Notes under the pieces: generated by a model
Told to the model about the DNA's origin: nothing
The model's input: the letters and a program-made list of their open reading frames with translations, nothing else
Databases searched by the model: none
Program-made: the position numbers and the translations under genes
Assembly: GCA_963663765.2 (NCBI GenBank)
Contig: CAXXUA010000015.1
Span: forward strand, 160,001-224,000
DNA length: 64,000 nt
From: Candidatus Poribacteria bacterium
Lineage (GTDB): Bacteria > Poribacteria > WGA-4E > WGA-3G
Direction: 5' to 3'
Part shown: piece by piece, positions 1 through 64,000 of the stretch
Numbering within the stretch: position 1 is the first letter of the stretch
Layout of the letters: each line of letters starts with the position of its first letter

Positions 1-843
1 GTTGATAGATCAGGGGTGGGGTTTGATCACCGTTTTCCACCCAGAATTATAATGCGTAAGGGAACAGATTTGGGAGACCAATTTTTTTCCACACTGGTGC
101 ATGAAATAGGACACGCTTTTGGATTAGGAGATACCTATATTGATGCCTTGAGGTATCTTGATTTAGGTATAAGTACAGGCGGGCTCCCTCAGCTTGTTGG
201 TACGCAACCTGCGTCTGTTATGGGTATGCATTTTTACCGGCACGGTTTATCTTGGCAATCCGAAGACGATACAAACGGGATTATTTGGCTTTACAAAGCA
301 ACTTATGAAAACTTGGACGTTAAGGATTGTTTTTTCACAGACTATATGTTTGAAGAAGTTGAAGATACTCCTGTACTGGGGTGTGTGCCGAAATATCCGC
401 TCATCTTTGAAATCAGGCAGGGACACGAATACTTTGCCAATCTCATCCTCAATGAAGACCCGAACATTGATGTCAACGCACAGAACGCGATCGGTTTCTC
501 AGCGTTACACTATGCTGTCACAGGCACTCATTTGGATTTCCTCAATCGCTTGCTCAATCATCGTGACATCGATGTCAACCTCAAGGACGAACGCGGCAAA
601 ACGCCACTCCATTATGCCATCGGAGAATACAACGGCGCGGTAGTGGAGGCATTATTAACCCATAAGGATATCTTGGTGCATCTCGCAGACAACGCAGGAC
701 GGACACCTGTCGCAGTCGCAAGAGAGAACGGACACACAAGGTTAGCCACAAGACTGATAACGCATCCGAATTATGCACTTTCAGTGGCACCACATCGAAA
801 GTTAGCAACGACGTGGGCATCCCTCAAAAAACCCCGCCTGTAG
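1..843 (+). CDS. Metzincin-type zinc metallopeptidase with C-terminal ankyrin repeats (5' truncated by the window)
   Basis: Frame is open from base 1. HEIGHAFGLGD zinc motif, Met-turn (ASVMG), ankyrin repeats (SALHYAV, TPLHYAI, TPVAVA), C-terminal KLATTWASLK tail. Confidence 0.85.
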   Translation, partial: VDRSGVGFDHRFPPRIIMRKGTDLGDQFFSTLVHEIGHAFGLGDTYIDALRYLDLGISTGGLPQLVGTQPASVMGMHFYRHGLSWQSEDDTNGIIWLYKATYENLDVKDCFFTDYMFEEVEDTPVLGCVPKYPLIFEIRQGHEYFANLILNEDPNIDVNAQNAIGFSALHYAVTGTHLDFLNRLLNHRDIDVNLKDERGKTPLHYAIGEYNGAVVEALLTHKDILVHLADNAGRTPVAVARENGHTRLATRLITHPNYALSVAPHRKLATTWASLKKPRL

Positions 844-909
844 TCGCGCACTGCATCACGCTTCGGACATTCACTAAACTGAAATAATGCAAAAAAGGAG
901 ACAACACAC

Positions 910-2073
910 ATGAAAAAACCGATAATACCCAACACCCTACTCACCCTTACGCTGATAACCGTCCTCCTACTCAGTAATACACCCACCGCACACGCCTTCA
1001 AGCATAAAGAAGTACATGAGACAAAATTTGCTCGACTTTTGATTGAACGGGTACACGATGAACATTGGAACATCGTCTATGCTATCAGGGGGTCTTGTTC
1101 AGAAGAAAGACGTGCAAATCCCAAAAAATTTGAAGAAGACATCACAACTGCACTTCAAATATTGCTGCAACCGCTGCGAGAATATGATACCAAACTCCCC
1201 ATCGTCAACGATTTTCGGTTTAAGAAGGTGCCAACACTTCCTAGTGAAATACAGGTAGGTGCAGATTTGATACCACACTTATTCATATACAAAGAAGACT
1301 TGGATAATGCCACCTTTGCCGTTATTGATACCTGTTTGATAGTGGAAGAAACTGGAGGTAGCGCATTTACAGGAAGTGACAAAAACCCGTTTGCCATTAT
1401 ATTCAATGGAGAACATTGGGATCATCCGAGTTTTATGTCAATTCTCATTCACGAACTTGGACATTTATTTGGACTTGGAGATACTTATTCAGGAAGGGGT
1501 GGACCAAATCCCAGCAGATCAACAGGCGGTATGGATTGGACTATTGGTACACAACCTGCCTCTATAATGGCAATGCATTTATTTTATTTCGGATACGACT
1601 ACATCAGCGAAGACGATCTAAACGGGATCGTTTGGCTATACAAGGTGTATCACGAAGGATTACCTCTTAAGGATTGTTTCTTTCCTAACTATAAATTTGA
1701 AGAGAAACCGGCAGGCTGTATTCCCAAATGGCCGCTCATCTTTGAAATCAGACAAGGGTATGAAGTCCTTGCTATCCGCATCCTCAACCAAGACCCGAAC
1801 ATAGATGTTAATCAACAGGACGATCTCGGTAATACGGCGTTGCATTACGGTGTTATGGGTGAACATCAAAAGTTTGTAGAAACCCTACTTGAACATGGTG
1901 GTGTGATTATGAATCGTCGCAACAAAGCAGGAAAAACTCCACTGAGTCTTGCGCGTGAGATTGGCAATGAGGAGATCATCACCGCGATTGAGGAACATAA
2001 AAATAGACTTCGGTTAGCAGTTGATCCTCAGAACAAGTTAGCCACCACCTGGGCAAGTCTTAAAGAAAGATAG
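910..2073 (+). CDS. Secreted metzincin metallopeptidase with ankyrin repeats
   Basis: AAGGAG RBS; signal peptide ending AHA; HELGHLFGLGD; Met-turn ASIMA; TALHYG and TPLSLA ankyrins; AVDPQNKLATTWASLKER tail. Confidence 0.88.
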   Translation: MKKPIIPNTLLTLTLITVLLLSNTPTAHAFKHKEVHETKFARLLIERVHDEHWNIVYAIRGSCSEERRANPKKFEEDITTALQILLQPLREYDTKLPIVNDFRFKKVPTLPSEIQVGADLIPHLFIYKEDLDNATFAVIDTCLIVEETGGSAFTGSDKNPFAIIFNGEHWDHPSFMSILIHELGHLFGLGDTYSGRGGPNPSRSTGGMDWTIGTQPASIMAMHLFYFGYDYISEDDLNGIVWLYKVYHEGLPLKDCFFPNYKFEEKPAGCIPKWPLIFEIRQGYEVLAIRILNQDPNIDVNQQDDLGNTALHYGVMGEHQKFVETLLEHGGVIMNRRNKAGKTPLSLAREIGNEEIITAIEEHKNRLRLAVDPQNKLATTWASLKER

Positions 2074-2079
2074 ATTGTT

Positions 2080-2398
2080 ATAGAAAAGGATAACACGCCA
2101 CAACTCTTTAGTCCCGTAGGGACGCTATGTTTATAGAAAAGGATAACACGCCACAACTCTTTAGTCCCGTAGGGACGCTATGTTTATAGAAAAGGATAAC
2201 ACGCCACAGCTCTTTAGTCCCGTAGGGACGCTATGTTTATAGAAAAGGATAACACGCCACAGCTCTTTAGTCCCGTAGGGACGCTATGTTTATAGAAAAG
2301 GATAACACGCCACAGCTCTTTAGTCCCGTAGGGACGATATGTTTATAGAAAAGGATAACACGCCACAACTCTTTAGTCCCGTAGGGACGATATGTTTA
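2080..2398. repeat. Six tandem 53-bp units containing a GTCCCGTAGGGAC hairpin
   Basis: Units start at 2080, 2133, 2186, 2239, 2292 and 2345 and are near-identical; an inverted partial copy lies at about 2443-2478. Confidence 0.95.
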
Positions 2399-2555
2399 TT
2401 CTTCTATGTCGTTCCTACGAAACTCAATTGGAGTGGAAAAGATTTTCTATAAACATATCGTCCCTACGGGACTAAAGAACTCGACATGATGGCACCCCAT
2501 AAAATTAACGACATAGCAAAATAATATCAAAAATATTGAAAACTAAATAACCCTG
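2345..2555. mobile_element. Right part of a MITE-like element (CAGGGTTATTTAGTTTT-end family)
   Basis: From about 2370 onward it is homologous to about 5993-6247; ends in AAAACTAAATAACCCTG (2539-2555), the same terminus as at 36279-36295. Confidence 0.7.
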
Positions 2556-2562
2556 GCCAATA

Positions 2563-2775
2563 ATAGACATTCTGCCAGATTGTGCGGTTTGTTGTAGCAC
2601 ATTCTTCCAGATTGTGCGTTCAGTAGTAGCACATTCTTCCAGATTGTGCATTCAGTAGTAGCACATTCTTCCAGATTGTGCATTCAGTAGTAGCACATTC
2701 TTCCAGATTGTGCGGGTAGTTGTAGCACATTCTTCCAGATTGTGCGGGTAGTTGTAGCACATTCTTCCAGATTGC
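2563..2775. repeat. About 7 tandem 32-bp GTAG-REP-like units (GTAGCACATTCTTCCAGATTGTGC + 8 nt)
   Basis: GTAGCAC recurs at 2594, 2626, 2658, 2690, 2722 and 2754; GCACA/TGTGC stem. Confidence 0.9.
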
Positions 2776-2946
2776 TGATATAGTCATTTCTATCGTCAAT
2801 TAAGACGCTATGATAATTAAAAATACTTCAACGAAAACCTGAAGTTATTTTTATTTATCTAATCCTAACAATATCACAGAGCAATGGTAGATCAACACTA
2901 CATACTCATTCAACTGAAACACTCAATAATGGCGAAGGTATTGTCT

Positions 2947-3003
2947 CTTAAGAGTGCATTGATAACATCCATGTAGACTTTAGGAACGGCATAATGCAAT
3001 GCA
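2947..3003 (-). pseudogene. Orphan ankyrin-repeat fragment copied from the 4456-5577 gene
   Basis: Near-identical to 4637-4693; encodes ALHYAVPKVYMDVINALL versus ALHYAIPKVYMDVINALL. Confidence 0.75.
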
Positions 3004-3177
3004 TCGGCAAAATAAGTTTGGGTAACATTGGTGAAACTGGATAATAAAAATTGACAATAATCAGAAGATAACTTATGCTTCTTTTCAGTGAGTGTAGATG
3101 TATTCATAATGAAATAGTATAACACAACCTATAAGAATGCGTCCGTCCTGACATGAAATATAAAGGAGACAAAACAG

Positions 3178-4410
3178 ATGAAAAAACTCATAAAACCTAA
3201 CATCCCCATAAAACCTAACATCCCAATAACGCTTGTAGTGATGGTTACCTGCCTACTATTCAGCGTCACCCCGACAGCACACGACTTCGCCACCCTTAGA
3301 CAGCATATGAATGGAGGGTGGTTGCAACTTCTAATCGATATTGTGCATGAAGAACACTGGGATATCGGCTATAATTTTGGTGAAGACTGTCCAGAAGAAA
3401 GACGCGCCGCAACTAAAGAATTTGAAGAAGCGATTACTACGGCGCTACAGACGTGGCTACAACCGCTGCGAGAGTTAGAGACAGAAAAGCCTATTGTCAA
3501 TGAATTTCGTTTCCAGCAGATACCCGAATTAATAACCTACGAAGTGCTCAAGAAAATTGATATGGATCTAGGCGTCAATGAAACATGTAAAGGAGGCCAA
3601 TCAAGAGCTGGTATGTTACCTAATCTGCCCCCACGAGTCTTTATGCGTATGGGTGTAGATATAGATAAGGGATACATGTTTGTTCTCATCCATGAAATTG
3701 GCCATACATTTGGATTAGGAGATACGTATGCTGAAAGACTAAGGAGACCGAGTGTAACTAAGGGTGGACTGGATGCAACTGTAGGCACTCAACCCGCTGC
3801 CGCCATGTCTGTCCACCTTTACCACCACGCACCCGGCTTCATCGGCGAAGACGATATAAACGGTATTGTTTGGCTATACAAAGTCACACACGAGGGTTTT
3901 GACCCCAATGATTGTTTCTACCCTAACTACAAGTTTGAAAAAGATCCAGAAGGTTGTGTCCCCAAGTATCCCTTAATCTTTGAAGTTAGACAAGGACATG
4001 AGGTATATGCTGGACGAATTCTGAATGAAGACGAAAACATAGATATTAACGTTCAAGACATGATCGGTTATACCGCATTGCATTATGCAGTTATGGGGCA
4101 ACACATGCAGGTATTTGATAAACTCCTATCCAGAAGGGACCTTAATGTAAATCTCCAAGATGAAAGGGGCAAAACAGTCCTACATCTCGCTATCTCCAAC
4201 GGATTTACAGAAATCTTGGAAGCGTTACTCGCACATAAGGATATATTAGTGCATCTCAAGGACAATGCGGGTCGGACACCCGTAGCGTTGGCACGGGAGA
4301 TTGGTGATTTTCATCTGGCGAAACGACTGGTGACACACCCGAATTATTTGCTATCTGTAACTGCACATCGCAAGTTAGCAACGACGTGGGCAAGTCTTAA
4401 AGAAAGGTAG
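3178..4410 (+). CDS. Secreted metzincin metallopeptidase with ankyrin repeats
   Basis: AAGGAG RBS; signal peptide; HEIGHTFGLGD; Met-turn AAAMS; three ankyrin repeats; SVTAHRKLATTWASLKER tail. Confidence 0.88.
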   Translation: MKKLIKPNIPIKPNIPITLVVMVTCLLFSVTPTAHDFATLRQHMNGGWLQLLIDIVHEEHWDIGYNFGEDCPEERRAATKEFEEAITTALQTWLQPLRELETEKPIVNEFRFQQIPELITYEVLKKIDMDLGVNETCKGGQSRAGMLPNLPPRVFMRMGVDIDKGYMFVLIHEIGHTFGLGDTYAERLRRPSVTKGGLDATVGTQPAAAMSVHLYHHAPGFIGEDDINGIVWLYKVTHEGFDPNDCFYPNYKFEKDPEGCVPKYPLIFEVRQGHEVYAGRILNEDENIDINVQDMIGYTALHYAVMGQHMQVFDKLLSRRDLNVNLQDERGKTVLHLAISNGFTEILEALLAHKDILVHLKDNAGRTPVALAREIGDFHLAKRLVTHPNYLLSVTAHRKLATTWASLKER

Positions 4411-4455
4411 ATTGCGTATAGACCATTTGCGTATCAGAGATCGCGAGGACATTAT

Positions 4456-5577
4456 TCAATATCGGTTTTTCAAACTGCCCCAACATGTTGTTAGTCTTCG
4501 GTGTGCTGTTACAGAAAGCAGATGGTTCGGATGCGATGCCAAACGCCGTGCGAGTGCTTTATTCCCAAGTTCACGCGCTAACCCTATCGGTGTCCGACCC
4601 CTGTTGTCTTTGATATGAACTAAAATATCTCTATCGCTTAAGAGTGCATTGATAACATCCATGTAGACTTTAGGAATGGCATAATGCAACGCAGTTGAAC
4701 CCGTCTCATCTTGCGCATTCACATCAATGTTTTTATCCTCATTGAGTATGTCTATGGCATACTCCCGATGTCCGTTGATTATTTCAAAGATCAAGGGATA
4801 TTTGGGGACACATCCTTCTGGATCCTCTTCAAACTTATAGTCGGGAAAAAAGCAATCATCTGTAGCTAAACCCTCATAGATCGTTTTGTAAAGCCAAACA
4901 ATACCGTTTATATCGTCTTTGCTGAGAAGGTCTTGTGCTTTCGACGCACGAAGACCTGCCATGACTGAACCAGGTTGCGTCCCTATGGTGCGATTCAGAT
5001 TACCGCTTGTTGTGCGGTTCCCTTCTCCATGGCTTCCCACATAAGTATCCGCCAGTCCCAAGGCATGTCCAATCTCATGAGTAAGTACGAACATAAAAGT
5101 CTCATTAATTGTTGTTCCAGCACGCATATATACATCTGGTGGTAAGGAGATACCTACCCCTGCAGTTGATGTTCCTATTTCACACATGATAGTAACCCTC
5201 AAGTCCAGCGACAAGAGCGGCAGTGCATTTTCACCCTCTTGTTGATCAGGTTGTTTGCGGAATTCAATGTTATCAGTTGAGAAAATAGGCATTTCTGTTT
5301 TCAGGTTGTAAAGTGGATTTAACCACGTTTGTAGCACCGTAGTAATCGCTTCTTGTAGTGCTTTGTCACCTATTCTTTCTCTGAGTGGACATTTCGCACT
5401 ATGCCTGTAACCAATGACCCACTTATCCTCATGTACTTTTCGGATAAGGGTATTAAGTTTTTTATCTAACTGTGTCTCAAGTGATGCAAAGTCATAAGCA
5501 GTGGGAGTGACACAAAATAGCAAGTAAGTCAACATCACCAAAGTTATGAAGGTATTCATACTTAGTAGTTTTTTCAT
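4456..5577 (-). CDS. Secreted metzincin metallopeptidase with ankyrin repeats
   Basis: Start moved to MKKLLS (5577) after an AAGGAG RBS, matching the paralogs; HEIGHALGLAD; GSVMA Met-turn; SVTAHRRLTTCWGSLK tail. Confidence 0.88.
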   Translation of the reverse strand: MKKLLSMNTFITLVMLTYLLFCVTPTAYDFASLETQLDKKLNTLIRKVHEDKWVIGYRHSAKCPLRERIGDKALQEAITTVLQTWLNPLYNLKTEMPIFSTDNIEFRKQPDQQEGENALPLLSLDLRVTIMCEIGTSTAGVGISLPPDVYMRAGTTINETFMFVLTHEIGHALGLADTYVGSHGEGNRTTSGNLNRTIGTQPGSVMAGLRASKAQDLLSKDDINGIVWLYKTIYEGLATDDCFFPDYKFEEDPEGCVPKYPLIFEIINGHREYAIDILNEDKNIDVNAQDETGSTALHYAIPKVYMDVINALLSDRDILVHIKDNRGRTPIGLARELGNKALARRLASHPNHLLSVTAHRRLTTCWGSLKNRY

Positions 5578-5871
5578 AGCCGTGTCTCCTTTATCTGTGC
5601 TTTCACAAGCATATCCATTTATGTTACCACATTTATGGTAAATTATTGACTTAATCCTACACATTGATGAGGCGAGGTTAGAAAGTGTAGATATAATTCT
5701 ATGCTTCACCATAAATACCCCTGAGTCAACTTCGTCTGCTCCAGACCGGAAGTCTTACACGTCTTTTGCTGACTACCAATACCCATAAAAACCCGCCCGA
5801 CACAAACATCCCAATATTTGTAAAATAAAGTAAATATGATACGATATACATCAAAACCTTCGCCAATAATA

Positions 5872-6247
5872 CAAGGTTATTTAGTTTTAAGAGTTTTCTG
5901 TTATTGAGATTTACTGAAAGTTAATATCCAGGCTCGGTTTCCTAACCGAACTTTCTGCACCAGTTTTAGATTATTGAAACATGAACATCGGTCTTTAGTC
6001 CCGACAAATGCCTTATGGGGAATGCCTTAATGGCATTCAAACCGTTGATTTGGCGCATTTGGCGTTGATTTAGTAGGGACGATATGTGTATTCTTCTATG
6101 TCGTTCCTACGAAATTCAATTGGGGTGGAAAACATTTTCTATAAACATATCGTTCCTACGGGACTAAAAAACTGGACAAGATGGCAACACATAAAATTAA
6201 CGTTATAGTAAATGATTATCAAAAAAACCTAAAACTGAATAACCATG
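5872..6247. mobile_element. MITE-like element with REP cargo and a nested 70-bp insertion
   Basis: Imperfect TIRs CAAGGTTATTTAGTTTT / AAAACTGAATAACCATG; internal homology to about 2370-2555; GTCCCG|TAGGGAC hairpin interrupted by 6004-6073. Confidence 0.7.
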
Positions 6248-6497
6248 CACTCCTTGATTAGGAGTTGCTTTTTCTGACAGATTTCTGATACAATGTTCAG
6301 ATAAGATTTATCCGCTGAAAATGCAACTCGCTTTTTCGGTTCTATTGGGGGTTGACACCCCCTAATTTCTTATCTTTATTGTATCATATAAACCCAGTCT
6401 TAGCAAGGGTTATTAGCATATTTTCATATTTATTGCAAGGCAAAAACTACTTATTGCGATAAGTAATGTTGTTACGGCATTTGATAGATTCTCGTGA

Positions 6498-7685
6498 ATG
6501 CATAGGAGTGTGGCATTGGCTAAAATTCAACTCAAGGGTAGACAGAGTGATTTCCTGAAAATAGTTGTTACTGCAGCGGGACGTGGTGATCTTGATGGAG
6601 TTCGGCAGTTGTTAGACGACAAGCCTGAATGGTTACATACCATAGGTTCACACGGTAGGACGATGCTTTGGGAAGCAGCGTATCGTGGGAAGTTGGAGAT
6701 GGTAAAGTATTTGGTCGAACGCGGTGCAGATATGCATCTTCCCGGTTGCCATCTCAGTCAACATGACCTCGAAGTGACTCCCTACTGTATTGCCCGTCAC
6801 GAGGGACGTGATGATGTTGCGGATTATCTTTTGCAGCATGGCGCGATAGTTGATCTACATACTGCTGCATATCTTGGTGATTATAATGTGGCAGAATCAC
6901 TCATTGATGACGATTCCAGTCTTGTTAATAGTGGTTATCTTGATTCTGTTATGTTGCCTTCGGGCAATCCACATACTGTTGAACATAGACATTCAGATAG
7001 TGCTACACCGATACACTATGCTATTGTTGGGAGAAATATAGGGATAGTTGCGCTGCTAATTTCAAAGGGGGCAACTATTGAACCGTATAGCAGAGATTTG
7101 CTTGATTATGCGGTATCATACGACAGGAGTGACATGGTGAAATTGCTATTTGATAACGGTGCGGATCCGAGCAAAGCACCGCGTATTTACGACGATAATT
7201 CTGAGATGCGGAAATTACTAAAATCTTATGGAGTTCCTGCAAAGGATGTCAATGCATTTGATAAGATGGGTTGGCCTGAGCTTCCTTACGCGTGTCGTGG
7301 GGACAAAGGGGAACATCCTGAGACTGTACTGAAGCTATTGAAACTGGGTGCGGATATTGATGTTCGTAGTAAAAACAAAGGAAAGACTGCGTTACATTGC
7401 GCTGCAAAGGCAGGTTTTCTCAAAGTCATTGATGTGTTGTTAGATAATGGTGCAACGATTGATGCGACTGACAACACTGGTGAAACACCTTTGTTTGAAG
7501 CGATCCGTTCAACGATAAAAAACCGTGAAAAACTGCACGCTACAGTGGAACAACTATTACAGAAAGGTGCTAATCCTAACCACAAAAACAGACAGGGATT
7601 AACTACGTTACAAGTTGCGCAACGGAAACCCAGAGAAGATACTGATACAATAGTTGCATTGTTAAGAAAGTATGATGCTGTTTAA
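6498..7685 (+). CDS. Ankyrin repeat protein (cytoplasmic)
   Basis: Many ANK consensus units (GRTMLWEAA, TPIHYAI, TALHCAA, TPLFEAI, LLQKGANPN); no signal peptide; start uncertain. Confidence 0.85.
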   Translation: MHRSVALAKIQLKGRQSDFLKIVVTAAGRGDLDGVRQLLDDKPEWLHTIGSHGRTMLWEAAYRGKLEMVKYLVERGADMHLPGCHLSQHDLEVTPYCIARHEGRDDVADYLLQHGAIVDLHTAAYLGDYNVAESLIDDDSSLVNSGYLDSVMLPSGNPHTVEHRHSDSATPIHYAIVGRNIGIVALLISKGATIEPYSRDLLDYAVSYDRSDMVKLLFDNGADPSKAPRIYDDNSEMRKLLKSYGVPAKDVNAFDKMGWPELPYACRGDKGEHPETVLKLLKLGADIDVRSKNKGKTALHCAAKAGFLKVIDVLLDNGATIDATDNTGETPLFEAIRSTIKNREKLHATVEQLLQKGANPNHKNRQGLTTLQVAQRKPREDTDTIVALLRKYDAV

Positions 7686-7716
7686 GAAAATGCATTAGGA
7701 TAGTTTATCTCAGGAC

Positions 7717-8316
7717 ATGCTGATGGTTGACATTGATGTCGTAGAACATTCAGATTTATTACGACAGGAAGCAGATAGAATACTTGGTAATGAAGGTTTA
7801 CTTTCACTGCTAAAAACATACGGAGCGACACGTGTAATTGGCAGTTATGCCCTAAACACGATGACTTGGCCTGATATTGACATCAGTATGGTTCTCCCAT
7901 ATAAGCAAGATGTGGAACTATTCTTTGACATTGGACAAAAGATTGCATTGAATTTCCAAGTCACAAGAATGTCTTTTTCTAATCACTACATTCGAGGACT
8001 GCCTGGGTTTGATCACGGACTTTATTGGGGAATTCGTGTGAACTTTACTGACCAAGAATGGAAGATTGATCTATGGGGCTATTGCGAAACAGATTACAAT
8101 GCGCACATGGTGGATTTTGATAGACTACACAAACAACTTTTGGATGTAGATCGCTCAACAATCCTTCACATAAAATTTCCTATATCTCAACGTCCGGATT
8201 ATCGAGGTAAAATATACAATAGCATGGCAGTATATCAAGCAGTTCTTACAGGTAAGGTTACAACTGTAGCGGAGTTTTACAGATGGATTGAAAGGAATTC
8301 CGATGTTAACATCTGA
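7717..8316 (+). CDS. Pol-beta-superfamily nucleotidyltransferase-like protein
   Basis: hGS-x8-D-x-D motif (IGSYALNTMTWPDIDI) and a later KIDLW strand. Confidence 0.55.
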   Translation: MLMVDIDVVEHSDLLRQEADRILGNEGLLSLLKTYGATRVIGSYALNTMTWPDIDISMVLPYKQDVELFFDIGQKIALNFQVTRMSFSNHYIRGLPGFDHGLYWGIRVNFTDQEWKIDLWGYCETDYNAHMVDFDRLHKQLLDVDRSTILHIKFPISQRPDYRGKIYNSMAVYQAVLTGKVTTVAEFYRWIERNSDVNI

Positions 8317-9088
8317 AGAGAAATGGTTTTTTGACCATCATGGTTTTATCATCCTTCAACAAGTTGTTTCTGCTGAAGATATTCAACTGATGATTGAACT
8401 TGGAAATAAATGGCATGATATGACATTAGAGGAGTTACCCTCTCCTCTAACGTCTACATCTCGTGCTGGATCATACCCAGAAACAATTGCACATTGGATC
8501 AATAATGTTCAGTATGGTGATGCTGTGTTCCAACGATTAGTTCTCAATCCTGAGATAATGCGCGTTGTGATTGCTTTAACACGATCCTCACCTTGTCTTG
8601 TGGATTGTGCATTAACGCAAAACTATGAAACATCTGATGATATAAATTTTCATGCGTCAGGACTGGACTATGGTATTGAAAACGGGGAGCCCCATGCGGG
8701 TTTTGTCAATGCAGGAACTTCCTTAGTAGATGTGCCAGAAGGAACAGGATTTGTTTGTCTCCCTGGAAGCCACAAACGGAATTTTGAACCACCTGAAAAT
8801 CTGTCAATATATGATAGTTCACCTACAGTGATTAATGTCCCAGTTAATGCTGGTGACTGTGTAATCTTTACAGAAGCACTTTACCACGGTGCCAGACGTT
8901 GGACAGAAACATATCCGCGATATACAGTTTTTAACCGGTATATAGACAATGGGACACATGGTAGTTTACCAAAAGAGGAATTTAAACATTTGATTTCTGA
9001 TGAAGTCTATGAGTTGGAATTACCAGCAAAACGTGGAGAACAGAAGACTGTTGTTGGACAGATCATCAATGATTTGAGTTTAGACTGA
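8303..9088 (+). CDS. Phytanoyl-CoA dioxygenase (PhyH) family Fe(II)/2OG enzyme
   Basis: LTSEEKWFFDHHGF N-terminus, LPGSHK, AGDCVIFTEALYHGA and distal Arg. Confidence 0.85.
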   Translation: MLTSEEKWFFDHHGFIILQQVVSAEDIQLMIELGNKWHDMTLEELPSPLTSTSRAGSYPETIAHWINNVQYGDAVFQRLVLNPEIMRVVIALTRSSPCLVDCALTQNYETSDDINFHASGLDYGIENGEPHAGFVNAGTSLVDVPEGTGFVCLPGSHKRNFEPPENLSIYDSSPTVINVPVNAGDCVIFTEALYHGARRWTETYPRYTVFNRYIDNGTHGSLPKEEFKHLISDEVYELELPAKRGEQKTVVGQIINDLSLD

Positions 9089-9167
9089 ACGGGTATTTAA
9101 GCCAAAGAAACAGGGTTTTCAATCACCACACTGCTTAAACGTCTACTTGTTATTTTCGTCTTAATTA

Positions 9168-10523
9168 ATGAACACTTTATTTATAATAGATAGGAGGAAT
9201 AATAAATTGCACAATTTAAAACAGAAGATATATCCAATAATAATCTTTGTATTCTTGTGTGCCATTCAAATGAATGTCTTTGCCAATGATTGGCCGGGTT
9301 GGCGCGGGATGAATCAGGATGGTACATCTGCAGAAACTGGACTGATAGAGAATTGGTCTCTTGAGGGAGAGAATCTTCTTTGGAAGAAAGATTTCATAGG
9401 TCGTTCCACACCTGTTGTTCTTAACGACAGGGTTTATGTCATTGGCAGGATTGGCAAGGATATAACGCAACAAGAACGTATCACTTGCTTTGATGCGAAA
9501 ACTGGTAATCAGTTGTGGAATCATCAACTTAATGTATTTCATACCACTATAACCTTTAATCGGGTTGGTTGGACCAGTCCTGTTGGTGATGTAGAAACAG
9601 GCAATATATACGTTCACGGGATACAAGGTTTGTTTATCTGCTTCAGTAAAGATGGAGATATTGTATGGTCACGTTCCTTAACTGAGGAATATGGTCGGAT
9701 TTCTGGGTATGGTGGTCGTGTTCATACACCAATTATTGCTGGCAACTTGGTGGTCATCAGTTTTCTGAATACAGCTTGGGGAGATCAGACTATCCCGCGT
9801 CATCGTTATTATGCTTTTAACAAACGTAACGGAGATTTGATGTGGGTGTCAACTCCTGGTGGTAGGCCGCTTGATACGACCTATTCTACGCCAGTTGTTA
9901 CGCAAGTGAATGGTCAGATGATGATAATTGGTGGTAATGCCGATGGAAGCATATACGCGATGAAACAGACAACAGGTGAGATGGTATGGGGTTTCAAGCT
10001 TAGTAAACGTGGTATCAATACCTCTGTCATCGTTGATGGCACAAAGGTGTATGCGACACATAGCGAGGAGAATTTTGACACGACAGCAATGGGACGCGTA
10101 GTGTGTATTGATGCTACAGGAACAGGAGATGTTACGTCGACTCATGAGGTATGGCGAGCAGATGGTATCGGGGTTGGTTATGCTTCACCGACTATCAGTG
10201 ACGGACAACTTTATGTTGTAGATAATTCAGCGAATATGTATTGTTTGAATGCCGAAACGGGTGAAACGCTATGGGAGCATAGTATTGGGACAGTTGGTAA
10301 AGGTTCTCCTGTCTGGGCAGATGGCAAGTTGTATGTCACTGAGGTTAATGGTAAATTTCATATCCTTCAACCTGGCAAGGACAAATGTGAGTCACTCAGT
10401 ATGCAGGAGATTAACAGAGTAGATGATGATCACTATGTTGAAATATTCGGTTCCCCTGCGATAGCTGATGGACGTATCTATTTCACCACGGAAGAGCATC
10501 TGTATTGTATTGGGAGGAAATAA
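9168..10523 (+). CDS. Secreted PQQ-binding-like (BamB-like) beta-propeller protein
   Basis: Signal peptide then DWPGWRG; repeated SP-hh-DG-hY and TG-xx-W blades. Confidence 0.85.
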   Translation: MNTLFIIDRRNNKLHNLKQKIYPIIIFVFLCAIQMNVFANDWPGWRGMNQDGTSAETGLIENWSLEGENLLWKKDFIGRSTPVVLNDRVYVIGRIGKDITQQERITCFDAKTGNQLWNHQLNVFHTTITFNRVGWTSPVGDVETGNIYVHGIQGLFICFSKDGDIVWSRSLTEEYGRISGYGGRVHTPIIAGNLVVISFLNTAWGDQTIPRHRYYAFNKRNGDLMWVSTPGGRPLDTTYSTPVVTQVNGQMMIIGGNADGSIYAMKQTTGEMVWGFKLSKRGINTSVIVDGTKVYATHSEENFDTTAMGRVVCIDATGTGDVTSTHEVWRADGIGVGYASPTISDGQLYVVDNSANMYCLNAETGETLWEHSIGTVGKGSPVWADGKLYVTEVNGKFHILQPGKDKCESLSMQEINRVDDDHYVEIFGSPAIADGRIYFTTEEHLYCIGRK

Positions 10524-11476
10524 TGAAGAAATATTTGTTGAATACAAAGCAGAGAGTTTGTGCTTTTATGAGTATTTTTATCTCTGCAAGTTTAATAATC
10601 TGTCTACTTGTTGCTGGTTGTGCGGGTAAGATGATTACATCACCAGAAATGAGTCTCGAACCTGCTGTTTCTCTTTTGCTCACACCAAAAGAGACGATTA
10701 CATCAGGGGAAGCGATTGTTCTGAACGTTATTGGTTATGATGCGATGGGCAGACTGACGAGTAAGGTTGGAACGGTTGAGTGGTCACTCACGGGCTTATC
10801 AGGTTCGGTTATTGATGGAACTTATACCCCTGATACAAGTGTTGGTGCGCATGCGGGGACGGTCATTGTCCAATCGGGAGAGATTACGGCTTCAGCAAGA
10901 GTTCGTGTGATACCACCGTTGCCTTGGACAGAAGATTTTGAGAACATTGAACTTGAGAAAGCACCTTCACATTGGATCAGTGCGACAGGCAAATACTTTG
11001 TACGTGAAAAAGACGGCAAAAAAGTCTTGGTCAAAACACCAGTGCAGCGTGGTTTAGATAAATCTAATGTCTACATAGGTGCACCAACGATGAAAGACTA
11101 TCAGATTCAAGTTGACCTGATGGGAACAAGGGACAAACGTCGTATGCCCGATATGGGGTTAATTGCAAATCGTTATACGTTGGATTTGCAGGGTAGGCAG
11201 CAGCGGTTGCAAATCCGTTCGTGGGCATCTGACTTGCGTATGGCTAAGACGATAGATTTTTCTTGGGAAGCAGATGTTTGGTATACCATGAAAATGAAGG
11301 TAGAAACGACTGAGGATAAGGCGATAATTATGGGTAAAGTGTGGCGTAAAGGAGAAAATGAGCCACCTGAATGGACGATTACAACTGAAGATCCGCTTCC
11401 GAATCGTGAAGGTAGCCCTGGCATTTATGCTTATTCTGTAACAGAAATTTATTATGATAATTTAAAGGTATGGTGA
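10523..11476 (+). CDS. Putative lipoprotein with an Ig-like segment and a ConA/jelly-roll-like domain
   Basis: ATG overlaps the upstream TAA; lipobox-like LVAGC; WTEDFE...WYTMKMKV...YYDNLKVW pattern. Confidence 0.6.
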   Translation: MKKYLLNTKQRVCAFMSIFISASLIICLLVAGCAGKMITSPEMSLEPAVSLLLTPKETITSGEAIVLNVIGYDAMGRLTSKVGTVEWSLTGLSGSVIDGTYTPDTSVGAHAGTVIVQSGEITASARVRVIPPLPWTEDFENIELEKAPSHWISATGKYFVREKDGKKVLVKTPVQRGLDKSNVYIGAPTMKDYQIQVDLMGTRDKRRMPDMGLIANRYTLDLQGRQQRLQIRSWASDLRMAKTIDFSWEADVWYTMKMKVETTEDKAIIMGKVWRKGENEPPEWTITTEDPLPNREGSPGIYAYSVTEIYYDNLKVW

Positions 11477-12990
11477 TATATATGATTTTTGAATGTAAAG
11501 GCGGTGCGAAAAGCGTCGCTATGTTGGCAGATGGACTGTGCCGGCGAATTTGTTCATATACGGTAGTCCTTTTCATTTTGTTTATTGGTTTACTTTTCAT
11601 CACAACTGTTTCAACTGCTGAAACTGACAAAGAGATAGCACTGTGGGGTGGAACGTTAAGTCGTAACATGGTCTCTGATGAGATGAATGTTCCTGCGAAA
11701 TGGGATTTTGCAAGTGGGGAGAATATCAAATGGACAGCAGAACTCGGTTCACAAAGTTATGCTGGACCGCTTGTTGTTGGTGGGAAAGTGTTTGTCGGAA
11801 CTAACAACGAAGCATTGTATAACCCAAAATTGACTGGTGATCGTGGAAATCTAATGGCGTTTCGTGAATCTGATGGCAAGTTTCTTTGGCAGATCACACA
11901 TACAAAACTTACATCAGGACGCGTAAACGATTGGCCATTACAAGGAATCTGTTCAACACCTTATGTTGAAGGTGACCGACTCTATTATGTTTCTAATCGT
12001 TGTGAGGTAGTTTGTGTTGATACGGAAGGATTTCTTGATGGTGAGAACGATGGTCCTTTTAAGGATGAAACCGAGACGAGTGATATTGATGGTGACATAA
12101 TTTGGATTTACGATATGATGGATGAATTGGATGTTTTCCCGCACAACCTTGCAACCTGTTCACCGCTTGCAGTTGGTGATCTACTTTTCTTGGAAACGAG
12201 TAATGGTGTTGATGAAACACATATCCACATACCTGTTCCTGATGCTCCAAGTTTTATCGCATTGAACAAGAATACAGGTGAACTCGTGTGGGAAGATGCC
12301 TCACCTGGTGAGAATATATTACATGGTCAGTGGTCTAATCCAGCTTATGGAGTGATAAAAGGTGTACCGCAGGTTATCATTCCGGGGGGAGATGGTTGGG
12401 TCTATTCTTTTGATCCTGAAACTGGTATTATTATCTGGAAGTTTGACTGCAACCCGAAAGACTCAGAATGGGAACTGGGTGGACAAGGTACACGGAACAA
12501 CATTATATCTACTCCTGTTGTATTTGATGACAAAGTTTTTCTTGCTGTTGGACAGGACCCGGAACACGGTGAGGGCGTTGGACACCTATGGTGCATTGAT
12601 CCATCAAGAACGGGTGATGTTACCACGACTGCAGCCGTTTGGCATTTTGGTGAGGAACAGTTCAATCGTACGATGTCCACTGTTGCTATCCATGAAGGTC
12701 TATTATATATTGCGGATCTCAGTGGATTCCTTTACTGTTTGGATGTGAACACTGGTGATGTATATTGGTATTATGATACTTTCGCTGCTATATGGGGTTC
12801 ACCTTATGTTGTTGATGGAAAGGTTTATCTCGGTGATGAAGATGGTGATGTTGTCATTTTAAAGACAGGTAAAACGTTAGAGGTGCTGTTTGAAACGAAT
12901 ATGGGTAGTGCTGTTTATACGACACCAGTTGCGAAGGATGGTGTGCTTTATATGGTAACCCGCAATAAACTAATTGCGATAGCAGAATAG
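11470..12990 (+). CDS. PQQ-binding-like beta-propeller protein
   Basis: Hydrophobic N-terminal segment, WGGTLSRNMVS, repeated PQQ-like blades; start uncertain. Confidence 0.85.
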   Translation: MVIYMIFECKGGAKSVAMLADGLCRRICSYTVVLFILFIGLLFITTVSTAETDKEIALWGGTLSRNMVSDEMNVPAKWDFASGENIKWTAELGSQSYAGPLVVGGKVFVGTNNEALYNPKLTGDRGNLMAFRESDGKFLWQITHTKLTSGRVNDWPLQGICSTPYVEGDRLYYVSNRCEVVCVDTEGFLDGENDGPFKDETETSDIDGDIIWIYDMMDELDVFPHNLATCSPLAVGDLLFLETSNGVDETHIHIPVPDAPSFIALNKNTGELVWEDASPGENILHGQWSNPAYGVIKGVPQVIIPGGDGWVYSFDPETGIIIWKFDCNPKDSEWELGGQGTRNNIISTPVVFDDKVFLAVGQDPEHGEGVGHLWCIDPSRTGDVTTTAAVWHFGEEQFNRTMSTVAIHEGLLYIADLSGFLYCLDVNTGDVYWYYDTFAAIWGSPYVVDGKVYLGDEDGDVVILKTGKTLEVLFETNMGSAVYTTPVAKDGVLYMVTRNKLIAIAE

Positions 12991-13006
12991 AAGTTTTCCT
13001 TACCAC

Positions 13007-13137
13007 CAGAGGCATTCAATTGTCAAGATTTTCTCAATAATTTTGGAATTTTCGCGACCGGGAGGTCGCTCCTACCGAATAAATCGGGGTTACAAACCCT
13101 TCCCACAAGAGATGTAAGTGGCAATTGAATGGCTCTG
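13007..13137. mobile_element. MITE with REP cargo
   Basis: TIRs CAGAGGCATTCAATTGTCA / TGGCAATTGAATGGCTCTG; about 10-bp flanking duplication (TCCTTACCAC / ACCTAACCAC, 8/10); internal inverted GTAGGAGCGACC REP. Confidence 0.75.
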
Positions 13138-13195
13138 ACCTAACCACTGGATTATTTTGGATATTATTTCATCTTTTATGTACAATGGAACTGAC

Positions 13196-13801
13196 ATGTC
13201 ATATAGCAACTTTACCTTACCAGCAGCACGAGCAGCATTTCAGCTTGAAGAGGTTGATACCGCTGGTCTCTTTTCTTATATAGAACCAGTCACTCCCAGT
13301 GAGTTGCTTACATCCATATTAGCTCGAAAAATTCCTTTAGCGACTGCAATCGGGACTGAGAAAGCGAAGTCTGAAATGATTGTCGCTGACGTTCTTGTGG
13401 AACTACGTGAGCAATTAGACCGTAAAATTAGTCTTTTTTCAGGGATTGATTTCAACGTTGATGATGAGCTTGGATTAACAGGTGTGTGTGACTTTGTGAT
13501 TAGCCTATCACCTGTCCAATTTGACTTACAAGCTCCGATCATTGTCCTTGTTGAAGCGAAGAACGATAACCTTGAAGTAGGTCTTGGACAGTGTGTCGCG
13601 GAAATGGTTGCTGCTCAGTACTTTAATGCTGAAGAAGGAAATGACATTCAGACGGTTTATGGTGCGACTACATCAGGTACAGAATGGCGGTTCCTAAAGT
13701 TGATAGGTAAGAAACTTGACATTGACATGTTACCCTATCCGATTGACTCGTGCGACAAGGTCCTCGGCATCCTTTCAAGCATGGTAGCACAGGAAGCATG
13801 A
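13196..13801 (+). CDS. Conserved hypothetical protein, PD-(D/E)XK nuclease-like fold
   Basis: MSYSNFTL start; GVCDF...LVEAK...QCVAEM...YGATTSG motifs of restriction-endonuclease-like proteins. Confidence 0.6.
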   Translation: MSYSNFTLPAARAAFQLEEVDTAGLFSYIEPVTPSELLTSILARKIPLATAIGTEKAKSEMIVADVLVELREQLDRKISLFSGIDFNVDDELGLTGVCDFVISLSPVQFDLQAPIIVLVEAKNDNLEVGLGQCVAEMVAAQYFNAEEGNDIQTVYGATTSGTEWRFLKLIGKKLDIDMLPYPIDSCDKVLGILSSMVAQEA

Positions 13802-13861
13802 ACTGCTGAACCGTAATCTAATAATTTTATTCCAAGTTGCTACCTATAAAATATTATACAC

Positions 13862-14060
13862 AATGATGTGTGGGAAGTTTGTAATGATAATTCCCATTTA
13901 ACTCGCCGCCAAGGGTGTAATTGATATCTTGTTTATGGTCAAACTTTAAATGGACGATACTTATTTGTAGTATTAGAGAAGATCGAATGGTCAGTCTATA
14001 TACCAATTACTGCACGAAATATGACCGACAGAGAAAAAACATTTATTGAAACCTTAGTGA
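13862..14060 (+). pseudogene. Degenerate BrnT-family toxin gene
   Basis: Manual translation from 13862: NDVWEVC...GCN*YLVYGQTLNGRYLFVVL...ITARNMTDREK; in-frame TGA at 13922; no intact start. Confidence 0.65.
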
Positions 14061-14153
14061 ACGTTCTTTTAATTGAACATATTAGGGTATCGGTTACTAC
14101 AAACTAACAGGTTAGAGTTTGTAATATTGAATAAAAGGTTTATAAAGAACTTT

Positions 14154-15233
14154 ATGCAGAAAAAACTCACTCAAAATATAGAAAATGCACGGACTGCGCT
14201 TGATGTGCATGTTCGGGAAATTGTGAACTGGCATTTTAATCCAGAAACAGGGTGTCCATTCTGGTTGGAATACGCAGAGAACTTGGATTTTGATCCGCGA
14301 AAAGAGATTGGTGGTTTTGCTGATCTCAAGTGTCTTGGACACTTCCAAGATGAGTGGCTGCGGGGTGGACCTGTGCGACGGTGGGTGCCGAAGGCTTACG
14401 CTAACGAACCGACCTATGTTTTTGAAACTGGGGGCTCAACTGGCATTCCAAAGTGTCGTATCAGTATACGCGATTTTCATATTGACTACGAAATGTTCAG
14501 CAAGACGTTATCTGAAGAAACTTTCCCACGCGGTAGTGATTGGCTGATGTTGGGACCGACAGGACCGCGACGATTACGACTTGCGGTTGAACATCTTGCT
14601 CAGCATCGTGGGGGTATCTGTTTTCTTGTAGACCTTGATCCGCGTTGGGTGAATCAACTTGTGCGTTATGGTAAACATCAGGAATTGGATGCGTATAAGA
14701 GTCATGTCATTTCACAGGCACTAAACGTGTTGAAAGCACATGAAAACGTTCAGTGTCTATTTACTACGCCGAAACTGTTGGAAGCATTATGTGAGAAGAT
14801 TTCCTTGCAAAAGGTTGGGATTAAGGGTATCTTTTGTGGAGGTACTGAGATGGATGCGCAGTTTCACCGATTTGCACGAGAAGAGCTTGTTCCTGGAATA
14901 GATTTTGTTCCGACTTATGGTAATACGCTTATGGGTTTAGCCACATGCAAACCGTTTGATCCTGTAGATAACTATGCGATTATCTATTATCCGCCGCAAC
15001 CGAGGGCAGTGATTGAGCTGGTTAATCCGCAGAATCCTGATGAGCTTGTGGGTTATGGTGAAACTGGACGTGTGATGCTGACGACATTGACGAAAGAGTT
15101 TTTCATTCCGCGTTTTCTGGAACGTGATGAGGCAGAACGGGCAAAGCCGATACCTGAATACCCTTGGGATGGTGTTGAAAACCTGCGCCTGTTGTCTGAA
15201 TTGCAAGAATCTGTCGTTGTGGGTGTATATTAG
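14154..15233 (+). CDS. EhpF/GriC-like adenylating (AMP-binding, PaaK-like) enzyme
   Basis: AMP-binding loop FETGGSTGIPK, WLMLGPTGP, YGNTLMG and GRVMLTTLTKEFFIPRFLERD; lacks the small C-terminal ANL domain, as EhpF does. Confidence 0.7.
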   Translation: MQKKLTQNIENARTALDVHVREIVNWHFNPETGCPFWLEYAENLDFDPRKEIGGFADLKCLGHFQDEWLRGGPVRRWVPKAYANEPTYVFETGGSTGIPKCRISIRDFHIDYEMFSKTLSEETFPRGSDWLMLGPTGPRRLRLAVEHLAQHRGGICFLVDLDPRWVNQLVRYGKHQELDAYKSHVISQALNVLKAHENVQCLFTTPKLLEALCEKISLQKVGIKGIFCGGTEMDAQFHRFAREELVPGIDFVPTYGNTLMGLATCKPFDPVDNYAIIYYPPQPRAVIELVNPQNPDELVGYGETGRVMLTTLTKEFFIPRFLERDEAERAKPIPEYPWDGVENLRLLSELQESVVVGVY

Positions 15234-15322
15234 ATATTTCAATATTGGTAGGAGAGAAAAATGGAACATATTCTACAAGATGAGAATTGTCCAAACTATA
15301 GTAAACTTTAATATCAATACTA

Positions 15323-15582
15323 TACCATTTTCATGTGATAATGTCTCATTAGCAGCGGAAATCTGGTAGGAGCGACCTCACGGTCGCGACCGGGAGGTCG
15401 CTCCTACCGCGGGGTTTCTTTTTTGAAAAATCCAAAAATTAGGAAAACTGAATAACCCTGGCGGAAATCTGGTAGGAGCGACCTCACGGTCGCGACCGGG
15501 AGGTCGCTCCTACCGAAGAGAGTAACCTCCTGCCAGTAAACAGTAGAATTCCTTAATGAGACAAGATTTATTTGAATTGGTA
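15323..15582. mobile_element. TACCA-ended MITE-like element carrying two REP doublets
   Basis: Imperfect TIRs TACCATTTTC...GTCTCATTA / TAATGAGAC...AATTGGTA; palindromic doublets at 15365-15408 and 15471-15514; right end is the reverse complement of about 48950-49010. Confidence 0.7.
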
Positions 15583-15615
15583 TTATTTCGGGGATACCGC
15601 TTGAGGACAATAGGT

Positions 15616-16317
15616 ATGGCAATAAATATAGAAAAAGTTTTTCGTTCACCGTATTCAGTACCGAATGGATTGCAGGTAGTTGATGATAGGTTATGGATTG
15701 TAGACCAGATTTCAGATAGAGTTGCCTTAGTTGAGATTACTTGCGATCCGGATTATCACGTGCCGAAACTGATTCGAGATATTCCGAGCGACTCTTCCAA
15801 TACAAGCGGAATGGCGTTTGGTGATGGTGTGCTTTGGTTGGCTGCAAATGGTCCTGGAGATAGGTGGCGTGCTGTGCGAGATACTGATGCGAAACCGGGT
15901 GCAGGTGAGATATTCAAAATAGACCCTAATTCGGGTAAGACACTTGGACGTTACCTTGTTCCTGAAGGTGGTGGGACGCACGGTGTAGAGTATGATAATT
16001 ACGACGAAGGACATCTCTGGGTACAAACGCTAAAAAATCAGGAGATTCATAAGGTGAGGATATCCGATTGGTCAGTTCAGCATACGTTGCCTTTGCCTTA
16101 TGGTAGAGCACACGGGACTGTCCGAGTCGAAGACGGACTTTGGGTGACCCACACCTCTGAACGAGTTATTGTCAAACTTGACCTTGCTGATGGAACAATA
16201 ATTGATAAGATTGAAGTATCAGAAAGTTATCCTGAACCGCACGGCTTATCTATCTACGGCGATGATTTTCTATATTGCGATGCGTCTTCTGGGTGGATTG
16301 CAAAGATTACGAGGTAA
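15616..16317 (+). CDS. Small beta-propeller enzyme-like protein (Vgb lyase / glutaminyl cyclotransferase-like)
   Basis: PNGL, TSGMAF, THGVEY, AHGTV and PHGLS blade repeats; start moved to ATG 15616 because the upstream ORF extension lies in a MITE. Confidence 0.6.
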   Translation: MAINIEKVFRSPYSVPNGLQVVDDRLWIVDQISDRVALVEITCDPDYHVPKLIRDIPSDSSNTSGMAFGDGVLWLAANGPGDRWRAVRDTDAKPGAGEIFKIDPNSGKTLGRYLVPEGGGTHGVEYDNYDEGHLWVQTLKNQEIHKVRISDWSVQHTLPLPYGRAHGTVRVEDGLWVTHTSERVIVKLDLADGTIIDKIEVSESYPEPHGLSIYGDDFLYCDASSGWIAKITR

Positions 16318-16327
16318 CTGAAGATCA

Positions 16328-17734
16328 ATGATACACATACCAATATTACGCGCAGGACGCACTTACAGAAGTCTAAAGACAGTTAGCGTTTCACACATCA
16401 AGACAGGTGAACCCTTTGTGGAAGTGAGTCAAGCCAACACGGGTTTGATAGCGAAAGACTTACGAGATATGTCTCTCCATAGGCAAGAACTTACAGAACA
16501 TACCGTTGCAGACTTGATTGGCATGTGCAATGCTGCTGCTCAGCTCTTCACAAATGCTGATCTACCACTTGATGGAGGGACGCAATCACCGACAGATTAT
16601 ATCAAACAGGTTTCTGGTACAACGGGTTTACCTGAAACACTTTGTCAACAGAACATGGCGAAGATACATGGTATGTTAGAGAATATAGAGACAGTTTTGG
16701 ATGGGTTGACGCGTGGTCTTGATCTGCAGGTTTTGGATAAGGGATGGGGTAACGAAAACGGACGTATGTTGAGTTATGTTTGTGAGACTGACGCACTCGG
16801 TGCTGTTTTACCGAGTAATTCCCCTGGTGTCCATTCTTTGTGGATTCCTGCTGTGCCACTAAAAGTGCCGTTGGTGTTAAAACCGGGACGTGAGGAACCG
16901 TGGACACCGTATCGGATCGGACAAGCGTTTATAGAAGCTGGTGTGCCACCGGAAGCGTTTAGTTTTTACCCGACTAATTATCCTGGTGCAAACGAAATTC
17001 TGTTCCGTTGCGGTAGATCCATGTTATTTGGTGGTGGTCAAACGGTTGCCCCGTGGTTAAATGATCATCGTATAGAAATCCACGGACCGGGACGTAGTAA
17101 AATCATCATACATGATGGACAGAATGGGAATTGTGAAAAACATATTGACCTAATTGTGGAATCCGTTTCTAAGAATGGTGGTAGGTCGTGTATCAATGCT
17201 TCAGGTGTGTGGGTAACAGCGCATGGAAGTGAGATTGCTGAAAGTATTGCTGAACGTTTAGGATGTATTGAACCGAAACCGTTGGATCATCCAGAGGCGG
17301 GTATTGCTGCATGGGCAAATCCGAAAGCTGCACATAGCATATCTTCGTTGATTGACCGACACCTGAAACAACCCGGTGCAACAGAGTTGACTACTGGAGA
17401 CCGCGTTGTTGAGTTAGATGGCTGTACTTTCCTGAGACCGACAGTGATATGGTGTGAAGATCCTGAACACCCATTAGCAAATACAGAATTTCCGTTTCCA
17501 TACTTGAGTGTGGTTGAGGTGCCAGCATCAGAGTTGGTAGAATCTATTGGAGCAACATTGGTTGCATCTGTTATTACAGAAGATAAGAAATTGGCTGAAG
17601 AATTGTTATCAACGCCACTTGTTGATAGACTTAATTTGGGGGCAATTCCGACGAATCAGATTTCATGGGATAGTCCGCATGAAGGTAATCTGTTTGAACA
17701 TTTGTATCGGGAACGGGCATTTCAAATGCATTAG
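16328..17734 (+). CDS. Aldehyde dehydrogenase-superfamily protein (GriD/EhpG/LuxC-like acyl reductase candidate)
   Basis: VLPSNSP, LVLKPG, LFGG, HGPGRSK, catalytic Cys in NGGRSCINAS, and EFPFP. Confidence 0.8.
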   Translation: MIHIPILRAGRTYRSLKTVSVSHIKTGEPFVEVSQANTGLIAKDLRDMSLHRQELTEHTVADLIGMCNAAAQLFTNADLPLDGGTQSPTDYIKQVSGTTGLPETLCQQNMAKIHGMLENIETVLDGLTRGLDLQVLDKGWGNENGRMLSYVCETDALGAVLPSNSPGVHSLWIPAVPLKVPLVLKPGREEPWTPYRIGQAFIEAGVPPEAFSFYPTNYPGANEILFRCGRSMLFGGGQTVAPWLNDHRIEIHGPGRSKIIIHDGQNGNCEKHIDLIVESVSKNGGRSCINASGVWVTAHGSEIAESIAERLGCIEPKPLDHPEAGIAAWANPKAAHSISSLIDRHLKQPGATELTTGDRVVELDGCTFLRPTVIWCEDPEHPLANTEFPFPYLSVVEVPASELVESIGATLVASVITEDKKLAEELLSTPLVDRLNLGAIPTNQISWDSPHEGNLFEHLYRERAFQMH

Positions 17735-17799
17735 TGTAGAAGAAAAAACTCTTACATAATTCATCAATGTTTTTATTGTTGAATTTATAAAATCGTAAA

Positions 17800-18048
17800 T
17801 TGGTAGTTATTAATTTGAAAACGACGAATTATTTTAGATATATGATCCAAAGACCAGACCGAGAAAGAATCAAATTAGAATGGATCATAGATACTATCAG
17901 AACTCCATTGTATACAGAATATCAAGCTGATGGTAGAATAAGAAAATGGAAGTATATTTCCGAAGAAGAAAAGTTTCTCAGGGTAATTTTGCTTGAGGAT
18001 GGAGAAACAGTTCATAACGCTTTTTTTGATAGAAATTTTAAAGGATAA
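17800..18048 (+). CDS. Putative type II toxin (DUF4258/RelE-like)
   Basis: Small basic protein with GRIRKW...LRVILLEDGETVHNAFFDR, directly upstream of a DUF2283 gene. Confidence 0.6.
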   Translation: MVVINLKTTNYFRYMIQRPDRERIKLEWIIDTIRTPLYTEYQADGRIRKWKYISEEEKFLRVILLEDGETVHNAFFDRNFKG

Positions 18049-18053
18049 TCAAA

Positions 18054-18296
18054 ATGAAAGTCAAATATTTTCATGACACTGGGACAGTCCTGATTGAATT
18101 TTCAACCCAACCAATCATTGAAACGATAGAGATCAATGAAAATATGTATTTAGATTTGGGGTCTGAAGGAAATCCTGTAGCGATTACAATTGAACATGCC
18201 AACATTCATGCGGACCTACCTGAAATGTTTTATGAGCAGATAGAAGCAACAGAATCGCAACTAATTCTACATGAAAAAACGGAGTCATCGCTATAA
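18054..18296 (+). CDS. DUF2283 family putative antitoxin
   Basis: MKVKYFHDT..VLIEF...YLDL..EGNPVAITIEHA pattern; acidic. Confidence 0.75.
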   Translation: MKVKYFHDTGTVLIEFSTQPIIETIEINENMYLDLGSEGNPVAITIEHANIHADLPEMFYEQIEATESQLILHEKTESSL

Positions 18297-18320
18297 TATA
18301 ACAAAGAGAGGGTAAATCAG

Positions 18321-19133
18321 ATGAAATCAAAAAGAATGTTGTTTATTTTATTTTTCATCTTGGTATTGCAGACGAATTACCTTTCTGGTCAAGTGGTTGA
18401 GAATGGATTAGTCAGTTATTGGAGTTTTGACAATGCAGATGTACAAGGTAGCACAGTTAGAGACCTTGTCGGTCGAAATGATGGAACACTTGTAGGGGAT
18501 CCGCAGCAAATCAGTGGTAAATTTGGGGATGCGTTTCAATTTGACGGAGCACCCGATGCGATTGATGTAGGCAGTTCAGATGATGGTAGTCTGGATTTTG
18601 GAGAGGATAAAGATTTCTCAATGATGGGATGGATAAAAGTTGACAATCCACCAGAAACAGATGGGGGAGAATCAACCATTATCAGTAAGGGTGATGGGGG
18701 TAACAACGCCAGATTTCTTTGGAAAATCGCAGGTACTCAAGTATTCGTGACAATTGCGAACGAAGCGGGAGCTGGACCGAAAGTCAATTTTACATCAGCA
18801 ATGGATGTGGTTGATGGGAATTGGCATCATGTTGTCGTAGTTGCGGACAGGTCAGAATGGACCCGCATCTATATTGATGGTAAGTTTGATGCGGAAGCAG
18901 GAGCAACTGAAGGTACAAATGTTACCACAGAATCCCGTATGTATATCGGTGCGTCTGTGCGTATTGGGGAAACAACAAGACGATATTTTGAAGGTTTAAT
19001 TGATGAAGTGGGGATCTATAACCGTGTGCTGACAGAGAATGATATATCACATAATTTCAATTCACAGGGACTTGCTGTCAGTCCTCAAGAGAAACTTACA
19101 ATTACATGGGGAGAAATAAAGGCTACAAGATAA
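18321..19133 (+). CDS. Secreted LamG-like jelly-roll (Laminin_G_3) protein
   Basis: Signal peptide, GLVSYWSFD, WHHVVVV, FEGLIDEVGIYNRVL, and AVSPQEKLTITWGEIK tail. Confidence 0.9.
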   Translation: MKSKRMLFILFFILVLQTNYLSGQVVENGLVSYWSFDNADVQGSTVRDLVGRNDGTLVGDPQQISGKFGDAFQFDGAPDAIDVGSSDDGSLDFGEDKDFSMMGWIKVDNPPETDGGESTIISKGDGGNNARFLWKIAGTQVFVTIANEAGAGPKVNFTSAMDVVDGNWHHVVVVADRSEWTRIYIDGKFDAEAGATEGTNVTTESRMYIGASVRIGETTRRYFEGLIDEVGIYNRVLTENDISHNFNSQGLAVSPQEKLTITWGEIKATR

Positions 19134-19150
19134 TAGTCACATCACCCACA

Positions 19151-19990
19151 ATGAAGAAAGACATCAAATACCTACACATCAAAAAACAGCAAAAGCATCG
19201 GATTAGTGTGCTTACCTGCTACGATTATCCCACCGCTTGCATGCAGGACAAAGCAGGTATAGACATCGTTTTTGTTGGAGATAGTGTTGGGACGAATATT
19301 CTCGGTTATAAGAGCGAGATGGAGGTGACGATGTCTGATATGGTTCATCACCTCAAAGCAGTCCGTCGTGGTGTGACAGATGCGTATCTTCTTGTTGACA
19401 TGCCCTACGGTTCTGATAGGCATGAAAAACAAGCTGTTATGAATGCAAATCTTTTCTTAGATAATGGGGCTGATGGCGTTAAGTTGGAAGGTGGAACGGA
19501 GAAAGCACCAATTGTTACTGAACTTACCGATAAGGGAATAGAAGTGTGTGCGCACATCGGCCATAACCCGCAAATCCACGGAACTAAAGCGCTAACACAC
19601 GGAAAGACGATTAGCAAAGCAAAGGAACTCATTCAAACGGCATCGGTACTTGCAGATGCAGGTGCGAAATTGATCGTGCTTGAGAAAATCACTGAAGAGG
19701 TGAGTCAAATTATCACTGGGACGGTTGATATTCCTACTATTGGCATCGGTGCAGGCAGGTACTGTGATGGTCAGGTGCTCGTTATCAACGATGTATTAGG
19801 CATCGGTCCACCATTCAAACACGCCAAACGTTATCAGGATTACAACCAACTCACCTTTGAGGCGATATGTCAATATAGACAAGAGGTAGAAAACGGAGAT
19901 TTTCCAAGAGATGAAAATGTTTCTCACATCGCTGCCGATAAGTTGATGCGGGTTCAGAAGTGGTTGGAATCAGAACGTTGTAATTTTTAA
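19151..19990 (+). CDS. panB: 3-methyl-2-oxobutanoate hydroxymethyltransferase
   Basis: LTCYDY, VGDSVG, VDMPYGS, VKLEGG and TIGIGAGRYCDGQVLV. Confidence 0.95.
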   Translation: MKKDIKYLHIKKQQKHRISVLTCYDYPTACMQDKAGIDIVFVGDSVGTNILGYKSEMEVTMSDMVHHLKAVRRGVTDAYLLVDMPYGSDRHEKQAVMNANLFLDNGADGVKLEGGTEKAPIVTELTDKGIEVCAHIGHNPQIHGTKALTHGKTISKAKELIQTASVLADAGAKLIVLEKITEEVSQIITGTVDIPTIGIGAGRYCDGQVLVINDVLGIGPPFKHAKRYQDYNQLTFEAICQYRQEVENGDFPRDENVSHIAADKLMRVQKWLESERCNF

Positions 19991-20025
19991 ATAATCTTGA
20001 CATTCCGTAATGACATTGTTTATAA

Positions 20026-20248
20026 CCTACACTCCGCACTTGTTTTAATACATTTTTATAATATTGGGATAAACCCGTATCACACAAGGATTCGCACAAA
20101 ATAATGGTGATTTTGAGTTCTATATTTTGAGACAAAACCGAACTTGTTATTTTATCATTTTAAATTGAAATTGTTTGCTAAATATAGTCTCCACGCGGGT
20201 TTATCAAATTATTATCGAAAAACGCAAATCAGAAGTGCGGAGTGTCGG
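20026..20248. mobile_element. MITE with 16-bp TIRs and a 6-bp TSD (IS1634-like ends, tentative)
   Basis: CCTACACTCCGCACTT / AAGTGCGGAGTGTCGG, flanked by TTATAA at 20020-20025 and 20249-20254. Confidence 0.8.
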
Positions 20249-20285
20249 TTATAATACAGTAAAATCTAAAGATATGAGGTGTAAT

Positions 20286-20603
20286 ATGGAATTCAAGGAA
20301 GGGTATCCATTGACGCATGTTGTTCATAATGAGACGTTTGATGAGACATTCACAGCATATATAAAAAAGAACGGTGTCGCGTGGCTTGGATGGATTCCAG
20401 ATTTACCAGTGGTAAAATGTGAGGGCGAGACGGTAGAGATCGTCCGAAAAGAACTACACGATACTCTTCACCAAACTTTAGTCGCTATAGAAGAAGCATG
20501 GGATGAGCAATTTGAAGCAGACGTGAAGGCTGGTCGTCTTGAACCACTTATAGAAAAAGCTAAACGACGTTGTGAGGAAGGCAATTATACAAAGGTTGTT
20601 TGA
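20286..20603 (+). CDS. HicB-like antitoxin-domain protein (no adjacent toxin)
   Basis: GAGG RBS; WLGWIPDLPVVKCEGETVE matches the HicB N-terminal fold pattern. Confidence 0.55.
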   Translation: MEFKEGYPLTHVVHNETFDETFTAYIKKNGVAWLGWIPDLPVVKCEGETVEIVRKELHDTLHQTLVAIEEAWDEQFEADVKAGRLEPLIEKAKRRCEEGNYTKVV

Positions 20604-20723
20604 ACTCAATGAACCAATTCCAGCATATCAGGAGCCAGGAATTTGTTGTACTAGAAAACAAATTACCTGAAACACGAATATAAAATAGGAGTCAGAACTT
20701 TACGGTTTTCTATTTCTTTTCTC

Positions 20724-23087
20724 CTACCGTTCCAATCCCTTAAGGACTTCATCCCAATCCCAGACAAGAATTGTGCCATCTGCACCGCTCGTAGCAAGCG
20801 TTGTTCCATCCTCAGAAAATACAAACTCTGATATCCAATTTGAGTGTCCTGCAAGAGAAGAAATTATCTTACCGGTAGTTGAATTTCGCAATTGAATGAT
20901 TCCATCCCTATTCACACTAAGAAGAATTGAACCATTTGGAGGAAATGTAATTGCTGATAGAGGCTTAGATTGGGATACATCTTCCAATTGCGCTGTACGG
21001 TCGTATTGGATTGTTTCAGGATTCCATGTATAAATGTGTGAACCACCGACAAAGGCGTTTCTGTCTGGTGCAAATGCTACTGAGCCTTGGCCTGGATAAG
21101 ATGCAAGTAACTCACCGGTCATGGTTTCCCACACTCTTATTGTTACGTCCTTATATGTCCAACCTGAGGTAACGACAGTTTTATTATCAGGAGAAAATGC
21201 CAAACTGTAGACGTAAGTCGTATGGCCCTTAAGTCTACAACGAGTTTTACGGTTAGGTACATCCCATATTTGTATAGTATTGTCTTTACGTGCAGTTACT
21301 GCAAGGAGTTGACCGTCAGGAGAAAATTTCACTTTATTTCCAAAACCAGCATATTCTTTCTCACCTATTGTAGATAAAACAGCTTTTGTCTGAGTATCCC
21401 ATAAGCGCACTACATTATCAGTGGTTACAAACAGACTCCCGTCTGGTGATATGGCAACTTCATAGCCGAAATGATCGCTTCTTTCAACTCTATCAAAAGA
21501 AAGTCTGTTTCCAGTATCAATATCCCAAACCGAAACGAATAAATGGGATTTACTTGCACCTAAACTGGTAAGTGTACTGTTAGAAGCGTCATGAACATTG
21601 GATTGGTTGATAGCGTTGAATGCCAATGCGGTTTGCGATTCAGTGTGTCGTGTAAATGCATATTGTTGCTTTCCTGAATCGGAATCCCATAAACGGATAG
21701 TCCCATCAGAATTCACACTGACCACTTTTTTCCCATCTGGTGAAAAGTCTATTGCGGTGAATTTTGAGTTATCAGCATGTCCTTTTAACAATTTGTGAGG
21801 TCTAGGTTTACCTGTGTTATTAAGGGATCGGTCAGAGATGGATTGTTTTCCGTGTTTATCAACCTTCCAGAATCTCACTATTCCATCAGTACTCCCACTG
21901 GCAAGAAGAGAACCATCAGGTGAGAATACTATAGCTTGGAACGGATCCACAGCTTTAAATGTATACTGAAGCGAACTATTTTCAACATCCCACATTTTTA
22001 CTACATTGGAACTATCAGCATAGACAAGTGTTCTGCTATCTGGAGAAAAAGCCAATGTCTCTATATCATGCTCTGATTCTTCTAATGGGAATACACACTG
22101 TCCAGTGGTTCTGTCCCACACCTGGATTATGGGTATCTTATATTTATTACCAAAATACCTATTATCATTTGCAGCTGCAAGAAACCTTTCATCTGGTGAG
22201 ATTGCAATCTGCATTCTCATATTCATCATGCTCAGTCTTGTTTTAATTGACTTATTTGGATCATCATCAAGAATCCACAAGTCCGTTCTCACATACCAGG
22301 GTAGATTCATCTTCCATCCAGAATATGAGAGTTTTATGTTTTCTGCTCTAAATTGTAGGAAATATTTATTACGACGTAGATCCGGTAGAATAGTTTTCAA
22401 AATGTCTTCTTCTAAATCCCATAAGTCCTTATCCTCATCTAAGTCTTTACATAAAATGGTGCTGCGGTCAATAGGACTCACAAGCATATTGATGTATGAT
22501 CTGTCAATACTTTGATTTTCAAGTTCACTATCAGGAAATAGTGCAATTTCTTCACCCGTATTTGCATCGTAAATCCAAATACCTATGGTTGTTTCAACGG
22601 CTAAATGTGTGCTGTCTGGCGTGAATTTTATTCCACGAACACGTCCCTTTCCTAATCGCGCTTTCGCTGCTTTCGGTAGTTCCCATTTTGTGTAATCTTC
22701 CGATGTTTCGTCTGCTTGTGCTTCCGCAATTGCAGTTGAGGTATCATTAGGTTGTTCAAGGTTAATACGGTTTCCTAGTGCGTTTTCAACCTGTGTTCGC
22801 ACATCAGGATTAGATTCCAAGTTTACAACTATAGGTGCATCAACGATCTCAACCGTCACATCTGAAGCAGCATCTAAACTGTACGGTTTCTGAAACATTT
22901 GCAAGAATTTACTATTTCCGAAACCAAGCACCAGCAACACTACTACTAACGTGGAAGCTGCTACTGCCGACAGCACTAAACGTTTACTGCTTGACGGTGT
23001 TGTGGGTTTGGTACGCGAAATGTTTTGCATCATGGTTTCTCTCAGATTTGGATTGATTTTGAAATTGTCTAAAACCTCTCTTATCAT
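20724..23087 (-). CDS. Membrane-anchored WD40 protein (intact part of a decayed ECF-WD40 fusion)
   Basis: Uninterrupted ORF from GGAGG-N5-ATG at 23087; TM helix (AVAASTLVVVLLVLGFG); many WD40 repeats. Confidence 0.75.
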   Translation of the reverse strand: MIREVLDNFKINPNLRETMMQNISRTKPTTPSSSKRLVLSAVAASTLVVVLLVLGFGNSKFLQMFQKPYSLDAASDVTVEIVDAPIVVNLESNPDVRTQVENALGNRINLEQPNDTSTAIAEAQADETSEDYTKWELPKAAKARLGKGRVRGIKFTPDSTHLAVETTIGIWIYDANTGEEIALFPDSELENQSIDRSYINMLVSPIDRSTILCKDLDEDKDLWDLEEDILKTILPDLRRNKYFLQFRAENIKLSYSGWKMNLPWYVRTDLWILDDDPNKSIKTRLSMMNMRMQIAISPDERFLAAANDNRYFGNKYKIPIIQVWDRTTGQCVFPLEESEHDIETLAFSPDSRTLVYADSSNVVKMWDVENSSLQYTFKAVDPFQAIVFSPDGSLLASGSTDGIVRFWKVDKHGKQSISDRSLNNTGKPRPHKLLKGHADNSKFTAIDFSPDGKKVVSVNSDGTIRLWDSDSGKQQYAFTRHTESQTALAFNAINQSNVHDASNSTLTSLGASKSHLFVSVWDIDTGNRLSFDRVERSDHFGYEVAISPDGSLFVTTDNVVRLWDTQTKAVLSTIGEKEYAGFGNKVKFSPDGQLLAVTARKDNTIQIWDVPNRKTRCRLKGHTTYVYSLAFSPDNKTVVTSGWTYKDVTIRVWETMTGELLASYPGQGSVAFAPDRNAFVGGSHIYTWNPETIQYDRTAQLEDVSQSKPLSAITFPPNGSILLSVNRDGIIQLRNSTTGKIISSLAGHSNWISEFVFSEDGTTLATSGADGTILVWDWDEVLKGLER

Positions 23088-23633
23088 TGTTTCCTCCATC
23101 TGTAAACGCTGCTGTGCGCGGCGGAGCCGACTCTTCACTGTATTTGCTGATACGCCTAAAAATGCCCCTATCGCTGTACACGACATCTCTCCGAAGTAAT
23201 GCAACGGTTACAAAGGTGCGTTCACTTTCCGCCAGTTTCGCAAGCAGTTTATTGACTACATCGCGTTGAATTTCTGGGGTGATCCGTTCGTTTTCTGCTA
23301 TTACATGTTCAGAATATGTTGTTCTTTCAGTTTGCACCTCATCCATATCTTGTGCTAATTTTATCCGTCAATACCGTTTACGTAACCACGTGTTACAAAG
23401 ACTCGTAGCAATCACATATAACCAACTTGAAAAACGTATTGGTTGCTTTAACATCCAAGTTTCTGATATGCTTTCAAAATGTATACTGTGTAATCTCTGC
23501 GGCGATGTGATAATCTCCGATTTTTCGCCACACAAGCGCGTGAACCTGCTTCTGATATTTTTCTGCAAGTTCCGGAAAGCCTTATCATCACCTTCAAGCA
23601 TCCGATGAATTAATTGTGTATCGTTGTTTTCAT
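23088..23633 (-). pseudogene. Decayed ECF sigma-factor domain
   Basis: Aligns to the start of 30233-33193 with at least five single-base indels and a CGA>TGA stop at 23368-23370. Confidence 0.9.
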
Positions 23634-23658
23634 GGTTTACCTCAGATTTCACACTTTA

Positions 23659-23688
23659 GTGACACTGCGAAATGGTGAATCGAGTGCA
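23659..23688 (-). promoter_or_regulatory. Putative ECF promoter TGCACTC-N17-TGTCAC (degenerate)
   Basis: Same spacing and similar position as the motifs before the two intact ECF genes. Confidence 0.6.
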
Positions 23689-23816
23689 TATTTCTAAAAA
23701 AATAGAAGTGTGTTTTTAGAAAAGAGCGTTAGAGAGTCATTCGTAAATATGAAATCTAAAGGGAATTATAGGGGACTATATCAAAGTATTGTCAGTTAGT
23801 TGATAATAATTCTCTT

Positions 23817-23938
23817 CAGGACTTACGCACCCAACGGTAGGCGTGCTTTGTAAGCGCGCTGGAAGCACAAATAATGTTGAAAATCACATCATTTTCATCA
23901 CAATTCTTGATTGGATCATGAAAACTGCGTAAGTCCTG
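23817..23938. mobile_element. MITE with CAGGACTTACGCA TIRs, 5-bp TSD and REP cargo
   Basis: Perfect 13-bp TIRs; CTCTT at 23812-23816 and 23939-23943; the paralogous region at about 27290-27315 lacks it; carries GGTAGGCGTGCTTTGTAAGCGCGC. Confidence 0.9.
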
Positions 23939-24184
23939 CTCTTGTTAGTAGAATTAATTATACCACAAATCTGGTTTCTTGCGCGAATTTCCATTAGAAT
24001 TAGATTTTCATGGAAGTTTTTTTCTCAAGATTTACGTATAGTTTGGCTAAACGATATTCTTTTGAAATGTATAGCATGGAAGGTGTATTTGCAGTGCAAG
24101 CTTATTTCTTACACTGCAAGTTTTTATGTGAGTTAACAATATTCAACTGCTTTAACGGTGGTACTTCTAACTACCTAAACACTT

Positions 24185-27100
24185 TTATTCTCCCTCCTTT
24201 AAATCTGCAAGGATTTCATCCCAATCCCAGACAAGAATTGTGCCATCATACCCCGTACTCACAAGTGTTTTTCCATCAGGTGAAAATAGTAACTTTACAA
24301 TTGTTCTTGTGTGTCCATCAAGCGTAGTGAGTTTGTCTCCTGTGGTAATATCCAATAACTGAATTCCACCACTCGCAAGTCCTACAACAAGCATGGTTTC
24401 ATCTGGTGAAAACACCAATTCATTGCCATATACTTTGGACACTTCCTTAAAGTGCGTTTTTTTCTGGCTGCCGAACAGACGAATCTTTTCAAAGTTTCCC
24501 GCAGCGATCAGAGACTCATCTGCAGAGAATGCCAAGGCGAAGATTTGCTTCTGAAACATAGTTTGAATCATAGAATCAATATCATTTTCCATTGGTTCCT
24601 CTATTTCATCTCCTATTAAGAAGTTGGTTAACTCCTCTCCAGTTTCCGCATTCCATATTTGAACTTTACCTTGTGAGTCTCCACTGACAAGTTTTTTACC
24701 ATCCCGTGAGAATATTATAGTGCTAATCTGAAACATCATAGACAGGGAGATTTCTGTAAAAGGCATAATTAGAATTTTGTCCGTATCTGTATTCCACAAG
24801 CGGATTCCATCTGAACCACCAAGAGCCACCGTTTTCCCATCGGGTGAAACTGCCATTGCTGAAACATTCCTATCCTTTGGTTCCGTCAAAAGGTCTAATT
24901 CATGACCAGTTCGGACATCAATTAAGTGAATCAGTTGCTGATGAGCTATTGCGAGTTTTGTCCCATCAGGCGAAAAGGCTAAGCTTGATAACCAATCGCA
25001 ATGCCATTTAGTCTGTAGGTTAGATTTCCGTTGTGTCTTAAGATCCCAAAAGGTAAGTATGCCGTTATATGCTATACTTGCAAGCGTATTACTATCTTTT
25101 AAAATTGCCATTCCTCTTTGTGTATATGCATGATCGGAAATTTGTATTGGTAATGGATTATTTGTTTCTGTATTCCAAAACAGAACTGTCCCATCTGCAC
25201 TTGCACTTGCAAGCGTTGTACCGTCTGGTGAAAAAGTTAGCGCAGTTATGCCGTCGATATTTTCAGTAAGTGTCGTGAGTAGTTTGCCAGTCTCTGTATC
25301 CCACAACTGCACTGTACTCTCTGAATCCCCACTTGCTAACAATTTTCCGTTCGGAGAAAATGCAAAATGTCGAACGGAGACATTTGTTCTACCTGTGTGT
25401 TTTCTGAGGATTATCGGTTCATTATTTCCAGTAGTATCCCACAATAGAACTGTTGCATTTTCGCTCCCAACAGCAAGTTGAGATCCATCAGAGGAGAATG
25501 CTATTCCTAAGATATGGTCGTTTTTTCCCATTTCAAAAGATATTTCTTCCTGAACGTCCCCTTGTTCAAATTGGTCCGATTGTCCTCTGGGGATTGGTAG
25601 TTTTTTGCCTGAAATTGGGTCCCATAATTGAATCTTGCCGGACACTCCACCAACCGCTAATTTATCATGTGTAATTGCATAGGATTCACTATAAGCTTCA
25701 TCCTTTGGACGTTCTCTGAAAGTTTTTAGGTTCATTTTTCCTGTTTCAATATTTAAGTTGGCAATTGTATCTCCCCAATCCCCCAAACTGATAATCGTCT
25801 TTCCATCTTCAGAAAACAACAATGCTGAGGCAGGAGGAGGACTCTTGGCAAGTGTAACTTGTTTACCTGTAGAAACTTCCCACAATTGGACTTCCTCTCC
25901 ATGATTTCTACCACTCCCACCACCACCATTAGCAAGAAAACGTCCATCAGGTGAAAAAGCAAAGGATTGACACGCACCAGGGAGCATAGATAATTCCTTG
26001 CCTGTTTTTGCATCGTAAAGCCACACACCGATACTACTACCTACTGCGAGTAACGTGCCGTCGGGTGAAAACTGCATTGTATTAATTCCACCTTTTCCCA
26101 AACGCGCTTTCGCTGCTTTCGGCAACTCCCATTTTGTGTAATGTTCCACTATTTCGTCTGCTTGTGCATCTGCAACTGCTGCAGAAACGTCATTAGGTTG
26201 CTGTTTAGGGTTATTGATTTTACTCTGAGCGTTAGCACTTTCTATTTGTGCTCGCGCATCGGGCTTGGATTCTAAGTTTGCAACTATAGGTGCGTCAACG
26301 ATCTCAACCGTCATTTCTGTGGTAGCATCGAGACTATAAGGTTGCTGAAAAAGTGTCAAGTATTTACTATTTCCAAAACCGAGCATGAGCAACACTACTA
26401 CTAACGTGGAAGCTGCAACTACCCACGGTACTAAAGGTTTACTGCCGGACGGTGTTGCGGGTTTGGTCTGCGAAATATTTTGCATGATGTTATCTGTCAG
26501 ATTTGGATTGATTTTGAAGTTGTCTAAAGCCTCTCTTATCATTGTTTCCTCCTTTTGTAAACGCTGCTGTGCGCGGCGGAGCCGACTCTTCACCGTATTT
26601 GCTGATACGCCTAAAAATGCCCCTATCTCTGTACACGACATTTCTCCGAAGTAATGCAACGTTACAACAGTGCGTTCACTTTCCGCAAGTTTCGCAAGCA
26701 GTTTATTGACTACATGGCGTTGAGTTTGTCCAGATATGCGCTCGTTTTCTTCAACGACATAATCGGAGTACGCCGCCTTATCTAATTGTTCCTTGTCTGC
26801 TGACTTAAGATGCTCCAATGACTGTGTTGATAAACGCTTCTTACGCAGCCATGAACTGCAGCTGTTTGCTGCAATCACATAGAGCCAACCTACGAAACGT
26901 TGCGGTTCCTTCAGGGTTGCTAATCGCTTGTATGCTTGCAGGAATGTATCCTGCGTAATCTCTTCGGCTATATGAAAATCTCCGACTTTCCGCCACGCAA
27001 GCGCGTGAACTTGCTTTTGATATTTTCTTACAAGCACGGAAAAAGCGTCGTCATCGCCTGTGAGGACACGTTGAATAAGCTTAACATCGTCGTTTTTCAT
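24185..27100 (-). CDS. ECF sigma factor fused to a TM helix and WD40 beta-propellers
   Basis: Sigma2 (IAEEITQDTFL, GWLYVIAAN), sigma4 HTH (TEIGAFLGVSANTVKSRLRRA), TM helix, more than 10 WD40 repeats. Confidence 0.92.
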   Translation of the reverse strand: MKNDDVKLIQRVLTGDDDAFSVLVRKYQKQVHALAWRKVGDFHIAEEITQDTFLQAYKRLATLKEPQRFVGWLYVIAANSCSSWLRKKRLSTQSLEHLKSADKEQLDKAAYSDYVVEENERISGQTQRHVVNKLLAKLAESERTVVTLHYFGEMSCTEIGAFLGVSANTVKSRLRRAQQRLQKEETMIREALDNFKINPNLTDNIMQNISQTKPATPSGSKPLVPWVVAASTLVVVLLMLGFGNSKYLTLFQQPYSLDATTEMTVEIVDAPIVANLESKPDARAQIESANAQSKINNPKQQPNDVSAAVADAQADEIVEHYTKWELPKAAKARLGKGGINTMQFSPDGTLLAVGSSIGVWLYDAKTGKELSMLPGACQSFAFSPDGRFLANGGGGSGRNHGEEVQLWEVSTGKQVTLAKSPPPASALLFSEDGKTIISLGDWGDTIANLNIETGKMNLKTFRERPKDEAYSESYAITHDKLAVGGVSGKIQLWDPISGKKLPIPRGQSDQFEQGDVQEEISFEMGKNDHILGIAFSSDGSQLAVGSENATVLLWDTTGNNEPIILRKHTGRTNVSVRHFAFSPNGKLLASGDSESTVQLWDTETGKLLTTLTENIDGITALTFSPDGTTLASASADGTVLFWNTETNNPLPIQISDHAYTQRGMAILKDSNTLASIAYNGILTFWDLKTQRKSNLQTKWHCDWLSSLAFSPDGTKLAIAHQQLIHLIDVRTGHELDLLTEPKDRNVSAMAVSPDGKTVALGGSDGIRLWNTDTDKILIMPFTEISLSMMFQISTIIFSRDGKKLVSGDSQGKVQIWNAETGEELTNFLIGDEIEEPMENDIDSMIQTMFQKQIFALAFSADESLIAAGNFEKIRLFGSQKKTHFKEVSKVYGNELVFSPDETMLVVGLASGGIQLLDITTGDKLTTLDGHTRTIVKLLFSPDGKTLVSTGYDGTILVWDWDEILADLKEGE

Positions 27101-27147
27101 TTAGACACCTTGGAAGAAATGGTTACATCACTCAGGATTTATAAATT

Positions 27148-27177
27148 GTGACGCTACTTAGGTGTGCAACGGGTGCA
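27148..27177 (-). promoter_or_regulatory. Putative autoregulated ECF promoter TGCACCC-N17-CGTCAC
   Basis: Bipartite motif conserved among paralog upstream regions while the spacer diverges; CGT-containing -10 is typical of ECF promoters. Confidence 0.7.
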
Positions 27178-27305
27178 TAATTCTGCAAAATTGAAGTGTG
27201 TTTAGATAAGAGAGTAAGAGATTCATTCGCAAATATGAATCTAAAGGGAATTATCGCGTACTATATCAAAAATATCGTTTATTTTGCTGATTATAATTTC
27301 CCTGT

Positions 27306-27420
27306 TAGTAGAATTTACAATTAATGGGACAGATCACAACGTGCAGGGAAACCCTGTCCCTACGGGTTTTGTGGTAGTTCCAAGTTCATTGAAATGTCTC
27401 TATAATTCTAATCTTTACTA
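27306..27420. mobile_element. Degenerate TA-ended MITE-like element with REP cargo
   Basis: Imperfect 26-bp inverted ends (about 19/26); internal CAGGGAAACCCTGTCCCTAC (inverted GTAG REP). Confidence 0.45.
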
Positions 27421-27443
27421 TAGAAATGGTGTTATCTGGTTTA

Positions 27444-29129
27444 TTATTCTATATTTGGGTCTAATTCCTTTGCTTTTGCAAAGTCTACTATTGCATCTTC
27501 GTGATGTCCGAGTGCTTGTTTTGCTTTGCCTCGATTGTTGTATGCCTTAGCATATTTTAAGTTTAGTCTGATAGACATATCGTAATCTTCAATTGCACCT
27601 TCATGATCCTCAAGGGCAGCTTTTGCAGCACCGCGATTGTAATGGATAGCAGTGCGGCATGCGTCACATTCCATTTCTGACTGGATAGCTTCATCGCTGT
27701 CTGAGATGATTTCTTGATATAAGTTTTGCGCTGCTTCCGTATTCCCTTGTCGACTTTTAAGTTGTGCTAACTGATGTTTCACCTGTCCAATGTGATTATA
27801 GATGTATAGTCCTTTTAGTTTGCGGTTGATTGCTTCACTATAATCGTTTATCGTTCCTTGATATAATTTTCTTGCTTCTTTCAAGTTTCTGTGTTTTGAT
27901 TCAAACTGACCGAAAATATATTTTGCCATTCCCCGACTGTGGTAAGATTTTGCACGTTTCGGTTTTTTATTCATAACTTCGGAAAGATCGGCTATTGCCT
28001 CTTTATATGATTTTTTTGCTATATACAAATACTTCTGCTTTTTTTCAATGGGTTCCTGATTGATAACATCAGTAAACTCATCAATTATCGCTTGATATAT
28101 ATTCAATACATCTGATATTTCTCCTTCTGCAATTTTTCTTTTGGTAAAATGGAACCTAACTTTTGCTTGAATTTCGAACCAAGTGCCTTCTCCAACTAAC
28201 TTCCTTGTGAGTCTTTGAAAGCCTGAAACTAAAGAAAGTTTGATAAAACGACTCTGCCAAGAAAAGAATAACCCAAAACATGTAAGACTAAATCGTTCTC
28301 GATTGAGTTTATAAGCTGAGAGTGTATTGAGAAGAAATTCGTCTCGTTTTTCTAAGTAGAACATCACTGAAGCTCTGTTTCTGTAGACATCAGCCAAATC
28401 TGGATTGAGTCTAATGGCATCATCGTAGCATGCGATTGCCTCCTTAATGTCTCCATGTTGACGGCTAAGATATGCATCATAAGATTTTACATAAGCTTGA
28501 ATGCGTGGACGTTTTTGCCAGGTATCAAGTGATTCCACTTCATTCGTTTCATTCAACAAGTTTTTGAGAAGATTTGAGGCGATGTTTGTCCCCTCACTGG
28601 ATTCAGCTTCATCAACTGGTGGACTTCCAGAGCTGATAATAGCGATAACTTCACCTTTCGTATTCAGCACTGGGCTGCCACTATACCCCTGCATATCAGT
28701 CATATTGAACTCTGCGACGATATGTTTACCACTGTTTCGGATACTATTGACAGTGCCTTCCACGCGGTTTGTTTTCTTCTTACGATGTCCAAAAACACAG
28801 ATTTGTTCACCTTTGCGAACTTTCTTACTATTGCCGAGGGAAAATGGTGTACCTTCCTCTACGACCTTAAGAACAGCGAGGTCGTTTATGTCATCAAATG
28901 CGATGATACCTTCAACGGTATAGTCAGTTTCTGTATTGATGCATTTCGCAGTGATTGTTGATGCGCCAGCAATGACATGAACGTTGGTTGCGATTTTGTC
29001 AGATTCAATGAAAAACCCATTGCCTAAAGCATTAGATTTGTCCTCCTTATATTTCTTTTTCAAGCGAACCGTTGTTCCTATGAATTCTACTGTGTTCTGC
29101 AGGGATATATCATCTCTTTCTTGTTCCAT
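27444..29129 (-). CDS. Trypsin-like serine peptidase with C-terminal TPR repeats
   Basis: Catalytic triad motifs ATNVHVI, NDLAVL and GYSGSPV; TPR consensus (AYNNRGKAKQALG). Confidence 0.9.
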   Translation of the reverse strand: MEQERDDISLQNTVEFIGTTVRLKKKYKEDKSNALGNGFFIESDKIATNVHVIAGASTITAKCINTETDYTVEGIIAFDDINDLAVLKVVEEGTPFSLGNSKKVRKGEQICVFGHRKKKTNRVEGTVNSIRNSGKHIVAEFNMTDMQGYSGSPVLNTKGEVIAIISSGSPPVDEAESSEGTNIASNLLKNLLNETNEVESLDTWQKRPRIQAYVKSYDAYLSRQHGDIKEAIACYDDAIRLNPDLADVYRNRASVMFYLEKRDEFLLNTLSAYKLNRERFSLTCFGLFFSWQSRFIKLSLVSGFQRLTRKLVGEGTWFEIQAKVRFHFTKRKIAEGEISDVLNIYQAIIDEFTDVINQEPIEKKQKYLYIAKKSYKEAIADLSEVMNKKPKRAKSYHSRGMAKYIFGQFESKHRNLKEARKLYQGTINDYSEAINRKLKGLYIYNHIGQVKHQLAQLKSRQGNTEAAQNLYQEIISDSDEAIQSEMECDACRTAIHYNRGAAKAALEDHEGAIEDYDMSIRLNLKYAKAYNNRGKAKQALGHHEDAIVDFAKAKELDPNIE

Positions 29130-29139
29130 TAACGTTTTA

Positions 29140-29227
29140 TACCGAATTAACGTGAGTCGTCTTGCTAAGTGTGCGGTTAGGAAACCGCACCTACCGTTGG
29201 AAAAAGATAAATTACGTTAATTTGGTA
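29140..29227. mobile_element. Short MITE-like element with REP cargo
   Basis: TACCGAATTAACGT / ACGTTAATTTGGTA (13/14); internal GTGCGGTTAGGAAACCGCACCTACC. Confidence 0.7.
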
Positions 29228-29258
29228 TTACTCCTATTTTGTCTATTCGTGTGCAGAT

Positions 29259-29343
29259 TTATTACCAAACTTCGGGTTTCATTCTTTTGCTCTTGCTGCT
29301 TCGTGCAGTCCGAGTGCTTGTTTTGATAGTTCACAGTCGTTAT
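29259..29343 (-). pseudogene. Remnant 3' end of a TPR-peptidase paralog
   Basis: Translates to YNDCELSKQALGLHEAARAKE*, similar to YNNRGKAKQALGHHED...AKE; 18-bp identity GTCCGAGTGCTTGTTTTG with about 27506-27523. Confidence 0.55.
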
Positions 29344-29490
29344 ATTACAATTTATGAAGTTTCTGTGGGGATTTTAGGTCCACGAAAAACATTCAATTAA
29401 GTATTGAAATGTAGTGTTGTTTTTTTGCAGAACACAGATGCAATTTGCACATTAGGTGAAAATCTGTTGATGCTCGTTGTTATGGTGATG

Positions 29491-30003
29491 TCAGTCGTTT
29501 TCTGTAATATATTTCTGTAGTGTTTTCACTACAATATTAGCCGTTTTTTCCATTTCACCAGGTTGTTTTGAAAACAGTAACAGCCCGATTTGAGTATGAT
29601 TTATCAGATTGTGGGTTTTGCGGTTTACAAAGTCCCAGTTTGCAGTTGCTATGTGTTTTCTAAGAACACTATTGTCAAAATAACGAATGAATTGCACTGA
29701 TGCTGCGATGTTTCCCAATTTTTGTGTAGGGCTCTTTCGGGGTTCTAAGAATGCTACTGTCAAAGTGTATCTGATATCTTTATCGTATTTTAAAACTGGT
29801 TCTACATTATCAAGTATCTTGATTGCCTCAAGTAAAGCATCTTCACCGTGCTTTTTGATGCCGTCAGTTTCTGCCTTGACTTTTACATAGACCTTTATTT
29901 TTTGGGCAAGTGTCGTCTCGTTTCCAGGTATACCCTCCAAAGACAAAGTAATAAGACTTAGAGATATACTCAATATCAATAAGCCAATCAAATATTTTCG
30001 CAT
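29491..30003 (-). CDS. Hypothetical exported protein
   Basis: RBS-like GGAAGGA before MRKYLIGLLIL; N-terminal hydrophobic segment; no recognised domain. Confidence 0.6.
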   Translation of the reverse strand: MRKYLIGLLILSISLSLITLSLEGIPGNETTLAQKIKVYVKVKAETDGIKKHGEDALLEAIKILDNVEPVLKYDKDIRYTLTVAFLEPRKSPTQKLGNIAASVQFIRYFDNSVLRKHIATANWDFVNRKTHNLINHTQIGLLLFSKQPGEMEKTANIVVKTLQKYITEND

Positions 30004-30232
30004 TACGTCCTTCCTTTGTGTTGTTAGTGGGGGATTTTGCGTACCCCATTGGATGCCACATTGCAAATAAAATAGTTTGACCAGCAGACATTGTTAGTAC
30101 ATGCTTCTGCTTCGTAGATTGAATTTATGGCACTTTTTGACAATATATTTTCAAGCAATTTTCAGTAATGTGCAAAACCGAAAACTATTTATTTCGTATT
30201 TTTTAAATTTCACCATAACTGGACGAGTCCTC

Positions 30233-33193
30233 TTATTTTGCAGCACCAGACGAACTTTTGAGAATTTTATCCCAGTCCCACACAAGAATTGTGCCGTCTT
30301 GTCCCGTGCTGGCAAGTGTTTTGCCATCAGGTGAGAACACCAACGTTTGCACTGGCGCAGTGTGTCCATCAAGTGTAGTGAGTTTGTCTCCTGTTTCCGT
30401 GTCCCATAACTCAATTCTATGATTATTAAGTCCAGCAACAAGGATGCGATTGTCTGGTGAAAATATAAATGCTTCAACCGTTTTAACACTTTGGGACACT
30501 TCCTTAAAAGTGATAGGTTCCTTAATTTCAATCAAACGGATTTGTTTGAGAGTTGACATAGCAAGCAAATTGCCATTTGGCGAGAATGCCAGTGTATCAA
30601 TACTTTCCTTATAATAGATGCCACTGTTATCAGATTTGCCGCTGAATACCGGTTCCTCTCCAGTAAAAAGAAGTGTTAACAGAACTCCAGTTTTCGCATC
30701 CCACATCTGCACTTTTCCGTCCTTGGTTCCACTGACAAGTTTTTTACCGTCTGGTGAAAAAACTAAAGCATTGATTTTAGACTTAATCTTTCGCTCTCGC
30801 TTTCGCTTGCGCTTAATGTTCTGATATGAGAGGGATATATCAGGGAGAGATATATCAGTAGTCTCACCTGTCTCTGTATTCCATAGGCAAATCTCACCAG
30901 ATGTACCGAATGCCACCGTTTTTCCATCAGGTGAAAAAGTCACGGGTGATGCATAACCTTCTTTCGCAGCCAAAGTCTGCAACTCACGTCCTGTCCTAAC
31001 ATCACTCAGACGAACCAGTGGGAAAGCACTATTACCTTTTATTACATTTACACCGGAGCTGGCGAACTTTGTCCCATCAGGTGAAAACGCTGAAGTCGAT
31101 ACCATCCAATCTCTATGGCTTTCTGGGTAGAAATTGATTTTTTGTAAGGCATTCGAACCTGTTTTTTGTGATGTTTTCGCATCCCAAATGCTAATTACCT
31201 GATCATAAGCGACACTTGCAAGCGTGGTGTTATCTTTAAAGAAAGTTACTGCTTCCACCTCCATTGTGTGTCCGGTGATGCGTGTGGGTAATAGATTCCC
31301 ATTATTGATATTCCAAAATCGGACTGTGCCATCTGCACTTCCACTGGCAAGTGTGCGATTATCTGGTGAAAACATTAAAGCATTGATGCCGCCAGTATGA
31401 CCTGTGAAAGTTGTGATAGGTTCACCAGTGGCGATATCCCACAATTGCACTGTCTTATCTCTCCCTCCGCTGGCAAGCATTTTTCCATCCGATGAGAATG
31501 CTAACGCGTTGACCCACCCCGTGTGCTTGTCAAGGTAAATAGATTCCTTGCTGTTGATATCCCATAATTGTAATGGAACTATTTCATTATTATTTTTACC
31601 TGCACTCGCGAGACGGGTGCCATCAGGTGAAAATTCCAAGGCTAAAAGAGATATGTTTCCCTTGAGTGTAAACAGTATTTTGCCGGGTATTTTGCCGGTT
31701 GTTGTGTCCCACACCTCAATCTTGGTTCCTACGCCAATTGCAAATTTATCATGTGTGAGCGCATAGCATCCAGGATCAACGAACTTCCCTGGGTGTATCT
31801 GTCCTTCAATATGTTTCCACATTCCTTTGCCGGTTTCAACATCCAGCCGGCTGAATGAGTCTCCCTCGTCACCCAAAGCAAAAAGTGTTTTGCCATCTGC
31901 AGAGAACCGTAATTCTGAAGCATTCGGCAAAAAACGAGTGAGTTGCATTTTCTGACCGGTAACTACTTCCCACAACTGCAGTCCCATTGAGTAAAACCGG
32001 GTTCCCTTTCTGCGTAAACTGCCAATACTACCTGCAAGGAAGCGTCCGTGTGGAGAAAATGCGATGGATTCGTACTTACCGGGGAACATGGATACTTCTT
32101 TACCTGTTTTCGCATCATATAGCCACAAACCGATATCACTGCCTACCGCGAGTTGCCTACCATTTGGTGAGAATTGTAGCACATTTATCCCACCTTTTCC
32201 CAAGCGCGCTTTCGCCGCTTTCGGTAACTGCCATTGTGTGTAATCTTCCACTATTTCGTCTGCTTGTCCATCTGTATTTGCTGGAGAGGTATCATTAGCT
32301 TGCTGTTCAGGATTATTGATTTTACTCTGAGCGTTAGCACTTTCTATTTGCGTCCGAGCATCTGACTTGGATTCTAAGTTTGCAACTATAGGTGCGTCAA
32401 CGATCTCAACTGTCATTTCTGAGGTAGCATCGAGACTATAAGGTTGCTGAAAACGCGTTAAGTATTTACTATTTCCAAAACCGAGTATGAGCAACACTAC
32501 TACTAACGTGGAAGCTGCAACTACCCACGGCACTAACGGTTTACTGCTTGACGGTGTTGCGGGTTTGGTCCTTGAAATTTTTCGCATGATGGTTTCCGTG
32601 AGATTTGGTGAGATTTTGAAATTGTCTAAAGCTTCTCTTATCATTGTTTCCTCCTTTTGTAAACGCTGCTGTGCGCGGCGGAGCCGACTCTTCACCGTAT
32701 TTGCTGATACGCCTAAAAATGCCCCTATCTCTGTGCACGACATTTCTCCGAAGTAATGCAACGTTAAAACAGTGCGTTCACTTTCCGCAAGTTTCGCAAG
32801 CAGTTTTTTGACGACATCGCGTTGAGTTACTGCGGTGATCCGTTCATTTTCTGATATTACATGTTCAGAATAAGTTGTCTTTTCAATTTGCACTTCATCT
32901 ATATCCTGCGCTAATTTTGCCCGTCGATACCGTTTACGTAGCCACGTGTTACAAAGACTCGTGGCTATCACATATAACCAACTTGAAAGACGTTTTGGTT
33001 GCTTTAACGTTCCAAGTTTCTGATATGCTTTCAGAAATGTATCTTGTGTAATCTCTTCGGCTATGTGGAAATCTCCGATTTTCCGCCATGCAAGCGCGTG
33101 AACCTGTTTTTGATATTTTTTCAAAAGTTCCGCAAAGGCAGTATCATCGCCATCAAGAGTACGGTGAATTAATTGCGTGTCGTTGTTTTTCAT
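30233..33193 (-). CDS. ECF sigma factor fused to a TM helix and WD40 beta-propellers
   Basis: GGAGGTGA RBS; same sigma2/sigma4/TM architecture as 24185-27100; WD40 repeats. Confidence 0.92.
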   Translation of the reverse strand: MKNNDTQLIHRTLDGDDTAFAELLKKYQKQVHALAWRKIGDFHIAEEITQDTFLKAYQKLGTLKQPKRLSSWLYVIATSLCNTWLRKRYRRAKLAQDIDEVQIEKTTYSEHVISENERITAVTQRDVVKKLLAKLAESERTVLTLHYFGEMSCTEIGAFLGVSANTVKSRLRRAQQRLQKEETMIREALDNFKISPNLTETIMRKISRTKPATPSSSKPLVPWVVAASTLVVVLLILGFGNSKYLTRFQQPYSLDATSEMTVEIVDAPIVANLESKSDARTQIESANAQSKINNPEQQANDTSPANTDGQADEIVEDYTQWQLPKAAKARLGKGGINVLQFSPNGRQLAVGSDIGLWLYDAKTGKEVSMFPGKYESIAFSPHGRFLAGSIGSLRRKGTRFYSMGLQLWEVVTGQKMQLTRFLPNASELRFSADGKTLFALGDEGDSFSRLDVETGKGMWKHIEGQIHPGKFVDPGCYALTHDKFAIGVGTKIEVWDTTTGKIPGKILFTLKGNISLLALEFSPDGTRLASAGKNNNEIVPLQLWDINSKESIYLDKHTGWVNALAFSSDGKMLASGGRDKTVQLWDIATGEPITTFTGHTGGINALMFSPDNRTLASGSADGTVRFWNINNGNLLPTRITGHTMEVEAVTFFKDNTTLASVAYDQVISIWDAKTSQKTGSNALQKINFYPESHRDWMVSTSAFSPDGTKFASSGVNVIKGNSAFPLVRLSDVRTGRELQTLAAKEGYASPVTFSPDGKTVAFGTSGEICLWNTETGETTDISLPDISLSYQNIKRKRKRERKIKSKINALVFSPDGKKLVSGTKDGKVQMWDAKTGVLLTLLFTGEEPVFSGKSDNSGIYYKESIDTLAFSPNGNLLAMSTLKQIRLIEIKEPITFKEVSQSVKTVEAFIFSPDNRILVAGLNNHRIELWDTETGDKLTTLDGHTAPVQTLVFSPDGKTLASTGQDGTILVWDWDKILKSSSGAAK

Positions 33194-33218
33194 GGATCAC
33201 CTCCGATATTACACTATA

Positions 33219-33248
33219 GTGACGTTATGAAACAGTGAATCGGGTGCA
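33219..33248 (-). promoter_or_regulatory. Putative autoregulated ECF promoter TGCACCC-N17-CGTCAC
   Basis: Boxes identical to those at 27148-27177, about 25 nt upstream of the start codon. Confidence 0.7.
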
Positions 33249-33288
33249 TAATTCTGTAATAGGAGTGTGTTTGTATAAGAGAGTCTAT

Positions 33289-33319
33289 TAGGTTGGGTTG
33301 AGGAACAATACCCAACCTA
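33289..33319. repeat. REP-like hairpin at a gene end (possible terminator)
   Basis: 10-bp stem TAGGTTGGGT / ACCCAACCTA overlapping the stop of the 33317 gene. Confidence 0.55.
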
Positions 33320-34129
33320 TGGATTGACTGACACTACATCGGCATATACATAGGTTGGAGTTTTGATATTGCTACTGTGGATTTTATCATCCGCATCTTT
33401 GGCAGCAGAGACGATTTCCCTCTTGACGATTCTACCCGGTTTTGCTGCAACGGGTGAACTGAACATCGGTCCATCAATAACGCATGTATGGAACTCGCCG
33501 TTTTCACCGAGCGGGTCCACGCTATGAGGTAAGTCAGCAAGCAGATCAGCATCAAACCATCGTCCTGCGAAGTCTGCAGGTAGTTTTGTAGGATTTAGTG
33601 ATGTAATAATTGCTCGCAAACCAGACGCGATCATCTTTTTTGCGAGTAGAGTCGTATCCTCACCCCATACCGGAAAAATCGGTGTGAAGCCAGTGCCCTT
33701 CAGTTTCTCCTCGCGATAGGCGCGGATGTCTTCAAGGAATAGATCACCGAAAGCAAAATGTGATACTGTCATAAGCTTTGGCAAGGCTTTTATTTCATTG
33801 AGAAACTTTTGCATTGCTGCTTCGTATATCTCGTTTGAACAGGGGTATGGAATTGGTATTTCGTATAACGGTACATTGAGTTTTTCTGCTTGCTGTTTCA
33901 AGACCCATGCGGGTGTTGAGTGGATAGAGACACGGTCAAACGTCTTTGTGACGGTGGTGAAGATTCCGCGTACAACGTATCGTTCAGGCTGTTGTCGCAA
34001 TGTGTGAAGTGCCCATGCAGAATCTTTACCGGAAGACCAGGATACCATAACGGGTGTGGGTGCTGTGTTAATTGTTGTTTTTGTCATCATTAAGGTAGAA
34101 TTTATCAATTCTGTTGGTCGTTTCTCCAA
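33317..34129 (-). CDS. PP-loop ATPase, diphthine-ammonia ligase (MJ0570/Dph6)-like
   Basis: SWSSGKDS, FGDLFLEDIRAYRE and DPLGENGEFHT; start may be 34090. Confidence 0.88.
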   Translation of the reverse strand: MEKRPTELINSTLMMTKTTINTAPTPVMVSWSSGKDSAWALHTLRQQPERYVVRGIFTTVTKTFDRVSIHSTPAWVLKQQAEKLNVPLYEIPIPYPCSNEIYEAAMQKFLNEIKALPKLMTVSHFAFGDLFLEDIRAYREEKLKGTGFTPIFPVWGEDTTLLAKKMIASGLRAIITSLNPTKLPADFAGRWFDADLLADLPHSVDPLGENGEFHTCVIDGPMFSSPVAAKPGRIVKREIVSAAKDADDKIHSSNIKTPTYVYADVVSVNP

Positions 34130-35232
34130 CGTTCAAGAGGATGTTCGCGAGGTGTTATGGGCATATACACACGTTCTTTTCGTCTGTGTGATTCCCATGT
34201 TGCATGTATCATTTCAAGGCAATCACGTCCGTCCCTACCGCTCGCAAACGGTTCTCGGTCATCTTCAATTGCTTTTATGAGATCACGTAGCATGAGACGT
34301 TGTAAAAACAGCCTTTTTGAACCTCCATCTCTTTGCTTCCCTTTCTCATCAATATCTTCGTCAGGAAGATGTACTGGTTCCCATGGTTGTGCAGGTGTTT
34401 GATGTTGTCCTTTATGGATAAACATCGTTGTACCAACGCTCTCTCGTATAGCGATTCGTCCCTCAGTGCCGATGATATCTATGCCATAAGCGTTATCATT
34501 CGTTTGGGGTTGTGCAAGAAACTGAACATCTGCGTGGATGCCATTCTTGAAGCGAAAAGAGACATAGCCACGTTCTCCGAGTACAAGTCCTGAATCCCTG
34601 TCGTGCGGGTGTACCTCTTGTGTCCGTTTTATGTCATCTACGGAGGATTCGCGTCCATCCAACTGCATCAGATGTGCATGTGTCCACTCAACATCTCCAC
34701 CAAATAGACGGATCCAATCATAGAGATGCGTTCCCATTTCCATAAGTGAATTTCCTGCTTTACGACCACCCTTGTCTGTTGCTTTCATCAGGACGACATC
34801 ACCGATTTCACCTTTTTCAATCAGAGAACAAACATGTTGATTGTATAAACTGGCGCGTTTGATATGGTTTATTGCGAACTTGACACTATTTCTTTGGCTG
34901 GTTTCTACCATTTCATCAGCTTGAATAAGGTTGAGGGCGATCGGTTTTTCACAAAAAATGTGGATTCCACGTTTTGCGGCTGCAATAGTTGGTGGGTAGT
35001 GCATCGGTGCTTGAGTTGGAATGATTACGATATCTGGTTTTTGTTCGTTAAGCATCTTTTCATAGTCATCATAGATTGCGTTGACACCGAATCGTTGACT
35101 CCATGCCTTTGCTCGTGAAGGGTTGATTTCTGCACCAGCCACAAGTTCGCAGTTTGTTTCTAACTTTACGGCGGCAGCATGTTCTCCTCCCATTCCCCCT
35201 AAACCAATAATTCCAACACGGTATTTTCTCAT
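34105..35232 (-). CDS. Gfo/Idh/MocA family oxidoreductase
   Basis: VGIIGLGGMG Rossmann motif, CEKPIA and GTHLYD. Confidence 0.92.
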   Translation of the reverse strand: MRKYRVGIIGLGGMGGEHAAAVKLETNCELVAGAEINPSRAKAWSQRFGVNAIYDDYEKMLNEQKPDIVIIPTQAPMHYPPTIAAAKRGIHIFCEKPIALNLIQADEMVETSQRNSVKFAINHIKRASLYNQHVCSLIEKGEIGDVVLMKATDKGGRKAGNSLMEMGTHLYDWIRLFGGDVEWTHAHLMQLDGRESSVDDIKRTQEVHPHDRDSGLVLGERGYVSFRFKNGIHADVQFLAQPQTNDNAYGIDIIGTEGRIAIRESVGTTMFIHKGQHQTPAQPWEPVHLPDEDIDEKGKQRDGGSKRLFLQRLMLRDLIKAIEDDREPFASGRDGRDCLEMIHATWESHRRKERVYMPITPREHPLERWRNDQQN

Positions 35233-35521
35233 GTATATCTCCAAAGTTGTAATAGATATTTGTAACTATAAGTATCATAACAATTTCAGAGAGGAAGTGC
35301 AACAAAAAATAGCATGAAGGATTTTCAAAAGGTAGGAAGGGAATGACTATAGAAGCATGCTTGTTTAGCATACTTCATAATTTAGACTACTGATATGATC
35401 GCTTGCACGCATACGTACATTTCAAAATAATAACTCTGTACGTTCATGTGTTAGGTGCACTGTCATCAAAATTTATACCTCAACCCAAAACAAGATTGTG
35501 ATATAATAAAATCAATACCAA

Positions 35522-36399
35522 TTATAGTGATATCCAAAAATATGTCTACACTCACTGGTAGGTTCCAGGGTTATTTAGTTTTAAGAATTATCAGTTGATG
35601 GGTGTTACTAAAAGTTTATATCGTAGGTCGGGTAGAGCGATAGCGAAACCCGTAGGTGTCAACTTAAGAAAAAGCCAAGTGCTAAATACCCCATCCCGGT
35701 AGGCGTGCTTTGTAAGAGCGCCGATAAACACAGGATTTGCAACGGCGCGCTTACAAAGCACGCCTGCAGTTGGGGAGCGCGCTTACAAAGCACGCCTGCA
35801 GTTGGGGAGCGCGCTTACAAAGCACGCCTGCAGTTGGGGAGCGCGCTTACAAAGCACGCCTGCAGTTGGGGAGCGCGCTTACAAAGCACGCCTGCAGTTG
35901 GGGAGCGCGCTTACAAAGCACGCCTGCAGTTGGGGAGCGCGCTTACAAAGCACGCCTGCAGTTGGGGAGCGCGCTTACAAAGCACGCCTGCAGTTGGGGA
36001 GCGCGCTTACAAAGCACGCCTGCAGTTGGGGAGCGCGCTTACAAAGCACGCCTGCAGTTGGGGAGCGCGCTTACAAAGCACGCCTACCTTGAGTGAGAAA
36101 ATCGGGGTTTCAAGGTTTCCCTCTTACAATAATATGAACCGCTAAGTTGACACCTATGGGTAGAGCGATAGCGAAACCCGACATGACAACTACAATCAAT
36201 ACATGTCGGGTTTCGCTATCGCTCTACCCGACCTACGCATCTAATTCACGAATGTTATAAATATATGCAAAAACTACTAAAACTAAATAACCCTGGATAG
36301 GTTCGGTTTCTAACCAATGCAGAATACCATGCGCGTATTCTGCATTGGTTAGAAACCGAACCTAACGTCGTGTTGAAGTAATTATGGATTTTACTATAA
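35522..36399. mobile_element. Nested MITE/REP composite (three TIR pairs and three REP families)
   Basis: TIR pairs at 35522/36399, 35566/36295 (9-bp TSD GGTAGGTTC/GATAGGTTC) and 35653/36156 (flanked by a 23-bp duplication). Confidence 0.85.
35745..36088. repeat. Perfect 32-bp tandem array (10 full units plus a terminal core) of an inverted GTAG-REP
   Basis: GCGCGCTTACAAAGCACGCCTGCAGTTGGGGA every 32 bp from 35745 to 36065; opposite-orientation copy at about 35698-35722. Confidence 0.95.
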
Positions 36400-36472
36400 A
36401 CTTCCTAATCACTTTCCGAGGAGGTTGCGAAAGTCCTCAAAAGAGTTCAGTAATTCGAAATTATGACATTAA

Positions 36473-36502
36473 TGCAACCTTTCCACTGCATAAACGCGTC
36501 AC
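36473..36502 (+). promoter_or_regulatory. Putative ECF-target promoter TGCAACC-N17-CGTCAC upstream of the WD40 array
   Basis: One mismatch to the ECF upstream motif, identical spacing, oriented toward 36788. Confidence 0.55.
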
Positions 36503-36787
36503 CTAATATTGTATGCTTATAGTAAAGCATACAAAAACTCGGACATTTCTGTAACACAATGTGTTAGGTTGTGCAGAAACGGAACACAGCCTAACAGGAT
36601 TTGCTACAACACATGCAGTCCGTTAGCTTGCTAAACGCATAGCTCAAAGTTTCAGGTAATTCTAAAATCTTCTATAATATTGTGTCATAAAGGAATTCAA
36701 ATGTTATTTTTTAAAAGTCCTTTCTTTTGTAGCGTTGGAATAATACAACCATTATCTATCAACGAGTTCATTTAAGGAGAATAGACA

Positions 36788-38800
36788 TTGAAGATAGTGT
36801 TTTTACAAGTGATCATAGTAATCTTCGTTTTTTTACCATGGTGTTCTGTATCTTTAGCACAAGACTACATGGAAAAATATCTTCCAAAAGATGCAATTGC
36901 ACGGTTTGGAAAAGGATTTGCATTTGATTATGCATATTCACCCGACGGAAAAAAAATTGCAGTGGCAAGTACAATCGGTGTTTGGCTATATGATACAGAA
37001 ACAAAGTTAGAAAAGAATTTCTTGACAGGTCATAAAGGGTATGTAAAGGATGTTATTTTTAATCCAAATGGAGAAACTTTCGTGACCATTGGAGGTGGCG
37101 TTCTAAATTCACCCTATGACCCTGCAGAAGCAAAACTTTGGAATTTGAAATCTGAAGAACTCATTTCATATCTTATTGAAGTTACAGATCCAGTTGATGA
37201 ATCTAAAATCAGTAGTGTCGTTTTTAGTCCTGACGGTAAAACGGTTGCAATTGCACTTAACGATTCTACTATCCGGTTATTTGATGGAATTACTGGAGAA
37301 CCTAAGTCAACCATCAAAGGACATAGATATCAAGTATTGATGTTCAGTCCAGACAGCAAAACACTTGCTTGTGGTAGTGGGGAAATGATCCGATTGTTAG
37401 ATGTTACCACAGGTGTACTACAGACAGAATTTGCAGCACATGCAAATAGTGTAAAGTCCATTAATTACTCAGCAGATGCCAAAATGATTGTAAGTCATGG
37501 AGAGGATAGTAATGTAATTATGTGGGATGCTGAAACAGGTGCGTTCTTGAGCATATATAAGTCAAATATGAAAGAGATTTCATCTGTCGACTATTCAAGA
37601 GAAGGTAATTCGCTTGTTGTATTAGGTTCAGATAATACTATCATTTTGAGGAATACACATACTGGAGAGAAAACTAAAACTATCAATAGTGAAATTGATT
37701 TATCTGATGTACAATTCTCTCCAGATGGAAAAACTTTTGCATGTGATAATGATAATGGTACTATGCTTTTATTTGATACAACTACTGGAGGATTATTGCA
37801 TCAGCTTAAAATGCCTGGAGTAAGCAACTATGTCAGTGAATTTAAGTATTCACTCGACAGCAAAACACTTGCAGTCTATGATGGATCTGTGATATATTTC
37901 TGGGATTTAAATAGTTTTGAAATTCGTTTAACAATCACAGGATATTCTGATGTAGTTGGTGATGTGCAAATTGGTCCAAACAATAAGACATTGGTAAGTT
38001 ATGACGACATTGTGCGTATTTGGGACATAGGTGAAAATAAACTACAAAGAAAAATAGAAGCACAAGGCAATGCCAGAGCAATTGCACTTTCATCTGATGG
38101 TAAAAACTTAGCAATCGGAACTTCTGAAAATACAATTCTCCTGTGGGATGCAATTAATTGGAAACACAGTATGACTCTTGAAGGTCATACGGATACAGTG
38201 TACTTGGTTATTATTAGTCCAAATGGAAAATTGGTGGCAAGCGCAAGTTATGATGACACAATTAAAATATGGAATGTCCAAACTGGAGGGCTTCATTGTA
38301 CATTTAATGCGGATATAACAGACTCAAGGAAACTGTTGTTTTCACCTGATGGAAGATATCTGATGGGTATTGTGAAAGTAGAAGATGTTACAAAAATATG
38401 CACTTGGGACATAGAGGCTGGAGAATTAATCACTTCAACTAATACTGAAATAGATGTTGATGAATTTACCTCTATGGATTTCTCTTATGACGGATTGACT
38501 ATTGTTACAACTGATGGGAATTTAAATATACATTTTTGGAATGTTGCAACAGGTAAACGCAATAATACCTCCATTCCAAATGCCAAGGGATATTATGCAG
38601 TTCTCTCACCAGATAATAAAAGAATTGCGGTTGAATATTCTGAGAAAATAACGTTATGGGATATTGAATCAGGAGAACTTATAAAAACCTTGGAAGGACA
38701 TATATCTGATATAAATTCAATCGTCTTCTCAACAGATGGCACAAAACTTGTGAGTTGCTGTAGGGACAGCACAATAATATTGTGGGATTTAACCGATTAA
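36788..38800 (+). CDS. Secreted WD40 repeat protein
   Basis: AAGGAG RBS, TTG start, signal peptide (SLA-QD), LPKDAIARFGKG and WD40 repeats. Confidence 0.9.
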   Translation: MKIVFLQVIIVIFVFLPWCSVSLAQDYMEKYLPKDAIARFGKGFAFDYAYSPDGKKIAVASTIGVWLYDTETKLEKNFLTGHKGYVKDVIFNPNGETFVTIGGGVLNSPYDPAEAKLWNLKSEELISYLIEVTDPVDESKISSVVFSPDGKTVAIALNDSTIRLFDGITGEPKSTIKGHRYQVLMFSPDSKTLACGSGEMIRLLDVTTGVLQTEFAAHANSVKSINYSADAKMIVSHGEDSNVIMWDAETGAFLSIYKSNMKEISSVDYSREGNSLVVLGSDNTIILRNTHTGEKTKTINSEIDLSDVQFSPDGKTFACDNDNGTMLLFDTTTGGLLHQLKMPGVSNYVSEFKYSLDSKTLAVYDGSVIYFWDLNSFEIRLTITGYSDVVGDVQIGPNNKTLVSYDDIVRIWDIGENKLQRKIEAQGNARAIALSSDGKNLAIGTSENTILLWDAINWKHSMTLEGHTDTVYLVIISPNGKLVASASYDDTIKIWNVQTGGLHCTFNADITDSRKLLFSPDGRYLMGIVKVEDVTKICTWDIEAGELITSTNTEIDVDEFTSMDFSYDGLTIVTTDGNLNIHFWNVATGKRNNTSIPNAKGYYAVLSPDNKRIAVEYSEKITLWDIESGELIKTLEGHISDINSIVFSTDGTKLVSCCRDSTIILWDLTD

Positions 38801-38888
38801 TATATAAAAAGTAGAATTTAGAATTCATTGTACAGTTTCTATAGATAGTAACGATCACCGAAAAGTAGATAAAATGGAGCATACTTAA

Positions 38889-40781
38889 ATGAACAAGCTA
38901 ATCTTTTTTTCAATTTTTTTACCGTTGATATCATTAATAAGTCTATCAAGTTCAATTGCTCAAGAAGATCCACAATTGAACTTACCTGAAGGTGTAATAG
39001 CACGTATAGGTAAAGGTGGGATTAAGACAATAAGATTTTTCCCTGATGGAACGAAACTGGCAGTTGGCAGCACCATCGGAATATGGATTTATGATATTCA
39101 AACCGGTGAAGCAATTGATTTGCTAACTACTCATACAGGACCTGTCAATTCAATAGCATTCACGCCAGATGGAAAAACGTTTGCATCTGCAAGTGATGAT
39201 AACACAGCGAGGATGTGGGATGCAAAAACTGGAAAAAACAAAGAAATGTTCTTTGAACTTCCTGGAGATGCTGATGCATTAGATATTAATTCTAATGGTA
39301 AGGTTATTGCTATTGGTTGTCATGATAGTATCCATCTATTTGATTTTCATACAGGATTACAGAAAACACGAGCCAAAAGACATACAGGGGAAGTTTCATC
39401 AGTAATATTCTCACCAAATGGGAAACTACTTGCCAGTTGTGCAAATGAGGGAGATGATTCCATTCTTCTATGGGATGCACAAACTGGCAACCTTTTGCGA
39501 GCTATTACAGAAGATGCGGATATAACATCTATTGTGTTCTCACAAGACAGCAGCACGCTTGCAAGTGCAACTTTGCAAGGAGATATTCGTTTGTGGGATG
39601 TCGTTACCGCTAAACTCCTCAAAACATGTGAGACAGAAAATTGGATGTATGAATGCAACTCTATGGAATTTTCTCCAGATGGACGAACACTTGCAGGTGG
39701 ATTTGATGGTGGGGTAGTGTGTATATGGGATACCGTCACTGGAAAAGTCAAAAAAACTATTGAGCATGAAGATGCGGTAGTATCAATTTCATATTCACCT
39801 GATGGGAGTGTCCTTGCAAGTGCAATGGAAAATGGTATTATCCAATTTTGGGATGTCTCAACAGGTAAACTCCAAAAGTCTATTCCAAGTAGAATACCCT
39901 ATATGTCTTCTGTGATATGTTCACCAAATACAAGAATGATAGCAGGTGGGAATGGCACGGATATCTGCTTCTGGGATTTAGACACAGGAAAACATATAAA
40001 CACTATTGTTGGTCCAAAGGATACTATTCATTCTGTATCAATTTCTTCTGACGGTAAGATCCTCGCAAGTGGAGGAGATTCTCAATTGGTGAGATTATGG
40101 AATGTCCAAAATGGAAGATTCCTCGGTACTTATTCAGGACATACAAATTCTATTTATGCTGTAGCTTTTTCACCCGATGATAGCACGCTTGCCAGTGCAA
40201 GTAGTGATAACACTATACGTTTGTGGGAAATTCGTAAAGGTGAACAAATCCTTACAGGTGCTCAATTGAATACGTTTGAAGGACATACCAATGGAGTCTC
40301 TGCTGTCACCTTTTCACCTGATGGAAATGTGCTTGCCAGTGGAAGTAAAGATAGAACAGTTCGATTGTGGGCAGTAAAGTCAGGCATCTTATTGAATACA
40401 CTGGTTGGTCACACAGGAGATGTACAGACGGTAAGGTTTTCACCTGATGGCAAATACCTCGTGAGTGGATGTTGTTGGAGTGGGATTTGGGATGGTAAAG
40501 TTTGTTTGTGGCATCTACAAACAGGTGAGCTCATATTAACCCTTGAAAATGAGACAGTTGCAGCTGCTACGTTTTCGCCAGATGGATCCATGCTTGTCTA
40601 CGCTAACGATGATACAATATACTTTTTTGACATTGACACAGAAAACACAATTACAATGTTAAAGGGACATACAGATGTGATTGATAGTCTTGCGTATTCA
40701 TCAGATGGTAAAACACTCGTAAGTGGTAGTTTAGATGGAACCATATTGATATGGGATATTGAAAAAACATTTGATAGATAG
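38889..40781 (+). CDS. Secreted WD40 repeat protein
   Basis: Signal peptide (SIA-QE), LPEGVIARIGKG and canonical GH...WD repeats. Confidence 0.92.
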   Translation: MNKLIFFSIFLPLISLISLSSSIAQEDPQLNLPEGVIARIGKGGIKTIRFFPDGTKLAVGSTIGIWIYDIQTGEAIDLLTTHTGPVNSIAFTPDGKTFASASDDNTARMWDAKTGKNKEMFFELPGDADALDINSNGKVIAIGCHDSIHLFDFHTGLQKTRAKRHTGEVSSVIFSPNGKLLASCANEGDDSILLWDAQTGNLLRAITEDADITSIVFSQDSSTLASATLQGDIRLWDVVTAKLLKTCETENWMYECNSMEFSPDGRTLAGGFDGGVVCIWDTVTGKVKKTIEHEDAVVSISYSPDGSVLASAMENGIIQFWDVSTGKLQKSIPSRIPYMSSVICSPNTRMIAGGNGTDICFWDLDTGKHINTIVGPKDTIHSVSISSDGKILASGGDSQLVRLWNVQNGRFLGTYSGHTNSIYAVAFSPDDSTLASASSDNTIRLWEIRKGEQILTGAQLNTFEGHTNGVSAVTFSPDGNVLASGSKDRTVRLWAVKSGILLNTLVGHTGDVQTVRFSPDGKYLVSGCCWSGIWDGKVCLWHLQTGELILTLENETVAAATFSPDGSMLVYANDDTIYFFDIDTENTITMLKGHTDVIDSLAYSSDGKTLVSGSLDGTILIWDIEKTFDR

Positions 40782-40855
40782 AAATCTTGATACACAGTTT
40801 CGTGTTTTTGGATAAAATCGGGGTTAAAAACTCCTCCTACGATTTACTATAGTTT

Positions 40856-41182
40856 CCTTGTTTTCGTCCAAACATTTCGGGATCCAGTTGATCAATGAGA
40901 GGTTATCAATCCCAGTCCCTATCTGATTTCAAAAGGGATCAAAAGGTCTCAAATTACGATACCCTACCTTTGAAACCCTCATCATAACTGGGCACCAGCA
41001 TTTTCAAGGCATCTTTGGTATCGGAAAAAGCGATAAAAATCGTAGTTTTTGTTTCCTTTTTCTTTGAAAGGTCCGTCCAAGTTCTGTGCTACCTTTTGAG
41101 GTGTTATTTTCTCAATGCGGGTATGGGTTTGTGTGCGCTCATAGTTGGTATGGTTTTTCACATTCATTGGACAAAAACAAGG
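40856..41182. mobile_element. 327-bp internally deleted IS/MITE with a 6-bp TSD
   Basis: TIRs CCTTGTTTTCGTCCAA / TTGGACAAAAACAAGG; TAGTTT at 40850-40855 and 41183-41188. Confidence 0.85.
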
Positions 41183-41281
41183 TAGTTTGGACAGATTTTT
41201 GCAAACATGAGTTGATAAGAAATTGATTCATCGCTTATGTTATCTAATCAAGACACAACGAACAAAACGCAAACCCTCTTT

Positions 41282-41432
41282 GCTCCAGCGGAGCAATATG
41301 TTTATAGCCATATTGTCAACCGACATCTCCGCTCCAGCGGAGCGGTATGTGAGTTCCAACACATTGCACTCCGCTGGAGTGCGAGATTGTGTGTATTCCG
41401 TTTTCTATAAACATAGCACTCCGCTGGAGTGC
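41282..41432. repeat. Cluster of four CTCCAGCGGAG / CTCCGCTGGAG hairpin repeats
   Basis: Two direct and two inverted hairpins with TATGTTTATAG / CTATAAACATA arms, the same architecture as at 2345-2478. Confidence 0.7.
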
Positions 41433-41571
41433 GGTATTTTCTCCAGTTTCATAATATATATACGAAACTCAAAGTAAAATAGATGTTATATTGAAAGCTC
41501 AACTTCTACAAGATGACAATTGTCAAAACTATAGTAAGATTTATCTGATTGGTTGTCAAAGGATTTTGCAA

Positions 41572-43533
41572 ATGGAATTCCAAAATATTGAACCTTACAC
41601 ACAATGGGGGCTTCCCCCAGGTGCAAAAGGCCGATTCGGCAAAGGTTTGTTCTATGATTTACAATTTTCTCCTGATGGGAGACTCATTGCAGTTGGTAGT
41701 TCAATCGGTGTGTGGTTATTTGATTCACAGACCATAAAGGAAGTCAATTATTTAGCAGGTCATAAGGACTTTGTTACAAATGTATATTTCAATCCAAAAG
41801 GTAAGACACTTGTAAGCCAAAGCGGCGATGGACAATATGCACCAATTGAGACAAAACTTTGGAATGTCCCTTCTGGGAAACTGATCACAACACAGAGTAA
41901 ACAGGTATTTAGTGTAAATTACATTGTCTTCAGTCCTGACGGTAAGACTCTCGCAATAGCCTATGATGTCTATGATGACAATAAATTACAATTATATGAT
42001 GGATTCTCTGGAGAGCTAAAGTCAACAATTAGAGGACATACTTACCAAGTATTAGCGTTTAGTCCAGATGGAAAAACAATTGCATGTGGCAAAAGTGAAC
42101 TCATTCGATTGTTGAACGTTTCAACAGGTGAGGTGATGTCTACATTTGCTGCACACGCCAATAATATTAAGACCATTAAATACTTCCCAAATGGTAAACT
42201 ACTTGTTAGTCATGGTGAAGATAACAATGTGTGTTTATGGAATGCTGATACCGGCGAATTTGTACGCAATTTCAGAGACGACACAAGTAATGTTACATCT
42301 ATTGACATTTCAAGAGATAGCAAAAAACTTGCTATCATCAATTCTAAAGGAACACTCACGTTATGGAATAGCCAGACAGGAGAGAAAATCAAAACTATCT
42401 CAAAGGTAACAAAATTGAATTCTGTGCAATACTCACCGGATGGTAAGACATTTGCATGTGATGTTGGTGAAAACGGAACAATGCTACTATTTGATGCTGA
42501 AGCGGGAGAGTTATTACATAACCTCAAAATGCCTGGAATAAGAACATGTGAGAACGATTTTGGGTATTCACCTGATGGATGCACACTTGCTGTTTCCAAC
42601 GGATTTGAAATCTTTTTATACGATGTAAATAGTGGTGAACTACAATCAACGAACAAGGGATTTGCTGAAGTACTATATGATGGGATCACGTTCAATCCAA
42701 ATGAGAATCAATTGACAAGTTATTCCTATATTGTGGGTATTTGGGATTTAAATCATTACAAACTACAGAAAACTATTGAAACCAACGGTATGGTTTCTGT
42801 AGTAACTTATTCACCAGATGGTAAAACTATGGCTATCGGAAATTATGATGATACAATTTCACTTTGGGATCTGACTAAATGGGAAATAATTTACACTCTT
42901 GAAGGACATACAGATTGTATTACTTCGGTAGAATTTAGTCCAGATAGTAAGGTAATTGCAAGTGCATGTTGTGATAATACAATTAAAATGTGGGATGCTA
43001 ACACAGGTGAGCAAATACAAACTCTATCAGGTTATTCAACTTGTATTGATGCTATGAGATTCTCAACAAATGAACAGAAAATTGTGGTTATTGGCGATGA
43101 TAGAATTGTTAAAACTTGGAATGTAAAATCAGGTGAAATTGTTAACACTATTGAAATGAATTTTGAAGGTGTTTCCTTTTCATCTATATGTTTTTCTCCT
43201 GACGGTAAAACCCTTGCAACTGCCAGCGAATCATGCAACATCAGTCTATGGGATGTCTCAACAGGTGAACACAAGAATTCTGCTAATTTTGAAGATAAAG
43301 GTGATTATATCGTCTATCCAACAATCGATATTGTGTATTCACCAAACAGCAAAATCATTGCATGCGCAGTATCATGTTTAATCTTTTTATGGGATGTTGA
43401 AACTGGTGAACTTCTTAACACATTGAAAGGGCATTTAGACAAAATTAATTCTATCACCTTTTCATCCGACGGTAAAACACTTGCAAGTAGCAGTAGAGAC
43501 AACACAGTAATTTTATGGGATTTTACAAAATAA
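41572..43533 (+). CDS. WD40 repeat protein without signal peptide
   Basis: YTQWGLPPGAKGRFGKG then WD40 repeats; paralog of 36788; start uncertain (41491 or 41572). Confidence 0.88.
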   Translation: MEFQNIEPYTQWGLPPGAKGRFGKGLFYDLQFSPDGRLIAVGSSIGVWLFDSQTIKEVNYLAGHKDFVTNVYFNPKGKTLVSQSGDGQYAPIETKLWNVPSGKLITTQSKQVFSVNYIVFSPDGKTLAIAYDVYDDNKLQLYDGFSGELKSTIRGHTYQVLAFSPDGKTIACGKSELIRLLNVSTGEVMSTFAAHANNIKTIKYFPNGKLLVSHGEDNNVCLWNADTGEFVRNFRDDTSNVTSIDISRDSKKLAIINSKGTLTLWNSQTGEKIKTISKVTKLNSVQYSPDGKTFACDVGENGTMLLFDAEAGELLHNLKMPGIRTCENDFGYSPDGCTLAVSNGFEIFLYDVNSGELQSTNKGFAEVLYDGITFNPNENQLTSYSYIVGIWDLNHYKLQKTIETNGMVSVVTYSPDGKTMAIGNYDDTISLWDLTKWEIIYTLEGHTDCITSVEFSPDSKVIASACCDNTIKMWDANTGEQIQTLSGYSTCIDAMRFSTNEQKIVVIGDDRIVKTWNVKSGEIVNTIEMNFEGVSFSSICFSPDGKTLATASESCNISLWDVSTGEHKNSANFEDKGDYIVYPTIDIVYSPNSKIIACAVSCLIFLWDVETGELLNTLKGHLDKINSITFSSDGKTLASSSRDNTVILWDFTK

Positions 43534-43564
43534 AATCATTAACCAATACAGAGGTGTTGATAAT

Positions 43565-45382
43565 ATGAACAGAGAAAATCGACCACCCTACACACAATGG
43601 GGACTTCCCCCCGGTGCAATTGCACGTCTCGGAAAAGGTGGTCTTGAAAAGATACAATATTCACCTGATGGAACACAAATTGCCGCCACATGTATGATCG
43701 GTATTTGGATTTACGATGTACATACTTGTAAGGAAGTTACCCTCCTTTCACACGGTCAGAATCAAAGAACAAAGACACTCCCTCACTCTTGGTCAGGGAC
43801 TACACTCTTCACAGAAAATTGGGATGAACCTATTTCATTTACGTTATGGGATACACAGACCGGACAACGTAAAATTACCTTAAAGGAACAAGCAAAGGAA
43901 ATTAATAATATTCAGCTGTCACCAGATGGCACAACATTCGCATCTGTAGAATCGGATAAGTCAATCCGAATGTGGGATAGTCAAACAGGCCGTTTACGTT
44001 CTACTGTTATAGGACATACACAGCGAATCCTGACGTTAGCATTTTCAGCAGATAGCAAGGTTCTTGCCACCGCAGGTCTTGACGAAACTATTCGGCTTTG
44101 GGATGTCAGTGATAGTAGTTGTCTTGGAACACTTACAGGGAATGAAGATACTATTAGGCATTTGGTATTTTCTCCAAACGGCATCATTCTCGCCAGTCGA
44201 AGTTCGGACGAAACGCTCTGCTTGTGGGATGTAACTTCAGGTGAAAAGGTGGCAACCCTTGCAACTGACCTTGAGGGTTTAGGTCGAACGGTATTTTCTC
44301 CCGATGGCTCTCTTGCCGCATCGAATTCTGATGACCATTCTGTGCGGATATGGAATGCTGATACGGGTATAGAATACACCAGACTCATTGGACATAAAGC
44401 GTTAGTTTGGGATATAGCGTTTTCACCTGATGGTAAAACAGTTGCAAGTGTCAGCGAAGATAGTACAATCCGATTTTGGAATGTAAACAACGGCACCGAA
44501 AAGGGAGTCATCACTGGACATGCAAGATGGAGCAATTTTCTTGATTTTTCACCTGATGGAAGCATTCTCGCCAGCAGTGGAAGTGACAATACACCTCACT
44601 TGTGGGATATGAATACATATATAGAAACGACACCTTTTGACACGCCACACGATTCCATTGACCAAGTTGCATATTCTCCTGATGGTACAACACTCGCAAG
44701 TGCATGTGATGATAGAGTATTCTTGTATGATGTTGAAACGGGAGTGCAACGTACTGTCTTACAGGGACAAGCAGACTATATTCGCACAATGGCATTCGTA
44801 CCAAACAGCACTTTACTTGCCAGTGGGAGTGACGACAAAACAATCCGAATCTGGGACATTGATACAGGCAACCAATTAGCATTACTAACAGGACATACGG
44901 AAAATGTAAATGCAGTTGTATGTTCACCAGATGGTACAATTCTGGCAAGTTGTAGTGCTGATGGGACACTGCGTTTATGGAATGCACAAACAGGACATCC
45001 ACTTACTGTTCTTAGGGGACATTCCGAAAATATTTATGCGATAGCATTTTCACCAGATGGAAAAATCCTCGCTAGCGCGGGATGGGATAACACAATTCGG
45101 CTATGGAATCCATATACTTGTGAACTTATTTTTACTTTTGCAGTGCAAGATAATCTTTATGTTTTGGCTTTTTCAATTGATGGAAATATCCTTGCTGGTG
45201 GAGGTCAGGAAGATAGGGTCTATCTATGGGATCCATATACAGGTAACACAATAGCAGTCCTGAATGGTCACTACGCTGACGTTGAAGCATTGGTGTTCAG
45301 TCCTGATAGTAGAACACTCGCAAGTGGTGGGGATGATGGTACTGTTCTATTGTGGGATATTAACTCTATAAAAAAAATCTGA
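43565..45382 (+). CDS. WD40 repeat protein without signal peptide
   Basis: GAGGTG RBS; YTQWGLPPGAIARLGKG; canonical WD40 repeats. Confidence 0.92.
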   Translation: MNRENRPPYTQWGLPPGAIARLGKGGLEKIQYSPDGTQIAATCMIGIWIYDVHTCKEVTLLSHGQNQRTKTLPHSWSGTTLFTENWDEPISFTLWDTQTGQRKITLKEQAKEINNIQLSPDGTTFASVESDKSIRMWDSQTGRLRSTVIGHTQRILTLAFSADSKVLATAGLDETIRLWDVSDSSCLGTLTGNEDTIRHLVFSPNGIILASRSSDETLCLWDVTSGEKVATLATDLEGLGRTVFSPDGSLAASNSDDHSVRIWNADTGIEYTRLIGHKALVWDIAFSPDGKTVASVSEDSTIRFWNVNNGTEKGVITGHARWSNFLDFSPDGSILASSGSDNTPHLWDMNTYIETTPFDTPHDSIDQVAYSPDGTTLASACDDRVFLYDVETGVQRTVLQGQADYIRTMAFVPNSTLLASGSDDKTIRIWDIDTGNQLALLTGHTENVNAVVCSPDGTILASCSADGTLRLWNAQTGHPLTVLRGHSENIYAIAFSPDGKILASAGWDNTIRLWNPYTCELIFTFAVQDNLYVLAFSIDGNILAGGGQEDRVYLWDPYTGNTIAVLNGHYADVEALVFSPDSRTLASGGDDGTVLLWDINSIKKI

Positions 45383-45597
45383 TAGATTAAAAAACAAATA
45401 TACAGTAAAATTGTAAATACTCAGAGGTATTCAATTGTCGAAATGAACTCTTGTCGGAGGGGTTTTCAAACCTGATTTCTCCTTCTTGTGACAGCAACAG
45501 CGGAATTCCTCTATGCGACAATATATATTTCAATTGGTATTGTCTTGTCAAACTAGATTTTTTCTCTTCAAAATGAAAACAAGAAAGAGGAACGGAT

Positions 45598-46467
45598 ATG
45601 AAAATGCTGAGAATGGCACTCACAATATTACTGCTATTAATTTTCCTTAGTTATTTCAATGTCAATAGCCAAGAAATAGAGCAGTGGCGTCTACCAGACG
45701 GAGCAAAAGCACGAATTGGAAAAGGCAAAGCATTTAAGGTTGCTTATTTTCCAGATGGAGACAGAGTTGCTAGCTCGACAACTATCGGTGTATGGATCTA
45801 TGATTTGCGTACAGATAAACCATTGGATTTACTTACTGGTCATACTCGTCCAATAAAGTCTCTTACATTCAGTCCAGATAATAACACATTCGCCACAGCA
45901 TGTGATGATACGACTGTTAGGTTGTGGGATGCTAACACAGGTGAGCAAATACAAACTCTATCAGGTTATTCAACTTGTATTGATGCTATGAGATTCTCAA
46001 CAAATGAACAGAAAATTGTGGTTATTGGCGATGATAGAATTGTTAAAACTTGGAATGTAAAATCAGGTGAAATTGTTAACACTATTGAAATGAATTTTGA
46101 AGGTGTTTCCTTTTCATCTATATGTTTTTCTCCTGACGGTAAAACCCTTGCAACTGCCAACGAATCATGCAACATCAGTCTATGGGATGTCTCAACAGGT
46201 GAACACAAGAATTCTGCTAATTTTGAAGATAAAGGTGATTATATCGTCTATCCAACAATCGATATTGTGTATTCACCAAACAGCAAAATCATTGCATGCG
46301 CAGTATCATGGTTAATCTTCTTATGGGATGTTGAAACTGGTGAACTTCTTAACACATTGAAAGGGCATTTAGACAAAATTAATTCTATCGACTTTTCTGC
46401 TGACGGTAAAACTCTTGCAAGTAGCAGTAGAGACGACACAGCAATTTTATGGGATTTTTCAAAATAA
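45598..46467 (+). CDS. Chimeric short secreted WD40 protein
   Basis: N-terminal 109 aa resemble the 49246 gene; the remainder is near-identical to the C-terminus of 41572-43533 (offset 2934). Confidence 0.85.
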   Translation: MKMLRMALTILLLLIFLSYFNVNSQEIEQWRLPDGAKARIGKGKAFKVAYFPDGDRVASSTTIGVWIYDLRTDKPLDLLTGHTRPIKSLTFSPDNNTFATACDDTTVRLWDANTGEQIQTLSGYSTCIDAMRFSTNEQKIVVIGDDRIVKTWNVKSGEIVNTIEMNFEGVSFSSICFSPDGKTLATANESCNISLWDVSTGEHKNSANFEDKGDYIVYPTIDIVYSPNSKIIACAVSWLIFLWDVETGELLNTLKGHLDKINSIDFSADGKTLASSSRDDTAILWDFSK

Positions 46468-46498
46468 AATCATTAACCAATTCAGAGGTGTTGATAAT

Positions 46499-48304
46499 AT
46501 GAACAGAGAAAATCGACCTCCCTACACACAATGGGGGCTTCCCCCAGGTGCAAAAGCACGTCTTGGTAAAGGTACAGTTGTAAGACTTCAGTATTCTCCT
46601 GATGGCACACAATTGGCTGCCATCGGATCTATGGGTATTTGGCTGTATGATGCTTATACCTACAAAGAAATTGAGTTACTGAGAGTAGGGCAATTTCACG
46701 GATCAAATCCACTCCCACCTGCTTGGTCAGGGTCAACAATTGCAACAAATAATTGGGATGAATCAATTTCAATATGGGATGCACATAGAGGACAACGTCC
46801 AGTAACATTTATAGATAACGTAGAGAATGTTTATGATCTCGTCGTTTCGCCAGATGGTTCTACACTTGTTACTGCGGGAGTGGATAAAATAATTCGTTTT
46901 TGGGATCTTCGAACTGGTCGTTTAAGTAATACTGTTAATGGTCATAAAGATATAATTAACGCATTAGCCATATCTCCAGATGGAAGAATCCTTGCAAGTG
47001 GTAGCGATGACAAGACGGTTCGGCTATGGGACACCCAAAATGGTAGCCATCTCTCAACACTCAGTGGACATAATGCGGATATCTGTATGTTGGAGTTTTC
47101 TCCAAACGGCGTTATCCTTGCGAGTTGTTGTACCAACAAAACGATTATCTTATGGGATGTAGAAACCGGTTCAAAGCAGGTAACCTTTGAACCAGATATG
47201 GGGTATAATTGCCATTTTGCATTTTCAGCGGATGGCACCCTAATCGCAAGCGGTAGTACTGACAATAACATTAGAATTTGCAATGCTGATACAGGAATTG
47301 AATACAAAAGACTTTCTGGTCATACTTCCTTAGTATGGAGTTTAACGTTCTCTCCTGATGGTGGCACACTTGCAAGTACCGCTGAGGATAATACAATACG
47401 GTTCTGGAATATTAAGAATGGAACAGAAAAGGGCATCGTTTTTGGACACATGAATTGGGTACATTCCGTCAACTATTCACCAGACGGTAGTTATCTTGCT
47501 GTCGGTGGAAATCATAGAACACCTTACTTGTGGAATTTGGATGCCAACACTCACACGACACTCCCCGACAACCATTTTGGTTACATCGATGAGGTAGTAT
47601 TTTCTCCAGATGGAACAACGCTTGCCAGCGCCAGTCGTGATGTCAGAATTCTCTTATGGGATATGGAAACAAACACACAACGTGTCGCCTTAGAAGGTCA
47701 TACAGATATGATTCGCACACTCGCGTTTGCACCAAATAGCACGACCCTCGCCAGCGGCAGCGATGATGAGACTATCAGATTATGGGACATTGATACTGGT
47801 GAACAATTAGCAGTACTAAATGGACATACCAATTGGATTGGTACGGTTGCTATTTCTCCAGACGGTCGAACGCTTGCAAGTTGCAGTGCTGATGGGACAG
47901 TTCGTTTATGGAATGCATTTACCGGACACCCACTAACAGTTCTTAAAGGTCATTCCTCTGTTGTTTTTTCAGTGGTATTTTCACCAGATGGTAGAGTCCT
48001 CGCCAGCGGCAGTTCAGATGAAACAATTCGGTTTTGGGATGTGAAATCTTGCCAACATATCTCAACTGTTAGAGTACCAACGCACGTTCATTCTCTGGTA
48101 TATTCACCAGAAGGCTCCATCCTTGCAAGTGCAGGTCAGGATGGAAAAATTCGATTATGGGATGCACACACTGGAGATCTCCGTAAGGTCTTCAACGGAC
48201 ACTTATCTGATGTTGACACATTGGCTTTCAGTCCAGATGGGAAAACACTCGTAAGTGGTGGGGATGATGGAATTGTCTTTTTGTGGGATATTAACTCAAT
48301 TTAA
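46499..48304 (+). CDS. WD40 repeat protein without signal peptide (paralog of 43565)
   Basis: Start MNRENRPP set by homology and RBS; WD40 repeats. Confidence 0.92.
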   Translation: MNRENRPPYTQWGLPPGAKARLGKGTVVRLQYSPDGTQLAAIGSMGIWLYDAYTYKEIELLRVGQFHGSNPLPPAWSGSTIATNNWDESISIWDAHRGQRPVTFIDNVENVYDLVVSPDGSTLVTAGVDKIIRFWDLRTGRLSNTVNGHKDIINALAISPDGRILASGSDDKTVRLWDTQNGSHLSTLSGHNADICMLEFSPNGVILASCCTNKTIILWDVETGSKQVTFEPDMGYNCHFAFSADGTLIASGSTDNNIRICNADTGIEYKRLSGHTSLVWSLTFSPDGGTLASTAEDNTIRFWNIKNGTEKGIVFGHMNWVHSVNYSPDGSYLAVGGNHRTPYLWNLDANTHTTLPDNHFGYIDEVVFSPDGTTLASASRDVRILLWDMETNTQRVALEGHTDMIRTLAFAPNSTTLASGSDDETIRLWDIDTGEQLAVLNGHTNWIGTVAISPDGRTLASCSADGTVRLWNAFTGHPLTVLKGHSSVVFSVVFSPDGRVLASGSSDETIRFWDVKSCQHISTVRVPTHVHSLVYSPEGSILASAGQDGKIRLWDAHTGDLRKVFNGHLSDVDTLAFSPDGKTLVSGGDDGIVFLWDINSI

Positions 48305-48453
48305 AAATCTGATAGATTAAATAACAAATTTTCAGTAAACTTGTAAAAACTCAGAGGTATTTAATTGTGTAAATAAACTCTTGTAGGAGGGGTTTTCAAT
48401 CCAAGTTTCCCTTTTTTTACAGATACAGTGGATTTCCTCTATGCGACAGTATT

Positions 48454-49174
48454 TATGGGAAATTATGGAATTAATTACACACTTAACAGGTGGGAGCGAC
48501 CTTCTGGAAGTAACCGTTTCCTGCGTTGGTAGGAGCGACCTCCTGGTCGCGACCGTAGGTGGTTACTCTGTTCGGTAGGAGCGACCTCCTGGTCGCGATC
48601 GTAGGTGGTTACTCTGTTCGGTAGGAGCGACCTCCTGGTCGCGACCGTAGGGTGTTACTCTGTTCGGTAGGAGCGACCTCCTGGTCGCGACCGTAGGGTG
48701 GTTACTCTGTTCGGTAGGAGCGACCTCCTGGTCGCGACCGTATGGGGTTACTCTGTTCGGTAGGAGCGACCTCCCGGTCACGACCGTATGGGGTTACTCT
48801 GTTCGGTAGGAGCGACCTCCCGGTCGCGACCGTATGGGGTTACTCTGTTCGGTAGGAGCGACCTCCTGGTCGCGACCGTATGCAGACCATATAAAAAAAC
48901 ATTCGCGACCAGGAGGTCGCTCCTACCAAATAAAAGAATAGAATACTTATACCAATTCAAATAAATCTTGTCTCATTAAGGAATTCTACTGTTTACTGGC
49001 AGGTGGTTACTCTGTTCGGTAGGAGCGACCTCCTGGTCGCGACCGTATGCAGACCAGATAAAAAAACATTCGCGACCAGGAGGTCGCTCCTACCCAATAA
49101 AAGAATAGAATACATACATGGCAACCATTATGGTTAATTGTAGAAATGTAAACTTATTTTATAATTTCACCATA
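48454..49174. mobile_element. About 720-bp TA-ended element with an amplified GTAGGAGCGACC REP array
   Basis: Absent from the paralogous intergenic site at about 45520-45530; ends TATGGGAAATTAT / ATAATTTCACCATA; eight tandem 46-47-bp REP units (48528-48880) plus inverted copies. Confidence 0.85.
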
Positions 49175-49245
49175 TTTACTTTGGTATTACCTTGTCAAAC
49201 TATAGTTTTTTCTCTTCAATATGAAAACAAGAAAGAGGAGCGGAT

Positions 49246-51147
49246 ATGAAAATGCTGAGAATGGTACTCACAATTTTACTACTATTATTTTACGTTAGTT
49301 ATTTCAATGTCAATAGCCAAGAAATAGAACAGTGGGGTCTACCAGATGGAGCAAAAGCACGAATTGGAAAAGGCAAAGCATTTAAAGTTGCATATTTTCC
49401 AGATGGAAACCGACTTGCCATAAGTACTACAATTGGTGTTTGGATATATGATTTAATGACAGATGAACTCTTAGACCTACTCAATGGACAGACCCGTCCA
49501 TTTAAGTCTCTTACGTTTAGTCCTGACATGGATACATTTGCTACTGCATGTGACGACAATACAGTATGGTTATGGGATTCAAACTCGGGTGAACTCCTAT
49601 TGCGTTTTCGTGGACACAGCGACGATGTCAATGAGGTATCATTCAGTCCTAATGGAAAAACGCTTGCAACCGCAAGTGATGACAACACAGTGGGATTATG
49701 GGATGTCAAAACAGGTGAAATGATAACATCTCTCAGCGGGCATTCTGATAACGTGCACTCGGTTGCGTTCTCTTCTGATGGAAGAGTAATATTAAGTGGT
49801 TCATATCGCACCGGGAACACTGTCTGTTTTTGGGAACCGATAACTAAACAACTTATAAAAACAATTACAAGCGAACAAAATGGAATCCATCAAGTACATT
49901 CAGTTGCAAGTCAACCCAACAGCACTGTTTTTGCCATTGGCAGCTTCGGGATGGTGTCCTTATGGGAAGGACTTACTGGGGAACTTCTTACAAAACTTGA
50001 ATTAGCAAGAAATACTGGTGAAATCTGGTCAGTGGAGTTTTCTCCTGATGGAAAAACACTTGCAACAGGAGATGACTACGGTAAAATCATGATCAATGAT
50101 GCAGACACCGGACAATTGCTGATTACTTTTGATACGCATGAACCCATCCAAGCTCTAACTTATGCACCTGATGGAAAAACACTTGTATGTGTTAGTCAGA
50201 ATGGTACAATTCGTTTTTATGACCTTAACGCAAACTTTCTCAAGAAAAAAATCGACGATTTTACCCTACAAATCTACTCTATTGCTTATACTCCCGACGG
50301 AAGTTCAATTGTCACAGGAAATATGTCAAGAATAAGTTTCTGGAACTCAAACACAGGAAAACTTGAAAAAACCATTGACGGACTCAAAGAAATTGTCAAT
50401 ACTTTAGCGTTTTCCACTGATGGAAAAATACTTGTATGTCTTGATTCTGATAATCCACATTTTCCTCAATTTTGGGATGTGGAATCTGGAAAACGCATCG
50501 GCATTTTCACTAAGTATAGAGATTATGCTGATCGTATCGCTCTTTCACCTGACATCAGCAAGATCGCAATTGGCGGTCGGACCAAAACAATACGATTGTG
50601 GGAAATAACAACTGAAGAAGAAAAGTTAAAAAGCAATCATCTCAAATCGTTACCATATCAATCAGATAATGTACGATATCTAACTTTTTCACCAGGAAGT
50701 AAAAATCTCCTCAGTGCATGTGATTATAATACCATCCGTGTATGGAATGTTAAAACTGATAAACTCATTCACACTTTTACAGTTCAATCAAGACGTATAC
50801 ATAAACTTGTCTTTTCAAAAGATGGAAATATGCTTGCAAGTGCCAGCGAAAATGGAACAGTATCAGTATGGGACCTAAAAACAGGTGCACTCATAAATAC
50901 TTTCAGTGATCAAAATAGGAATAGTAAGGATTTAGATTTTGCACTAAATGGTAAAATAATCGCATTTGCCAACGGTGACGCAATCTACCTCTGTGACATA
51001 TTAACGGGTGTGTATCACGATCCTTTACGAGGACATACAATGTCTGTTAATTGTCTTGTGAATTCACCTGATGGAAACACAATTGCAAGTGGAAGCATGG
51101 ACGGTACTGTTCTCTTATGGGACCTAACAAAGTTGGCAAATGAATGA
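49246..51147 (+). CDS. Secreted WD40 repeat protein
   Basis: GAGGAG RBS; signal peptide; QWGLPDGAKARIGKG; WD40 repeats. Confidence 0.92.
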   Translation: MKMLRMVLTILLLLFYVSYFNVNSQEIEQWGLPDGAKARIGKGKAFKVAYFPDGNRLAISTTIGVWIYDLMTDELLDLLNGQTRPFKSLTFSPDMDTFATACDDNTVWLWDSNSGELLLRFRGHSDDVNEVSFSPNGKTLATASDDNTVGLWDVKTGEMITSLSGHSDNVHSVAFSSDGRVILSGSYRTGNTVCFWEPITKQLIKTITSEQNGIHQVHSVASQPNSTVFAIGSFGMVSLWEGLTGELLTKLELARNTGEIWSVEFSPDGKTLATGDDYGKIMINDADTGQLLITFDTHEPIQALTYAPDGKTLVCVSQNGTIRFYDLNANFLKKKIDDFTLQIYSIAYTPDGSSIVTGNMSRISFWNSNTGKLEKTIDGLKEIVNTLAFSTDGKILVCLDSDNPHFPQFWDVESGKRIGIFTKYRDYADRIALSPDISKIAIGGRTKTIRLWEITTEEEKLKSNHLKSLPYQSDNVRYLTFSPGSKNLLSACDYNTIRVWNVKTDKLIHTFTVQSRRIHKLVFSKDGNMLASASENGTVSVWDLKTGALINTFSDQNRNSKDLDFALNGKIIAFANGDAIYLCDILTGVYHDPLRGHTMSVNCLVNSPDGNTIASGSMDGTVLLWDLTKLANE

Positions 51148-51204
51148 ACAAGTTAGTTAGATTTGTGATTCTAATCGATGATCTATTGATACTTTACACA
51201 CTTC

Positions 51205-51233
51205 TTGACTTACCATCTCAAATCTGTTACAAT
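51205..51233 (+). promoter_or_regulatory. Sigma70-type promoter of the mod operon
   Basis: TTGACT-N17-TACAAT with extended TGn, 33 nt before modA. Confidence 0.6.
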
Positions 51234-51266
51234 GTATCCAAATTCTAATATGGATAATACTGAGAA

Positions 51267-52073
51267 ATGTTGTTCTCAACCCGAAGAAAACTCTTACATA
51301 TATTTCTAAAGTGTAGCTATATCAGTATCAGTTGTGTATTGTGTTTCTACTATTTTGGTTGTATCCCAGACCAAGAGAAGACTGAAGAATTGACCGTGTT
51401 TGCAGCTATGAGTTTATCAGATGCACTCACCGAGATAGGTGATCAGTTTACCAAAGCGAATAAGACTTCTGTTTATTACAACTTGGCTGCTTCTACAACA
51501 TTACAAAGACAAATAGAAAAAGGTGCTTCCGCTGATGTCTATATTTCTGCAAGTCCTATACAGGTTGAAACACTGAAAACTTTGAATCTTGTTGAAGGAA
51601 ATAGTCAAAATGATCTATTAAAGAATCGTTTAGTAATTGTTACCCATCAGGAAAGAGAGATTGAATTAGACAAAGTTGGACAACTATTGGATCCAATTAT
51701 ATCACGAATTGCTATTGGGCAACCTGAGATTGTTCCTGCGGGTACTTATGCAAAGGAAGCAATCTCACACTTTGGTCTGTGGGATAAGTTGCAACCGAAG
51801 CTGATATACGGTTTGGATGTTCGGTCAACACTTGCTTATCTTACAGTTGGTAATGTAGACCTGGCAATTGTGTATGAGACCGACACAAATGTAAGTGATG
51901 AAGTGAAAGTTATTTACCGTTTTAACGAAGAAACACATTCACCTATTGTCTATCCTGTTGTAACACTGAAAAATAGCAAACGTAAACAGACAGCTGAAAG
52001 ATATATTACTTTTTTGAAGACACAGCAAGCAACCGAAATATTCAAAAAACACGGTTTTATCCCTTTGATATAA
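51267..52073 (+). CDS. modA: Molybdate ABC transporter substrate-binding lipoprotein
   Basis: VFAAMSL, ASTTLQRQIEKGASADV, VPAGTYA and HSPIVYP. Confidence 0.93.
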   Translation: MLFSTRRKLLHIFLKCSYISISCVLCFYYFGCIPDQEKTEELTVFAAMSLSDALTEIGDQFTKANKTSVYYNLAASTTLQRQIEKGASADVYISASPIQVETLKTLNLVEGNSQNDLLKNRLVIVTHQEREIELDKVGQLLDPIISRIAIGQPEIVPAGTYAKEAISHFGLWDKLQPKLIYGLDVRSTLAYLTVGNVDLAIVYETDTNVSDEVKVIYRFNEETHSPIVYPVVTLKNSKRKQTAERYITFLKTQQATEIFKKHGFIPLI

Positions 52074-52108
52074 GAATAGACCTACAAACCAAATCCAGTC
52101 AGGTTTCA

Positions 52109-52789
52109 ATGCGGATTACTCCTGAAGAAGTTACTGCCCTATTGCTATCTGTCAAAGTTGCGTTGTTTAGCCTTGTTGTAATGTTTCCACCTGGTCTGTT
52201 GATTGGATGGATTCTTGCTAAACGTGAATTTCCTGGGAAATCCATCATAAATACTATTGTGATGTTACCGCTGGTTCTTCCTCCTGTGGTAAGTGGTTAC
52301 ATAATCCTTATCTTGTTAAGTAAGAAGGGACCGATCGGCGGAATTATCTTTGACTTATTCAAAATTGAGATTGTTTTTAGTCAATTCGCTGTTGTGATTG
52401 CTGTATCCATCATCTCCTTTCCTTTGTTAGTCAGGGGAATAATGACAGGTATTGCATCAGTTCCCACGGATCTTGAAGATACTGCACGAACATTAGGTGC
52501 AACTCCTATAAAAGTTTTCTTTACTGTTACATTACCGCTGGCAAAGCAAGGAATAATTGCTGGTGTAATCCTTGGTTTTGCAAAGAGTCTTGGTGAGTTT
52601 GGTGCAACCTTTATGGTCGCAGGAAACATCCCTGGAAAAACACAAACATTAGCACTTTCTATTTTTTCCGCAGTTCAACTTGGACAAGATATTACAGTCT
52701 ATAGGTTAGTGTTTATCTCAACTATTCTGGCGTTTGTGGCAATATTGATAACTGAAAAATATCAATCTACTTCCACTATAAAGGATTAA
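52109..52789 (+). CDS. modB: Molybdate ABC transporter permease
   Basis: LPLVLPPVVSG, EDTARTLGA and SLGEFGATFMVAGNIPGKT. Confidence 0.95.
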   Translation: MRITPEEVTALLLSVKVALFSLVVMFPPGLLIGWILAKREFPGKSIINTIVMLPLVLPPVVSGYIILILLSKKGPIGGIIFDLFKIEIVFSQFAVVIAVSIISFPLLVRGIMTGIASVPTDLEDTARTLGATPIKVFFTVTLPLAKQGIIAGVILGFAKSLGEFGATFMVAGNIPGKTQTLALSIFSAVQLGQDITVYRLVFISTILAFVAILITEKYQSTSTIKD

Positions 52790-52826
52790 ATAGGTTAGAA
52801 ACAATACGAAAAGGAGTATATTTCAC

Positions 52827-53132
52827 ATGGATATGTTAATCATCTTTACAATTATTTTGGGTTTTGTTTTCACACTACTTGCTGCTATGAATCGTCGATC
52901 TAAAAGACTTAAATCTCGTAAGAGAAGTCAGCAAGACGATGGTTTTGTCGATTCATCTGGAACTGATGATGGCTTATTTACAGGTTTACTACTTGGCAAT
53001 ATGCTAAGTGATGATGGAACAGACGATGCTTCCACCAATTCAGATGCAGGTGGTTCTGATGGTGGTGGTGACTTTGGTGGAGGCTTTGATGGTGGAGGAG
53101 GCTTTGATGGTGGAGGAGGCTTTGATGGTTAA
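52827..53132 (+). CDS. Small membrane protein with an acidic Gly-rich tail
   Basis: AAGGAG RBS; N-terminal TM helix, basic patch and GGGFD repeats. Confidence 0.7.
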   Translation: MDMLIIFTIILGFVFTLLAAMNRRSKRLKSRKRSQQDDGFVDSSGTDDGLFTGLLLGNMLSDDGTDDASTNSDAGGSDGGGDFGGGFDGGGGFDGGGGFDG

Positions 53133-53236
53133 GGTGGATGTGAATAGCATTCATTAAAATATTCGTCGAATAAGTAATCCATATTTGGTTCGGATTTTTC
53201 GGTATTGGACAATTACTTGGTTAGACCTTAGATGAT

Positions 53237-54322
53237 ATGAAAAACATCGGCAGTATCTCCTTAGACTTATGCATTAGTTTAGGTAATTTCAAATTGGAAG
53301 TGGATTGTCAACTGCATCAAAAGGTTACTGCGTTTTTAGGTGCGTCCGGTAGTGGCAAAACAACTCTACTGAATTGTATATGTGGCACTTTGTCCCCAAA
53401 TCAAGGTGAGATTACATTTGGTGATGAAGTGTTGTATTCTTATGATATGAAAGTCAACGTTCCATCAAACCTTCGTCGTTTTGGGTATGTGTTTCAAGAA
53501 GGACACCTATTTCCACACCTGACTGTTGAGCAGAATATCCGATATGGACAATCACGTAAATTGCGTAGCCGGCAAGATAGCATCTCTCAAGAAATTGAAA
53601 TTCTTGAAATCTCAGAGTTACTGAATCGTTATCCAAGTCAACTCTCTGGTGGACAACGTCAACGCGTTGCGATTGCTCGCGCACTTGCGATGAAACCACG
53701 TTTGCTATTGATGGATGAACCACTTGCTTCACTGGATGGTGGATTGAAGAGTCGAATAATTCCATATATTCACCATATCAAGAATAAATTTGAAATACCA
53801 ATCATCTATGTTACGCATGCTATTTCAGAAGCGATGGCACTTGCTGATGAAGCGTTTTTGCTATCCGATGGGAAAATCACTGCAAAAGGCGAACCCCATC
53901 AAATACTCACATCTCCATCCGCATTACCAATAGCAAATCTAACGGGAGTTGAGAATATATTCAATTTACCCGTGACAAGGTCAGACAAACAGAAAGGTAT
54001 CACAGAATTAAAGATTGGTTCTCAACAACTTGTTGTTCCCTATATTGACGTGGAAATCGGTAAACATACTCCTATCGCAATTCGCGCAGAGGATATTATC
54101 ATTTCACTGGAACCGAATTTGCCTATTAGTGCTCGTAACATTTTGCGTGGAAAGGTTGATGAAGTTGATGACCAAGTACTTCTATCAATTCTCGTTGAAG
54201 AACAACGATTTTCAGTAAAAATAACGCACGATGCGCGCGAACAACTGCAGTTATGTAAAGGAAAAGAGGTCTACTGTGTCATAAAAGCCAATGCTGTCAA
54301 TCTGCTTTGGAACGAATCATAG
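53237..54322 (+). CDS. modC: Molybdate ABC transporter ATP-binding protein
   Basis: GASGSGKT, LSGGQRQR, MDEP and C-terminal TOBE/Mop (ISARNIL). Confidence 0.95.
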   Translation: MKNIGSISLDLCISLGNFKLEVDCQLHQKVTAFLGASGSGKTTLLNCICGTLSPNQGEITFGDEVLYSYDMKVNVPSNLRRFGYVFQEGHLFPHLTVEQNIRYGQSRKLRSRQDSISQEIEILEISELLNRYPSQLSGGQRQRVAIARALAMKPRLLLMDEPLASLDGGLKSRIIPYIHHIKNKFEIPIIYVTHAISEAMALADEAFLLSDGKITAKGEPHQILTSPSALPIANLTGVENIFNLPVTRSDKQKGITELKIGSQQLVVPYIDVEIGKHTPIAIRAEDIIISLEPNLPISARNILRGKVDEVDDQVLLSILVEEQRFSVKITHDAREQLQLCKGKEVYCVIKANAVNLLWNES

Positions 54323-54961
54323 TTGTCTCTGTAGTCTCTCCCAGAGTTTATCCACCTGTTTTTTCAGTTCATCAGGTGAACCGTTATTTTCTATGACAAC
54401 ATCTGCATACTTTACTTTTTCAGAAAGTGGCATTTGAGCGTCGATTCGAGCTTGTGCTTCTGTTTTTGTGATGTGCCGATTCTGTCCTTTACTGCGGTCT
54501 ATGATACGTCTTAATTGTTTTTCGTGAGACGATGTCACGACGACAATTAAATCAACAGTATTGTAAGCACCCGCTTCTATGAGTAATGGGGCATCCAAAA
54601 GGACAACACTTGATGGGTCGTCCGTAACAAGTTCACGGGCGCGGATTCGGGAACGTTTGATAATCAATGGGTGAAGGATTGCGTTTAGTTTTTCACGTTC
54701 CTTTTTGTCATTAAATACAATTTTCCCCATTTTTTTTCTACTTACATCACCATTTTCATCAAGGATCTCAATCCCAAAAGATTCGGTAAGTTCATCAATA
54801 ACTGGACTGTCAGCTTTTAGCAGTTGATGTCCAATTTCATCAGCGTTAATTGGAATTGCACCTTTCTCTGCAAGAAGTTCAGTTACGGTAGTTTTCCCGC
54901 ATGCAATTCCGCCAGTTATCCCAACGATTATCCCACGATTGATGTTTGGAAGTTTCTGCAT
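54317..54961 (-). CDS. coaE: Dephospho-CoA kinase
   Basis: GITGGIACGKT, LNAILHP, DAPLLIE and ARIDAQM. Confidence 0.95.
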   Translation of the reverse strand: MQKLPNINRGIIVGITGGIACGKTTVTELLAEKGAIPINADEIGHQLLKADSPVIDELTESFGIEILDENGDVSRKKMGKIVFNDKKEREKLNAILHPLIIKRSRIRARELVTDDPSSVVLLDAPLLIEAGAYNTVDLIVVVTSSHEKQLRRIIDRSKGQNRHITKTEAQARIDAQMPLSEKVKYADVVIENNGSPDELKKQVDKLWERLQRQL

Positions 54962-55002
54962 AGGTATTAGAGATTAGTATAATCTATAAGGAAGTTAACA
55001 TA

Positions 55003-58000
55003 TTAATTTTCTGTAGGAGAGAATACTAAGTCATCAAACGGATTACCGTCTTGGTCAGTAACACGTAGGTAGAATCCCCATCCTCCAGTTTTTTCACACA
55101 CCTTGACGAGTACGCTGTTTTTGCCTTTTTTTAGTTTTACTGGATAATTCAAGCGATCGATAGATGTTGCATAGGTTCTCATATTTACTCCAGCAACTAT
55201 CCCGTTTAACCAGATTTTCCCTTGATCATCGCTATCAAAACGGAATTGTACTTCTCTATCATCGGGTGAAGTGATGGTTGTAAATGCATAACCAGCACAT
55301 AAATCTAATCCTTCACCGAGATTGATAAAGGCGTTTAAGTTGTCATCTTTAAGTTTTTTCCAACTTATATTGCCATTCTTCCCATCGTACTTTGAAATAA
55401 GGTCAATTTTTGTTATTTCTTCTGAGATGAATTGGGTATCAAAAGCATTATCATTGCTATTGTCAAAAGGACCAAGATACATCCATTTGTCTTCTGTGAT
55501 GAAACCGGTTTTTTGTATGTTTTCTCTTGCTGTCTCATGCATATCATTCTTAAGACAATATTCTGCAATGAGTAATCTAAGGTTTAGTTGAACAACAACG
55601 TTTTTTGTTTCAGTGTTTACAAGTTCGTTTAATAATTCAACATAACTCTCTTTATTATCAGTATTATTTCCGTAATCTGATATCCAACCGAAGAATTTGC
55701 GTTGAAAAGTGCCAGTACTCAGGGTTTTAAAACCTTTTTTTAACGCCTCAAGTGCATCGTCCTTCTGTCCGATAACAAGGTAGACATATCCCAAAGTAAG
55801 TACATTTTCTGAGGAGTTATCAAGTTGGGCTGCAAGTTTAGCATTCTTAATTGCTTCTTCAGGTAAAATACCTTTATTAAGAATTTCAATTGCAAAATTA
55901 TTATAATTACTTGCAGAACCTTGTTGGTTAACTTGTCGTTGTCGTAGCTCTACCCACTGTGTGTAAGCGTTTTTGGCTTTTTCTGTTTCGCCTGCTTTTG
56001 AGTATGCATCTCCTAATATTTCAAATAGGGTAGCACTGTTTTTTATTTTCTGTTGAAGTTCTTTAAGTTTTGCAATACCATTGTCCTGATTCTGTGTGTT
56101 TGCATAAATGTCCCAGATGGCTTGAATTGCATCATTGTGGTTGCTCTGTGTTAGGGGTGCGTCTAACGCACGTAAATAAACATTCTCCACTTCAGAATTC
56201 TTTCCAAGTTTAGTATAGGATTCTGCCAATGACTGGTATAAATCATAGGAAGTTGGATCGAGTTCTATAGTTTTTTCATAAGCTGCAGCAGCTTTTGTAA
56301 GATGACCTTTCTTGGTATTCTCAAATACATTTCGCGCATAAGGTGAAATACTTGCATTATCGATTAGAGTTCCATGGTTATTGTTATCAGTAGAATCAAG
56401 TGTTATTCCATTGTTTTCACCGTCAAATTTCCAATATGCCACTAATCCTTTTTCATTGCCATTTAGTTCGTGGTTCATATCTGTTAGGATTTCTTGCTGT
56501 GTGCGTGCGATATTCCAGATTCGCACTTCATCAATTTGTCCTATAAATGAGGACGAATCTACTTCTGTTGTTACATGGGTTGCTCCTATGCGGAGTGGAA
56601 GTCGAGTTTTCATTAAACTATCTTGTCCATTAAAATGTCTATTGCCGACTTCAAATCCATTAACGAATACCTTCATGTTATCTTGCTTTGCATTGATGAC
56701 ACCTGCAATGTGAGTCCAAGTATTTAGTTTAATGAGATTTGGTTCAGAATAAAGGGATGCATATCCTCCTCCTTTAGGTGATCCATTAATTTTGAGCTTC
56801 CCATCTTGCCTAATAACGAGTATGTAACTTCGTTGCCTAAAGTTCTGTCTTTTCTCATCACTTTTAAAGACAATGCGTACATAATTGCTTGGAAAACTGG
56901 TTGGATATATCCAAGCTGATACCGTCACTTGATCTGTAATGCTGTTCAGAGAGTCACTGGGTGGCACTTCAACAAAACTCCCATTTCCTTTCAGTTCAAG
57001 TGCGTTGCTCTTTCTAACTTCACCTGTCTCGAGCTTTTCTGGTGGTATTGTCAAATACAGTGTTCCAATTTTTTTATGCCATTGAATGTTATCGGGTTGG
57101 AGTTGACTAAGTGTTTCATAATGTGTAATGGCATCATTGAATTTATTGGCTTTTTCGTAGGTTTCTGCGAGGTTAAGTCGTGCTTCTGGGTCATCTGGAT
57201 ATTCCTGAACCTTCTTCAACAGTTTTGGTATCTGTTTCTCATAAAGGTTTCCAAGTCTTGACGCGCTTTCAATTTTCTTTCTTGCTTCATCTCTATCCCA
57301 AGAATTTTCACTCATGTTTAGGACCTGCTGATAGGTATAGACGGCTTCTTCGTATCTTTTTGCGGCATAGTAACTTTTGGCGAGTAGTTTATAAGCAGTT
57401 TCACCTGCTACTCCAAAACCGTACATGCGAGAATTAGCACTTTCAGCTATAGCAGCATCAGCTAATTTGATAGCCGAGTCATAGAGTTTTCCGTCATAAC
57501 AGATATTGCCAAGTTCCCGGAGGAAATATATACTATCATTATTACTGACAAAAAGTGCACTTTCTCCCTGTCTTAACAACTCTTTAGCTAACTCAGATTG
57601 TCCATTTCTATTATATGCTGCTGCAGCGTTGTAATAATACAACACACCGTTGGGTTGAAGTATGCTGAGTGCATTATAAGTTTCAGCCGCTTTTCCAAAT
57701 TCCTTTGCTCTGTTGTAAATCGCGGCGAGCAATTCTAAATTGACTATACTATCAGGATCGTTCTCAAGTCTCGTCTTGAAGATTGAGATTAGGACATCAA
57801 GTTTCTTGATATTATCATAAGCACGAATCAATCTATCACGTGCCAACTGAGCAGAATTTACAATTGACACAGAAAAAGCGAGTTCGTCATGTGTTTTTAT
57901 GGCTGCTTCGTCATTCCCAAGTTTAGGGTAAATTTCCAGCAATTGTTCATAGATTCTTGTTCGTTCAGAACTATCAGAAGTCATCTCAAGTGCTTTTACA

Positions 58001-61000
58001 TAAGCAGTACTTGCTTTTGAAAGTTTACCGTCGTCTTTATACGTATTAGCATGTTCTTTTTGCATCTCAAAAGTTATTGTACCGGCATCCGCAGCTTTTT
58101 GTACTGTTTCCTCAATCTTTTCCTTAGATCCAGATAGTTTCAATATTTCTCTTTGGATTCTCTGCCGTTCATATTCCTGTCCGGTGAATCGTAATGCTTC
58201 TTGGAAAGCCATCTTGGCAGCATCTTTGTCATCATTTCTAATATAAAGCGAAGCCAATTCCTTATAGCGTTTTACGTTTCCTGGTGCAAGTTCAATAGCT
58301 TTTTGGTAGCAAGCGATTGCCTTATCAATCTCATCTTCATTTGCATAAAGTCTTGCTTTGCGTTCATAATTGATTGGGTTGTCTACATCCTCTTTAATAA
58401 ATTGTTGTGTGGTTTCAAGAGCTTTTTCAATTTTACCAGCAGTTTGATATGTGTTGACAAGTCCATCCTGAAACTTTGTATTTTTTGGGTCCTCTGCAAG
58501 TAGTGCTTCCCATGTTTTGACAGCTTTTTCATGTTGGTTGTGGACTGTGTAAAGTGTAGCGAGTTGTGCGCGGGATTCAAAGTCTTCAGGAATAACTTCT
58601 TCAAGATGTGTGTAAATAAGTAGAGCATTTTGTCTCTCTTTACGACGAACGTAATCTCTTGCTAATGTTCGCAATGACCCGATGTCCATGTCCACTATTC
58701 TATCTTTGAGTTGAGTCGTATTGGATAGATCATCCCTGCGCTTCTTAATTGCAACCAACTTTTCTTCAGCTTCTCTTCGGTGGTGTGATTGTACTGATTG
58801 GTCATTGATGATTTCAGTTAAAATTGGTTCAGCTTCATCCCACATCTGTTCTTGAATAAATATTGAAGCGACATTCATATAATCCATAGAGTTACCACTT
58901 CGAATCCTGTGTCTTGCCATTTTTCTGTATGCGTCTTGTGCTTTCTCTGTTTCACCTTTTAAAGCATAGATCATACCGAGTCTACGATAGGTGTACCAAT
59001 AACCTTTTTGGCTTTGAATAATCTTTTCAAGAATTTCTTGTTCTCTTTCTCTTGCATCAGTTAGACGATTTGCTTCAGCTATTCTGTTTAGGTAGTTTGA
59101 ATTTATGTGCTCCGCATTAAGCATGTGCGTAGTAAGTTCGTCTGCTCCTTTTAGGTCATTTTCTGCAATTTTCATTATTGTAAGAAAGAAGCGTAAATTA
59201 TTATCATTAGGTTTTTCTGCAAGCTTAACTTCATACTCCTTAATCAACTCATTGAGTTTTCCAAGTGATTTGTAGTAACGAACCAACATATCTATGGTAA
59301 TTATCTGTGAGTATTCATCATCTATATCCAAGGTATCACGTAATATATGTATAGCTTTATCATATTCATTTAATTGTGCATAAGTCTCTGCTTTGTTGCG
59401 ATGATAATATGTATCCGTAGGTTGTGCTTGAATAAGTTTTTCATAAATCTCAATAGCTTCAGTGTATCTGTTTATATCCCTGAGTTCGGATGCAACATCA
59501 CGTGCTAATTCGTTATTGTAGTCCCGTCCGATAGAAGGAGAAATCATGTCTATCGCGATTGAGATGAGTTCGTCAACTTTTTCAGCTTTAAAGAAACATT
59601 CAATTGTATCCCAAGTATCGTAACCGAGTGAAGTTGGGTTATCTTTGAGTAGTCTTGTATATTCTGGGACCGCCTCGTTATATCTTCCACTGTGAAACAG
59701 AAGATCAGCATAACGTTTACGAGTCGTGGTGTCAGTTGGTCTTAATTCAAGTACTTTCTTGAATGCAGCTGATGCTTTGTCTATATGATCTTTCCCGTGA
59801 TAGAAATCTGCTAAGTTCAATTGAGCTTTATATGAGTTTGGGTTCTTTCTTGCTGCTTCAATTAATAACATTTCTCGTTCTTGTCTTGAATTTGTTTGAC
59901 TTGTAAGGTGGGTTGCCTGTTGTCGATTCCAAGTAGAGATTGTTCTTCCATATCTGTCACGTTTGTTTGCAAATCGGAGTGCACGTTCTGCGATTCGGAT
60001 AGCATCCTGTCCTCTTCCAAGATCCTCTAAGAGTTCACTTACATCCATTAGGAAATTCGGATCTTGTACTCCCATTGCTAAGTTCATTGCTTTATTCATA
60101 ATAGCAGAAGCATGTTGTGTATAACCGGCATTTTGTAGTTGTTCTGAAACTGTATATAGTTCACGTGCACTGCTTGGAGTTTTCAACAGATCCGTTATTA
60201 AATCCCTCACGACGACAGTATTTCCGGATTTAATTGCTAACTTTAGGATCAAGTTATAGTAATAACTCCGATTACTTGGGTCGGTGTTTGACAACTCCTC
60301 AAGCAATCGGAGTGTTCCTGCATTTTGTCCTGTTTGAATAGAGATGAAGACTGTGTTTAGTTTGAGTGATAGATCCTTTGGAAACTCTTTCTGCAGCGCA
60401 ACAAGTATCTCTTGGGCTTTTTCGCGCTCACCATTCCACCAATAGCAGTAACTTAGTGCTAATCCAGAGAAGATTCTATCTCTACCATCTGAGGCATCAA
60501 AGGTAGTCTGTAACTTTGTATATAAAGCTTCCTGTTGATTTTTGAACCATAGTTGTCGTGAAAAGGTTTTCAAATATCCCAACCTACTCCCTTGGTAATA
60601 AACAGTTCTTGTTGGGAAAATTGCTTGAATAGATGAACTGCTTGAAGATGATGAAATTGTTGTCAGTGATACCATACGTCGTATGTTCGTCAATTGAGGT
60701 TGAGTCCGTGTGCAGTAAATCCAAAAGAGATCAATTGCTTTGTCATATTGTTCAAGACTTAGGTATGTATTGGTAATATCATAATAAAGATATCTATATT
60801 TTGATTGCTGGGATTGTGTCGGTATTGGCACTCTATCTAATATACTTTCTGCAGTATCTGTTTTCATCATTAATGCCAATGTCTTAATCAGTGCTGCAAC
60901 AACGTCAATATCCATCACCTTTATATCTTCATATTTGCTTATTAGTTTTTCCGCTTCAGTCTTTTTCCCATCACGATAAAGTCTATTTATGTATTGTAAA

Positions 61001-64000
61001 TTGTACAAAAGCCGTTTTTCTTCATCCATTTCAGAGAACTTACTTATGTACTTTTCTAAAGTTTCAATAGAAGAATTATTTCTTAATGCTCTGTTATATC
61101 GGATGGCTTGGTAGGTTGAATCATTTGGAGAAACTGTGGTCAGTTGCTCAATTATTTCATCTGTTTTCTCTGTGTTATCAGTCAAAGTATAAATTTGCGC
61201 CAAAAGTTCAAGCGTATTAATGTCCTTTGGATTATTTTCTATCTGTTTTTCATACTGCTGAATAAACTGATTTAATTTTCCTTGATACTGCGATATAGTC
61301 ATTAAATGTACGAGCGCGCCTGCTTGAGCTTCATCGAAGTTACTGGGTTTCCATGCTTGGACGTTTCCTGCGCGGTAGGATTGGTCTTGTATATCATAGA
61401 GATGATACTGAGCAAGGTCAAATTTATCATAGTATATGCTTGAGAAAGTCTTTTTTGTATTAGTAGAGATTCCGCTTTCGGGAGGTTTTGGCATATTTAT
61501 AATACGTTTGAAATGTGATTGAGCGCGCTCAAATTCATTCATTGATACTAAGACCGTACCGAGTTGGAAGAGTGCCAAATGTGCATCTTTTCCAGTGATT
61601 TTTTCAGCTGCTCTGTCAAGGACCAGATTAGCTTCGTGAAGGTGTCCATGTTTAATGAGTAAACTCGCCAGTTTCACTTCAGCTTCAAGCGATTGGTTTT
61701 TAGCGTGTAGGAGTTTTGTCCATGCTTGTATAGCTTCCTGTTCACGTCCGGCATCGAACAGTAGTTCGCCAAGTCGTCTTTGATGTGTGGGGTCAGGATG
61801 AGCCTTTACAAGTCGTTCTTGATAAGATAATGCATCTTGATTATCTCCAAGATTGAGACTTATGCTTACCAATTGGGACAAGAGGTCTGGATCATTACGT
61901 TGCTTGTCTAAAGCGCGTGCAAGTTGGAATCTTGCACTTGGAAGGTCACCTTCCATACGGTGTAGTTCGGCGAGTGCTAAGACGGGGGCTGTATCAGACA
62001 CGTTGGATTTTGAGAGCTGCTTTAGTTTTTCCTTGAATTCACTACTACGTCCTAAATCATAATATGTTTCGGATAAGGGTTTGACAAAACTAATTTTATC
62101 ATTTACGGTATTGCACAATTCCCAGCATCGCCAATACTGTGCAAGTGCTTGTCTTGGTTTATCTGCAAGTTTGTACGTTTCAGCTAACTCCGTACGAATA
62201 TTAATTGCATCTGAACGCAAACGAATGGCTTGTTTGAGACTTTCAATTGCACGATCATAGTTAGTCGTTTGCTTTGCAATTTCTGCAAGTAACTGATGTC
62301 CTTCTGGATTGCGGGGACTATTTGCTATGACCTGTTTTGCTGCTTTGGTCGCAGCATCAGAGTCCATTACATTGAGATGAGAACGGGTAATATTTGTCCA
62401 GTATTCACGTGCATTCGCGCTGTCAACTTGAATGAGATGCATGTAAACAGCATTTGCATCGTCAAATCTGTTCTGTTTGATATAAACATCTGCAAGCCAT
62501 CGGTTGACAATAACATCATCAGGTTTAAGATCTCTTGCTTTTAAAATAACTTCCAGTGCATAAGTGATATTTCCTAACTTCAGATACATCTTAGCAAGTC
62601 TTTTCTGCTGAGCAAAGGTGTCAGCATTTGATTGTGCTGAATTATCAAGTTCTGTTTCCAGTGTTTCGATTTTTTCTACAAGTTTACCTTGTCTGCGGTA
62701 TAGTTCAATTCGCTGGTCATCCATTTCCTCAGCAAAGAAAGGGTTAGGAGCGATTTTCGTTGCTTCAGAAAATTGGATTTGTGCTTCATCAAAGTCTCCA
62801 TGCTTCATGAGTCGCTGCGCAAGTATCTTGCGATATTCATAGACATCTGGCATCAGTTCAACTGCTTTTTGACTTGCCTCAATTGCTTCTGTATGGAAGT
62901 TCTTTGAGCTGAGTAATTTTGCCAATCGATTGTAGTTTTCAGCGATCCCCTTGCTATCTACAACCATCCAGTTCCATGTTTCTATTGCTTTGTCACGACT
63001 ACCTTGACGAAGATAGAACTCTCCAAAATACTCAATATAGTCAAGGTTGTTTGGTGCAAGAGAAATGGCTTTTTGATATGCTGTAGTCGCATCTTCAATC
63101 CATTCATTACCTGTATAGATTTCAGCGAGGATGAGATGTGTACTTGCATTATTCGGATCACGATCAAGCATCTGTTTATATATTGACCTTGCTTGTTTTT
63201 CATCCTCCAACTGTATGTACAATTCACCGAGTTCGCGGTAAATTCCGAAATCGTCAGGGTCTTGTTCAAGAAGGTTTTCATATTCAGAGGCTGCTTCTGC
63301 AAATTTATCATCGTTGCGGAGGGCTGCAATAAGGTTTAATCGCAGAGTTGTGTCTGTCGGTGCTAATTCCAAACCCTTACGATAACCTTTTATACCCTCA
63401 TCCAGTTGCTGATTTTCAATGTATGCTGCCGCCAGTAGACCAAGTAGTTCCGGTTCATTTGGCGTTTTTTCAAGTTTTGTTGGTAATATCGTATTAATCC
63501 TTGCCAATCACTATCAGCAGCGAAAATTCCAATGATTCGGTGTTGTAGATCTTTTCGCAACCAGTTACCGGATGCGGTTAGTGCAAGTGCAGTGTCATAG
63601 CTTTGAATAGCCTGCTGATTGTCACCTTGTGTTTCATATATATTTCCTATTTCACGTTGGCTCAAGCATATTTGGTAAGGATCATCTTTTCTGAGTTTTA
63701 TAATTGCTTCATGCTGTGTTATTGCTTGTTGGTAGAGTTCCTGTTCAATGAATAGGTCTGCAAGTTCAGTGCGTGCAAATACGTCGTTTGGATTCAGTTC
63801 TGCGATCTTTGTCCAAGCTGTGATTGCTTCATCAATCTGGTCTCTGCGGAAGTATGCTCTACCAAGAGATTTGTATATTGTAGTAAATTCATCTGGTGTT
63901 GCATCCTGTATGTTTTTGGCTAATGTTGCAGCCTGTTTTAGTGCGTTGATGGCATTTTCATGCTGCAATAGCAATGTATACGTTTGTCCAAGAGCAAAAT
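55003..64000 (-). CDS. Giant TPR protein with an inserted LamG domain; one frameshift near 63475; 5' end outside the window
   Basis: ORFs 63390-63974 (frame open to the window end) and 55003-63507 join if one A is added to an A4 run (YYQ-Q-KLEKTP). Dozens of TPRs, LamG at about 56340-57010, C-terminal WMYLGPF...DSDD beta domain. Confidence 0.85.

Follow-up and report, generated by a model that had tools for sequence, protein, structure and literature searches.

Three minus-strand paralogs (A, B, and C) of a family of ECF sigma factors fused to WD40 proteins, all lying in the 64,000-nucleotide stretch of a Candidatus Poribacteria genome analyzed here (the window), carry an in-frame ATG preceded by a Shine-Dalgarno (SD) sequence right where the sigma part gives way to its extension (Table 1). 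We propose that this is a lineage-specific internal initiation site that would give rise to a sigma-less, membrane-anchored WD40 isoform, a reading of the sequences to which we would give roughly even chances. The host is a sponge-symbiont-type bacterium (Poribacteria).

Paralogs B and C are of the ECF (group 4) sigma-70 type, with regions 2 and 4 only. Pfam places Sigma70_r2 at residues 23-90 and Sigma70_r4 at residues 131-180 or 131-183 of the C protein, and Sigma70_r4 at residues 134-183 of the B protein; for B and C, respectively, the E values are 3e-14 and 6e-13 for Sigma70_r2 and 2e-12 and 8e-13 for Sigma70_r4_2, the Sigma70_ECF match spans residues 6-185 in both, and the TIGR02937 sigma70-ECF model returns 100 and 95 bits at a cut-off of 42.9. 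Further along, a Kyte-Doolittle scan finds one hydrophobic region in each of the three proteins, visible as overlapping windows above 1.6 and peaking at residues 220-238 in C, and WD40 propeller families match the C-terminal part of A, B, and C strongly in a family search. The predicted family layout consists of a cytoplasmic ECF sigma of ~185 aa, a linker of ~36-39 aa, one transmembrane (TM) helix, and an extracytoplasmic WD40 beta-propeller region of ~630-650 aa. This Poribacteria ECF-fusion family is very large, with at least 7664 long homologs in the protein collection (E ≤0.001). No functional link was found to the neighboring genes, which encode a trypsin-like/TPR protein, a diphthamide-synthase-like protein, an oxidoreductase, PanB, and a lectin-fold protein.

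Table 1. Features of the three paralogs, in window coordinates
Feature	Position	Strand	Description
Paralog A, sigma-less ORF	20724..23087	(-)	Intact, 787 codons from ATG 23087..23085: short cytoplasmic tail, one TM helix, WD40 repeats
Paralog A, TM segment	22923..22979	(-)	Equivalent to that of B (Kyte-Doolittle)
Paralog A, candidate internal initiation region	23085..23099	(-)	ATGGAGG with GGAGG at 23097..23093, spacer AAACA, ATG 23087..23085
Paralog A, decayed sigma-coding part	23205..23633	(-)	Former ATG 23633..23631; from alignment with B and C
Paralog A, lesions	After 23631, 23575, 23477, 23455; 23370..23368; 23207	(-)	1-nt deletions at the first four; CGA to TGA at 23370..23368; 1-nt insertion at 23207
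Paralog B	24185..27100	(-)	Intact 971-aa ECF sigma / single TM / WD40 fusion gene
Paralog B, TM segment	26378..26434	(-)	LVPWVVAASTLVVVLLMLG, residues 223-241, best 19-residue Kyte-Doolittle window
Paralog B, candidate internal initiation region	26540..26554	(-)	AAGGAGG 26554..26548, spacer AAACA, ATG 26542..26540, Met187
Paralog C	30233..33193	(-)	Intact 986-aa ECF sigma / single TM / WD40 fusion gene
Paralog C, TM segment	32480..32536	(-)	Equivalent to that of B (Kyte-Doolittle)
Paralog C, candidate internal initiation region	32642..32656	(-)	AAGGAGG 32656..32650, spacer AAACA, ATG 32644..32642, Met184

An earlier, sequence-only reading of this DNA had drawn attention to GGAGG-AAACA-ATG in the three genes, and the motif is indeed present and in frame in all three, an in-frame start codon with an SD at a working distance of 5 nt, within the peptide QKEETMIRE in B and C and QMEETMIRE in A. 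Its placement at the sigma/extension boundary holds as well (M187 in B, M184 in C), since Sigma70_r4 ends at residue 183 and the ECF-type profiles stop at about residue 184, and the G-ending codons that form it are minority ones (among 82 family members, AAG encodes 31% of Lys residues and GAG 35% of Glu residues). The cautions attached to that reading were equally sound: synonymous permutation of the codons for K-E-E produces GGAGG in ~11% of cases, so the window alone is not beyond chance, and the three copies are not independent but paralogs, 89-93% identical from sigma4 to the TM helix, as recent duplication or gene conversion would explain. Nucleotide constraint across the whole family over the same stretch was considered and rejected, synonymous divergence there being ordinary across 82 homologs. 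It takes the addition of 80 loci from other Poribacteria genomes for an excess of GGAGG over chance to emerge. The description of all three as ECF-WD40 genes was inaccurate, as the sigma part of paralog A is broken by six lesions.

An Rfam search of the entire window returned no matches; the conserved stretch is therefore not accounted for by any known RNA element. A sigma-70 promoter scan of positions 20600-33500 counted 38 sites against 31.6 ± 6.5 in shuffles, none of them on the minus strand within the stretches that code for sigma ahead of the internal ATG; this gives no sign of a separate internal promoter of the sigma-70 kind, ECF-type promoters lying outside the scope of the scan.

The internal SD is as strong as those of true starts. 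With a canonical anti-SD assumed, the predicted duplex has a median of -11.6 kcal/mol at the internal ATG, compared with -9.3 kcal/mol at genuine starts and -1.7 kcal/mol at 1362 other ATG triplets, 1.8% of which reach -8 kcal/mol. On the same assumption, the predicted duplex at the internal ATG (-11.6 kcal/mol in B and in C) exceeds that at the gene's own start, which is -10.8 kcal/mol in C and -3.9 kcal/mol in B. The own starts of these genes mostly have GGAGG 5-7 nt before the ATG (6 nt upstream in C), indicating that host ribosomes read such an SD. In the first kilobase, the least-structured mRNA occurs in two regions, the genuine start and the internal site, with a mean 40-nt dG of about -1 to -2.5 at the latter versus -5.4 overall. 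Most of this dip comes from the K/E/N/I-rich peptide (shuffled codons -4.6 versus a typical -6); at the site, the real codons give 1.1 kcal/mol less structure than synonymous shuffling does, the highest value of 28 offsets.

Retention of the site was followed in 82 homologs, comprising the 80 loci from other Poribacteria genomes (56-82% amino acid identity), B, and C. GGAGG occurs within the 15 nt before the Met column in 46 of the 82 (56%), compared with 11.2% in synonymous permutations, and no other GGAGG column recurs in the first 345 codons, the runner-up being found in 6/82. Elsewhere in the same genes the motif is depleted by 37% (133 observed versus 211 ± 11 expected). At column 183, AAG supplies 41 of 59 Lys codons (background 31%) and AGG 10 of 12 Arg codons (background 8.7%); at column 184, GAG supplies 58 of 73 Glu codons (background 35%). 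Ranked by G-ending fraction, column 184 is first of 30 Glu columns and column 183 third of 26 Lys columns, yet per-column synonymous tests do not make them outliers, with three other Glu columns having GAG fractions of 0.74-0.79, and pairwise synonymous divergence at columns 183 and 184 is ordinary (observed/expected 1.3 and 0.88).

The SD also tends to travel with the start codon: GGAGG is present in 46 of 67 ATG rows and in none of the 15 rows without an ATG (Fisher p = 6e-7, before any correction for relatedness). Corrected on a tree, the coupling lies above 0.05, with 8 independent pairs giving ~5 co-losses, none in the opposite direction, and 3 unchanged (sign test, median p = 0.06). The remaining 21 of the 67 ATG rows have no GGAGG, and one clade of 16 rows keeps the Met in every row with GGAGG in only 2 and mostly AAA/GAA codons. 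The Met column is a hydrophobic position, occupied by I/V/F in 15/82 close homologs, by I/V/L in 20 of the best 120 protein matches, and by L/I/V or another residue in 57/120 more distant cluster representatives. As judged from these sequences, the internal site is lineage-specific and dispensable, not family-wide, because the Met is replaced in some close and about half of the distant homologs and because a clade keeps the Met without the SD. The synonymous-site comparison that the sequence-only reading had put forward as its check gave a divided answer, with GGAGG retained far above the ~11% expectation but with AAA/GAA codons in the 16-row clade and ordinary divergence at columns 183-184; and the loss of Met and free use of AAA/GAA, which that reading had named as evidence against itself, were in part observed.

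Paralog A is a natural copy with a dead sigma part and an intact ORF downstream. Its decayed region is 86.9% identical to C at the DNA level and retains only a region-4 remnant recognizable by Pfam, and all 6 disabling lesions fall in the first 427 nt, with 0 in the next 2481 nt, a distribution with a chance of ~1e-5. The internal ATG is the sole SD-preceded start ahead of the TM segment and is the only plausible start of the ORF that survived sigma decay. Automatic annotation misreads such loci: the database holds A as a 769-aa WD40 protein (P0270), starting 18 codons downstream of the internal ATG. Paralog A may be just a dying gene, since truncated and frameshifted copies are common in the family.

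Comparable proteins exist elsewhere in the protein collection. Twelve of the best 150 cluster representatives of the post-sigma segment start exactly at the internal Met. The proteins related to the WD40 part of A include P0280 (790 aa, with 7 member sequences) and P0275 (758 aa), which begin with MIRE/MIKE, as well as P0286, which has lost its sigma by in-frame deletion, and P0272 and P0277, which have an apparent signal peptide in place of the sigma. The Met-starting proteins are not independent proof of translation, as gene callers favor an SD-preceded ATG. Conversely, the sigma-only proteins P0385 (186 aa, ending in KEET) and P0388 (184 aa, ending in QKE; 4 member sequences) terminate at or next to the site. 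Since the forms without sigma and those with sigma alone share 70-89% identity with fused relatives, they look like derived products of splitting or decay, not like ancestral forms.

The site could also be a by-product of the coding sequence, in which K-E-E-(T/P)-M is maintained for the sake of the protein, the peptide continuing the last sigma4 helix with the Met as a buried hydrophobic residue, while the GGAGG is inherited and drifts slowly; there would then be no meaningful initiation in intact genes, and A would be a pseudogene or have gained its start after sigma decay. We see this as a real possibility, though not a probable one. Interchange of the Met with I/V/L/F, the 11% chance level of GGAGG, other Glu and Lys columns with similarly high G-ending fractions, the ordinary divergence of columns 183-184, and the many broken copies in the family all fit such an origin, as does an AlphaFold helix that runs unbroken across the Met from residue 167 to 194, at a confidence falling from ~70 (residues 161-180) to <50 after residue 190. 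It is harder to reconcile with a motif that is depleted elsewhere in the genes yet kept here in more than half of them, that never occurs without the ATG, and that equals genuine starts in SD strength, or with a synonymous choice that reduces structure exactly at the site and the skewed lesions of A.

Two further explanations assign the motif to history or to elongation. An ECF sigma gene may have been joined by mutation to a separate membrane-protein gene that had its SD in the sigma 3' end, with SD and ATG as leftovers, used or not; the position of the site exactly at the domain boundary and the endings of P0385 and P0388 suit this scenario, but we think it quite unlikely, because a leftover SD should have eroded where synonymous sites are otherwise saturated, because a complete sigma lies upstream in 101 of the best 150 post-sigma representatives and a partial one in 19, extending down to ~32% identity (E 1e-15), and because the separate forms look derived. 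The same 101 complete sigmas, and the closeness of sigma-less to fused forms, leave the suggested origin from an ECF/anti-sigma gene pair without support. SD-like sequences have also been held to cause ribosome pausing, a published but disputed idea, and a pause after sigma4 might aid domain folding or membrane targeting with no initiation at all. The retention of GGAGG within an ORF is all that this would explain; pausing would not depend on an ATG, but none of the 15 non-ATG rows contains GGAGG, the TM helix is ~35 codons further on and so unsynthesized when the ribosome reaches the site, and the structure dip and 5-nt spacing fit initiation. We therefore regard a pausing role as most improbable.

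The proposal of internal initiation thus draws on SD retention, SD-ATG coupling, SD strength, the structure dip, the intact ORF of A, and the Met-starting database proteins, and is weakened by the loss of the Met in part of the close and distant homologs; to this extent the earlier suggestion of a full fusion plus a sigma-less isoform has partial support from sequence signatures. Ribosomes would initiate both at the gene's own start and at the internal GGAGG/5-nt A-rich spacer/ATG, and one gene would thereby yield two proteins, the complete sigma tethered to the membrane and a WD40 protein of ~785-800 aa that lacks the sigma but keeps the membrane anchor. Actual initiation in the intact genes is something we infer. 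The short isoform might tune signaling, e.g., through competition for the same ligand or protease or as a partner of the full-length sensor, and not as a classical anti-sigma factor.

That the isoform would be a built-in anti-sigma factor, as the sequence-only reading had suggested, found no support. The cytoplasmic segment between the internal Met and the TM helix has only ~36-39 residues and contains no Cys or His, and so cannot be a zinc anti-sigma motif; a class I anti-sigma domain (zinc-binding ASD, zf-HC2 type), of ~80-90 aa and often with H-x3-C-x2-C, is ruled out on length, composition, and the absence of a Pfam match. Pfam gave no matches at E ≤10 for the 159 aa after the Met, and a PDB sequence search with the same 159 aa gave a sole, irrelevant match at E = 0.94. 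In an AlphaFold model of residues 1-260 built on a 45-row alignment (mean pLDDT 59, <50 for residues 191-260), the post-Met segment is undocked on the sigma, at a confidence too low to decide docking, and a predicted complex of the sigma domain (1-186) with the post-Met segment (187-228) scored 0.11 against a mark of 0.32, which counts neither way.

Internal starts of this kind have precedents: the forms of IF2 and the short forms of ClpB and CheA arise from an SD-preceded in-frame internal start, which yields an N-terminally truncated product, one domain short, that modulates its longer counterpart. None of these, to our knowledge, is a sigma factor, and the short product predicted here would differ in losing the entire output (sigma) domain, both products being predictions in our case.

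ECF sigma factors that carry their own membrane sensor as a fused part are still poorly understood. In the available portions of the literature, IutY of Pseudomonas putida (ECF243) is described as one polypeptide with a cytosolic ECF sigma, a single TM segment, and a periplasmic domain, whose sigma is freed by the Prc and RseP proteases (PMC5411451, PMC8999054), and it is the only membrane-sensor-fused ECF named there as experimentally characterized for activation by proteolysis (PMC8999054). By analogy with this best-studied model, full-length B and C probably work along IutY lines. The likeness is one of architecture only, and membership of the IutY-type hybrids (ECF243, FecI-like sigma plus FecR-like domain) was rejected: in IutY the periplasmic anti-sigma domain is of the FecR type and an outer-membrane receptor serves as partner, whereas B and C place a WD40 region of ~630-650 aa outside, and neither Pfam nor the family search found a FecR-like family in the 159 aa after the Met, the rest being WD40. 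Nor do the available portions of PMC5411451 and PMC8999054 report an internal start in IutY, whereas B and C carry an SD-preceded internal ATG.

Compared by description only, the fusions resemble ECF57 in joining an ECF sigma to WD40-like repeats, in their multiple copies per genome, and, in part, in two cysteines. As far as the available text of the sources goes, ECF57 has WD40-like C-terminal extensions and ~5.3 copies per planctomycete genome (PMC8999054, PMC7826278), with a conserved cysteine in each of sigma2 and sigma4 (PMC8999054); it is described for Planctomycetes, and those portions make no mention of Poribacteria (PMC8999054, PMC7826278). In one of our alignments (A2, 34 sequences), Cys81 does not vary and Cys156 reaches at least 90% conservation; in another (A3), conservation is at least 90% at Cys81 and <90% at Cys156. 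WD40 domains are highly abundant in poribacterial genomes according to the available portions of PMC3909097, in which the word "sigma" is absent and a link between WD40 and a fused ECF sigma is not discussed, and P0272-P0274, as sigma-less relatives, correspond to these WD40 "eukaryote-like" proteins of Poribacteria. Our literature search found no paper joining Poribacteria, WD40, and a sigma factor and, at the level of titles and abstract openings, none on internal translation initiation of an anti-sigma factor that bears on the question.

A conserved internal start, if real, would be a new control layer, in which translation sets the ratio of signaling-competent to sigma-less sensor. Going further, a large Poribacteria clade might have replaced a separate anti-sigma gene with two products from one ORF, the sigma-less sensor copy acting as a built-in negative regulator or threshold setter and repeated sigma decay (A, P0280, P0275, P0286) releasing stand-alone WD40 "eukaryote-like" surface proteins, a broader scheme that we put forward as rather doubtful. 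These results link a very large ECF-fusion family with the known abundance of WD40 "eukaryote-like" proteins in Poribacteria, some of which prove here to be sigma-less derivatives of the fusions, and repeated sigma decay, if true, would account for some of the WD40 expansion seen in sponge symbionts.

The window genes B and C both encode fusions of an ECF sigma factor, one transmembrane (TM) helix and a WD40 domain. In profile searches, ECF profiles cover the first ~185 residues and stop at ~residue 184 (Sigma70_r2 at 23-89/90, Sigma70_r4 at 131/134-183); a short linker then leads to the sole hydrophobic segment of the protein (best 19-residue window: B, 223-241; C, 220-238), and the remaining ~630-650 residues strongly match WD40 beta-propeller families. 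A cytoplasmic sigma and a lone TM helix require the WD40 part to lie outside the cell membrane. P0272 and P0277, close relatives of the WD40 part of the third paralog, A, agree with this: in both, a hydrophobic N-terminal segment that looks by eye like a signal peptide directly precedes the WD40 region. The best named protein matches were annotated "sigma-70 family RNA polymerase sigma factor" from Candidatus Poribacteria bacterium. The same sigma-linker-TM module (~70-77% identical) is joined to non-WD40 outside parts in P0067, P0434, P0439, P0437, P0453, P0501 and P0502, for example to carboxypeptidase-regulatory-like domains or in a ~443-aa form without a Pfam domain, one cluster of which holds 96 member sequences; the N-terminal module looks like a portable cassette for signalling. 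A, B and C are preceded by regions (minus strand, 23634-23760, 27101-27230 and 33194-33320) that are 66-68% identical, and many family members and related loci have in common the upstream sequence ...CGTCACTATAG(G/T)GT(G/A)AAATCGGAGGTGATCC-ATG, which may be a promoter and leader that they share, possibly of an autoregulated ECF type. The gene between B and C (27444-29129, minus) encodes 561 aa, with a trypsin-like peptidase domain at the N-terminus and TPR repeats; a protease adjoining sigma fusions of a protease-activated type may or may not be meaningful.

Coordinates of the paralogs, their internal sites, the lesions of paralog A and tandem arrays in the window
Feature	Position	Strand	Details
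Paralog B	24185..27100	minus	intact, 971 aa
Paralog C	30233..33193	minus	intact, 986 aa
B internal site	AAGGAGG 26554..26548; ATG 26542..26540	minus	spacer AAACA; from sequence
C internal site	AAGGAGG 32656..32650; ATG 32644..32642	minus	from sequence
A internal site	GGAGG 23097..23093; ATG 23087..23085	minus	ATGGAGG; from sequence
A 1-nt deletions (four)	after 23631, 23575, 23477, 23455	minus	alignment with B and C
A nonsense codon	23370..23368	minus	CGA->TGA; alignment with B and C
A 1-nt insertion	23207	minus	alignment with B and C
Tandem array	35745-36085		32 nt x 10.7 copies, 100% identity; inside ORFs 35705..36145
Tandem array	2078-2399		53 nt x 6.1
Tandem array	2567-2774		32 nt x 6.5

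The sequence-only reading had reported a Shine-Dalgarno (SD) sequence and in-frame ATG at the sigma/extension boundary of A, B and C, and inspection of the sequence bore out the motif and its coordinates in each. Only seven GGAGG-N4-9-ATG sites followed by at least 100 open codons occur on the two strands of the 64-kb window together, among them the three internal sites and the own start of C (6-nt spacing). Synonymous permutation of the genes placed GGAGG before the 'Met' column, the alignment column of the internal ATG, in 11%, and the three copies are not independent because they are 89-93% identical over sigma4-TM, versus 65-87% over sigma2; by itself, the window motif is compatible with chance. 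On the plus strand, GGAGG-N5-7-ATG also lies within longer frames at 14850 (259 open codons upstream) and 19331 (92 open codons upstream), the latter in a PanB-like ORF (19106..19990) that overlaps ORF 18321..19133, and may be the real start of the PanB-like gene. An 18-nt repeat, TGGAGGAGGCTTTGATGG (x 3.1, 53075-53129), codes for a Gly-rich GGFDG-type repeat and gives several chance GGAGG-ATG matches. A 46-nt unit with an internal GC-rich palindrome, GGTAGGAGCGACCTCCTGGTCGCGACCGTAGGGGGTTACTCTGTTC, runs head to tail for 7.7 copies (48528-48880), with further copies near 48912-49079, 13061 and 15393-15530 and dispersed single copies elsewhere in the window; the array has no spacers and was rejected as CRISPR, and the unit had no Rfam match, an Rfam scan of the window giving 0 matches.

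A scan of genome contigs matched 587 stretches, 572 of them encoding relatives. The best 80 of these 572 (56-82% identity over the N-terminal 330 aa; 77 from Poribacteria MAGs, with L003, L022 and L071 from 'uncultured bacterium') formed, with B and C, a family set of 82 intact rows, A being excluded as broken. The 'Met' codon was ATG in 67 rows, ATA in 5, ATC in 3, ATT in 1, GTC in 2, GTG in 2, GTA in 1 and TTC in 1, and GGAGG occurred within the preceding 15 nt in 46/67 ATG rows versus 0/15 other rows (Fisher p = 6e-7, relatedness of rows ignored). A maximum-likelihood tree from which the motif columns had been left out required at least 10 changes of ATG, and across 8 independent pairs on well-supported branches GGAGG moved in the same direction as ATG in ~5, in the opposite direction in 0 and was unchanged in ~3 (sign test, median p = 0.06). 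Against a codon background of AAG 31%, GAG 35% and, for Arg, AGG 8.7%, column 183 has AAG for 41 of its 59 Lys and AGG for 10 of its 12 Arg residues, and column 184 has GAG for 58 of 73 Glu residues. In an empirical comparison of columns with the same tree as control, column 184 came first of 30 Glu columns by GAG fraction (three others reached 0.74-0.79) and column 183 third of 26 Lys columns by AAG fraction. Within the first 345 codons GGAGG recurs at column 183 only (next most frequent, 6/82) and elsewhere in family genes it is depleted (133 observed versus 211 +/- 11 in synonymous permutations); the family thus avoids the motif in general but retains it at a single place.

Own starts of family genes mostly carry GGAGG(T/C) 5-7 nt before the ATG, and this SD is therefore the one used by the organism. 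Assuming a canonical anti-SD (the organism's 16S rRNA 3' end lies outside the window), the anti-SD duplex had a median energy of -11.6 kcal/mol for the 67 internal ATGs, -9.3 for the 82 genuine starts, -5.7 for the 15 rows with another codon in that column and -1.7 for 1362 other ATG triplets (1.8% reach -8); the internal site of B, at -11.6, is far stronger than its own start, at -3.9. Across the 82 mRNAs, 40-nt windows averaged -5.4 kcal/mol in folding energy, and the first kilobase was least structured in two regions, the genuine start (~-2.2 to -3.2) and the internal site (~-1 to -2.5). Much of the dip at the internal site is owed to the K/E/N/I-rich peptide; at offsets 0 and +5 codons, real codons still lowered structure by 1.1 kcal/mol (s.e. 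0.26) relative to synonymous resamplings, the highest excess of 28 offsets, most others being negative.

We put at roughly even the chance that the internal SD/ATG is a real initiation site. The proposal that each gene yields a full fusion and a sigma-less isoform gains from SD retention, ATG coupling, SD strength and the structure dip, and loses from the absence of Met or SD in many homologs. At the 'Met' position, the 120 best protein matches (at least 71% identity over 300 aa, B and C included) had M 100, I 13, V 6 and L 1. The best 150 of 259 50%-identity cluster representatives matching the post-sigma segment (E up to 1e-3) included 120 reaching at least 26 aa upstream, with M in 63, L in 30, I in 14, V in 8 and others in 5; loss of Met in distant homologs, named beforehand as the outcome that would speak against the proposal, was thus found in part. 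Synonymous sites likewise gave a divided answer: G-ending codons are favoured at columns 183 and 184, but pairwise synonymous divergence there is ordinary (obs/exp 1.3 and 0.88) and one 16-row clade has Met in 16/16 rows and GGAGG in only 2. The position therefore behaves like a hydrophobic residue of a helix, with Met as the choice of one large subfamily; that the SD/ATG is a by-product of coding sequence is a distinct, though lesser, possibility. Over sigma4-TM, synonymous sites in the 82 rows are generally saturated, and hence this stretch holds no extended nucleotide-level element. Judged from these alignments, the SD/ATG pair is lineage-specific and repeatedly lost, evidence against a family-wide, essential feature. 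A role for the SD-like sequence as a pause element is very improbable.

The earlier suggestion of a fused gene pair, which would make the SD/ATG a relic of gene fusion, seems improbable: detectable post-sigma homologs are overwhelmingly fused, with 101 of the 150 best representatives carrying a full sigma upstream, 19 a partial one and 1 only 1-25 residues. Twelve begin exactly at the internal Met and 17 further down, 11 of these 19 residues downstream at a conserved Met206. Short sigma-only proteins occur as well, with P0385 (186 aa, ending ...KEET) and P0388 (184 aa, ending ...QKE, 4 member sequences) found amid many fragments that are frameshifted or cut off by contig ends. Among relatives of A's WD40 part (66-79% identity) are about a dozen ~975-aa full-length fusions, WD40-only forms, P0280 (790 aa, 7 member sequences) and P0275 (758 aa) with MIRE/MIKE N-termini, and P0286 (727 aa), in which an in-frame deletion takes out almost all of sigma. 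These predicted proteins, from gene callers that favour SD-preceded ATGs, show that TM-WD40 proteins without sigma have arisen repeatedly and in several ways; they are no demonstration that intact genes use the internal start.

In paralog A the homologous upstream region and all of the sigma-coding region (86.9% identical to C) are still present, and yet A is not the intact ECF gene it had been taken for: its sigma part carries six disabling lesions, all in the first 427 nt, and the next 2481 nt form a single open frame, a placement with a chance of ~1e-5 if lesions fell randomly over the gene. On the simplest reading, the TM-WD40 part of A would still be under selection, and hence made without sigma. 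The sole SD-preceded start of A before the TM helix is the ATG at 23087; in the protein collection A is P0270 (769 aa), starting 18 codons downstream of it.

Internal in-frame starts giving shorter isoforms and sigma/sensor fusions are known separately, and our literature search found no ECF fusion with a conserved internal start where sigma and sensor meet. The notion of an anti-sigma isoform finds no support in a cytoplasmic tail of only ~36-39 residues without Cys/His, which matched no Pfam or PDB entry and over which the AlphaFold model is too uncertain to reveal docking on sigma. In Planctomycetes, ECF sigmas with WD40-like extensions are known as group ECF57 (PMC8999054, PMC7826278), a candidate group for B and C. 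B and C share their order of sigma, one TM helix and outside domain with the experimentally studied hybrid IutY, whose sigma stays inactive until the protein is cleaved by Prc and RseP (PMC5411451, PMC8999054). By analogy with IutY, full-length B and C may be activated by regulated proteolysis. The short product would be a sigma-less sensor that has its ligand or protease and its place in the membrane in common with the long form, whose activation it would thereby tune.
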